From a virus (Duplodnaviria > Caudoviricetes), in the IMG/VR virus record IMGVR_UViG_3300005144_000001, positions 1-43,780 of that record: a stretch of 43,780 nucleotides of DNA; one strand, 5' to 3'. A model generated the notes under the pieces. It ran no database searches. It was given only the letters and a program-made list of their open reading frames with translations, and was not told the DNA's origin. This document shows, in pieces, positions 1-43,780 of the stretch. The translations under genes were made by a program, and so were the position numbers. Within the stretch, counting starts at the first letter, position 1; the number at the start of each line of letters is the position of its first letter.

Positions 1-798
1 ATGTCTGTCATGAATTTCAGGCTGGTCACCGGTATTAAAAACTTTGTTGAACCCAACGATTGAGAAATTTATTTTTACATGCTTATATTTTGCAAACGTC
101 CTGTTCAATAACTGATGAACCTTAAGCACTCTATCATCTATAGACCTGCTGCTTTCCTGAGACAATATTTCCTCCGCCAAAATGGTAATCGATAAAGTTC
201 CATTATGTCCTTCGGGAATTATTGCCTCCAATAAAGGAATCAAATTTTCGTTTAAACGATTGTTTGATTTATCGGAAAGAATGTATTTATCGGAAATGAC
301 AATACTATTATTTGGAAACTTACCTATGAATTTTAGGTCATTCCAACTATTAAATATATCCTGGTCGTTTTCATCTGAAGGAAGGGCAACTGTTTTTTCC
401 ACTGATTTATTTTTCTCAAATGCCGCCCATTTGCTGTTAATTTGAGATGTTGAAATAAATCGATAACCGAAGTTTTCCTCCAGATTTTGAATTTTAGCTT
501 CGTCGAATTCCATCAGGAACATTTTGAAACCTCCGTTTTTAAGGCATGAGTCCAAATATTCTTCTTCTGTCAGCTCCGGGAGAAAAACAATATCAGGGAC
601 CTTCGATTCCTGAATGATGTCATTGAAAAAAAGCGATGCTTCATCTGATTCCCAAACCTCATCGAATGAACTAAAATTTGTAATAATTGTATAAAAATCA
701 GCATGTTTCAAAAACTCGTTTTCAAAGTTAGTTAGTGTCTTGCTCGTTGGAACATCCCAATATTTTAATACAAAGTGTTTATCGATATATACTTCCAT
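1..798 (-). CDS. PLD-like (DxY...HDR) putative nuclease, partner of ATPase; 3' end outside window
   Basis: Not in the ORF track. My translation from ATG at 798: MEVYIDKHF...FNSWNDLKF...IVISDKYIL...ENLIPLLEAI...EIHDRH, open to base 1. Colinear with ORF 6038-7003 (MDLYIDK, FATWNDIK, IIIIDPYLL, ENLLTWLDAI, EHDRT). Confidence 0.7.
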   Translation of the reverse strand, partial: MEVYIDKHFVLKYWDVPTSKTLTNFENEFLKHADFYTIITNFSSFDEVWESDEASLFFNDIIQESKVPDIVFLPELTEEEYLDSCLKNGGFKMFLMEFDEAKIQNLEENFGYRFISTSQINSKWAAFEKNKSVEKTVALPSDENDQDIFNSWNDLKFIGKFPNNSIVISDKYILSDKSNNRLNENLIPLLEAIIPEGHNGTLSITILAEEILSQESSRSIDDRVLKVHQLLNRTFAKYKHVKINFSIVGFNKVFNTGDQPEIHDRH

Positions 799-800
799 AA

Positions 801-2807
801 TTAATTCATCTGAGCATGCTTCATTCGCATCAATTCAATTTTCCAATATGACGCTTCATCGAAAAAACCTTTACCAAATTCGCCGTCTAAACTACCGTCA
901 GTCTTAATCTCTAATTTTCTCACTTGCTGCTCATCCTTCTTAATTGAATTTGGATTGTTTAAGTAGTATAATATTATTTTATCGGCCATTGCCTGGGGGG
1001 TACTACTTTTCGCTACCAAATACTGGAATTTTCGTATCAAGTATTCACTGTGGGTTTCAATGAGAAACCAGGTATATGAGCCATACGACAGCATACTCGG
1101 ATCGGTGGAATCACTATATCCGGCCGCATCCATAAACATCTCGGCTAACCTGCTTTGGAAATTCGGATGCAAAAAGGCTTCCGGTTCCTCAAGGATTAAC
1201 ATTTTGGCCTCTGGATCGCCATGCGGCGCTTTATGCAAAATACCGATGCTAGCATCAGGGGCTTCTGCCCTGTCGTAATGGAAGCTGTCAGCAATTTTTA
1301 GTATCAGGAATATCAACTTTGCTTTACCGGTTCCTTCTGTTGCTATATTTACCCATTTGTTGTTTTTGCGTATTTTTAACTGAAAAGCGTCACCCCAATC
1401 GTTCAGTACGATCGCTACCTGGTCGGCCAGTTGAAATTCCTTAAGCCATTTTACAACAAAGCCAATTTTCGTGTCATTATCCCCGAATGTCACCCATGGC
1501 CTGATTTGTTTCAACAAAGTCACAGTAGGACTATTGGAACTGAATTGATAAGTACGGTTGATTTCAACATTTGTCCCATCAAAAAAATCCAGTAAATCAA
1601 GTTCACGTGATATGTATGAAAATACCGTACTTATTAATTGATTGATGTAATTGGCGAAAAGAAATATTGGATCCTCCTCATCCCAAGGGGAAATCACAGG
1701 GAAAAAGTCAGAATGTGAATTGTTTTTAAAGAAATACCCCATGATATACTCATCCAGCATATCATTCATCTCTATATCTGGACCTAGACGAGAAAGACTG
1801 AAATTAAACATAGAGGATCTATGTTTGAAGCTTTTAGAGAATAACTGCTCCACAATTGCTTTCTCCCTTTTCCGGAACAGGTTCAATACCTCGTTGCGTG
1901 TCATATTGAATATCAGATCCAACATTTCGCGCGGAATTTCAGGAACGGAATGTTTGTTCTCTTCAAATAGCGTTCTTAAGGGTTTGTCAGCTTTATCCTT
2001 TAAAAATTCACAAAGCGGATAGTTCCCAATTGTATGGAATCCCTTTGCTTCGATGAATTTTGTTTCTGTTTCCGGCCTCAAGATAGAAAAGTTCACACGA
2101 CCTCCTTCATAGCGTACCTGGTAGTATTTAGACTGCCCGGAGACTTCCGCTACTTCTTCGATGTTGGGATATTCGGGGAAAAGGGCCTGTAACTCGTTAA
2201 TCAGCTCAGAATGTTCACTTTTAGTATAACTGGTAACTACAGAATAAAAGCCTTGATCATACTTCTTACTTAAATCGAGAAAGGCCCGGGCCATTTTACT
2301 CTTTTCGGCAATACTTGAGAAGTATGGCATCAAGTAATCGTAATTGACATCTATTTTAGGATCCTTGTCGTCGAGTCGATCGAAGTTGATTAATTCAACT
2401 GCCGAATCCTTTAGGCGTAACACAATGTTTAGACTGGCCAGCTCCGCTTCTTCCTCCTGTGTTCCTTGTTTATATTTCAGAGAGACTGAAAATTCACCAT
2501 TTTCGACGAAAAAAAACTCATTGAAATCGATAATGTCGATGGAATATTTAAAGAATGGCTCTTTCGCCCTATAATTAAGCACATTTTCGAAGCGCCCCAA
2601 ATCTACGGCGTTCAGATCGAGTTTCCGAAGGGAATCAGTTTCCCACTTTCCATCAGGGCCTTTTTTTAAATTGTTCTTTAATAGCCGTATCGCCTGGGTA
2701 AAACTACTTTTACCAGAGCTGTTCTGGCCCGTTACGATGTTTATCGTTCGGGTGTTGATTGTTGAATCCTTTTCTATTGCTTTAAAGTTTCCTATTGTTA
2801 CCTGCAT
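801..2807 (-). CDS. ABC-type (AAA_15/AAA_21-like) ATPase with DUF3696-like C-terminus, defence-associated
   Basis: N-terminal IGNFKAI, Walker A GQNSSGKS, signature EGTG, Walker B/D-loop LILEEPEAFLHP, H-loop IETHSEY, C-terminal DGSLDGEFGKGFFD. Confidence 0.85.
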   Translation of the reverse strand: MQVTIGNFKAIEKDSTINTRTINIVTGQNSSGKSSFTQAIRLLKNNLKKGPDGKWETDSLRKLDLNAVDLGRFENVLNYRAKEPFFKYSIDIIDFNEFFFVENGEFSVSLKYKQGTQEEEAELASLNIVLRLKDSAVELINFDRLDDKDPKIDVNYDYLMPYFSSIAEKSKMARAFLDLSKKYDQGFYSVVTSYTKSEHSELINELQALFPEYPNIEEVAEVSGQSKYYQVRYEGGRVNFSILRPETETKFIEAKGFHTIGNYPLCEFLKDKADKPLRTLFEENKHSVPEIPREMLDLIFNMTRNEVLNLFRKREKAIVEQLFSKSFKHRSSMFNFSLSRLGPDIEMNDMLDEYIMGYFFKNNSHSDFFPVISPWDEEDPIFLFANYINQLISTVFSYISRELDLLDFFDGTNVEINRTYQFSSNSPTVTLLKQIRPWVTFGDNDTKIGFVVKWLKEFQLADQVAIVLNDWGDAFQLKIRKNNKWVNIATEGTGKAKLIFLILKIADSFHYDRAEAPDASIGILHKAPHGDPEAKMLILEEPEAFLHPNFQSRLAEMFMDAAGYSDSTDPSMLSYGSYTWFLIETHSEYLIRKFQYLVAKSSTPQAMADKIILYYLNNPNSIKKDEQQVRKLEIKTDGSLDGEFGKGFFDEASYWKIELMRMKHAQMN

Positions 2808-2844
2808 AGGGGGATTTTATTATCTCGTATTTCTTTTTTATTGA

Positions 2845-4143
2845 TTATATTTCTTCTTCTGCCCAATCCCGCACATCAATTTTCCCGGTGACGGCTTCCG
2901 AAATCAGGGATTGACGGTAGAGTTTGAGTTTGTCGATTGACTGCCTCAATTTATGTATCACCTGTTCTCCATATTGTTCTTTCTCGTCGAGATAGTCAAC
3001 AATTTGGTTTTGTTCAGCTATTGACGGAAATACGATGGATGTGTTAGCAAGAAAATCTATTTCAACACTTTCAACAGTAGCACCTTGCTTCACAATCTCA
3101 TTAAGTAGATTTAGTTCATTTCCTTTAATGAAATAAAACAAGTAATTAGAAGATACTCTGCCCCTAGAAGTGAAAGCTTTAATGTCTTGATTAACGGTGA
3201 CAGGTGTTCCTGTTATTGCGATTGGAATTGTACGTTGAAGTATTCCAGAACGAACTACCATTAAAAGATTGCCCTCATCAATTAAGTTCGTTGTAGAATT
3301 TGCCAAACCTTCATCTGTGATAAAGTCTTCGGTAGTAGTAATTAGGTCAACTTTCATGTCTTTTGGAGAAACCCAAGGAATTGTTCCATTCCAAAATTCA
3401 TCTTCCTGTTTATTGGGTGTTCCACCACCAGTTATTTCAAATAAATGCTTCAGTTTCACCACTTCCCAATGCTCCGGAATTTCTCCCAACCACTCAATGC
3501 CACTTTCTTTCATCGTAGCATTTGGATTTAAGCCTTTGGTTACGGCCTCGTTAATGATGGCCTGGCGTTGCAGCCTGAGCTTTTCAATGAGTTGTTCTTT
3601 TTTCTCAATCAACGCATCGATTTGTGCGGTTTTGTGGTCGAGAAAAGAGGCGATGGTGGTTTGTTCAGAAGGAGAAGGAACCGGAACCTTTAGATTATTT
3701 AAAAATTCTGAGTTTGCCCGAGGCATTTTGGCTCCATATGTAGAAGAATTAACTGCATCAATAAAGTTTGGTGACAACAATAATTTATGGAAAAAATGAT
3801 TGCTATTACTTTCATTACACCTGAATACCAGAAATTCAGTCGAACAAATGCCTTCTTTTTGTGCAAGAAATACTTTTGCTAAGTATGGTCTCAATTTTCC
3901 GAAAAGTATATCTCCCTCTGTGAAATAATTGGCTAGTCCCTCTGCTTCAGAATCTGTAACGATATACCTACCTGTACCAGATTCAATGTTTTCCATTCCA
4001 GTATACGTCAGCTTAGAATCTTGGCTCAAAACTTTGTTATTAGTTAAACTGACCTCGTATTTGAGTTTATTTAATTCCCAGTGTTCAGGAATCTCCTTTA
4101 ACCAATCAATCCCACTATCCTTATATTTTTCGTACTGCTTCAT
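2845..4143 (-). CDS. hsdS: Type I restriction-modification specificity subunit
   Basis: Two TRDs with repeated conserved blocks (YKDSGIDWLKEIPEHWE / MKESGIEWLGEIPEHWE; PSPSEQ / PSIAEQ; INEAVTKG / ISEAVTGK). Coupled to hsdM. Confidence 0.95.
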   Translation of the reverse strand: MKQYEKYKDSGIDWLKEIPEHWELNKLKYEVSLTNNKVLSQDSKLTYTGMENIESGTGRYIVTDSEAEGLANYFTEGDILFGKLRPYLAKVFLAQKEGICSTEFLVFRCNESNSNHFFHKLLLSPNFIDAVNSSTYGAKMPRANSEFLNNLKVPVPSPSEQTTIASFLDHKTAQIDALIEKKEQLIEKLRLQRQAIINEAVTKGLNPNATMKESGIEWLGEIPEHWEVVKLKHLFEITGGGTPNKQEDEFWNGTIPWVSPKDMKVDLITTTEDFITDEGLANSTTNLIDEGNLLMVVRSGILQRTIPIAITGTPVTVNQDIKAFTSRGRVSSNYLFYFIKGNELNLLNEIVKQGATVESVEIDFLANTSIVFPSIAEQNQIVDYLDEKEQYGEQVIHKLRQSIDKLKLYRQSLISEAVTGKIDVRDWAEEEI

Positions 4144-5966
4144 TATGCCAACAGATCTTTTAATAGGTCAACAATTCCTTTTTCACCGGTTTCCGGATTG
4201 CCATATTCCAGAACTTTAATGTCTTCGGCAATGGTTTCGGAGCTTTCCAAACCTTTGTACTGGTAGAAATACTTGGTGAAGTTGATTTCGTATCCAATGC
4301 GGGTTTTGTCGATGTCCATCCAGGCATCGGGTACATGGGGCAATACTTCGGCTTTAAAATAGTCGTCAATATCAGCCGTTAAGGGCACGTTTTCCTTGTC
4401 ACGTTTTTTACTGTCGGGTTTGGGATTACCCTTTTTGTCGGTTTGTACGCGGCCTTTTTTGTCATGCAGCGGTTGTTCAATGGTCAACTGGTAGTAACCA
4501 AAGTAGTCGTTGTCGAATATTTTGCAGTATTCACCTTCCTCAAAGTTGTTGTAGATTTCGGTAATCTGCTCAATATACTGGTCCTCAATTTTATTGCGTT
4601 TGTTACCCAGACTTTTCTTTTCGGGATTGGCAAAAATGAACTCTGTTTTTTTGCTGCCGTTGGTGCCTTTTTCGATATTCGCAGCGGCATTAATTAGCTG
4701 TACTTTGCCTTTGCGGTGAGGTGCTTTTTTGTTGGTGATGAACCATATGTAGGTGTTAATACCTGTGTTGTAGAAGAGGTCCTTGGGCAGCGAAATAATG
4801 CATTCGAGCCAATCGTTTTCAACAATCCATTTGCGGATTTCGCTTTCACTGCTACCAGCGTCGCCGGTGAAAAGGGGAGAACCGTTGGTAACCACTCCAA
4901 TCCGACTGCCTTCCCGTTCCATTTTGGAGATCATGTGTTGCAGGAACAACAGCTGGCCATCACTGGTTCGTGGCAGCCCGGCATAAAAACGTCCTGCCGG
5001 ATTTAAGGCTTCGTTTTGGATGTACTTTTGATCTTTTTTCCAGGAAACTCCGTAAGGAGGATTGGCCATCATGTAGTGGAAATGTTTTCCTGTAAACTGA
5101 TCGTCGGAAAACGAGTTGCCGTATTTGATGTTGTTGCCATCTTCACCGGTAATCAGCGCCTCTGATTTGGCAATGGCAAAGGATTGCTCGTTGATTTCCT
5201 GACCATAGGTTTTTATCACGGGTTTATGGTCATTGTCTGCGAAGAGCACATCTTCAATGTACTTTTTGCCCAGGTTGACCATCCCACCGGTACCGCAGGC
5301 CGGATCGAATATCGTTCGGATTGTACCCGGCTGGCTGAGTTCTTCTTTTTCCGGTGCAAATATGATGGCATTCATCAGTGCAATCACATCACGGGGAGTA
5401 AAGTGCTCTCCGGCTGTTTCGTTGCTCTGCTCGTTTGAGATACGGATGAGTTCCTCAAACACATATCCCATTCCGTGATTGTCGATCTTATCGTTATGGA
5501 GGTTCACCCGACAGATGGCATCAATCATCTCGTAGAGCAACTTATTCTTAATTAAGCGGGCAACGATTTTATCGAACTGAAAGCTTTCCAGGATATCGCG
5601 CACCTCCAGGTTAAAGCCATTCAGGTAATTGTTGAAATTAATTTCGATGTTACGCGGATCGTCCTTTAAGGAAATTAAGGTATGTTTTGAGGTGTTGTAA
5701 AACTTCAGGCCCCCGGCAGCTTTACGCAGAATCGGATCGAGTTTATCTTCGGCCACTTTATCGTGAAAATTGTTGTAGGCCTCACGCACCTTTTCGTTTG
5801 CATTCTCTAAAATGCAGTCCAACCGCCGAATCACGACAAAGGGTAAAAGCACATCACCAATTTCGTTCTTCTTGAAGGCATTCCACAATACATCGTTGGT
5901 AATTTGCCAGATGAATCCGACTTCTACTTTGTGGGTATTGTTGGTATTGTTTGTTTCGTTACTCAT
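4143..5966 (-). CDS. hsdM: Type I restriction-modification N6-adenine methyltransferase subunit
   Basis: GEHFTPRDV, SAM-binding FDPACGTGG, catalytic ANPPYG, LFYNTGI, C-terminal GYEINFTKYFY. Confidence 0.95.
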   Translation of the reverse strand: MSNETNNTNNTHKVEVGFIWQITNDVLWNAFKKNEIGDVLLPFVVIRRLDCILENANEKVREAYNNFHDKVAEDKLDPILRKAAGGLKFYNTSKHTLISLKDDPRNIEINFNNYLNGFNLEVRDILESFQFDKIVARLIKNKLLYEMIDAICRVNLHNDKIDNHGMGYVFEELIRISNEQSNETAGEHFTPRDVIALMNAIIFAPEKEELSQPGTIRTIFDPACGTGGMVNLGKKYIEDVLFADNDHKPVIKTYGQEINEQSFAIAKSEALITGEDGNNIKYGNSFSDDQFTGKHFHYMMANPPYGVSWKKDQKYIQNEALNPAGRFYAGLPRTSDGQLLFLQHMISKMEREGSRIGVVTNGSPLFTGDAGSSESEIRKWIVENDWLECIISLPKDLFYNTGINTYIWFITNKKAPHRKGKVQLINAAANIEKGTNGSKKTEFIFANPEKKSLGNKRNKIEDQYIEQITEIYNNFEEGEYCKIFDNDYFGYYQLTIEQPLHDKKGRVQTDKKGNPKPDSKKRDKENVPLTADIDDYFKAEVLPHVPDAWMDIDKTRIGYEINFTKYFYQYKGLESSETIAEDIKVLEYGNPETGEKGIVDLLKDLLA

Positions 5967-5999
5967 TTTTTATTTGAACTCGTTGTTTCGTTGACAATG

Positions 6000-6035
6000 C
6001 AAAGATAGATTTTATGTGTGCAGTGGAGGTGCATA
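6000..6035 (-). promoter_or_regulatory. Bacteroidetes -7 promoter box plus palindromic operator upstream of hsdM
   Basis: Minus-strand TATCTTTG (6000-6007) matches TAnnTTTG. TGTGCA-N7-TGCATA at 6017-6035 lies 9 bp from the box. Confidence 0.6.
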
Positions 6036-6037
6036 GG

Positions 6038-7003
6038 TTAATTAAAGCTTAAATATCCAGAATCTAGGTCACCCTCAACACCATCATTCTTCATACAGAA
6101 ATCTATTATTGCTTGTACATCTTTTATAGCTTCATCGGCTTTTACATGATTATCATAACGCACTAAGCTTTTTATATTTAATTCTTTCCCTTTTGTTATT
6201 TTGTAACCCTTTGCAAAATAATTGAAGGAGTTTCCTGAATATCGTAAGTAATTCGTGATAATTGTTCTATCGTGCTCTTTATTTGTTTTAACAAAGGTTA
6301 CTTCTGATTTCTTCCCGGTAACTTTCTTAATTCTTTCTTTTATTCTTTCTCGAATATCTTCTAATTCATACCTAATTTCAGCGGGTGCTACTACTATTAC
6401 GATATTTATTTTTGATTTACTTTTTGAGCAAATTGCATCTAACCAAGTCAATAAGTTTTCCTCTATTACATCACACTCTGGTCTTTTTTCTTTAAGTAGG
6501 TACGGGTCAATAATAATTATATCAGTCAGCGGTAATGAAAAACATTTAATGTCATTCCATGTAGCAAATTCATCAGAGCCAATTCTTAAATCTTTCTCAA
6601 AGATGTAATCATCATGTTGCAGAAAAAGACTTTTAAATATATCTATTTCGTCACCAGGCATTCCGACTAAAACAGCTCCAGTTTCTTTGAAAACTGATGC
6701 ACGTTCATCATCCAATAGATAAACTGCACTAAGTTGTTCTCTAGTGAAATTATTGTGAGTATTTGATTTTAGGGGACGTTCAGGAAATGATGTATTCCAT
6801 TCTGATGCCAATGAATCTCCGACGCCTTCCGTAAGAGCAGGGAGCAGAGGGAGTAATTGCTTCTCCTCAAGAAGTTCGCCTTTGTCAAAATTAAATTTTA
6901 TGTTTAGTTGTCTCTTTAGAAGCTTTAAAGAATCCTGAAATAAGGGATTATCTTTAGACTTTACAAAAGAGATTAAGTTGGCCTTATCAATGTATAAATC
7001 CAT
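6038..7003 (-). CDS. PLD-like (DPY...HDR) putative nuclease, partner of ATPase
   Basis: IIIIDPYLL and EHDRTIITNY...GNSF motifs resemble MIT_C/PLD-like domains. Paralogous to 1-798; starts 2 bp after the ATPase stop. Confidence 0.7.
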   Translation of the reverse strand: MDLYIDKANLISFVKSKDNPLFQDSLKLLKRQLNIKFNFDKGELLEEKQLLPLLPALTEGVGDSLASEWNTSFPERPLKSNTHNNFTREQLSAVYLLDDERASVFKETGAVLVGMPGDEIDIFKSLFLQHDDYIFEKDLRIGSDEFATWNDIKCFSLPLTDIIIIDPYLLKEKRPECDVIEENLLTWLDAICSKSKSKINIVIVVAPAEIRYELEDIRERIKERIKKVTGKKSEVTFVKTNKEHDRTIITNYLRYSGNSFNYFAKGYKITKGKELNIKSLVRYDNHVKADEAIKDVQAIIDFCMKNDGVEGDLDSGYLSFN

Positions 7004-7005
7004 GT

Positions 7006-8592
7006 TTACAATATTTCAAAAGCTAATTTTGTTGATACATCAAAAAAACCAGAGCCAAATTCATCCTTAAACTTGCCATCTTTGCGATACCTCATTTGAT
7101 ATGGACCTTTCTTGTCAAAATAGTAAACGACAAATGGTAGTTCCTTAACGTTTTCTTTGGTATATAGCTCTTTAACTCGTAATTGGGATTTTCGTAATAC
7201 ATATTCAGAATGAGTTTCAATAATAAATCGAATACCGAAGTTATCATATGCGTCAAAAAATAATTCAGTAAGTTCTGATTGTAATGCCGGATGTAGGTTA
7301 GCCTCTGGTTCTTCAATCATTATTATTGTTTCCCTTCTTCTTAAAGATCTTGTGAATTCGAGAAACCTGTTTCTCTCTGTCTGCTCATCAATTTTAAGTG
7401 CAATGGAGAGAAGAATAGTAAATATTTGACCAGCGCCAAAACCTTTGTCAACTAAGTTTATAGGGGTTTCATTTTTTTTATCATCATCTGTTTCATATAT
7501 GTGAATCATGCTAGCGATACCTTCCACTGGTTTGATATTATAATCTACTCCAATATCAAATCTTTCCATCCATATTTTGAGAAATTTTCCAGCTTTACTG
7601 GCTTTTTTTATAGGTTTCTGGGAGTGCTTACTTATTAAATCGTATATGTCGTTAGTATGTTCATCAATTATATATAATCTTGTCTGACTGTTTCTATGCG
7701 GACTCAAATGTTCCACGGTAAATTTCAATGCACTTGATATTTTTTCAGATATTCGCATTAATGATAAGTGTGTGTTTCGGTCGTTGTAATTACCTAAGTT
7801 CTTTTCATTCTCTCTGAAGTATTTTATTAAGCTAACGCGAATTATTCTGTCTATTACGGGCAATCCATCCCTTAAGTCTTCCATCTCAAAAATTGGAGAA
7901 AAGAGAAAAATATCTTTGGGTTTTTCTTTTTCTCCAGATAGCTCTTTGATTTTGGCAATTATTTCTTTTTTGGTTTGCTTCTGCTTATTTAATTGTTCCT
8001 TAAGTCTAATTTGGTTTCTTGTTTCCTGTTCATTTGCTAGCTTATTTTCAGTACGTTTAATAAGTCCTTCGATTCTTACTTTGTTTCTCTTAAGACTTTC
8101 AATTTCTTTTGATAAGTTACTGCGTCCTGTTTCAATAAAACCATCATCTACAGTGATTTGGAATTTTTCCTCTTCCAAATGCTCCATTTCAAACCAAGAA
8201 CCGTCGCTAATTCGTTTTATATTAATAAATTCTAAAAATCCACTCTGAATTTTTTCTGTTTTTCTCAGCGGTTGAATTAATGGGCGGAACCTTAGTGTTG
8301 TTTCAAAATCGTCATTATCAAAGCTAAACTCGATTTCATGTTTACCCTCTTTAAAGTTGTTCCAATTTGCTGCATTTTGGTAGCAATCGACTTTGTGATC
8401 CCATTTATTTTCGCCTCTGAAGCTTAACTCTAGGTGGTTATCGGACTGTCCATAATCGCTTAAAATCATTAAAGCTTTTAATATTGACGATTTGCCTGAA
8501 TTGTTAGGACCAGTAAAGAAGGTGATGGGACCTAATTCTATTTCCCAAGATTCTTTTACTTTACGGAAATTGGTAACTTTAATTCGTTTCAT
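7006..8592 (-). CDS. ABC-type (AAA_15/AAA_21-like) ATPase with coiled-coil insert and DUF3696-like C-terminus
   Basis: VTNFRKV, Walker A GPNNSGKS, signature KGFG, IMIEEPEANLHP, IETHSEY, DGKFKDEFGSGFFD. Confidence 0.85.
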   Translation of the reverse strand: MKRIKVTNFRKVKESWEIELGPITFFTGPNNSGKSSILKALMILSDYGQSDNHLELSFRGENKWDHKVDCYQNAANWNNFKEGKHEIEFSFDNDDFETTLRFRPLIQPLRKTEKIQSGFLEFINIKRISDGSWFEMEHLEEEKFQITVDDGFIETGRSNLSKEIESLKRNKVRIEGLIKRTENKLANEQETRNQIRLKEQLNKQKQTKKEIIAKIKELSGEKEKPKDIFLFSPIFEMEDLRDGLPVIDRIIRVSLIKYFRENEKNLGNYNDRNTHLSLMRISEKISSALKFTVEHLSPHRNSQTRLYIIDEHTNDIYDLISKHSQKPIKKASKAGKFLKIWMERFDIGVDYNIKPVEGIASMIHIYETDDDKKNETPINLVDKGFGAGQIFTILLSIALKIDEQTERNRFLEFTRSLRRRETIIMIEEPEANLHPALQSELTELFFDAYDNFGIRFIIETHSEYVLRKSQLRVKELYTKENVKELPFVVYYFDKKGPYQMRYRKDGKFKDEFGSGFFDVSTKLAFEIL

Positions 8593-8596
8593 ATTG

Positions 8597-8632
8597 CAAT
8601 ATTATTTGCGACCTGTGCATTCAATCTTCACA
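8597..8632 (-). promoter_or_regulatory. -7-like promoter box plus palindromic operator overlapping the WYL stop codon
   Basis: Minus-strand TAATATTG (8597-8604, one mismatch to TAnnTTTG). TGTGCA-N7-TTCACA at 8614-8632 has the same 9-bp spacing as at 6000-6035. Confidence 0.55.
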
Positions 8633-9640
8633 AGTGGAATATTTTTCTTTTAGTGTTTCAATTCTCTTTGCAATTGACTCTCTTAGAATCTGAGGTTCGA
8701 TCACTTCTATTTGCTCACCGAAGGACAGTATCAGGGCTTCCAATTCATAGTTCAATTGAACTTCCAACTCAATTAGAGAAAAAAACCGGTCGGTGCTCTT
8801 TACCTTCTGTGAACCATGAATAGGCTTAGACGCAATATACGGGAAAAGGTCTGCATCTACCTTCAAGATTACTTTTTGAGGTTTCTGGTCTGGATTCACG
8901 GAAACACCAACTACATCCTCAAAGTACTCGGAGAAGTCTATTTCAGTATTCGGGATATATTTCAATGGGCTCTCTTCTATTTGTTGAATCCGATCGAGTG
9001 CTAAATTGGTCAGATTACCATATTCATGATTTCGTCCAAACAAAAACCAACGGTTATTATATTGCTTTAAGTGGTAGGGGTGAATGTCGAAAACCAAATC
9101 TTTATCAGCCTTGTATGGCCTGTATTGAATCTTCAGAGCTACTTTGTTGACAATTGCATTGTATATTTTGCCAATGTGTTCTTTACCCTTCAAATAAGGG
9201 TTTTCTTCAAAGCTGATTAAAGTTTCCTCCGTCTTTAAATGAAAGGTTTGCTCCAGACGGGCTTTTATTTCTTCTACCCATTCGAATTGGGGCATCCCCT
9301 TAAAACGGGAGAGTGTAAGTAGCGATTCTTTTAGTTGTTGGGCTTCCTGCTCATTGAGTGGTTGACTGTTGATGGAAAATTTTATGTCGGTATAGCGATA
9401 AAAAGCTTTTCGGCCATCCTTAAAAGATTCAACAGGAGCATTGAAACCTTTTGAATCCCGCATGAAATTAATGTCTTGATAAATCTGGCGCCGTCTAACG
9501 CCGGAAGAACCGGGGGCAATGTCCCATAACGCTTCGTTGCAGGCTTTGATTAAATCGTCGATGTAATATTTTCGTCCCGGGTTACGGAAACATCTATCTA
9601 AAGCCTGGTATCTTATGGTTGCGTTTTTGTTGGTTGACAC
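8621..9640 (-). CDS. WYL-domain transcriptional regulator (HTH-WYL-WCX, BrxR/CapW-like role)
   Basis: N-terminal HTH (IRYQALDRCF...RRQIYQDINFM), WYL core HPYHLKQYNNRWFLFG...LALDRI, WCX tail ILSFGEQIEVIEP. Likely start is GTG 9640; the ORF track extends it to 9691. Confidence 0.9.
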   Translation of the reverse strand: MSTNKNATIRYQALDRCFRNPGRKYYIDDLIKACNEALWDIAPGSSGVRRRQIYQDINFMRDSKGFNAPVESFKDGRKAFYRYTDIKFSINSQPLNEQEAQQLKESLLTLSRFKGMPQFEWVEEIKARLEQTFHLKTEETLISFEENPYLKGKEHIGKIYNAIVNKVALKIQYRPYKADKDLVFDIHPYHLKQYNNRWFLFGRNHEYGNLTNLALDRIQQIEESPLKYIPNTEIDFSEYFEDVVGVSVNPDQKPQKVILKVDADLFPYIASKPIHGSQKVKSTDRFFSLIELEVQLNYELEALILSFGEQIEVIEPQILRESIAKRIETLKEKYSTCED

Positions 9641-9852
9641 GGTTATACCTTTAGTTTTCTGGTCGTTGTTAGATTCGAGTATAAAAACCACTTTTATTGT
9701 TTGTCCAAATTAATAAAGAAAACATAATTTGAGGTGATTGTTGAGGGGTTTTATGAAACAAATAGGTAGTGGACTAAAAGCAGAATACAAATCATACTTT
9801 ATGTTAATATGTCTGTTTAGTTTTGTGGGACTAGATAAAAACTAAAATTTAA

Positions 9853-10137
9853 AACGTAAGTACGACAAAAGATACTAGAGTTGATGCCCTCAAGAGTTTA
9901 GGAGATTATGACCCCGCTAAACCATCCAATGATCCAGCATTTTCTCGACTTATTTTAGACGCAGGATATACTCAAAAAGAATGGGATGAATATCAAGCAA
10001 CCAAGGATGAGTGTTCGTCAACTGAAGAATGGATTCGTACCCGTAGCCCAAAGTATGACAAGATGGCACGCGATTTTCAGAAAGCACTTGAAAAGTTGGA
10101 GGATATGGAATATGACGAAAACAATCGCAAAGACTGA
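9853..10137 (+). pseudogene. Start-less 94-codon open frame, possible gene remnant
   Basis: Protein-like frame ...DPAFSRLILDAGYTQKEWDEYQ...KALEKLEDMEYDENNRKD*, bounded by TAA at 9850 and with no early ATG. A short ATG ORF at ~9753 may be its frameshifted 5' part. Confidence 0.3.
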
Positions 10138-10176
10138 TAAATTAAAGATCTATTTCTATTGAGATTGTATAGGTGA

Positions 10177-10318
10177 CGCTGCTCTGTGCACTTCGGAGAA
10201 CATCTTCGAGTCCCTACGGAGTGACTTCTCCGTTTGGAAGAACCACCACTTTCCTTACACTACGTAAGAGTGGAATTCAGAAAGGAAACTTCCTCAGAAG
10301 TAAATAGTCGGAGCAGTG
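10177..10318 (+). ncRNA. Putative multi-branch structured RNA in the leader of the retron operon
   Basis: Closing stem CGCTGCTCTG (10177-86) / CGGAGCAGTG (10309-18) with 2 G-U pairs. Internal stems CGGAGAA/TTCTCCG, CCACT..CTTAC/GTAAG..AGTGG and AGGA/TCCT. Confidence 0.35.
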
Positions 10319-10342
10319 ATGGCAGGGGGTAATAGCAGGCTA
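10306..10342 (+). repeat. Direct repeat copy 1 flanking the retron module
   Basis: AGTCGGAGCAGTGATGGCAGGGGGTAATAGCAGGCTA; 31/37 identical to 13296-13332. Both copies are preceded by AACTTCCT 10-11 nt upstream. Confidence 0.7.
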
Positions 10343-10490
10343 GTATCTGTTCTATTTGCCTTGACCGCAGAAGAAGCTTGTTGTCAGTTCTTTATTGCTA
10401 TAGATTAAATTTTTTACTAAAAAACCCGAGCTTCAGTTTTTGGGTGCCAGCCAGAATGGGTAATTTCCCGTTCTCAACTCAAATCCGCAT

Positions 10491-11345
10491 ATGCCAACAT
10501 TAAAACAACTTGCTGAAAAGAAACCAACTCGCAACGACAGGCCATCACGAAAGCTGGTTCTTGACCATAAAACACTGCTCTTTCAGCCCGGAAAAATTAC
10601 CGTGGTAGGTTCACGCCCTGGGATGGGACGTACTCTGTTAATGCTTTACCTTTTCTCTTTGTTACATAAACAAAACAGCGGCCTTCAGCATCATTATATT
10701 ACCAACGAGGAAGAGGCTGAAGGACTGTATCAGAAGCTGTTCTCTACCGTTACCGGCCTGAATTATCAGATGCCATTGGTTCAGCGGAACCAGGTGATAT
10801 TCGAACATCCGGTTTTATTTAGCGACAAGGTAGGTATTTCCGCCATCCAGGTAAGTTGGGAAAACCTGAAAAGCAGCCTGGAAGAAAAGCTCAAGAAAGA
10901 ACCAATCGACTTTTTATATCTCGACAAAATACAGGGGATGTTTTCGGAAAAATCATTCCGCAACCGGGAGCAGGAGTTACACCATATCATCAGTGAACTC
11001 AGGATCATGAGTCAGAAATACCAAATCAGCACTATTATTGCGTCCTCCCTGAACCGGTTTGTGGATAACCGCACCGGTCGCCGGCCGTACCTTTCTGACC
11101 TTCGCGATACCGGTGCTCTCGAGGACCTGACGGACCTCATCCTTTTGCTTTTCCGTCAGGAGTATTATGGCTTTACTGAAGACGAGTATGGAAACAATCT
11201 GGAGGGAGTGGCCGAAGTAAGCATCGCGAAGAACCGGATGGGCGAAACCGGTACTATCCGATTGAGTTTTGATAAAAATGCCCCATGTTTTAAACCCTAT
11301 GAAGGGAGTACTTTCAGTTTTACTGACGAGTTCAGAAGATTATAA
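10491..11345 (+). CDS. Stand-alone DnaB-like helicase C-terminal (RecA-fold) domain, degenerate
   Basis: GSRPGMGRT (Walker A K->R), FLYLDKIQ (Walker B), ASSLNR (vs LSQLNR), RPYLSDLRDTGALEDLTD, IAKNRMG. Only 284 aa, with no N-terminal primase-binding domain. Confidence 0.85.
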   Translation: MPTLKQLAEKKPTRNDRPSRKLVLDHKTLLFQPGKITVVGSRPGMGRTLLMLYLFSLLHKQNSGLQHHYITNEEEAEGLYQKLFSTVTGLNYQMPLVQRNQVIFEHPVLFSDKVGISAIQVSWENLKSSLEEKLKKEPIDFLYLDKIQGMFSEKSFRNREQELHHIISELRIMSQKYQISTIIASSLNRFVDNRTGRRPYLSDLRDTGALEDLTDLILLLFRQEYYGFTEDEYGNNLEGVAEVSIAKNRMGETGTIRLSFDKNAPCFKPYEGSTFSFTDEFRRL

Positions 11346-11351
11346 ACCCAT

Positions 11352-11499
11352 GAACCACTGTCCTACAAAGACCATGTGTGTAACCGTTAAAAAGTTATGC
11401 AGTTGGATTGTGTTCCGCAATCTGTAATGCACCAGGAAGCAGCGACTTTTTCTCATACTTCGCAAAAGTCGGCCAAAGAGATGGTTGGGACAGTGGTTT
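11352..11499 (+). ncRNA. Retron msr-msd non-coding RNA
   Basis: Perfect 11-bp a1/a2 inverted repeat AACCACTGTCC (11353-63) / GGACAGTGGTT (11488-98), extended by ACCAT/ATGGT. Internal hairpins GATTGTG-ttc-CGCAATC (11406-22) and CGACTTTT (11443-50) / AAAAGTCG (11464-71). Lies directly upstream of the RT. Confidence 0.8.
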
Positions 11500-11515
11500 T
11501 TTTTAGTCAACAGAG

Positions 11516-12478
11516 ATGAATTATACCTTAGAAGAAAAGAAAAGTCTGGCAGCGAGATTCCTTGAATTGCGCACTGTTCCCGGTTTTTTATTACTGATGG
11601 ATATCTCATTGCCCTATCTGAAAGGGATGGTTCGGCACCCTTTGTATAAGGTCTGGCAAATCACCAACAAAAAGGGAAAGAAGAGAAACCTGTGTGAACC
11701 TTCCTGGTACCTGAAATTAAAACAGAAGCAATTGAATACCTATCTAAATGCAGTTTACTTTGACATTATACCGGAAAGTACCTATGGCTTTATCAGAAAG
11801 CCAGTAGACGGGACAGAGAGACGGGATTTTTTGATTAATGCAGCACAACATTGCGGGCGGCCTTTTGTCATCAATGCGGATATTCGGAACTTTTTTGACT
11901 CCATCCAACCACGACAAGTACGAGATGTCTTCCTGAAAGCTCCTTTCCATTTTGATGAGGAACTGGCATCGGCTATCGCATTCTTTTGTTTGAACCGACG
12001 AACATTGCCAACCGGGTCGCCTACATCGCCTATCTTGTCAAACTTCATCATGCTGGAGGTTGATCGACAATTGCAAGCATTAGCGAGTCAATACCAATAT
12101 ACTTACACCCGGTATGCGGATGATCTGACTTTTTCCGGAGAGGAACGCCCCCCAGCTGAATTCAAAAGACAACTTACAGCGATTCTGAGCACGCATGGTT
12201 TTCGGCTGAACCAACGGAAATACCGGGTACTATCGCGATTTGGCAGGCAAACGGTCACGGGCATTGTCGTGAATGAAAAACCTAATGTTAATCGAAAATA
12301 CAAAAAAGAGGTTCGGGCCATGCGGTACGACTGGAAGACTTACGGAGCCGAAGTAGCGGCCCGGAACCATTACAAAAACCCGGATATTGATGACAACCAG
12401 GTTGAACGGTTCAAACGGACGGTAGAAGCCAGGGAACAATATATCAGACAAGTAGAAACCTTAAATCGAAAAAAATGA
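11516..12478 (+). CDS. Retron-type reverse transcriptase
   Basis: Region X NAAQH, ADIRNFFDSI, LPTGSPTSPILSN, YTRYADDLTFS, region Y QTVTGIVVN; 320 aa with no fused domain. Confidence 0.92.
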   Translation: MNYTLEEKKSLAARFLELRTVPGFLLLMDISLPYLKGMVRHPLYKVWQITNKKGKKRNLCEPSWYLKLKQKQLNTYLNAVYFDIIPESTYGFIRKPVDGTERRDFLINAAQHCGRPFVINADIRNFFDSIQPRQVRDVFLKAPFHFDEELASAIAFFCLNRRTLPTGSPTSPILSNFIMLEVDRQLQALASQYQYTYTRYADDLTFSGEERPPAEFKRQLTAILSTHGFRLNQRKYRVLSRFGRQTVTGIVVNEKPNVNRKYKKEVRAMRYDWKTYGAEVAARNHYKNPDIDDNQVERFKRTVEAREQYIRQVETLNRKK

Positions 12479-13233
12479 ATCGAATCAATTCACTGAAAAA
12501 GTTAGTAGCAGACCTTAAATCAAGCAATGAGAAAAATGAGTTCAAGTATATTGGAACGGGTAATCCCAATGCCGATATCTTGATTATCGGGAAAGAGGCG
12601 TCCATCCATCAAAATGATAAACAGAAAGAATGGGAAATCGATAATAATCTGGAAGACTGGTATGACCTCACTGAAGAAGACTCTCTACCGAAGATTGGTC
12701 AATGGCCTGAAACCAAATACTCGCCATTATATCCCTACAAAGGACAGAAATTCAATATCGACCGTGGAACAAATAACGGTGGTACGAGTCCGACCTGGTA
12801 CAACTACCAAAAGCTCATCAACCGGATTTATCCGGAGAATAACGATTCCCAAATTAACTTTCACGAAAAAGTATTCATCACCGAAGTGAATTCTACCCCC
12901 AGTTTAAAAACGACAGAAGCTGACATGACATCTATTTCTTTTAGAAAGAAAAAAGTATTGTCGTCAGATTTCTTTCAGTCTTTTCCTGTTGTTATTGTCT
13001 CAGGATTAGGCTATTTCGACATTCAGGAGGGACGAAATGAGATTGAGGAAATATTCGGGGTGAAGTTCCAGCGTGAGGAACACCCGAATGGAAAAAAGAC
13101 TCAACAGTATTTTTACCATGAAGCTGAAGATGGTCGGAAAATTCTCATTAACACACGGCAATTAGGTATGGTTGTTTCCAATGCCAGACTCGATATGATG
13201 GCAAAAGAAATCAAGAATTTTATTTCTGAGTAA
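12475..13233 (+). CDS. Uracil-DNA-glycosylase-superfamily-like protein (candidate retron effector)
   Basis: N-terminal YIGTGNPNADILIIGKE resembles UDG motif A; the C-terminal HPS motif is replaced by NTRQL. ATGA overlap with the RT stop. Confidence 0.5.
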   Translation: MNRINSLKKLVADLKSSNEKNEFKYIGTGNPNADILIIGKEASIHQNDKQKEWEIDNNLEDWYDLTEEDSLPKIGQWPETKYSPLYPYKGQKFNIDRGTNNGGTSPTWYNYQKLINRIYPENNDSQINFHEKVFITEVNSTPSLKTTEADMTSISFRKKKVLSSDFFQSFPVVIVSGLGYFDIQEGRNEIEEIFGVKFQREEHPNGKKTQQYFYHEAEDGRKILINTRQLGMVVSNARLDMMAKEIKNFISE

Positions 13234-13277
13234 GCCTCATAAAAGTTGTTGTTGGTACAAGAATGATACTAAAATAA

Positions 13278-13332
13278 AACTTCCTGCCACCACTCAGTCG
13301 GGGTAGTGAGGGCAGGGAGTTGTAGCAGGCTA
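13278..13332 (+). repeat. Direct repeat copy 2 with AAC...GTT-bounded hairpin
   Basis: Stem AACTTCCTGCC (13278-88) / GGCAGGGAGTT (13311-21). 13296-13332 matches 10306-10342 at 31/37. Confidence 0.7.
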
Positions 13333-13358
13333 ATGCAATTTTTTTGCAGGTATTTTTT

Positions 13359-13558
13359 ATGAGAGCGGCAGGCGAAAAGGCACGAAGCATGCTTGTCGTG
13401 ATTGTAACAGTCTCACCGAAAAATGCGAGGAATTGGGGTTCCTCAAAATTGAAGAGGGGTACTACACACATCCTAAAACGGGAGGTCAACAACATCGGAA
13501 GTACCAATTGACCCTAATGCAGACTTTCGATTTAATGACCGATAAAGTCCCTGGTTAG
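13359..13558 (+). pseudogene. Rha-family phage regulatory protein remnant
   Basis: Frame from 13385 reads KHACRDCNSLTEKCEELGFLKIEEGYYTHPKTGGQQHRKYQLTLMQTFDLMT, which I recognise as Bacteroidetes Rha-like. It is out of frame with ATG 13359 and truncated after DLMT. Confidence 0.6.
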
Positions 13559-14201
13559 AAGACACTATTACTGTAAATATGTATCAAAAAAGCTGTATCA
13601 TAATTGCTAAAATAGTTACTTGTTGTTTATTGATAATCTTTACTTTACATGTTTTTTGTGTAAAATTAAATTTGCAACTATTACACCATGTTATTTCGTC
13701 TCAAATATAGACCATATAAAGGGTTATTTACAATGTAATTTCTTCGAAATGATTTATCGCTTCGTTGGCTCTCATTTTTATATTCCCCAAACTGCTTCAT
13801 CTCTTTTTTGTATCCAGCAGTTTAATTTCATTTTGTGAAAACAGAATAATATATCTTATGGCTGAAGATGGCACTTTAGGTGGTATGTTATTAATCCAGT
13901 TTTTCCAAAACCAACACTTCCAGTTCTAGGTTGAATAATATTCAGACGTAACATAATTGGGTTTTGTAAAATGTATTAGTGTTAAAAGTAGGGGTTGCTA
14001 AATAGGAATATATAGAGGCTGCCTACGGATCTGGAAAGGGGGACAAAGAGCATTAATATAAAAAGGACAACTATTGTGTTGCCCTTTAAATCATTTAAAT
14101 AGGAATATAGAATGAATATTAGTCACAAAGGTTCTATCGTTAAGAACAGTAGAAATGAATAATTCCTATACATTAAATGTCGATTATTTAAGTTTGTCTC
14201 G

Positions 14202-14981
14202 TTATGCACGCATTTTTTCCTTAATCAGATTTGCAACAAAATCAAGCCCCTTCTTGGTCCAATAGAAGACAATCTCTGCTTTGTCAGTAAATCCCTCATT
14301 TCCTTCTTCAGAAATAGGTTCTAGAATATTTACATAAAAACCTTTATTTTCAAATTCCGGCTTCATTCTATTCACAATATCATCAAAGTAAATAATATCC
14401 CAGTATTCCGATAGTAGCCAAACAATCTCTTCCTTCAAGTTTAACTTGTTGCCCAAATCCTTCATTGAATATAGATTCGTATTTTGGAAGGGTACTAAGT
14501 TTATTTTTGAGTTTGTTACAACAACGCGCATTCTTTCATCTGAATTCTTATCAACTTCAAAACCTGCTATACTAAACTTCGGTTCAAAGTTGGTATCCCA
14601 TTCTTCTGTGTCAATCGATTTTCTAACAATAGTGGACTTTACTAAATCCCTGGTTTTTTGTCTAAGCCAAAAATAAAAATCAAGGGAAATCCATCGAGCA
14701 AATTCCTCCGCAATGTCTGAGTGTATCCACGTTCCTCGCGCCTCCCACTTCCTAGTTTTATCTGTGGTTGTTTCTGAAAGGCCAGATGTTAATTCTGAGG
14801 AGATATCTGGGGATCTAAATTTAAGCAGAAGATTTATGTAACTCTGGGTTGATTTTAGATTGAGCCAATCTGAAAGCGACTTTCCGAACGGTATCGCCAT
14901 CTCACTGGAATTAATAAATATTTGGGAGCCAAATTTAAAGTTGATAGTGAATCCGTTAAAGTCAAAAGTATGATTTTCCAT
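14202..14981 (-). CDS. KilA-N domain protein (antirepressor-like)
   Basis: FINSSEMAIPFGKSLSDWL...GTWIHSDIAEEFARWIS is KilA-N; C-terminal YWTKKGLDFV resembles KilA-C/ANT. Confidence 0.8.
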   Translation of the reverse strand: MENHTFDFNGFTINFKFGSQIFINSSEMAIPFGKSLSDWLNLKSTQSYINLLLKFRSPDISSELTSGLSETTTDKTRKWEARGTWIHSDIAEEFARWISLDFYFWLRQKTRDLVKSTIVRKSIDTEEWDTNFEPKFSIAGFEVDKNSDERMRVVVTNSKINLVPFQNTNLYSMKDLGNKLNLKEEIVWLLSEYWDIIYFDDIVNRMKPEFENKGFYVNILEPISEEGNEGFTDKAEIVFYWTKKGLDFVANLIKEKMRA

Positions 14982-15019
14982 GATGAGTTTGTTTTTCCAA
15001 TTAGTTAATTTGAACGAAA

Positions 15020-15027
15020 CAAAGCTA
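15020..15027 (-). promoter_or_regulatory. Bacteroidetes -7 promoter box for the KilA-N gene
   Basis: Minus-strand TAGCTTTG, 38 bp upstream of the ATG. Confidence 0.5.
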
Positions 15028-15407
15028 CGAATAATAAATTAAAGAATACAAAATGTCATCGATGGTATTTGAGTAAATTAAATATGTTGCACAAATAGTA
15101 TGACAAATTTGGAAGAAAGGAAAATTGTTCTATTTTTTTAATTAACAGATCATATTATTTAATAAGCTTAAGCTTAATATCTTAATTACTATTTTTACCT
15201 TAGTACGTTTACTAAACATTACTATAAACCTTTAAACTTTAGTTCTCTACTATACCTCCTTATGTCAATTGCGTTATGTTAAATATTTTATAAATAGCTG
15301 AAAATCAAATATAAAAAATTGTAATAATTACAAAAAAGTAAATTTGGAAAAAAAATCTGTTCAGAATATGACCAAATTTTGGAGAGAAAAATGGGTTTCT
15401 GATATTA

Positions 15408-15830
15408 CTACTTTTGGAATTTCTCAATTTGACTGCGTAAAAACTGTTTGTCCATCCTTAATTCATTTACCAGTTCCCACAGCATATCTTTCTCCTTGGA
15501 AACTTGTTTAAGTTTCAGACTCATGTCAATATATTGATTAATTGCTTCTTCCGATTCTTTAATGTCTTTGTCGTTTGGTTCTTTATTTTCTGTCATTTGC
15601 ATCGGTCCGATTTCGTTAAGAAGCCAATTTGCATTTAAGCGGGTATTCCTTATCAGAGCTGCAATTTGTTCGATAGTTGGCATTCTGTCTGAATATAGTA
15701 TCTGACTTAAGGACTGGACGGAAATTTCCATTTTTTCCGCCATGTCGGATTTTTTCGTCAAATTAAATTCCTCCTGTAGAAATCGATAATAGGTAAGAAA
15801 TCTTTCTTTTACCTCCTTTTTAAATTCCAT
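15408..15830 (-). CDS. XRE/CI-like HTH repressor with C-terminal coiled coil
   Basis: KSDMAEKMEISVQSLSQIL...LNANWLLNEIGPM pattern. Confidence 0.75.
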   Translation of the reverse strand: MEFKKEVKERFLTYYRFLQEEFNLTKKSDMAEKMEISVQSLSQILYSDRMPTIEQIAALIRNTRLNANWLLNEIGPMQMTENKEPNDKDIKESEEAINQYIDMSLKLKQVSKEKDMLWELVNELRMDKQFLRSQIEKFQK

Positions 15831-16021
15831 TTTGCGATAGATTTAAATATATGTAATTTAGCGAATTGATTATTGGAAATAAATATAACAAAAATATGGA
15901 TAGTGAATTTACTTGAATTATAGGAAGTTAATATTAATACTCTGAGTCGTTGAGTGACAAAAGAGAATTTTGTGGGTGTTTTTTCATAATTAAAAATAAG
16001 AGACAAAAAAGCCAATATTTG

Positions 16022-17251
16022 TTAGTCGAACGCGGAAAACACCGCTTCGATTACTCTATCGTTGGCTTCATCAACGATTTTGTAGTCTTCGTTCACATAG
16101 ATGTCAGTTGTTGTTTTCTGACCGTGCCCCAGGGCCCTTCTTATGTCGTCCATGGGTAACCTGCACACGTTTCGGGCGATGTTGGCCCAGGTGTATCGCG
16201 CCCAGTAGGTGGTAATCGGACCAATTTCCAATTCTTCTCCGATTTTCTTCAGCCACTTGTTTTGCGTTTTTGTAATGTATTTATGGTGGTTGCTCAATTC
16301 GATGAAGCGAAGCAAATGTGATTCTCCTTTGTATTTTTCCAACAGTGGCTTTAATCGGTCATGTATTTTCAGGTTGTATTTACGACCGGTTTTAGATCGA
16401 GTGTACTTTAAGCGTCCATTCTTAATATCTTCTTCCGTGAGATGGACGAGGTCAATCACATTAATTCCAACCAGCATTAAATTAATTAGGAAAAAGTCTT
16501 TCGCTACCTGTCGGTACTCATCTGGAGCCTGGTAGCTCGCGAATTTATGCATCTGTTCCAGAGACATGTCCAGATAGTCCGTTTCCTCTTTTTTTATTTT
16601 GTATTTCTTAAAAGGGTAATATTTTCCATATTCGAGATAGTCCCATTCGTAAGCCTTGTTGAAAACAGCCCGGATGTTCCGCATGTGAATGGAAATGGTA
16701 TTCACCGAATTTCCCAGGCTACTGAGATTAAAAAAAAGAGCTTCCAGGAATTGAGGTGTAATTTCGGAGAAAGGGATATCGGTCTGAGCATATCCCCATA
16801 AAGTCTCACGCGTCCATTGGTAAATCTGTGCGGTTCGGTTTTCCTTTTTAATGCCAGCCTTGTTTTTAACATTCTTGTTCAAACGGTCAATATACTCATC
16901 AATGACGGCAAAGAAACTAATTTCATCTGTTTCACTTTGTGGGGTAGAAGCTTCACCGATGTATTCGATGATTTGCTCGATGGTGAGGAATTTGCTCGGA
17001 GTTTTAATGGAAGCAATAATTTCTTCCACGTGCACTTTAATGGTCGAAAGTGCCATATTTAACTCCTGCGCTTTTGGATGCCTGACGACACGTCCGCTTT
17101 TAAACTGCGAAGGCTTTACATAAACATCAGTCGGAATCTCCCGACGAAAGCTTTTTGAGTCATTAATGGATTTATGGGTAATTCTGACTTTTACATTCGT
17201 GGTACCGTCTTTCAGGATTCGGTCTCTCACAACTAAGGAAACGCTTGCCAT
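16022..17251 (-). CDS. int: Tyrosine recombinase/integrase, Bacteroidetes type
   Basis: N-terminal arm-binding domain, SAM-like SVNTISIHMRNIRAVFNKA, GINVIDL, RSKT, YWARYTWA, ALGH, TTDIY. Adjacent to the tRNA fragment. Confidence 0.92.
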   Translation of the reverse strand: MASVSLVVRDRILKDGTTNVKVRITHKSINDSKSFRREIPTDVYVKPSQFKSGRVVRHPKAQELNMALSTIKVHVEEIIASIKTPSKFLTIEQIIEYIGEASTPQSETDEISFFAVIDEYIDRLNKNVKNKAGIKKENRTAQIYQWTRETLWGYAQTDIPFSEITPQFLEALFFNLSSLGNSVNTISIHMRNIRAVFNKAYEWDYLEYGKYYPFKKYKIKKEETDYLDMSLEQMHKFASYQAPDEYRQVAKDFFLINLMLVGINVIDLVHLTEEDIKNGRLKYTRSKTGRKYNLKIHDRLKPLLEKYKGESHLLRFIELSNHHKYITKTQNKWLKKIGEELEIGPITTYWARYTWANIARNVCRLPMDDIRRALGHGQKTTTDIYVNEDYKIVDEANDRVIEAVFSAFD

Positions 17252-17362
17252 ATCAGAGGTGATTTTGTGTACACTTTTGTGTCACCTAAAGTAGCGAATT
17301 TGTACCTGAAAGTAGGTTTGTTTTAACAAAATATTGAGAGGCTCTACAACAGGTTGGAGCAT

Positions 17363-17406
17363 AAAAAAAGCCTGAAGCGCTTGTTTTGATTGACGTTTCA
17401 GGCTTT
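17363..17406 (-). terminator. Hairpin with U-tract downstream of the tRNA 3' end
   Basis: AAAGCCTGAA...TTCAGGCTTT inverted repeat with a T-run on the minus strand. Confidence 0.6.
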
Positions 17407-17415
17407 CCAAATCTG

Positions 17416-17462
17416 TCGGGGTGACAAGATTTGAACTTGCGACCCCTCGCCCCCCAGACGAA
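17416..17462 (-). other. 3' half of tRNA-Pro(GGG) = attachment site (att core)
   Basis: Minus strand TTCGT-CTGGGGG-GCGAG-GGGTC-GCAAG-TTCAAAT-CTTGT-CACCCCG-A gives the anticodon arm, T arm and 3' acceptor strand. The 5' acceptor strand and D arm are absent. Confidence 0.85.
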
Positions 17463-17540
17463 TGGATAAAACCGTGTAAGCGTTAATAAATAAGATAGTT
17501 AAGGACTTAACAAATAGTTAACCGTACAACTAAACGTATA

Positions 17541-18062
17541 TTACTGGAAAAATCCTGCGCTTTTCTTTGCGGCCCGTTGCCTCAGTCTTAACGTATGGGA
17601 AAGCTCCTTCATCTCTTCATCGTATACAGCTTTGTGCAGTTGGAAGGAATCTATTTTCCCATTGGCTTTATACCACTCTGAAAGACCGTAAGCGATTAGG
17701 GCATCATGGATATCTGATTCAATAGGAGCATCGATATTTGCCGCCATCGTATCCTTAAGCATGATTACATATTCAACTTTATCGGCTACACCGGTGTCAA
17801 ATACAAATGGGATAGTGCCGTCCGGGAGTAAATATTGGAGGAAGGACAACTTCTTTAGTATCTCCTGTGCGGCAGTCTTGAAGTACAGGGATAACATGTC
17901 TTCATCCTCAGCATCTACTCCAAGGTCCTCTATCAGGCTTTCTCCTTCCTGATTCTTCAGGTGCCGGGCCGTGTAGTAGGAAGAGGCTTTCACTTCATCC
18001 ATGAGGCTCGTAAGGGTAAAGCTGATAGTGATTATTTTGTTTACTGTGTCAACTACTCTCAT
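17541..18062 (-). CDS. Phage structural protein, paralog 4 of 4 (putative tail ring/adaptor)
   Basis: Shares GESLIEDxGVDxED and C-terminal YxLxEWY with its neighbours. Confidence 0.55.
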   Translation of the reverse strand: MRVVDTVNKIITISFTLTSLMDEVKASSYYTARHLKNQEGESLIEDLGVDAEDEDMLSLYFKTAAQEILKKLSFLQYLLPDGTIPFVFDTGVADKVEYVIMLKDTMAANIDAPIESDIHDALIAYGLSEWYKANGKIDSFQLHKAVYDEEMKELSHTLRLRQRAAKKSAGFFQ

Positions 18063-18064
18063 AA

Positions 18065-18559
18065 TTACAATGGTTTTTTGCGTTCGTAGATAGTATTGTT
18101 TAGTCCGTTCATTGATTCGATATATGAATCTGCTGAAACTTTAGCGTCATCATACATGCCATTGTGCATATACCAGTCGCGAAGCGAGTAATTGAGAATT
18201 GAATCATAGATGTACTGGTCAATAACAGTCTCGATATTGTCAATCATATTGTCCTTGTGCAGAATCGTCATAACGATTGCTCCTTCACTTGGCGTACCTA
18301 CTTCATCAAATGAATAGGCACCAACAATGCCGACTGTTAAGAATAGCATTGGTGCAAATACCTTCTTGGACCCAGATTCAATGAGTGTCTGGACAAATAC
18401 TTTGTCCTCTTCATCCACGCCCTGGTCCTCGATTAATGATTCACCTTTGGCACCTTTTCTTTGCCTGGCCTTGTAGTAAGTGGCTTTAGTGATCTTTGAT
18501 ATCAACTCAGTCAGATTATACTGGAACTGAAACTGACTATTGGCAGTGCTTAGTATCAT
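18065..18559 (-). CDS. Phage structural protein, paralog 3 of 4 (putative tail ring/adaptor)
   Basis: YYKAR...GESLIEDQGVDEED...NYSLRDWY. Confidence 0.55.
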   Translation of the reverse strand: MILSTANSQFQFQYNLTELISKITKATYYKARQRKGAKGESLIEDQGVDEEDKVFVQTLIESGSKKVFAPMLFLTVGIVGAYSFDEVGTPSEGAIVMTILHKDNMIDNIETVIDQYIYDSILNYSLRDWYMHNGMYDDAKVSADSYIESMNGLNNTIYERKKPL

Positions 18560-18999
18560 GCAGGTTTTTTCCTTATTTTAAGTGAGACTTCAATCAGTTG
18601 TTTTACTTCCAGGTAGCTATTACCTCCTTCATGGTTGATCATCCGGTACCACTCCTTTAACACATACTGAACAATTCCGCGAACGAGTAGATTCTCCCAT
18701 ACTGGATAAAGAGTTTGGTTGAACCCATCTTTCTTAGTGATGGTTATTACAAGACTCCCGGCATTCAGTACAATTGGAGTTGGGATATCAATAACCTGGT
18801 CTGAGATGTTAGAAAGAATCTCGTTTGCTCCATCAAGGAGTAGTGTTTCGACTACATCGGATTCAGAATCAGTCAGAGCAACCAAGTCCGGGTTCTCTGA
18901 AATTTTGGACCTGATTTGCGTGTACATCTTGGCCTGTCGTTGAATCATGGATTCATCGATGGTGAATATTAACTGTGTGGCCGTAGCGTTGTATGACAT
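18556..18999 (-). CDS. Phage structural protein, paralog 2 of 4 (putative tail ring/adaptor)
   Basis: ALTDSE...LVITITKK...VQYVLKEWY. Confidence 0.5.
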   Translation of the reverse strand: MSYNATATQLIFTIDESMIQRQAKMYTQIRSKISENPDLVALTDSESDVVETLLLDGANEILSNISDQVIDIPTPIVLNAGSLVITITKKDGFNQTLYPVWENLLVRGIVQYVLKEWYRMINHEGGNSYLEVKQLIEVSLKIRKKPA

Positions 19000-19553
19000 T
19001 AGATTAAGGAATTAAATGCGGTTTCTAAATCAGTCCTTGCCTGGTCAAGCGTCGTGGGATTAGTCCAATTAAGATCCGATACTACACGTTGCGTCACTAT
19101 CGAATACAGCGTATCATTCCATGCCTGAAAATTATCATTGTCGAACCCAAGCTGTTGGTACCAATCGCGTAGTACAAACTGAATAACCAGATTTTTAATA
19201 GCATCATCCCAACTATCAAGTGTCGAAATATTGATAGTCGATTTCTTCACTACCCGTAATACGATGGTCCGTTCTACTTCATTGAATTCTGATGTTTTCA
19301 GTATTCCTTCAAGTGGCCGGGCCAATGGTGCCATGAAATTGAATGCATACATAACACCGGTATTGCCTGAAAAAAGAAAGAAGTCAAATTCATCATCCGT
19401 AAGCGTTGCCCGGTCAACATCTTTAATCTTTCCTTCCGAAAATAGGTTTGCTATGAAATAGGAACAATCCTGCTTGATTAATGTGTACAGGTCATCCATT
19501 GAGTATGAAAACTCAATGTAATCTATTGTCCCTATGGTTTTAATCGTATTCAA
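18999..19553 (-). CDS. Phage structural protein, paralog 1 of 4 (putative tail ring/adaptor)
   Basis: TLTDDE...IVLRVVKK...IQFVLRDWY. Confidence 0.5.
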   Translation of the reverse strand: MNTIKTIGTIDYIEFSYSMDDLYTLIKQDCSYFIANLFSEGKIKDVDRATLTDDEFDFFLFSGNTGVMYAFNFMAPLARPLEGILKTSEFNEVERTIVLRVVKKSTINISTLDSWDDAIKNLVIQFVLRDWYQQLGFDNDNFQAWNDTLYSIVTQRVVSDLNWTNPTTLDQARTDLETAFNSLI

Positions 19554-20128
19554 TGCCTCTTATTTCCATCATTAAGCCGGTCGGCGAACTTTGCCATACG
19601 ACGGTCACCAAACCACCACGAAATCACACTAAATGTCATATAGATGATGGACTCAATGATCATGTCAACCTGTGCGATAGAAAGCAAGTCACTATTCTTC
19701 TGCATGAACTGGAAGTTCTGATATACCAGGTACCCGGTGATATACATCAAAACAATGGTTACCCCAGGACGTATCCCGGCTCTTACCACATCGATAACAC
19801 CCAGAAGAAACACAAGGAAAGTTCCAATCCACATGGTCCACTTATTATCAAAAAGCTTCTCAAGCAATTGAGTGGGTGCCGCCGTCTGGTTACCGTACTT
19901 CTGGCTTAGTGAGTATATTTCAGAATCAGACTTATCCTTGGCAATATTGGACTGCAAGGTAACTTCCTGTATGTTGGCTGCAGCTTCGGCTTGCTTCTCC
20001 TTAATACGGGCATTTATGAGGTCTATCTCATGCTTATTGTTCTGTTTCTGGTTGAACAGATTGAATACATTCGTCACAAGGCTACCTAGTAAGCCTGTAA
20101 GTGTCCCAGAAAGTGCTGATAGTATCAT
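19550..20128 (-). CDS. Holin-like membrane protein (3TM-holin type)
   Basis: Hydrophobic segments, IRPGVT and WWFGDR motifs; coupled to the putative endolysin. Confidence 0.65.
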   Translation of the reverse strand: MILSALSGTLTGLLGSLVTNVFNLFNQKQNNKHEIDLINARIKEKQAEAAANIQEVTLQSNIAKDKSDSEIYSLSQKYGNQTAAPTQLLEKLFDNKWTMWIGTFLVFLLGVIDVVRAGIRPGVTIVLMYITGYLVYQNFQFMQKNSDLLSIAQVDMIIESIIYMTFSVISWWFGDRRMAKFADRLNDGNKRH

Positions 20129-20541
20129 CGTATGATTAGTTTAAAGTTTTGTCCTGCAAGTACCCTCATGAATGAATCGAATGTAGAACGGCTGTTTGAT
20201 ACAGCCAGTTGGTTTGATATGATTGCAGGCTTATATCCCAATAGAATACATCCCTCAGAATTGGTGATATACCCTTTGAGCTTGTCACCGGCCCAATTAC
20301 CGTAGTGAGTCAAAACATAGCTTCTACCTTCAACATCCTGTAAGATATATACCTGTCCGAATTTTGAGGAGCGATAAAGAACGCAATCGTATGGTCCCGG
20401 TTTTATCCTTGACAAACCTACTTTATTATACCTCCACGGCAGTTCCATCGTATAGCACGACCAGTGCAAGGCCGGGATCGCCAATACTCCTAGCGTCCCT
20501 TGATCGCCCTCATGAATTCTATCCAGATATACGTTTATCAA
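20125..20541 (-). CDS. DUF5675-like putative endolysin
   Basis: TLG.L...TMELPW...IKPGPY...DVEGRSYVLTHYGN...SEGCILLG. Confidence 0.7.
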   Translation of the reverse strand: MINVYLDRIHEGDQGTLGVLAIPALHWSCYTMELPWRYNKVGLSRIKPGPYDCVLYRSSKFGQVYILQDVEGRSYVLTHYGNWAGDKLKGYITNSEGCILLGYKPAIISNQLAVSNSRSTFDSFMRVLAGQNFKLIIR

Positions 20542-20987
20542 TCGGTAACCATTTTATAGAATGAACGAATGTAGGCCGGTCGCATTTCTTCCGGAACCAA
20601 TTTTTCAGGTATTTCAAATACCTCTACATCGATAACTTCATCAAGCATCTTCTCCCACTTTTCATCATTGGCCTTCACCTTGTCAAGTGAGGTTTTATAA
20701 CGCTTGTCAAGTGCATCCATCGCCTTCCGGAAGCCGGGTAGGTCCTCAATGAAACTTGTTTCACCTTCTTTTATGGTGAACTTGTTTACAACCTGAGTCC
20801 GTTCCTCATTGTATTTTTCCATCCCATCAACTTTACCGATCTGCTTCTGGGCAATAGTCACTTCGTATTCAAACTTGTCGATATTCTTACTTATACCGCG
20901 CTTGAATTTAAAGCAACCCATTGCAGGCATGGAGTTCATTATTTGGGAATTTATATTCGCTTCCCGGAGTGTGATTTGAATTTTCAT
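20538..20987 (-). CDS. Hypothetical phage protein (helical)
   Basis: 149-aa ORF, ATGA-coupled to the next gene. Confidence 0.6.
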   Translation of the reverse strand: MKIQITLREANINSQIMNSMPAMGCFKFKRGISKNIDKFEYEVTIAQKQIGKVDGMEKYNEERTQVVNKFTIKEGETSFIEDLPGFRKAMDALDKRYKTSLDKVKANDEKWEKMLDEVIDVEVFEIPEKLVPEEMRPAYIRSFYKMVTD

Positions 20988-21066
20988 CTTTAATCTATTA
21001 GTTTATACCATGTGTTTAGACCATAAAACTAAGGTGTAACATCCTCAATCTATGGTTATAAATTGA

Positions 21067-21357
21067 CTACTTCTCGTCTTTATTTCGTATAAGGCCCTTA
21101 ATCTCTTCAAGGTCCTTTTTAATATTGGTAAACTTCTCTTCAACGAGTTCGCGGTCTGCCTTTCTTTCTGTTTCGGTCCTGATGTTATCAATTTGTATTT
21201 CCATAACAGCAATTTTTTTTAAGCTGTATTGGTGGGCCTGTTCTACAGATTCTATTTTCCCATCATAGTGTATCCGGATAGCGGAAATTTTAGTGAATAC
21301 AGTTACAGCAAGCGTTATAAATGCGAAAATCGCGATAATAATCTCATAGGTGGTCAT
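21067..21357 (-). CDS. Small N-terminally anchored coiled-coil membrane protein (lysis-associated?)
   Basis: TM segment IIIAIFAFITLAVTVF followed by a coiled coil. Confidence 0.55.
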   Translation of the reverse strand: MTTYEIIIAIFAFITLAVTVFTKISAIRIHYDGKIESVEQAHQYSLKKIAVMEIQIDNIRTETERKADRELVEEKFTNIKKDLEEIKGLIRNKDEK

Positions 21358-21408
21358 AGGGGAAGTATTTAGTATTAAACAAATAGGGTAGGTAGCATGA
21401 GCTTATAG

Positions 21409-21591
21409 CTAATACTTCTTTTCCCCTGTTTTATCTAATTTGTCATCGTAACTAACGCCATTTTTATATGGAGTAGGTTTCTTCATGACCTTTGGGTTTG
21501 CAGTGTCCTGTTTCTGCCTAAACTTATGGCGTAGGGAATAAATCACACTGCCAATAATTAAGATTCCGATAATTGATAAAATTACTTTCAT
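21409..21591 (-). CDS. Small single-TM protein
   Basis: Likely start ATG 21591 (MKVILSIIGILIIGSVIY...), just after the upstream gene's stop. Confidence 0.5.
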   Translation of the reverse strand: MKVILSIIGILIIGSVIYSLRHKFRQKQDTANPKVMKKPTPYKNGVSYDDKLDKTGEKKY

Positions 21592-21607
21592 AGTTTCTGT
21601 TTTTAGG

Positions 21608-22645
21608 TTACTGAATTGTTCCAGGTGTCCAACTAAATGAAGCTGATCCAATGCTTTTAAATGTTGCATAATCATATGTAGATGATACTTGGCAATCTAT
21701 TTTAATTGTTTGAGCCTGTGATGAATTAGATGTCACGACAACTGTTTGTGCAAGTGGACGATATATTCCATCGGCCGGTAGGGTTACTTGCCCCATGTCC
21801 GTTACACCAGTGCCATCGCCGAGAGTAACTACCTTTAACCGCATGAAAACTGATTTCTGTGGACCGGTTCGAGTAACTTGTAGTCCAACGCTTACATATG
21901 CAGGATTATCAGTTGCTAAAAATCCGGAAAGTGATACATTCGCGGTAGCGGCCAATGCCGACACTGTGACATTAACGATCTGTTGGCCAACTTCGCACAT
22001 CGCCTCATTTTCCCTGTTTTGAGTTGCATTTAGCCACCAGTAGTATGGTGTTATTGTCGCTTGCTTCGTACCCAATGTCTGACCTATTCTTGTCAATCCA
22101 AAATCACCGTTCATCATGGGTGAGGTCTTCGTGTTACCATCGGTGTAGTCTTCTACCGTTGCTCCGTCAAATGCAAACAATACCCTGACTCTGTCTTTTG
22201 AAATTAAAGCAGTACCTAGAAAAGACTGAGAAATAGGATTGCTTTCACCATGGGCCAATACTGCATAAAGACTAATTAAGTCACCTTCCTCAATGCTCAA
22301 ACTGGCAGGAGACTGGTCGCTAAAGTAAATTGGCGGCTTTGCATTGTGATTGTAGCCTATGAAGTCATCTATGAAATAGTACGGACCTTGTGCTTTTTGG
22401 TATGTGTAAACACCGGCCAAGAAATCGGTCTGCAAAAATGAACCAGGTTTGAATTGCGCCCAGATATTTATTTCATCAGCAAGAACGAGTGTTACCTCAT
22501 CATAAATGTACTTCTGCAATGCTGCACAAATCTGAAATATATACCCATCAGTGGCATTGTATTGGTTGCTTCCTATGGATGTCATGATCCCTACCATGTT
22601 ATTTGCCGGATCATAATCTGGCCCTGCTTGCTTTATTATACTCAT
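21608..22645 (-). CDS. Tail-fibre-associated protein, beta-rich C-terminus
   Basis: 345 aa, ATGA-coupled to the tail fibre; Ig-like alternating pattern at the C-terminus. Confidence 0.55.
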   Translation of the reverse strand: MSIIKQAGPDYDPANNMVGIMTSIGSNQYNATDGYIFQICAALQKYIYDEVTLVLADEINIWAQFKPGSFLQTDFLAGVYTYQKAQGPYYFIDDFIGYNHNAKPPIYFSDQSPASLSIEEGDLISLYAVLAHGESNPISQSFLGTALISKDRVRVLFAFDGATVEDYTDGNTKTSPMMNGDFGLTRIGQTLGTKQATITPYYWWLNATQNRENEAMCEVGQQIVNVTVSALAATANVSLSGFLATDNPAYVSVGLQVTRTGPQKSVFMRLKVVTLGDGTGVTDMGQVTLPADGIYRPLAQTVVVTSNSSQAQTIKIDCQVSSTYDYATFKSIGSASFSWTPGTIQ

Positions 22646-25600
22646 GCTGCATTCCCTTCTCTTAGTCGTTTAACCTCTGCTTCTAATGCTTCAATCTTTG
22701 CATTTAACGCACGAATAGCCGGACCATGAAGTACGGACTGACGTTCATATGACATAGTTTTGAAATCTTTATATCCAAGGTGTTCAATGGTACTCACCAG
22801 AAGAGGCTCAATCTTTTCAACCTCCTGAGCTATGTTGCCAAGCTCAATCATTCCATTAAGGTCCTTCCTCCTGTAGGTGTATGCTTTTATTCCTAAAACT
22901 TTATCAAGTGCATCCTCCGGTGAAATCTCACGAACATCAGTCTTTATTCTAATATCCGATACCTGGGAACCAGACCGGCCAGTAGCAACAATCGATGAAT
23001 TTATTTTCAGTGCGGTAACCGTGCCAACTCCCGTTATAGAAACAGATGCCTTTTCCAGTTTAATACCGTTGATCGTTGCCGTACCATTTAAGGCAAGATC
23101 GCCTCCACCAGAAATACTGGCAACATTTACGGCAGTTCCGCTATTTGCCCGAAAAATCCATCCACGTGTACTATCATTATTCATATTAAAATAGGTAGCC
23201 CAACTACCTGTTACATACCCATGTGTTCCATAATTAGAAGTGCTGGTATTCATGAACTGAATACCATAGGTTTGTGCGGATGCAGATGTTCCATAAAGAG
23301 ATAACCCAGTAGTATTGTCTGTTCCAGCAGTTTGGGAAACAACTAATGCTCCTGTTGTACCAGTAATCACATCTCCAGAACTTGTTATATTTCCTGTCGT
23401 GTTTAAAGTACCTGTAATGGTAGTATTATTATTTAATTTAACATATCCACCCGCTGTACTTACTTCAATATTATCGTAATACGTTCCAGATGAATTTGCT
23501 GTTCCAATTCTTAGGCCACCAGACGCAAGTGAATTTTTTATATATCCCCAGTTATTAGCATGTGGTAAATCAACTACTCCATATAAGTTTACATTATTTG
23601 CTACCCAATCTACCGAACTTTTATTTGCTGAATTAGCATCATAAACAACTACCCATGGACTCCATGCTGTTGAATAGAAATTGCGGACATAAGTTCGCTG
23701 TGAACCATCGGTTTGGTAAGTAGTAAATGTTTGTTTTGTTCCTGCATGTTTTTCAACCAACAATGAAAATGCATATGGAGCCGGTGTATTGGTCATCGTA
23801 GCAACACTTACATTGGCAGTATTGTAATATATCCCAGGAGTAGTTATTGTATTCAAGTCAGTATTATTGGCTACAACTGTCGGTTGGTAAATAAAATCAG
23901 TTGCATGTTTCCCATCTACCATATCAGCATTCATACCACTTCCGGACCCCATATTCCCCCAATCCCATATTTTATATGTACTTGATGCAAATTTTCGATA
24001 TAAAATACCGACATCTGCTAGTAATCGTAAACCATAATCTACTCCATCGTTACTTGTTTCATGAAAATCAATATACTTGCCAATTTCCATAACTCCATCA
24101 GTACCAACAAATGGAACATAACCCCATGTAGGTCCAATTCCTGTTGTATTTAAAGAATATCCACTAAGAGTATTTGCATTAAGTCCAGAAGTAGATGTTT
24201 TAGTAATCGTTCCTAATGTTGAAGCAATACCAACACTCCATCCAGTTTGATAAGTATTTACATCTACACCATGTCCTATAACAACATTCCTGACTACTAC
24301 CTTTAAGTAATCCCAAGTAGATGTTGTTTCGCCAATATAAATAGCACAATTAGTTCCATCATGTCCAAAATGTACATTAAAATATTTATCATTTCGATTA
24401 GTAATCGTATGAGCAAATGTATTATACCAAGTAGCATTGGCGGAATAATTATAACCACCCAAGTGAATTGAAATCGATTCTCCAACACTGTCGCCATTAT
24501 AATCATAAATATCTACCCACATGGACATCATAGTATTTGTCCATGTCGTAGGCAATGTTATTTTTATTGCTCCGGTAGAAAAACTGGCAGTTGTAAATGA
24601 TGCTCCTCCTGGTTGTATAATGTGGGCCAGTGAATCTGTTGCCGGAGCATAATAGGTTGTACCAGCATAAGTCAATAGATTATTGGCTGTCCAATTAACA
24701 GTTTTAATATTGGAGTTTCCTGAATGCCATACAGTCTGCTCAACACCTCCAGAGCGAACCAATAGGGAAGTATCTCCGACTATATCAGTTTCACCTGTAC
24801 CGCCTCCGCGAAAATGGAAAGCATTATTCTGATAATAAAATCGGCCATTATTATTGGCAGTAGAAGCATAGTCAATCATAGCTACTGCTCCATACAGGTA
24901 AGTATAATAATTACCAATAGAACCTAATCGTGTTTGGCCTGCATTACGAAATTGATTTACTACAACTTCTCCATTTGAACGATAAATTGTAAATACATTT
25001 CCATTAAATACTCCGGCATCTGTATAATTTGCAATATGAAAATCACTACCTATATTACTTCCGGTTTCAGTCTCTACTCCTGCGTAAACATCCCATCTAT
25101 TGGTTCCATTAGTCCTATAAATAAGATTTCTGTAAGTTCCAGAAGCCGAATCAAGAATTAAATTAACTCCATTAGAAGTTGTCTTTAATGTTTGCGTTAA
25201 AGCGGTAAAAATATTTGAATCTGTCAATTTTGCATACAGGCTGTCGCTGATTGTTTTAGTATAATAATTTGTAAGGTCAAACACGTCCCCGTCAATAATA
25301 AGGTTTCCAGACGTATCGAGTTTTAGACCACTTCCGTATTTAAGCGTTATCGCATTATCTACTGTTTTCCCAATCGGATCGGCCACTGGTAACAGGTCCC
25401 AGATTGTTGTAGCAATAGCAGACGCTACTTGTGAACCCACCCGGCCGGAGGCTGTAAAATCCCCGGTAACATGTACCGGTTGATCAATAATTATTTTCGT
25501 TCCGTCCCATGAGAAGGTTGCAGAACCTACTTTGATAGTTGTTACTGTCGGATTTAGCGTTGTATCGAATCTACTTGCAGTAGAATTCCATACAGCTATT

Positions 25601-26937
25601 CCTCCTGACGTTGGAGTATCTTGGCGTGTAGCGATAGCTTGTAACGATCCGGCTTCCCATCCGACACGGGCTACTGCATCATTACCGGCTGCGAAAATAA
25701 GATTGTTTGTGCCATCAGCCAGAAGTATTTTAAAGCCTGAAACTACACCCACACCCAGACCGGTTGTTGCGCCATCTCTTGTTATAACAAGGTCATTAGT
25801 AGTGTATAGCTTTTCTGCATGAGTTTCATATGCGGCTCCTGATTGCGTGATCGGTCCGTTAACTATCAATGATGAAACAGTAAGAGGACCCGATACCGTA
25901 CCCCCGGATGTATTTAATTTTGCATTTAGAGCTGTCTGTAGTGTACTTACCTGGCTAATTGCAATAGTAGGTATATCGGAGGCAGTAAGGCTTCGTAATG
26001 CAATGCCGGTGACGTGTCCATTGGCATTACTAGTGAAGGTTGATATTACCTGGCCGGCCGTTGCTGTTATATTTCTGGCCGTATATGTCGGATGTGAATA
26101 TGGAGCAACCCACGAAAAATTACCGTTTGTGTTGGATGAAAGTAAGTATCCATCCTGCGCCGGTACTCCAAGGTCCGGTTTTACGACTGAGTCAAGAATT
26201 GTAACTACTCCATTGACCACTGAGAATTGAGTTCCGGAGAACTGAGCTATTCCCTTTGCTGCTGTAGATGCAATGGGAAGTTGATCAAACCATGTAGGCA
26301 GGTTTCCGGAAGCATACTGAGAGCCAATTGAACCGGTAGACAAAAGAGAATTAGTAAATACAAGCCGGTTATTTACGGAATCAACAGTTACGCCTAGTTT
26401 GTCAGCTACATAGGTCCACGCTGCATCTTCCGTAAAGTGGATCGTTGTGTCTGCTATGTGGCTATTCCATATAGTAATCTGCGGATCAGTTTTATCGAGC
26501 TTTGAATCCAATGCCGCCTGCAATCCGATTATATCAGAAATAGGGTGTGTATGGTCTGCCGGGACCAATACAGCATCTAATATTGTTGCAATTCCATTGG
26601 ATACTGAGAACTGATTAGCATTGAACTGAGCAATACCTTTTGCACCGGTACTTGCTATAGGAAGTTGGTCGAACCATGACGGAAGATTACCTCCGGAGTA
26701 TTGGGAGCCAACCGAACCAGTAGACGCCAAATTTTTCGAGCATACAAGTACGTCTTTTATTGGATCGTATGTGAAGTACCCGGCAATGGCCGATACTGTC
26801 TCAATACCCAGGATATTCCTTAGATTGTCTTTCTCTTCGATAGAGAGGTTTTCAAGTCCCTTTCTCGCAAAGTAATCATCTATCGTCCTGAATTTCTCAG
26901 CAAGATAAAGGGCTATTTGTTCGTTTTGCTTCGTCAT
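22642..26937 (-). CDS. Tail fibre/spike with C-terminal peptidase S74-type intramolecular chaperone
   Basis: G/T/S/N-rich; ADHTHPISDIIGLQAALD and knob-like DLNTITTPGIYY segments; C-terminal SDIRIKTD...IAQEVE plus coiled coil. Confidence 0.88.
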   Translation of the reverse strand: MTKQNEQIALYLAEKFRTIDDYFARKGLENLSIEEKDNLRNILGIETVSAIAGYFTYDPIKDVLVCSKNLASTGSVGSQYSGGNLPSWFDQLPIASTGAKGIAQFNANQFSVSNGIATILDAVLVPADHTHPISDIIGLQAALDSKLDKTDPQITIWNSHIADTTIHFTEDAAWTYVADKLGVTVDSVNNRLVFTNSLLSTGSIGSQYASGNLPTWFDQLPIASTAAKGIAQFSGTQFSVVNGVVTILDSVVKPDLGVPAQDGYLLSSNTNGNFSWVAPYSHPTYTARNITATAGQVISTFTSNANGHVTGIALRSLTASDIPTIAISQVSTLQTALNAKLNTSGGTVSGPLTVSSLIVNGPITQSGAAYETHAEKLYTTNDLVITRDGATTGLGVGVVSGFKILLADGTNNLIFAAGNDAVARVGWEAGSLQAIATRQDTPTSGGIAVWNSTASRFDTTLNPTVTTIKVGSATFSWDGTKIIIDQPVHVTGDFTASGRVGSQVASAIATTIWDLLPVADPIGKTVDNAITLKYGSGLKLDTSGNLIIDGDVFDLTNYYTKTISDSLYAKLTDSNIFTALTQTLKTTSNGVNLILDSASGTYRNLIYRTNGTNRWDVYAGVETETGSNIGSDFHIANYTDAGVFNGNVFTIYRSNGEVVVNQFRNAGQTRLGSIGNYYTYLYGAVAMIDYASTANNNGRFYYQNNAFHFRGGGTGETDIVGDTSLLVRSGGVEQTVWHSGNSNIKTVNWTANNLLTYAGTTYYAPATDSLAHIIQPGGASFTTASFSTGAIKITLPTTWTNTMMSMWVDIYDYNGDSVGESISIHLGGYNYSANATWYNTFAHTITNRNDKYFNVHFGHDGTNCAIYIGETTSTWDYLKVVVRNVVIGHGVDVNTYQTGWSVGIASTLGTITKTSTSGLNANTLSGYSLNTTGIGPTWGYVPFVGTDGVMEIGKYIDFHETSNDGVDYGLRLLADVGILYRKFASSTYKIWDWGNMGSGSGMNADMVDGKHATDFIYQPTVVANNTDLNTITTPGIYYNTANVSVATMTNTPAPYAFSLLVEKHAGTKQTFTTYQTDGSQRTYVRNFYSTAWSPWVVVYDANSANKSSVDWVANNVNLYGVVDLPHANNWGYIKNSLASGGLRIGTANSSGTYYDNIEVSTAGGYVKLNNNTTITGTLNTTGNITSSGDVITGTTGALVVSQTAGTDNTTGLSLYGTSASAQTYGIQFMNTSTSNYGTHGYVTGSWATYFNMNNDSTRGWIFRANSGTAVNVASISGGGDLALNGTATINGIKLEKASVSITGVGTVTALKINSSIVATGRSGSQVSDIRIKTDVREISPEDALDKVLGIKAYTYRRKDLNGMIELGNIAQEVEKIEPLLVSTIEHLGYKDFKTMSYERQSVLHGPAIRALNAKIEALEAEVKRLREGNAA

Positions 26938-27569
26938 ACAACCACATCATTGAATACTCCGGCATTCTGACCGAAGACAGATTTGAATTCATCGAATCCA
27001 CCGGCCGGTGTAAGTTCACCTTCGGGTGTAAGCGATACAATTTCTCCACTCTTGAAATTTTCCCTGTATGATTGCATTAGCATTGTCTTCCACTGGTTCA
27101 TGTCGGTCCAGTTCACATTATCGAATACAGTACCGACATAAAGGCATATTGCAAATGATCCGGTAGTTCCTCCGGGATCTGATTCATTGTAATTGCTTAC
27201 AAGGATTAGTTTATTACCGCGATCCTGTTCTGCAATTGCGTCCCTGGCTGCAATATTGGCAACCTGATATAACGGCTTATTCGTAAATGCTGTGTCAACT
27301 ACAAATTTTTTGGTAGCCGGATCGAAGTCGGTATCCGGTATAAATTCAGTTGTATTCCCTTTAAGCAGGACGCTATCACTATCTGCTTTTGTCGAATTGA
27401 TACTAGTGATGTCAGCTTCCAACTGGTCATGAGTTTTTGTACCCTTATTCGTAAGCGAGCCATGATCTCCATCGAAGGCATCAGCTTTCTTTAGGTATGG
27501 AAGTTGCATTTCATCTACAATCTTCCGTACAAATTGCTCAATTCTGTTGACAAGCTCGGTTATAGTCAT
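26934..27569 (-). CDS. Virion/tail-associated protein
   Basis: DPATKKFV fibre-type motif; coupled on both sides. Confidence 0.5.
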   Translation of the reverse strand: MTITELVNRIEQFVRKIVDEMQLPYLKKADAFDGDHGSLTNKGTKTHDQLEADITSINSTKADSDSVLLKGNTTEFIPDTDFDPATKKFVVDTAFTNKPLYQVANIAARDAIAEQDRGNKLILVSNYNESDPGGTTGSFAICLYVGTVFDNVNWTDMNQWKTMLMQSYRENFKSGEIVSLTPEGELTPAGGFDEFKSVFGQNAGVFNDVVV

Positions 27570-28195
27570 CTGCTGTTGAAGGATTTAACAAACTTCAATG
27601 CGTTATCTGATTCAGTCGTATGTCCAAGGGATGAAAGGGCTTTCGATGCAGCAATCCACGACAGGCCATCGGCGATCAGATCATCTCTCAGTGCCTCCGC
27701 AACTATATTTTTGATGTACAGAAACGTATCGATAGTATGAACATCTCCGGGAACCAGTGAATAGTATTCAATGGCATCCATTACAGATACCAGATATTTA
27801 GTCGTTCGTACTGCAACAGGTTTTGATTTACCACCCCTGGTGAACTCGTTGGATTGAAGCCGGTACAATGGATCGGATGTACTGATAAGATGATTTACTT
27901 CTCGCTGCCAACCAGTCATTTTGAATACAACTAGGCGTAGGAAGTCAGCAGGAAGCTCCAACCACCCAAGGCCGGTAACTGTATCTCCATGGACTACGGG
28001 ACTTGCAGTATCCGCATCAAGGTATTGCAATGGGTGAGATAGCAATAGATCACGGGTGCATTCATCAAGTAGCCCATCGATAGTTTTCTCCACTGGCTTG
28101 TCAGAGGCAGACGAAGTTAAAACTAAGCCCTCGGAGTAAGGGCTTAGCTCGTCCATCTTCGTCATGACAAGTTGTATGATTTCGTTTCTAGTCAT
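27566..28195 (-). CDS. Putative head-tail adaptor/ring protein
   Basis: Position after the MCP; LPADFLRLV motif typical of adaptor/ring proteins. Confidence 0.55.
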   Translation of the reverse strand: MTRNEIIQLVMTKMDELSPYSEGLVLTSSASDKPVEKTIDGLLDECTRDLLLSHPLQYLDADTASPVVHGDTVTGLGWLELPADFLRLVVFKMTGWQREVNHLISTSDPLYRLQSNEFTRGGKSKPVAVRTTKYLVSVMDAIEYYSLVPGDVHTIDTFLYIKNIVAEALRDDLIADGLSWIAASKALSSLGHTTESDNALKFVKSFNSR

Positions 28196-28213
28196 GGATG
28201 GTAAAACACAGGG

Positions 28214-28597
28214 TTATTCTGCTTTCCAGTTGGGAAATTCGATATTGTTTTGCTTTGCCAACTCAAAGATGCTCTCTTTAGTAGGCATATCCGTAGGTGA
28301 AACATCAAACTTGTCAGCCAGGTACTTCTTCGCATCGGTGATGTTGGTTACTTCATCTACCTTGACAATGACAGGGCCGGTATCAGGCTTCTTCTCTACG
28401 GCCTTAGCCTTTAGCAGGCTCCATACTTTGCCGTTTCGCTTATCCTTCAACATTGCATCTTCAAGCTTTTTGTCATGGGTGATAAATACTCCATGCTGCA
28501 TCTTGGCTACAGGTGAGAATTCAATATTATGATTGGTTTTACCTACCAAAATTGAGGTGTGTAGCTGCTTGTATTTTTCTGAAATGAATTTTGCCAT
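28214..28597 (-). CDS. Hypothetical phage protein downstream of MCP
   Basis: 127-aa ORF in the late operon; C-terminal small helical domain (AKKYLADKF...IEFPN). Confidence 0.6.
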   Translation of the reverse strand: MAKFISEKYKQLHTSILVGKTNHNIEFSPVAKMQHGVFITHDKKLEDAMLKDKRNGKVWSLLKAKAVEKKPDTGPVIVKVDEVTNITDAKKYLADKFDVSPTDMPTKESIFELAKQNNIEFPNWKAE

Positions 28598-28608
28598 CTG
28601 ATTTGTAT

Positions 28609-28641
28609 AAAAAAAGGGAAGGGCTTAAACCTTCCCTTTTT
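28609..28641 (-). terminator. Rho-independent terminator after MCP
   Basis: AAAAAGGGAAGG-gcttaaa-CCTTCCCTTTTT hairpin with T-runs. Confidence 0.75.
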
Positions 28642-28664
28642 AGGTTAATATTATGTGGTTATGG

Positions 28665-30035
28665 TTAGACTACTGTCTTACGGATAACACAGTGAGTATC
28701 CGGGTATTTAAATACCGCGCAACTTACTTCCTGAATTACCTTGGCCTTGGCATTCTTCTGGCCTGAACCAATCAGGTCAAGCTCGGTTTCCTTCAACTCT
28801 TGGAATTTATGGTACTCAACTTTAGTCAAGTCGAATACAAATCCCATATCACCGTCACCGACTTCGCTCAACAGGTCATGCTTGATAACTCGAAGAGTAC
28901 CGAAGTTTGTAACGATCTCGTTAAAGGTAAGGCCCCATTTGACTGATACGTTATTAGCTCCAAGCTGCTTCTGCACGATGGGTACTGCGTTGATCTTCTC
29001 AATCAAATCAGCTCCGAAAAATGCATAGCGAATCTGCGCTCCACTATTACCCTGGAAGATATACTTTGTAAGGGCAACAAACCATGCGTTTGCGTGTGCG
29101 TCAGTGTCAAAGTTAGTATCGGCCCATTCAAGGGTTTTAGGCACAAAATAAGTAGCTCCACCGGCACTGTAGATTTTCTCTTGAGTATGGTAGTCAGCAA
29201 ATTCAGCAGGCGCACCCATCAATGCATTAAGTTCCTTCTGGGACTTCATGTCTTTAATATTGGCCTCTTCAAAATCACTGAATCCCCACGCTGTTTTCTT
29301 ATCGGTCATAGCTGAGAAAGTTGATTCCTCAATCTGCGCCATATAATTCTGACAGTAGTTCGTGGATTTTTCCGGATACAGAGCGTATGAAGTAGTCTGC
29401 ATCGCCAATTCACTCTCGGCCCTTGCCAATCGGGTAATGACATTATCCTGAGCGATATTATCATGAAGGACTTTAACTCCTGCAACGTCATATCCATTCA
29501 ACGGCTGACATTTCAATGTGCTGTTTGCCTTATCAATTTCAGCAGTATACAACACCAGGTCATTATTAGGAAGCAGAACATTATTTGCACCATATCCCTG
29601 TACTCCCTTAACGCGAAGGGTATCACGCAAAGACCACATTTTAATATTGCTTACGATTACATCGAAATATTCCTGATCGGCAGCAACAATAGCAGTAGTT
29701 ACGGTATCAGTGAACGGTTTGTAATCACGGCTGTAATAAGTAGTTGTTTGGCTTCCTACCTTTCGGGACCGGGCTACCTTTCGTAGTATGGTATCCAACG
29801 GGAACCGGCTCGGATCAATCTTAGTTATTTCTTCATCCAGGTGTTCAAGCTGCAAATCAGGTGCGCCTGTATCCGTAGTTGAAGTGGTCGGAGTACTATC
29901 TATGATAGTAGCTCCCGGTACAGCCATGGTTATAACGTCATGGAATGTTTTGACGCCAAACATGGAATCTACCAAGAGGGATATTACGGCAATAACCGCC
30001 AATATTCCCATAATTCTAAAAATCTTCTTCTTCAT
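28665..30035 (-). CDS. Major capsid protein (HK97 fold, DUF5309/SU10-like)
   Basis: Follows the scaffold and precedes a terminator; FPLDTIL, NYCQNYMAQ, E+..L+G, TNFGTLRVIKH motifs. Confidence 0.75.
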   Translation of the reverse strand: MKKKIFRIMGILAVIAVISLLVDSMFGVKTFHDVITMAVPGATIIDSTPTTSTTDTGAPDLQLEHLDEEITKIDPSRFPLDTILRKVARSRKVGSQTTTYYSRDYKPFTDTVTTAIVAADQEYFDVIVSNIKMWSLRDTLRVKGVQGYGANNVLLPNNDLVLYTAEIDKANSTLKCQPLNGYDVAGVKVLHDNIAQDNVITRLARAESELAMQTTSYALYPEKSTNYCQNYMAQIEESTFSAMTDKKTAWGFSDFEEANIKDMKSQKELNALMGAPAEFADYHTQEKIYSAGGATYFVPKTLEWADTNFDTDAHANAWFVALTKYIFQGNSGAQIRYAFFGADLIEKINAVPIVQKQLGANNVSVKWGLTFNEIVTNFGTLRVIKHDLLSEVGDGDMGFVFDLTKVEYHKFQELKETELDLIGSGQKNAKAKVIQEVSCAVFKYPDTHCVIRKTVV

Positions 30036-30053
30036 CGTTGTTAAAATTTAGGG

Positions 30054-31103
30054 TTATGTCAAAATGTCCTTGTAATTGGATGATTGGTTTGCTATTCTGG
30101 AAATAGACGACATCGATTTCTCTACGCTTACTTCCGGGGTAGCTCCACCAGCTCCACCAACAATAGGCAGTCCGTCACCGGCCTCTCGATCCTTTACGGT
30201 CTGAATTTTTTTATTTGATGCAGATATTTCGCCTTGTTTCCTTGACGTTTCACCGAAGTTATCGTAGTCTGAAACCTTCCATAATTGATTCAGTAGGTCT
30301 GCATCGACATTCTCAGCAAAAAGTTTTTCAGCGATGGGAATAACCACATCACCCAGAAACTTATTCAGACCTTTGTCATCAAGATTACGCTCGGCGGCAA
30401 ATGTTGAAAGCGTCTGCTCTGTATTCTCCCGGTTCTTCTGGACCGTTGCTTTCCACTCCTGCATTTTCTTTGAATGTTCCTTGCGCTTGGTAAGGTTCTC
30501 ATTGAATTTAGAGAAGTCTTCATCGCCATCTTTCGGGAATGAATCCAGATCATAGAACTGTGCAATAGCATGAGTAAATGGTACGCCTTCACGCAACATC
30601 AGAGACACTGCGGCACCAAGCTCCGGCTCCGAATCAAACAAAGCAGACAGATCGCCATTGAGCTTAACAGCAGATTCCATAAATGAACGGCCATACTCTT
30701 CTGCTTCTGAATCATCAGCAAATTCGCGTCCTTCAAATAACTGCCTTACATGATCTGCAAATACTTTAGGTTGTGCATCGACAATAGGAGGTTGATTGTC
30801 TGCGTCTGCTTTTTCAGTAGCCGTAGTATCAACTGCCGGTTCCTTTGCCGGTTCTTTGGCGGGTTCCTTTGCAGGCTCCTTCGCGGGTTCGTTTGTGACA
30901 CTGGCAGGCTCTCCTGTTTCCTGTGCGGCGACACTCGTTTTTGTTTTTGTGGAATCATCGGATGTTGCAGGTGTTGAGACACTTGCGGCTGTATCCGTTG
31001 ACGCTTTACTTGTTGAGCTAGCAGTAGATTCCGCTGAGGCTGCTGCCGGTGCTGCGGCTGCTTGTCCTCCTGATTGTCCTCCTGCTGCTGCTGCTTCTCC
31101 CAT
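30054..31103 (-). CDS. Capsid scaffolding protein
   Basis: Acidic, disordered A/S/T-rich N-terminus with EPAK x4, helical C-terminus; directly upstream of the MCP. Confidence 0.65.
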   Translation of the reverse strand: MGEAAAAGGQSGGQAAAAPAAASAESTASSTSKASTDTAASVSTPATSDDSTKTKTSVAAQETGEPASVTNEPAKEPAKEPAKEPAKEPAVDTTATEKADADNQPPIVDAQPKVFADHVRQLFEGREFADDSEAEEYGRSFMESAVKLNGDLSALFDSEPELGAAVSLMLREGVPFTHAIAQFYDLDSFPKDGDEDFSKFNENLTKRKEHSKKMQEWKATVQKNRENTEQTLSTFAAERNLDDKGLNKFLGDVVIPIAEKLFAENVDADLLNQLWKVSDYDNFGETSRKQGEISASNKKIQTVKDREAGDGLPIVGGAGGATPEVSVEKSMSSISRIANQSSNYKDILT

Positions 31104-31185
31104 GTGTTTTCAGTTAAAGGTTTACTTTAACCAAAACAAGCTATAAATGTGAATTAATGCACGTTATAAATTACATCAAAACAGT

Positions 31186-31193
31186 TATATTTG
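31186..31193 (+). promoter_or_regulatory. Bacteroidetes -7 box for the terminase operon
   Basis: TATATTTG, 8 bp upstream of ATG 31202. Confidence 0.55.
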
Positions 31194-31201
31194 TAGTAGT
31201 T

Positions 31202-31585
31202 ATGCCTAGAGACAAGTTCTTAACAGATTTGATGCACAGTTCCCTTATCGAAGAGTTTGATAAGAGGATCAAAGAGTATGGCCGCTCATACCCAATGTCA
31301 TACATATACTACAAGACGGTCCATAGCCAGGCACCATCATACTTCATAACTGCCGAACAAGCCCGTATTATCATTTCTGCATTTCAGAATGGGGACACAA
31401 TAGCCAGGAAGAAAGAACTAACAGAAGAGAGGGACAGAAACTTTTACGACACATTCAATTCGATAACTGCAAAATTCCCACACATGAAGAAACATGCAGT
31501 TATTGACCTTGCCATAGAACATCCTGCGCCAAGGTATTACGTGAACCCAAGAGTAGCGGCAATAATAATAGCGAGGTGCAGATGA
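31202..31585 (+). CDS. Putative DNA-binding protein upstream of TerL
   Basis: Internal duplication APSYFITAEQARIII / APRYYVNPRVAAIII. Start moved to ATG 31202 because the promoter box lies inside the longer ORF. Confidence 0.6.
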   Translation: MPRDKFLTDLMHSSLIEEFDKRIKEYGRSYPMSYIYYKTVHSQAPSYFITAEQARIIISAFQNGDTIARKKELTEERDRNFYDTFNSITAKFPHMKKHAVIDLAIEHPAPRYYVNPRVAAIIIARCR

Positions 31586-33597
31586 CAGAGGCAGACGTTC
31601 AAAAGATGTTAACAGAAAACATCGCCAGGGAAGCAAAATTCAGCTCTAAATACGATCCTATCTCCGGCATTGGAAGCCCATTGCCAAGAAGAAGAATTGA
31701 TATTGAAGAGTTGGGTACGTGGTACCTGATTGAACCGATGTTTGATGATGTCGTGATTCAGGCATTAGCCAAATTTAAAAGCATCAGGGCATTACTCACG
31801 GAGATCGAAGGTGAGGCTAGTGAAGCTAGGATAAACCAGTTTATTGAAGAGTTGGTCAATCGGAGGCTCGATGAAGACTTTGAGTTCTGGGCCTACATGA
31901 CTGTTAAGATTAAGGACAAGGAGTCATCAGAGATGATCCCGTTCCTTCTCCGGTATCCACAGCGCAAACTACTGAAAGTCCTTGAATGCGAATTCCGGTG
32001 GAAGAAGCGACCTATCCGGATGAACATCGTTAAGGCCAGACAGTGGGGAGGGTCAACCGAAATTCAGATATACTACAACTGGATACAGGTAAGAAGAAAG
32101 AAGAACTGGAATTCTGCTATCGCTGCCGATAATGATACCCAGGCGATGAACATTCGTGGGATGTTTTCAAGGTTGGCAGAAGAGTATCCCAAAGAACTTG
32201 GTGGTCCGTTATTGCTTAGACCGTTTGAAGGCTCAACCAAGATACGGAGGATTAAAAGCCGGGGAGGTATCATTGGTGTAGGCTCCATGAATAAACCGGA
32301 GGCACTGAGGTCATTTGACTTTGCGATGTTGCATGAGAGCGAGGTTGGATTATGGAAAAAAACGGCCGGCAAGGAACCAAAGGATTTAGTTCAGACACTT
32401 GAAAGCTCGGTGCCGGATGTTCCAGAGTCTGCCATCATACGAGAATCAACAGCTAAAGGAACAGGTAATTTCTTTTACTACGAGTACCGGGCATCCAAGA
32501 GCGGAAGCTCCGGATTTCATCCGTTTTTTGTTGGGTTCTGGGAGATTGAAATGTACCGACTACCAATTCGGGATGTCCGGGCATTCATCTACAGCATGAG
32601 CAAGTGGGATGAAGAGAAGAGGGAATATGCTGAATGGTTATGGAGTATTGGCGCAAGCTTACAGGCGATAAAATGGTACTTCTGGTATAAGGCTGATAGA
32701 AACCTTGACGATTGGCGTATGAAGTCGGAGTTTCCGGCTACGGCAGAAGAGGCATTCCAAAGTACCGGGTCCCGTGTATTTCATCCTGGGGATGTTTTAC
32801 GTATGCGCACACAATGGACCTGTAAGCCAAAGTTCAAAGGGAATGTTTTTGGCGATGCAGACACCGGTCCGGATTCTCTAAAGAATATCAGGTTTGCTTC
32901 AACTCCGGAAGGAAAATTCTGGGTTTGGTATCTGCCAGACAAAACAGTCAATACCAGAAATAGGTATTGTGTGTCTGTAGATATTGGAGGCACAACCGAT
33001 AAGGCTGACTTCTCTGTAATTACAGTGGTTGATAGAATGCCAATTCTCGATGGAGGGGTACCTGAATGTATCGCCACATGGAGAGGCCATATCGATCAGG
33101 ACCAGTTGGCGTGGGTTGCAGCCAGGATCGCAAAGATGTATGATAATGCACTCCTTGTGGTAGAAGCAAACTCACTAGAGAAGAAGAAAAATGAAGGTGA
33201 CCACTTCCTGACGATCCTTAATGAGATAGTCGAGCATTACGAGAATATCTACACAAGAACATCTATTGACAAAATACGTGAAGGCGCACCTGTACAATGG
33301 GGATTCCATACCAACGCGCAAACTAAGCCAATGATTATAGCACATCATAAGAAGCTATTCCGTGAAGATGGATATGTGGAGTACGATGACCGGGCATTGG
33401 TAGAGGCAGACCAGTATGAAATAAAAGAAGACGGTTCCTATGGTGCATCCGATGGGGAGCATGATGACATAGAAATGAGTAGAGCAATAAATCTATGGAT
33501 AGTCATGAATAAGATGGAGCCAGTAACGATAATAAAAGATCAAAAACAAAATAAGCCTACCAAGAGAGTTGTAGGCACAGGTGAATCATCATTCTAA
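31576..33597 (+). CDS. terL: Terminase large subunit
   Basis: Walker A KARQWGGST, Walker B MLHESEV, coupling motif ESTA, RNase H-like SVDIGG, VVEAN, HDD. Confidence 0.92.
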   Translation: MQMTEADVQKMLTENIAREAKFSSKYDPISGIGSPLPRRRIDIEELGTWYLIEPMFDDVVIQALAKFKSIRALLTEIEGEASEARINQFIEELVNRRLDEDFEFWAYMTVKIKDKESSEMIPFLLRYPQRKLLKVLECEFRWKKRPIRMNIVKARQWGGSTEIQIYYNWIQVRRKKNWNSAIAADNDTQAMNIRGMFSRLAEEYPKELGGPLLLRPFEGSTKIRRIKSRGGIIGVGSMNKPEALRSFDFAMLHESEVGLWKKTAGKEPKDLVQTLESSVPDVPESAIIRESTAKGTGNFFYYEYRASKSGSSGFHPFFVGFWEIEMYRLPIRDVRAFIYSMSKWDEEKREYAEWLWSIGASLQAIKWYFWYKADRNLDDWRMKSEFPATAEEAFQSTGSRVFHPGDVLRMRTQWTCKPKFKGNVFGDADTGPDSLKNIRFASTPEGKFWVWYLPDKTVNTRNRYCVSVDIGGTTDKADFSVITVVDRMPILDGGVPECIATWRGHIDQDQLAWVAARIAKMYDNALLVVEANSLEKKKNEGDHFLTILNEIVEHYENIYTRTSIDKIREGAPVQWGFHTNAQTKPMIIAHHKKLFREDGYVEYDDRALVEADQYEIKEDGSYGASDGEHDDIEMSRAINLWIVMNKMEPVTIIKDQKQNKPTKRVVGTGESSF

Positions 33598-33608
33598 AAA
33601 CGAATATT

Positions 33609-34004
33609 ATGGAGCAAATATTAAAACTAATCAGCCAACTGCTTAAGCTAAGTAGGCAGTTTCTAAAGGAATCATTGTTTTACGCCGGGAAGAAAATTTC
33701 TTACCGAAGGGCTAAGATGCTTGCCAATAATAAGTACGAGTCCGATGGTAAAACATACTATGTCATTGAGGGTCGTAGGTGGACGTACTTTGTAGGTAAT
33801 TCGCTGCAAATAGACATCCTGAAAAGAAAACGAGTATTTAAGAAAGACCTAAACATCAATGAGTTATTGAAGATTTCAGCCTATAAGGTTGGAAGATGCT
33901 ATCCTCCTGAAAAGGTCTTCACCTGGAAAGAGAAAATCATTTACTTATTAATCATCTTAACAGTAGTAACAATCTCAATATTAGCTAAATATGTTTGGAA
34001 TTAA
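33609..34004 (+). CDS. Hypothetical protein with C-terminal TM segment
   Basis: 131-aa ORF in the operon with a hydrophobic C-terminus. Confidence 0.55.
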   Translation: MEQILKLISQLLKLSRQFLKESLFYAGKKISYRRAKMLANNKYESDGKTYYVIEGRRWTYFVGNSLQIDILKRKRVFKKDLNINELLKISAYKVGRCYPPEKVFTWKEKIIYLLIILTVVTISILAKYVWN

Positions 34005-34515
34005 GACACTAAAAAGAAAAGTAAAAGAGCTTGAGGCGATATCGGAACTATTGAAAGGTCATCTTCCGGTAATAGATATGAAGGTACAGGCCCTATATCA
34101 GGACTCAATGGTACCGGAGTATGCAAAGCCGGGAGATGCAGGACTTGACTTATTCGTAAGGTCCTACTCGTATAATCCGGGAGAGGAGCTTATGACGTAT
34201 GGCACTGGAATAGCCGTTGAGATTCCGGAGGGATATGTTGGATTAGTTATTCCCAGGTCTTCAAGCTACAAAACCGGGCTAGAGATGGCGAATAGTATCG
34301 GTGTTATTGATTCCGGTTACCGTGGCGAAATCAAATGCATGTATCGTATTTCCAGTAATCCAATATTTACTGAAAAAGGCGTAAATCCATTCAAGGGAGG
34401 GGATCGCGTTGCTCAATTGGTCATCGTGAAGATTCCATTTGTGAATATCATCGAAGCTGCAAAGCTTTCTGAAACAGAACGAGGCACAAATGGATTCGGA
34501 TCAACCGGTAGATAA
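33991..34515 (+). CDS. dut: Trimeric dUTPase
   Basis: Five motifs: AGLDL, PRSS, GVIDSGYRGEI, RVAQLV, RGTNGFGSTG. Confidence 0.95.
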   Translation: MFGIKTLKRKVKELEAISELLKGHLPVIDMKVQALYQDSMVPEYAKPGDAGLDLFVRSYSYNPGEELMTYGTGIAVEIPEGYVGLVIPRSSSYKTGLEMANSIGVIDSGYRGEIKCMYRISSNPIFTEKGVNPFKGGDRVAQLVIVKIPFVNIIEAAKLSETERGTNGFGSTGR

Positions 34516-34909
34516 AATCGATACAAGAGAACTACGGAAACGTAATCTTGTAGAATATGCAGACGGAGGCGGTTTTACGCTTCTGTCTGCTCTGGAAATT
34601 TACCTGATCGATATTGGTAAAGTTCAGGTTAAACCGGTACCGATAACCGATAGAGTAATTGACCTATTCTTTTCCTATGACGAAGAACGAAGCGCGGAGT
34701 ATGTAATCGATGAATCTCTCTTTGAGCACACTGAGCAATCCGATCCTGAAAACTTTTTCGGGTTTACGTTCGAGCGCGACAGTGATGGAGGCTTGTACTA
34801 TACAGGCGGCGAAGGCGTGAATGTAACCAGAACGATAAAGTACATGCACGAACTACAAAACCTTTGCTATGAACTTGAACGGGTAGAACTAAAAATTCTG
34901 GGAATATGA
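34490..34909 (+). CDS. Hypothetical phage protein
   Basis: ELRxxN...KPVPIT...IKYMHELQNL pattern seen in Bacteroidetes phage proteins. Confidence 0.6.
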   Translation: MDSDQPVDKIDTRELRKRNLVEYADGGGFTLLSALEIYLIDIGKVQVKPVPITDRVIDLFFSYDEERSAEYVIDESLFEHTEQSDPENFFGFTFERDSDGGLYYTGGEGVNVTRTIKYMHELQNLCYELERVELKILGI

Positions 34910-35220
34910 GAGAAATACATTGTGACGAATGCGGACAATTCCTGTTTGAAACAGATAAATCAAACGGTGCCGCCGGTTCCCAAGCTCAACATTTAGGCTT
35001 TGTATTTAAAATGCCGGTCCTGTTTACTGAAAAATATAGCACGTTATTTTTCTGCGATCATGATTGCGCAAAGAATTTCTACAGAATAAATATCAATGGC
35101 AATCCGGAAGCAGATAAGAAGCTTAAAGAGTTCAAAGGGAACATTCCAAAGTATGCCTCCGATTGCGCGGAGGGACTTTCTAAAATTAAAAAATCAATTC
35201 TAAAAACCAGATCTAAATGA
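34906..35220 (+). CDS. Putative zinc-binding protein
   Basis: CDEC...FFCDHDC motifs. Confidence 0.55.
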   Translation: MREIHCDECGQFLFETDKSNGAAGSQAQHLGFVFKMPVLFTEKYSTLFFCDHDCAKNFYRININGNPEADKKLKEFKGNIPKYASDCAEGLSKIKKSILKTRSK

Positions 35221-35432
35221 GAGCAGAAGAAGCAAGGCTAATAGCCGAAGAAAAAGCAATCAAACTTGAAGACGTACTTGAAGTAATAAAGAAGACTGCG
35301 GAATATGGGGGTGTACAATCCCATTTCACAAACTTACATAATGACGTTAGAAATGACCTAATTCGATTGGGATACTCTATTAGACTAGGGTCTGATCCGA
35401 TGGGCCTTGAAACATTTATTGTTGGTTGGTAG
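35217..35432 (+). CDS. Hypothetical phage protein
   Basis: 71 aa, ATGA-coupled. Confidence 0.55.
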   Translation: MRAEEARLIAEEKAIKLEDVLEVIKKTAEYGGVQSHFTNLHNDVRNDLIRLGYSIRLGSDPMGLETFIVGW

Positions 35433-35477
35433 TATGGACGAGCAACTAAAGGCTGAATTGATTGATTACATCACAGC

Positions 35478-35512
35478 AAAAACCCAGGGCAAATAACCCT
35501 GGGTTTCTTTTT
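35478..35512. terminator. Bidirectional terminator between convergent operons
   Basis: AAAAACCCAGGG-caaataa-CCCTGGGTTTCTTTTT. Confidence 0.75.
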
Positions 35513-35516
35513 GGAG

Positions 35517-37517
35517 TTAAGCTGCGTTGTGCTGTGGCTGTGGTCGTTGCCCTAGTATCTGGTTTGCGATATTCATTGCCTTTGGATTCACACCGTTCAT
35601 CATCTGGTTGGCAACGCTCTGATCTACTTCCGGTGATTGTTGACCACTCATAATTGCCTCCTTTTGATTCTGTACGGATTCAAGCAGTTTATCCGCAAAT
35701 GGTATTGAGCTATTTTCGAGATATGTTTCAACCGAAATCGCCTGCATCTCAACTAGCTTGAATAGATTGTCTTCAATCAACTGACGATAAACAGGTGTGT
35801 CGTTTGACTGAGAAATGACCAAATCGAAATCAATATCCCTTACCCGGTCGGGGTCAAAGAATTTTGTTTCATCGAACTTGTTCGACATATTACTTGAAAT
35901 GATACTACGCTTCTCGTAATACTGCCCAATCAATCGCAACAGCTTCATGTCCCTTGTCTGTTGGTAAAGGTTCTGGTATGATTCAAACAAGTCCTTTAGG
36001 TTAGTATTTGAATTCTGTACCTGTTGTGCATAAAGGACACCGGAAGTACCTGACTGCGCACTCTGGCCCTGAATTGCGCCATTCACTCCTGATATCTCCT
36101 GCAATAGTTTCATTTGAAGCCCGATCATGTCCTGCAGGCCGATATTGGTACTGTTTACCGCAACCTGTTTTGGCATCTCTGCTCCCGGCTTCATCTTAAC
36201 TTTAATAACCCCATTAAACTTGGTCCATTCCTCCGCGATATCGTCAAGGTCCATATCATCAGGTATGGAGTCTTCCGGAACCAGAAGAACACCCTTGGCC
36301 GATGCAGACAGGATAAAGTCAAACAGTATTATCAACCGGTTGATGTATCGCTGTTGATCGATGATATCCTCAATTATTCCCCATACTTCACCGTCAATCA
36401 GTGGGTACACAAACAACGTGTATGGATTGCTTTCGTGCGTGTAAGGTGTCTCTCCTTTATAAAGCAACTCACCATTAGGACCAAGATAATACACCCACCA
36501 GATTTGCTCAAATGCAGTTTCGTATGTGATAACCGGCACTTTATCCTGTGGAACACCTTGCATTGCAGCTTCGGCAATACGCTGTTTGTTGATGCTGTCA
36601 ATATATGCCTTTGGCTTTCTGGTAGATATTGGCTTACCCGATAACTGGTCGTGGCATTTAAGAACCTTCTCGGTCTGTAGTTTCCAAATCTCAAACATCC
36701 TGCACTTAGATGGGTCCAGTGGCGTAAGGAATGATATAGAATCGTTCCTATCAGAAGACAGGCCTCTTCCGGTAGGCATAGAATCGATATTCTTATTCGC
36801 GTAAATACTCTCGATCCATTCTGCATCAGAATCGCTTTTTGCAAATGCACACTTCAGGTCATCAAGAGTACTGTCAATGATCTGGCCACACATGCGAAGG
36901 TCAGTACCGCGTATGTCATCGATATCGGTATTGAAAAAGAATCTGTTTGGATTGACATTCTCCGTAAATATGTCATCGTGATTACGTTCTCTCCAATATC
37001 GGTATGTAGATTTACAGATGGCGATACCTGACATAACGCTTTCCTCGAAGTTACGGGCATCCAGTTCGCGAACTTTGTTTATCTCGTGTACCTTCTGAAT
37101 AGCATTACTCATCATTTCCTCGGCGAATGCATCCTCTCGCTGCCTGGCAACAATTATTGTTTTTGTTTCATTGGACCGGTATTGGCCCATTATGTTTTTC
37201 TTAATCTGTATAATCTGGTTGTTTTTTAGTGGTGCTCTACCTTGTGACCGGATATAGTCTTCTTCAGTCATTGTACTACCATTGACAACAACAGTATCAC
37301 CCCACTGGTCGCCACGAAGGTACCTACGGGAACGCTTGCGTCTTGCTCTGAAGTTTGATAGTGCATTATAGTACCGGTAAGCTTCTTCAATCATAAGCGA
37401 TCCTACGGTAGTATCCTCATTTCTTGGCAATACTACCGGAGGTTTCTCTGGACCGGTAAGGCCCAGGGAATCCCGGTTGAATTTAGTGTAGTCGGCTTTT
37501 ACTTCGAATATCTCCAT
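35517..37517 (-). CDS. Portal protein (P22-like)
   Basis: RYLRGDQW...GRAPLKNNQI, IIDQQRYINRL, EISGVNGAIQG...SG; 666 aa with a Q-rich tail. Confidence 0.85.
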   Translation of the reverse strand: MEIFEVKADYTKFNRDSLGLTGPEKPPVVLPRNEDTTVGSLMIEEAYRYYNALSNFRARRKRSRRYLRGDQWGDTVVVNGSTMTEEDYIRSQGRAPLKNNQIIQIKKNIMGQYRSNETKTIIVARQREDAFAEEMMSNAIQKVHEINKVRELDARNFEESVMSGIAICKSTYRYWRERNHDDIFTENVNPNRFFFNTDIDDIRGTDLRMCGQIIDSTLDDLKCAFAKSDSDAEWIESIYANKNIDSMPTGRGLSSDRNDSISFLTPLDPSKCRMFEIWKLQTEKVLKCHDQLSGKPISTRKPKAYIDSINKQRIAEAAMQGVPQDKVPVITYETAFEQIWWVYYLGPNGELLYKGETPYTHESNPYTLFVYPLIDGEVWGIIEDIIDQQRYINRLIILFDFILSASAKGVLLVPEDSIPDDMDLDDIAEEWTKFNGVIKVKMKPGAEMPKQVAVNSTNIGLQDMIGLQMKLLQEISGVNGAIQGQSAQSGTSGVLYAQQVQNSNTNLKDLFESYQNLYQQTRDMKLLRLIGQYYEKRSIISSNMSNKFDETKFFDPDRVRDIDFDLVISQSNDTPVYRQLIEDNLFKLVEMQAISVETYLENSSIPFADKLLESVQNQKEAIMSGQQSPEVDQSVANQMMNGVNPKAMNIANQILGQRPQPQHNAA

Positions 37518-37519
37518 AG

Positions 37520-40500
37520 TTAATATTTTCTGTAATCATTAGGGAATTTGACGTTCTTATATTTGGTGTAAAATCTCTTAGATGCTTGGTTTATCTTGTT
37601 TTGTAGCTCTGGTATTTCACTACTCAGTCCATCATCCATGTACTTTTTTAAAGTCTCTTTAAGCTTCGTTATCTCACGGTATGATGCAATCATCTGTCTC
37701 GCCTTGCTGTAATCAGGGTCATATAGAAGTTTAGATAACCTGCCCGTATCATCTGAATGCTTGGCATCATTAACTACCCGAACGTATATACTTGCATCCT
37801 TAAGCATGTCGCTTGCCTTTTTGGGGTAATCTGTGGCCTCTACATGCTCGGTTGATACGTGGAACCCTACGCCATGAGATATAGCCTGAAATCCATCTAA
37901 ATCGCCTTGCAAGTAAGCTAGGCCATTCTGTAAAGGTGATGGGATTAATCCACGAGCCTGAGCGAGTACGAATGATGGCAGCTCACCCCACTGGACAGAT
38001 CCATTCTCCCCGGGTGCCGCATATTTGTTTAGATGACCTTCGAGTTTTCCACCTTTAGGATCGCCAACTCGTATGCCTTTTGATTTAATGCTGTAAGGAT
38101 ATACCCCTTTATCGTCCAGGCCGGTAATTTCTTCAATGTCTGTGAATCTCTTTCCCTGCCAGTTTTCTCCGGTGAACAAACCTTCAATGACTAGCTTGGT
38201 CAGTACGCTTGATTTATGCTGAGCTGATGTTAGTGGGTCCAAAATCCATTTTACCGGGTCCTTGAAGTGTCCTGCAATACTAAAATAGTCACGCTCGTTG
38301 TCCTGCATATTTTCTGCTCCGACAATAGCTTTCTTTATTGGAGTGATATTGACATCCAAAAAGTGAGCTTTTATTGCAAGCTCTCTTAGCGAGTTCATCA
38401 TTTCAAGGAATGAGGAATCAGACCAGTCGGTATCTAGTATAGGCTGAATTGTTTCCCTGTACATTCTGTGAACCGTATCCCAATACTTCTCATTATCTTC
38501 TTCGTTAAAGAATGCCATAGCCAGATTAGCGGCCACGGATGTGAACATTACCCGGATGACAGCTCTCAGCCAGAATTTTCGGTAAAGCTTGGCTTCCTCT
38601 TTCTCCATCCACTTCTTACCCTTTTCACGCGAATAGTCATATCCAAATGCTTTAATCAGTGTCCGGAAGTTTGATTCAGTCCAGTCAGGAGCAAGCATAA
38701 TCAGACGCATGATGTGTTGAATTGCCGGGTTACGGCCAATACGTCCAAGGTGAAGATCACCGAAGTCGTCATTTGCCAAGTTCGAGGCCCATTTTGCAAG
38801 TACGTTAGGGTTACGGTCCGGATACTTAGCTAACAGGTGTTCGTATTCAAGAACTGCAGCTTTAACCTTCAATCCTGCTCCATAGTGTTTGAATAGGAAA
38901 TCTGTATGTGCCTTATGCAAGGCTACCATCTTATCCTTTGCAACTTTGGTTAGATTTGACTTGTCCAGTAATCGGCTGATTGTATTCGGCTGAGTAACTA
39001 ATGTTTCATTCCAGTCCTGAATATCACCAACGGTTAGGCCATTTTTTAGAAGTATCTCAACCTCTGGAGTCATCGCCATGTACATTCTTAATCCATCCTT
39101 GTATGATGCACGAAGATTGACATTACGCGCCTTTATTGCTCCACCCCATAGGAATGAGCGAGAAAATGCCATATGGTGAAAGAATGAATAAGACAGGATG
39201 ATGCTTTTCGCTACTGCATTGAATTTCGTAAGGCCTTTTACTCCCGGTATCTCATTTAGAATTGACCTACCAAGTGTGTTATTAAGCTTTTGTGCGATAG
39301 GTGCCGGTGCATAAACAGGCTTCTTCTCGATCACAGTACCATCGGATAGTATTGCATAATTCTCTCCTTGATGGTCTTTTGTTGATTCAACATTTTTAAC
39401 CGGAACCCACCTCTTGAAATTAGGATGCTTTACCTCTTTGTATCCGGGAAGATGTGCGGTAGTAAAAAGAGATGTGCCATCTTTCGTTTTTATACTCAGA
39501 CCTGCATCTAACAATCGTTTGTTTTCGATTACGTTATTGATTTCCTGTTTAAGTACAGCCAGATTATTGGTGGCACCCTCTACTTTGAGTTCATATCCTT
39601 TCGCCCATCCTTCGATTATACTACCAAGGGTACGCTGCTTGGCGTGTCGCGTACTGGTTCCAAACTTATTCCAGAAGTCGTTAAGGCCTCCACTTCCAAG
39701 GTCCCATGCTCTTGAAACGTAGTTATCCAGTATGTTATGGATAACCCCCTCTTCGAGTGATAGTTTACCGAATTCATCATATGCCTTCCTTATTTTAGCC
39801 GCTATGTCAAGCTGATCGGGAGAAAGGTTTTGAGCTATTTCGACAATCCTTTTCTTTTCTTCATCCAAAATAGGTTTGTACATCTCGGCATGAGAAGGAT
39901 TCTGTTGCATATCAAGGTAAACATGAATAGCCCGGTCCACATCGCGCCAGTTTGCAGGCACGTTGGATGAATTAGTCTTAACAGACTTCTTTATTTGCGA
40001 CTGCAAATCGGCTGATTCAATGTTTGCAAGTGCCTTCTTGTAGTCTCTGGCTCCATGCCAGGTGTCTTCCAGTGAATCGAATATGCGCTTAACTTCATGT
40101 GGCATATTGGGCTTCATGTCATCGATGCTTTTTAGTTCATCGCTCCATGACTTAACGGCACTGGCGTACTCAACTTCATTGGCAAAATCCTTTTTCTTAG
40201 GCCTTTTCTGGAATTTTAGATGCTCGTCAATGTCGATAGAGTTATCATCGAACACAACGTAGTTATATGATCCTTCATGGCTTCCCTTGCTATTGTATTC
40301 AGACGGATACTGTATCCCATCGATACCTGAGTCCAACAGGAATTGAGAAGCTTCTTTGTCTGAATGTAATACCTTTTCTATCGATTTGTACAGGTCCCCT
40401 CCATTGTCTTTTACTCCACGGAAGTCCTGACCTTCATTGACGCGGATAGCAAATGTTACATCCCCGGCATCCTTTACGTCTTTAATTTCATAGCCTGCAT

Positions 40501-43500
40501 CAGTCCATGCCTTTTTAAATGCTTCAATGGTACCCGGTTTTAGTGGTTTATCCCACCGGATGAAGTTTAGTTCATCTACTGCTTTATCTCCATGGATTTT
40601 TACTTTGAAGAGATTTCCTTTTGGATTTACCTTTCCCTTCATCTTCTTGGCGAATTCTATCCGTTCATCAATAATGTCGCGGATTTCATTTGCTTCTGGT
40701 GAATTATCACCATCGAATTGCAGTCGTTGTGTCTTTTCGGCATCGATATATTCACGGACACCGCCATTACTCATTATACTGCCAATAGTCTGAATCTGGT
40801 AATCGGTGTATCCTTTGAGCTTGGTAAATATGTCTTCAATGGTAGTAGAAGTACCGTTCACATCCCATTCGCCTAACTTCTTGGCATACTGCTCTGCAAT
40901 TGATTTTTTGTCGGTAAAGTACAATCCCCATCCAAAGGCCTGTACTCCTTCACCCTCGCCAGTGTGACTGGTTGAGAACCGGCCACCTGGAGATTGTGTA
41001 ATGTCAAACTTAGTACCATGATATGCAGTCATGAATTTTGGGTCATGACCGCGATATCCTATTGCTTTTTCTTCTTGCAGACTTCCCTGAACGCCTCGTG
41101 CTTGGGTTTCCCCATCGCCATTAGTCGCTTCATTTCTGCTAGTTGATCGTCCGTTAGTTTTTTCCAGGCCCTCATTCCGTCCGGGAAAGTTACCTCCACT
41201 TTCGTCATAATATATTTTTCTGGTGAATGTATTAATTATTTTATCGATCTCATTTTCTGATAACGGCTTGTCTGTAAATGCAACCCTGCGAAGCTCCAAA
41301 TCTGAATATACATTCTCAATATCCAGGTCATGGTCAGCTACCATTTGAGTCAGACGGTGCGTCAGATACTCTTCTGCCTTGGTCAGCTTATGTTCGTTCC
41401 AGTATGGACTAGGAACTACCTTCCTGAATCCGGCTTCTCCAATTGAATTGTACACTCTGGCCAGTAGATTACCAACCAGTTTCTTGTTTGGATATTGGCG
41501 AATAACAGAGTGCAACTGCTCGTGAGCGAAGGTATCTACCACTTCATTGTATGAACCAATAGTATCACCATTCACGAACACATGGTTAATGTCCGGGATG
41601 AATACGCCATCGTAATCTTCATCAAGAAGATGTTCCATTGTAGCCTCTCTGGTTCCACCCAATTCCTTATACCTTGAAATTGCGTCACCGGTATCAATTA
41701 CACTGAACTTGGTATTTGTAACGGTGTTTTTTGCAAGTGCATTAAGTAAATTGGTTGCATCTGAGTTTGAAAGTTTATTCCGTCCCTGCAATGAATGAAC
41801 ACTTTCCAGTGGCATTCTCTTGACAAACTTAACCTCGTTAGGCTCAGCTTCCCCGTCAGTAGAAAGGTCTTCCTCTGTATCCTTAATCCTTACAGCATCG
41901 ATATTTTCTTTCGCTTCTTCGGCTTCTATTGCTGCAAGTTCTTCGCTGATTTTACCTTCAAGCTCTACAATGTGGGCCTTTAGTGCTTTTATCTCAGCTT
42001 CCTTCGGGAATGGTTTACCGGAACGAGCTTCTAATCCTTTTAGTTCATTCTCTTCTCTGGTACGTGTTTCTTCGGCCATCTTTATAGACCTAAGCTTTGA
42101 ATCCGGCTTAATTGTTCCTTCAATCGCATATACCAGACCGTCTACCGATGCAACGCTCGGAAGAACTACGCCTACTGAACTTGGGTCAATTGTCCTGAAT
42201 ATTCTGGTTTTCTTATTGCCTACATCAACCTTCTTGTTTAGCGTAATCGTTAACTGAATAGGATGTCCGTTTGCCTTAATGGATGTTTTCATTACGGAAT
42301 CGAACTGAGAAGAGTTTTTCCTTAATTTATCAACTTCATTTTCGATTGTTTTGCCAAGCGTCTTTTCAAGGAACTTACCAAAGTCTTCCGTAACTGTAGT
42401 TTTCCCGTACTCAATACTGGTCAGCTTGTCATCCCCAAAGATTTCCCTATTCTTACTAATATCATTTTTTAATGTTGCCAGGTTAGTCTTGTTATATGGA
42501 AGAAGAATATCCTTGATTTCCCTTATTCTCTTTGAAAGGTATATCTGGTCCTGCTTGTGATATTCGGCAGCATTCTCTAATTTATTAAGCTTGTTGCTTT
42601 CGATTTCAAGATTCAATGCAGCCTCAATACCGGACAGGCTTGCCATTATGTGAGAGAAGTTGTTGATATCTACTCCATCTACTTCCTCCTCCTTCATATC
42701 GCGGTCCGTACTGTTCTCGTCCGATATTTGGTCTGCAAACTTTCCTTTTATTCCAAGACGCTGATATCCGGTTACATCTAATGTCTTCTTAACTCCAATA
42801 CGGATTACATTAACCGGTTTCTTCATCTCAAGGTGAAGGTTGCCCTGTCTGATTATTCTACCATTTCTCTGGCGGTAATCGGCCGGCCGCTGTGGAGCAT
42901 CCAAGTGTATCAGTGTATTCAATCTCTCCTGAATGTTTACACCTACACCTAGCTTTTCGGTACTTCCCATGACTACCCGGATATCGCCTGCATTTACTTT
43001 TCTGAATAATGCTTCTTTCTTGTCATCAGTTTTGTAGTCATTAATAATTGCAATCTCTTTCTCCGGGACTCCTGCCTTAATCAATTTACTCTTTATATCC
43101 TCAAAGGCATCAAAAACAACCACTTTTCCAACAGTATTCTTGAATGAGTCAAGGAATATCGCAACAGTTCCCTTGTAGCTATCGGTATTTTTAAGGGCAG
43201 TTAGTGTTTCTTTTACGGCCTCATTCAACTTGCTGTTAGGTACATCTCCTAGCTCATGGTCAACCAGTCGCACATCGATAGCAGCTCTCTTTGCAAGGCC
43301 AAACATAACTAGTGGAATATGGCTATTTTCCTTCTTCTCCTTACCTGACATGTTCTCAAACTCGATAATGCGATCTTTAATTCCACGCATTACGGCTTTG
43401 AGTGCATTTGATTGTTCCAAGTAAATATCCTGCGGAGAACCACCATTAACGTGTGGAGTACCTACCCCTGCCTTTAATGAACTAACATCCTTGGTTAATA

Positions 43501-43780
43501 CAGTATGGGTAATCTGTTTCCAGATAGATTTAAGCTCAGGTACATTAGCGTATGCTGAGAACCGGTTGGTAATCTTATATTTTCCACTGGTTGTGAACTC
43601 TGGTGTTTCTGTGATTTCACCGAAGTTGTTTACAAATGAATCAAAGGTTTCCAGTTGCAACCGCCTTAATTCCTCTTTGGGAAGCAGATACCGCATGTAG
43701 GTCCACATCTCTGCCATGGTATTGGATATAGGCGTGCCAGTGGCAAGGACCACATTTTTGCCATTATGGTTATCCAGAAT
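37520..43780 (-). CDS. Giant polyvalent protein (DarB-like SF2 helicase + zincin peptidase + ADP-ribosyltransferase-like + C-terminal LPD-like region), 5' end outside window
   Basis: Frame open to 43780. LATGTPISN, GVGVNIQ..HLDAPQRP..QRNGRIIRQGN, HEQLH..AEEY, AYHGT..GEGVQAFGWGLYFTD..DGIQY..NYVVFD. Confidence 0.85.
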   Translation of the reverse strand: MLDNHNGKNVVLATGTPISNTMAEMWTYMRYLLPKEELRRLQLETFDSFVNNFGEITETPEFTTSGKYKITNRFSAYANVPELKSIWKQITHTVLTKDVSSLKAGVGTPHVNGGSPQDIYLEQSNALKAVMRGIKDRIIEFENMSGKEKKENSHIPLVMFGLAKRAAIDVRLVDHELGDVPNSKLNEAVKETLTALKNTDSYKGTVAIFLDSFKNTVGKVVVFDAFEDIKSKLIKAGVPEKEIAIINDYKTDDKKEALFRKVNAGDIRVVMGSTEKLGVGVNIQERLNTLIHLDAPQRPADYRQRNGRIIRQGNLHLEMKKPVNVIRIGVKKTLDVTGYQRLGIKGKFADQISDENSTDRDMKEEEVDGVDINNFSHIMASLSGIEAALNLEIESNKLNKLENAAEYHKQDQIYLSKRIREIKDILLPYNKTNLATLKNDISKNREIFGDDKLTSIEYGKTTVTEDFGKFLEKTLGKTIENEVDKLRKNSSQFDSVMKTSIKANGHPIQLTITLNKKVDVGNKKTRIFRTIDPSSVGVVLPSVASVDGLVYAIEGTIKPDSKLRSIKMAEETRTREENELKGLEARSGKPFPKEAEIKALKAHIVELEGKISEELAAIEAEEAKENIDAVRIKDTEEDLSTDGEAEPNEVKFVKRMPLESVHSLQGRNKLSNSDATNLLNALAKNTVTNTKFSVIDTGDAISRYKELGGTREATMEHLLDEDYDGVFIPDINHVFVNGDTIGSYNEVVDTFAHEQLHSVIRQYPNKKLVGNLLARVYNSIGEAGFRKVVPSPYWNEHKLTKAEEYLTHRLTQMVADHDLDIENVYSDLELRRVAFTDKPLSENEIDKIINTFTRKIYYDESGGNFPGRNEGLEKTNGRSTSRNEATNGDGETQARGVQGSLQEEKAIGYRGHDPKFMTAYHGTKFDITQSPGGRFSTSHTGEGEGVQAFGWGLYFTDKKSIAEQYAKKLGEWDVNGTSTTIEDIFTKLKGYTDYQIQTIGSIMSNGGVREYIDAEKTQRLQFDGDNSPEANEIRDIIDERIEFAKKMKGKVNPKGNLFKVKIHGDKAVDELNFIRWDKPLKPGTIEAFKKAWTDAGYEIKDVKDAGDVTFAIRVNEGQDFRGVKDNGGDLYKSIEKVLHSDKEASQFLLDSGIDGIQYPSEYNSKGSHEGSYNYVVFDDNSIDIDEHLKFQKRPKKKDFANEVEYASAVKSWSDELKSIDDMKPNMPHEVKRIFDSLEDTWHGARDYKKALANIESADLQSQIKKSVKTNSSNVPANWRDVDRAIHVYLDMQQNPSHAEMYKPILDEEKKRIVEIAQNLSPDQLDIAAKIRKAYDEFGKLSLEEGVIHNILDNYVSRAWDLGSGGLNDFWNKFGTSTRHAKQRTLGSIIEGWAKGYELKVEGATNNLAVLKQEINNVIENKRLLDAGLSIKTKDGTSLFTTAHLPGYKEVKHPNFKRWVPVKNVESTKDHQGENYAILSDGTVIEKKPVYAPAPIAQKLNNTLGRSILNEIPGVKGLTKFNAVAKSIILSYSFFHHMAFSRSFLWGGAIKARNVNLRASYKDGLRMYMAMTPEVEILLKNGLTVGDIQDWNETLVTQPNTISRLLDKSNLTKVAKDKMVALHKAHTDFLFKHYGAGLKVKAAVLEYEHLLAKYPDRNPNVLAKWASNLANDDFGDLHLGRIGRNPAIQHIMRLIMLAPDWTESNFRTLIKAFGYDYSREKGKKWMEKEEAKLYRKFWLRAVIRVMFTSVAANLAMAFFNEEDNEKYWDTVHRMYRETIQPILDTDWSDSSFLEMMNSLRELAIKAHFLDVNITPIKKAIVGAENMQDNERDYFSIAGHFKDPVKWILDPLTSAQHKSSVLTKLVIEGLFTGENWQGKRFTDIEEITGLDDKGVYPYSIKSKGIRVGDPKGGKLEGHLNKYAAPGENGSVQWGELPSFVLAQARGLIPSPLQNGLAYLQGDLDGFQAISHGVGFHVSTEHVEATDYPKKASDMLKDASIYVRVVNDAKHSDDTGRLSKLLYDPDYSKARQMIASYREITKLKETLKKYMDDGLSSEIPELQNKINQASKRFYTKYKNVKFPNDYRKY
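41059..41208 (-). CDS. Nested alternative-frame 49-aa ORF inside the polyvalent gene
   Basis: MTKVEVTFPDGMRAWKKLTDDQLAEMKRLMAMGKPKHEAFREVCKKKKQ*; AT-rich leader; coincides with a low-complexity linker of the host frame. Confidence 0.45.
   Translation of the reverse strand: MTKVEVTFPDGMRAWKKLTDDQLAEMKRLMAMGKPKHEAFREVCKKKKQ

What the first reader, a model, noticed from the sequence alone, without database searches (positions are those of the whole stretch)
10491..13233. Candidate new retron type: DnaB-like domain - msr/msd - RT - UDG-like protein
Seen: a retron-class RT (NAAQH, YADD, VTG) with a well-formed ncRNA directly upstream, co-oriented with a stand-alone DnaB C-terminal domain gene ending 7 bp before the a1 repeat and a UDG-like ORF overlapping the RT stop (ATGA). 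The module sits next to a WYL/RM defence operon. Known: retrons are tripartite anti-phage systems with effectors such as ATPase+HNH, TOPRIM, NDT, PRTase, TM, cold-shock, HTH, HEPN and protease. I do not recall DnaB_C or UDG-fold partners among the classified types. Inference: this is a defence system in which msDNA is held by a ssDNA-binding RecA-fold ring and gates a glycosylase-like or helicase-poisoning effector.
Basis: partly seen in the sequence, partly recalled or inferred. Interest (0 to 1): 0.88.

Follow-up and report, generated by a model that had tools for sequence, protein, structure and literature searches.

The report
Retron paired with a crippled helicase
This is a retron (a bacterial element that usually makes a small single-stranded DNA for phage defence) whose relatives carry a shortened, often catalytically damaged DnaB helicase gene just upstream that is predicted to bind the reverse transcriptase and likely acts as its toxin; the pairing was noted in one 2026 computational paper, and the glycosylase-like gene downstream is likely an unrelated neighbour.

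Summary
The sequence features are all real. The conserved unit has two genes, not three: DnaB_C, msr/msd RNA, RT. DnaB_C lies directly upstream and co-oriented in 37 of 228 RT loci and in 14 of 14 in-clade loci from a fresh 401-genome sample. An RNA model built without the window finds its ncRNA. The UDG-fold ORF is real but was beside none of 256 RT loci, and none of its 41 homologue loci held an RT; it is most likely a stand-alone Brig-like glycosylase. The RT-DnaB_C pairing is in print, untested, as TXI_noncan_h (Toro 2026, PMC13712802). New here: the helicase gene is upstream, not downstream as published; it lacks the N-terminal domain; 40 of 45 aligned homologues have Walker A K-to-R or catalytic E-to-D against 0 of 38 phage DnaBs; and a model docks a lineage-specific C-terminal tail on the RT (0.75 against best control 0.53). 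Best reading: an msDNA-gated pseudo-helicase that poisons replication (0.45). No msDNA, toxicity or defence is shown.

The parts
10491..11345 (+). DnaB C-terminal-domain protein (284 aa), no N-terminal primase-binding domain; Walker A K-to-R (R47), sensor Q-to-S (S186), catalytic E73 kept, ssDNA loop R205/D206/G208 and finger K247/R249 kept; C-terminal tail 275-284 predicted to dock on the RT
   Evidence: Pfam DnaB_C E 7.7e-38; motif tables; complex model
11352..11499 (+). msr/msd non-coding RNA of the retron
   Evidence: Model built from 30 other loci hits 11348-11503; covariation across 35 loci
11353..11363 (+). a1 arm of the closing helix
   Evidence: 11-nt perfect inverted repeat; 10 of 10 pairs of this helix show a change on both sides
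11371..11376 (+). inner helix 5' strand (pairs with 11481-11485) ending in the predicted branching G11376
   Evidence: G invariant in 35 of 35 aligned RNAs; the window has two C-G pairs where most of the family has U-A
11406..11422 (+). conserved msr hairpin, likely the RT-recognition stem
   Evidence: 100% of cells paired, 3 of 6 pairs with a change on both sides; role inferred
11443..11471 (+). msd hairpin (8-bp stem), template of the predicted msDNA stem
   Evidence: Inverted repeat I3; two low-depth contigs of run X2 show the compensatory pair A11445G / T11469C
11488..11498 (+). a2 arm of the closing helix, 17 nt before the RT start
11516..12478 (+). retron reverse transcriptase (320 aa), type XI-like, no fused effector
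   Evidence: PADLOC best hits RT-Protease_XI 253 bits, RT-Toprim_I-C 247, RT-TIR_XII 244, RT part only; 70 residues after VTG; tree
12475..13233 (+). UDG-fold protein (252 aa), probably a stand-alone antiviral glycosylase and not a conserved part of the retron
   Evidence: Fold; absent from 256 RT loci and its 41 homologue loci lack an RT; GC 38.7% against 44-45.5%

Best explanation
A two-gene retron in which the reverse transcriptase likely copies the adjacent msr/msd RNA into a short branched msDNA and is predicted to hold the truncated DnaB-like protein by its C-terminal tail, so that the DnaB-like protein would be an inactive toxin that likely blocks DNA replication once a phage disturbs the msDNA. 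Shown here: gene order, co-inheritance, RNA structure and the motif substitutions. Predicted: priming from G11376, an msDNA of about 45-60 nt with one hairpin, and the RT-tail interface. Inferred: a protein that keeps its DNA-gripping loop and ring contacts but has lost the primase-binding domain, and often a catalytic residue, would clamp on fork ssDNA or enter mixed rings with host or phage DnaB and stall replication (abortive infection). The UDG-fold gene downstream is most likely a separate defence glycosylase that landed in the same transcript.
For: DnaB_C directly upstream and co-oriented in 37 of 228 RT loci, all in one clade; the 4 in-clade loci without it have the RT within about 200 bp of a contig end. 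Fresh sample: 14 of 14 in-clade loci, one being a locus already held. RT and DnaB_C tree distances correlate, r = 0.82, 34 loci (shared ancestry alone can give this). No conserved downstream gene and no C-terminal RT fusion, so DnaB_C is the only candidate effector. K-to-R in 9 and E-to-D in 31 of 45 aligned homologues against 0 of 38 phage DnaBs; the two changes sit on different branches. The ssDNA-loop Arg is kept in 45 of 45 and the finger Lys in 45 of 45; these match E. coli R403/E404/G406, K440/R442 and E262 as named in PMC6391071 (passages). Complex model 0.75 against best control 0.53; this mark was reached by 116 of 157 solved and 2 of 215 mismatched pairs; runs agree in at least 80% of contacts, partner pLDDT 80-82. 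The docking tail pattern is in 37 of 49 retron-type and 0 of 43 ordinary DnaBs, and RT position 156 of the groove is Leu in 32 of 37 clade RTs but mostly Gln/Gly/His in 119 fused RTs.
Against: No msDNA, toxicity or defence data exist. The model clears the required margin narrowly (0.22 against 0.20), used my own alignments, and lacked the RNA/DNA. The tail pattern was defined after seeing the model and matched only 6 of 13 new loci (3 could not be parsed). Catalytic change is common, not universal: 5 of 45 in the first set and 4 of 13 new loci keep both K and E, with 1 ambiguous, so relaxed selection fits too. 14 of the 45 aligned homologues have no genomic context. Three related loci (L110, L114, L128) have DnaB_C and RT nearly abutting with no RNA hit, and L059 has none. 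That K-to-R and E-to-D cripple DnaB-family ATPases and give dominant-negative subunits is recalled; searches for a source gave nothing usable. One phage DnaB nests inside the retron DnaB_C clade.
Confidence: 0.45

Rival explanations
1. DnaB_C is a decoy sensor, not the toxin: it baits phage helicase loaders or helicase inhibitors that bind the DnaB C-terminal tier, and the RT-msDNA complex relays the signal or simply soaks up the phage protein.
For: Lambda P binds the DnaB CTD and linker helix (PMC6391071 passages), the part that is kept here. A decoy needs no catalysis, which fits both substituted and intact members.
Against: No conserved downstream effector exists to receive the signal. The protein is only about 30% identical to DnaBs, a poor mimic. 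My search for such a system found 0 papers.
Confidence: 0.2
2. DnaB_C is a non-toxic accessory that binds, protects or unwinds msDNA for the RT; the element acts without abortive infection or with an effector encoded elsewhere.
For: ssDNA-binding residues are the best kept; predicted RT contact; some basal members keep an intact ATPase site; many loci sit among housekeeping genes.
Against: Characterised retrons need no helicase to make msDNA (recalled). Sister clade-8 retrons carry an effector fused to the RT (PMC7736814) and this RT has none, so DnaB_C fills that slot.
Confidence: 0.15
3. One reading: a three-protein system in which the retron gates the UDG-like ORF as effector, at least in the short-DnaB_C sub-branch to which the window belongs.
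For: ATGA overlap couples ORF3 to the RT. One row of the 2026 paper's Table S2 lists WCX;UDG;DnaB_C beside a Bacteroidota retron RT (not fetched, and a Pfam-detectable UDG, unlike ORF3). Run X2 holds pieces of the RNA, RT and ORF3 at 80-95% identity. The context of the closest RTs (47-50% identity, P0122-P0125) could not be fetched.
Against: 0 of 228 and 0 of 28 RT loci carry an ORF3 homologue; 0 of 29 viral loci (mostly copies of one or two lineages) and 0 of 12 genome loci of ORF3 carry an RT or DnaB_C. ORF3 homologues sit alone beside WYL, OLD/UvrD (Gabija-like), SIR2 and AbiH genes. No X2 contig bridges RT and ORF3. GC differs.
Confidence: 0.1

Closest known systems
TXI_noncan_h, DnaB_C-associated protease-less type XI-like retrons (Toro 2026, mSystems, PMC13712802; bioRxiv 10.64898/2026.05.14.725207)
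   Same: Protease-less type XI-like RT with X and Y motifs, separate DnaB_C gene, upstream ncRNA, mainly Bacteroidota, some Cas-adjacent relatives. Three contigs in my clade (L053, L036, L037) are rows of its Table S2 with DnaB_C as neighbour.
   Different: The paper puts DnaB_C mostly downstream; in all 50 loci I read (37 plus 13 new) and in the window it is upstream. Its methods order genes by coordinate and L053 is a reversed contig whose listed order confirms this. In the passages and sections read it does not mention lost catalytic residues, the missing N-terminal domain, a branching G or an RT interface. The window is a shorter K-to-R sub-branch with a WYL gene two genes away.
Clade-8 retrons types XI (RT-protease), I-C (RT-Toprim, Ec67) and XII (RT-TIR) (Mestre 2020, PMC7736814)
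   Same: Best PADLOC and NCBIfam matches of the RT domain.
   Different: Those carry the effector fused to the RT C-terminus; this RT ends 70 residues after VTG and has a separate upstream partner.
Bacterial and phage DnaB replicative helicases
   Same: RecA-fold C-terminal domain, Walker B, ssDNA loop and arginine finger.
   Different: No N-terminal domain (284 aa against about 450), Walker A Arg, sensor Ser, extra C-terminal tail.
Brig1, Brig2, Brig3 antiviral DNA glycosylases (PMC11078745; bioRxiv 10.1101/2025.10.29.685425; 10.64898/2026.02.25.707755), for ORF3
   Same: UDG fold without a Pfam hit, about 250 aa, in defence islands; the same best structural match as Brig1 (S. tokodaii UDG, 4ZBY).
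   Different: No sequence comparison with Brig proteins could be made; substrate unknown; the family is mostly Bacteroidota, whereas Brig1 homologues are mostly Actinobacteria.

Membership tests
Retron | RT with region X (NAxxH), YADD and region Y (VTG) | tested here: met
   N108-AAQH, Y200-ADD, V247-TG; retron models are the top hits
Retron | msr/msd RNA with a1/a2 helix and a branching G | tested here: met
   Independent model hit; 94.6% of cells paired, 18 of 22 pairs change on both sides, above all shuffles and slid controls; invariant G in 35 of 35. Computational only.
Retron | Makes branched msDNA | not testable with these tools
   Needs expression and gel or sequencing
Retron | Anti-phage activity through an RT/msDNA-gated effector | not testable with these tools
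   Only co-occurrence and a structure model
TXI_noncan_h (Toro 2026) | Type XI-like RT without protease fusion | tested here: met
   Best PADLOC hit RT-Protease_XI over the RT part only; 320 aa
TXI_noncan_h (Toro 2026) | Separate DnaB_C gene next to the RT | tested here: met
TXI_noncan_h (Toro 2026) | Placement in the paper's monophyletic lineage | tested here: inconclusive
   The window groups with three contigs that Table S2 lists as type XI with DnaB_C (support 0.92-0.98), but the table rows seen carry no sublineage label and the tree file was cut. Five other DnaB_C rows are labelled I-C3.
TXI_noncan_h (Toro 2026) | ncRNA matching the paper's own covariance model | not testable with these tools
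   Their model and figure are not held; my own model was used
TXI_noncan_h (Toro 2026) | No WYL gene within two genes (reported for 29 loci; descriptive, not a criterion) | tested here: not met
   A divergent WYL gene is two genes upstream here and in L059; formal membership is therefore left open
Canonical type XI retron | RT fused to a C-terminal trypsin-like protease | tested here: not met
   No domain after the RT
DnaB replicative helicase | N-terminal primase-binding domain | tested here: not met
   No PF00772 hit; below all NCBIfam DnaB cut-offs
DnaB replicative helicase | Walker A Lys, catalytic Glu, sensor Gln | tested here: not met
   R47, E73, S186
UDG superfamily (ORF3) | UDG alpha/beta fold | tested here: met
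Family-4 UDG (ORF3) | Fe-S cluster cysteines | tested here: not met
   The 252-aa protein has no cysteine
Brig antiviral glycosylases (ORF3) | Sequence kinship to Brig1-3 and excision of modified phage bases | not testable with these tools
   No Brig sequence or structure came up in PADLOC, Pfam or PDB searches

The most novel reading that the evidence does not exclude
A retron has turned the bacterial replicative helicase itself into its weapon: a primase-blind, ATPase-crippled DnaB ring, leashed to the RT by a newly evolved C-terminal tail and plugged by msDNA, is released on infection to jam host and phage forks. It would be a retron effector taken from the core replication machine, and crippled twice by different substitutions.
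Probability: 0.4. Interest if true: 0.8.

Novelty: new member of a known kind. Interest (0 to 1): 0.5.

Why it matters
This retron lineage is not rare (13 of 400 sampled genomes of one Bacteroidota class), is unclassified in the 2020 scheme and has no experimental study in the searches made. The one paper on it calls the role of DnaB_C unclear. The results here make that question testable: they name the branching G, the catalytic positions that are altered, and a ten-residue tail and RT groove to mutate. They also correct the published gene order. If DnaB_C is the effector, it is a new way for a retron to stop a phage. ORF3 is a separate candidate for a new antiviral glycosylase family.

Full report
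Observation. The window is a 43,780-base virus record. The RT's best models are types XI, I-C and XII, over the RT part only, and it ends 70 residues after VTG. A divergent WYL gene, two AAA ATPases and type I M and S genes lie upstream.

The conserved unit. Scans with an alignment of close RTs returned 228 loci (the genome and metagenome scans stopped at 7 and 6 of 64 parts and kept the best 80 each). 38 had a DnaB_C hit; one (L101) is a distant gene on the other strand and was set aside, and the other 37 have it directly upstream on the same strand; some are near-duplicates. These RTs and the window's form one clade (support 0.975 with five basal RTs that lack a DnaB_C hit, two of them beside Cas1; 0.92 without them). 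The four in-clade loci with no DnaB_C have the RT within about 200 bp of a contig end. A fresh sample of 401 genomes of one Bacteroidota class gave 28 RT hits, 14 in the clade, all 14 with DnaB_C upstream and co-oriented; one was a locus already held. RT and DnaB_C tree distances correlate (r = 0.82, 34 loci, 0 of 2000 permutations; shared descent alone can give this). No downstream gene recurs beyond close pairs.

The RNA. Thirty intergenic regions, the window left out, align with an a1/a2 helix, an invariant G and a conserved hairpin. A model built from them hits the window once, at 11348-11503 (33 bits, E 3.8e-4), and 11 of 13 new in-clade loci at E up to 0.05, against none of 14 out-of-clade loci at that level. 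On 35 aligned RNAs, 94.6% of cells pair and 18 of 22 pairs change on both sides, above all 500 shuffles and all slid controls. Two of the three helices were in the model and so lean that way; the inner helix was not, and 5 of its 6 pairs change on both sides, the window supplying two C-G pairs. The G after it (11376) is invariant in 35 of 35 and is my prediction for the branch point; the msDNA would be about 45-60 nt with one 8-bp hairpin. Two low-depth contigs of run X2 show a compensatory pair in that hairpin. L059, L110, L114 and L128 gave no RNA hit.

The DnaB_C protein. Most clade members are about 350 aa and the window's sub-branch 284-316 aa, against about 450 for DnaB; the N-terminal domain is missing. 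Of 45 aligned homologues (the window, 30 with or from locus context, and 14 database proteins without context), 9 have Walker A K-to-R and 31 catalytic E-to-D; 38 of 38 phage DnaB representatives keep both. The window and its 8 closest homologues all have K-to-R and sensor Q-to-S; E-to-D marks the other branch. Against a simple reading, 5 of the 45 keep both residues, and of 13 new loci 8 are substituted, 4 intact and 1 ambiguous. The ssDNA-loop Arg and the finger Lys are kept in 45 of 45. Residue roles follow PMC6391071 (passages); the effect of these substitutions on hydrolysis is recalled, not sourced. One contig length (8573) is shared by a close RT and a close DnaB_C record, a weak hint that they are neighbours.

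Predicted contact. A complex model of RT and DnaB_C scored 0.75 against a best control of 0.53; the mark was reached by 116 of 157 solved and 2 of 215 mismatched pairs, the counts hold only roughly with my alignments, the runs agree in at least 80% of contacts and partner pLDDT is 80-82. The margin is just over the bar. DnaB_C residues 275-284 sit on RT residues 148-156 and neighbours. A tail pattern defined afterwards occurs in 37 of 49 retron-type and 0 of 43 ordinary DnaBs, but in only 6 of 13 new loci (3 unparsed); RT position 156 is Leu in 32 of 37 clade RTs and mostly polar or Gly in 119 fused RTs. This supports binding and does not show it.

ORF3. It has 248 homologues at E up to 0.001, mostly Bacteroidota where named. 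Its model (pLDDT 92.6) has the UDG fold, with the same best match as Brig1 (PMC11078745, passages), and it has no cysteines for an Fe-S cluster. It was beside 0 of 228 and 0 of 28 RT loci, and 0 of 29 viral (mostly copies of one or two lineages) and 0 of 12 genome loci of its own family hold an RT or DnaB_C. Its homologues sit by WYL, OLD/UvrD, SIR2 and AbiH genes or among unrelated genes. Its GC is 38.7% against 44-45.5%. For a link: the ATGA overlap, one Table S2 row with WCX;UDG;DnaB_C, and unbridged pieces of RNA, RT and ORF3 in run X2. I read it as a stand-alone Brig-like glycosylase (about 0.75 that it is independent of the retron's function).

Mechanism. With no fused or downstream effector, DnaB_C fills the effector slot that protease, Toprim and TIR domains fill in sister retrons (PMC7736814, passages). 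I commit to an msDNA-gated pseudo-helicase that stalls replication when released (0.45). Rivals are a decoy for phage helicase loaders (0.2), a non-toxic msDNA accessory (0.15) and the three-gene model (0.1). Gene order, co-inheritance, RNA structure and substitutions are shown; msDNA, binding, toxicity, trigger and defence are predicted or inferred.

What is known. Toro 2026 (PMC13712802: abstract, sections 10, 14, 15, 16 and 20, passages, 25 of 34 'dnab' places of Table S2, Table S5; bioRxiv version: passages) describes TXI_noncan_h, 29 protease-less type XI-like loci, 20 with DnaB_C, with a predicted ncRNA and no experiments; 'glycosylase' and 'UDG' do not occur in its main text. Three of my contigs are in its table. 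It reports DnaB_C mostly downstream, but genes were ordered by coordinate, and for the reversed contig L053 the listed order puts DnaB_C at +1 although it is upstream. Searches found no other paper on this pairing in the library held, which lacks most subscription journals. The Dag/Brig2 preprint was read in passages and the Brig3 preprint in abstract.

Verdict. A real retron and a new member of a lineage described once, computationally; not a new three-gene type. The added value is a corrected gene order and a specific, testable pseudo-helicase model. Interest 0.5.

Noticed in passing
window 17415-17461 (- strand): 3' half of a tRNA-Pro gene (likely att core) between the integrase (16022-17251) and the phage lysis and structural genes; depth is about four times the flanks in run X1. 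The retron is either prophage cargo or in a tandem island at the same tRNA; not resolved. One X2 contig joins 13372 to 17410 (weak, 34 letters on one side).
   Followed up: partly
L114:3126-4951 (also L110, L128): DnaB_C and RT overlap or nearly abut with no ncRNA hit between them; the RNA may lie upstream of DnaB_C, where GC-rich hairpins occur, or be lost.
   Followed up: partly
L059:3298-4692; L376, L377, L380: Longer DnaB partners (420-464 aa) with degenerate motifs in some, possibly intermediates that still carry an N-terminal domain.
   Followed up: no
L065, L104: RTs basal to the clade lie directly before Cas1 (and after Cas6 in L104) and lack DnaB_C; they may be CRISPR-associated RTs derived from this retron branch.
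   Followed up: partly
L001-L029 (match at about 4947-5651): An ORF3 homologue sits in a variable cargo slot of a widespread prophage family after the lysis genes, beside AbiH and changing neighbours: a likely defence hotspot.
   Followed up: partly
window 801-9691 (- strand): WYL, AAA ATPase, a 321-aa ORF with no family (6038-7003), type I M and S, and a second AAA ATPase; no HsdR within the window. Weak PADLOC hits to NsnB, AriA and MADS parts.
   Followed up: no
window 37520-43753 (- strand): 2077-aa protein with Helicase_C and a weak ART-PolyVal match (polyvalent-protein-like) beside a P22-like portal gene.
   Followed up: no
P0126, P0131, P0136, P0137: Close RT homologues with a conserved C-terminal extension of about 115 residues and no extra Pfam domain.
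   Followed up: no
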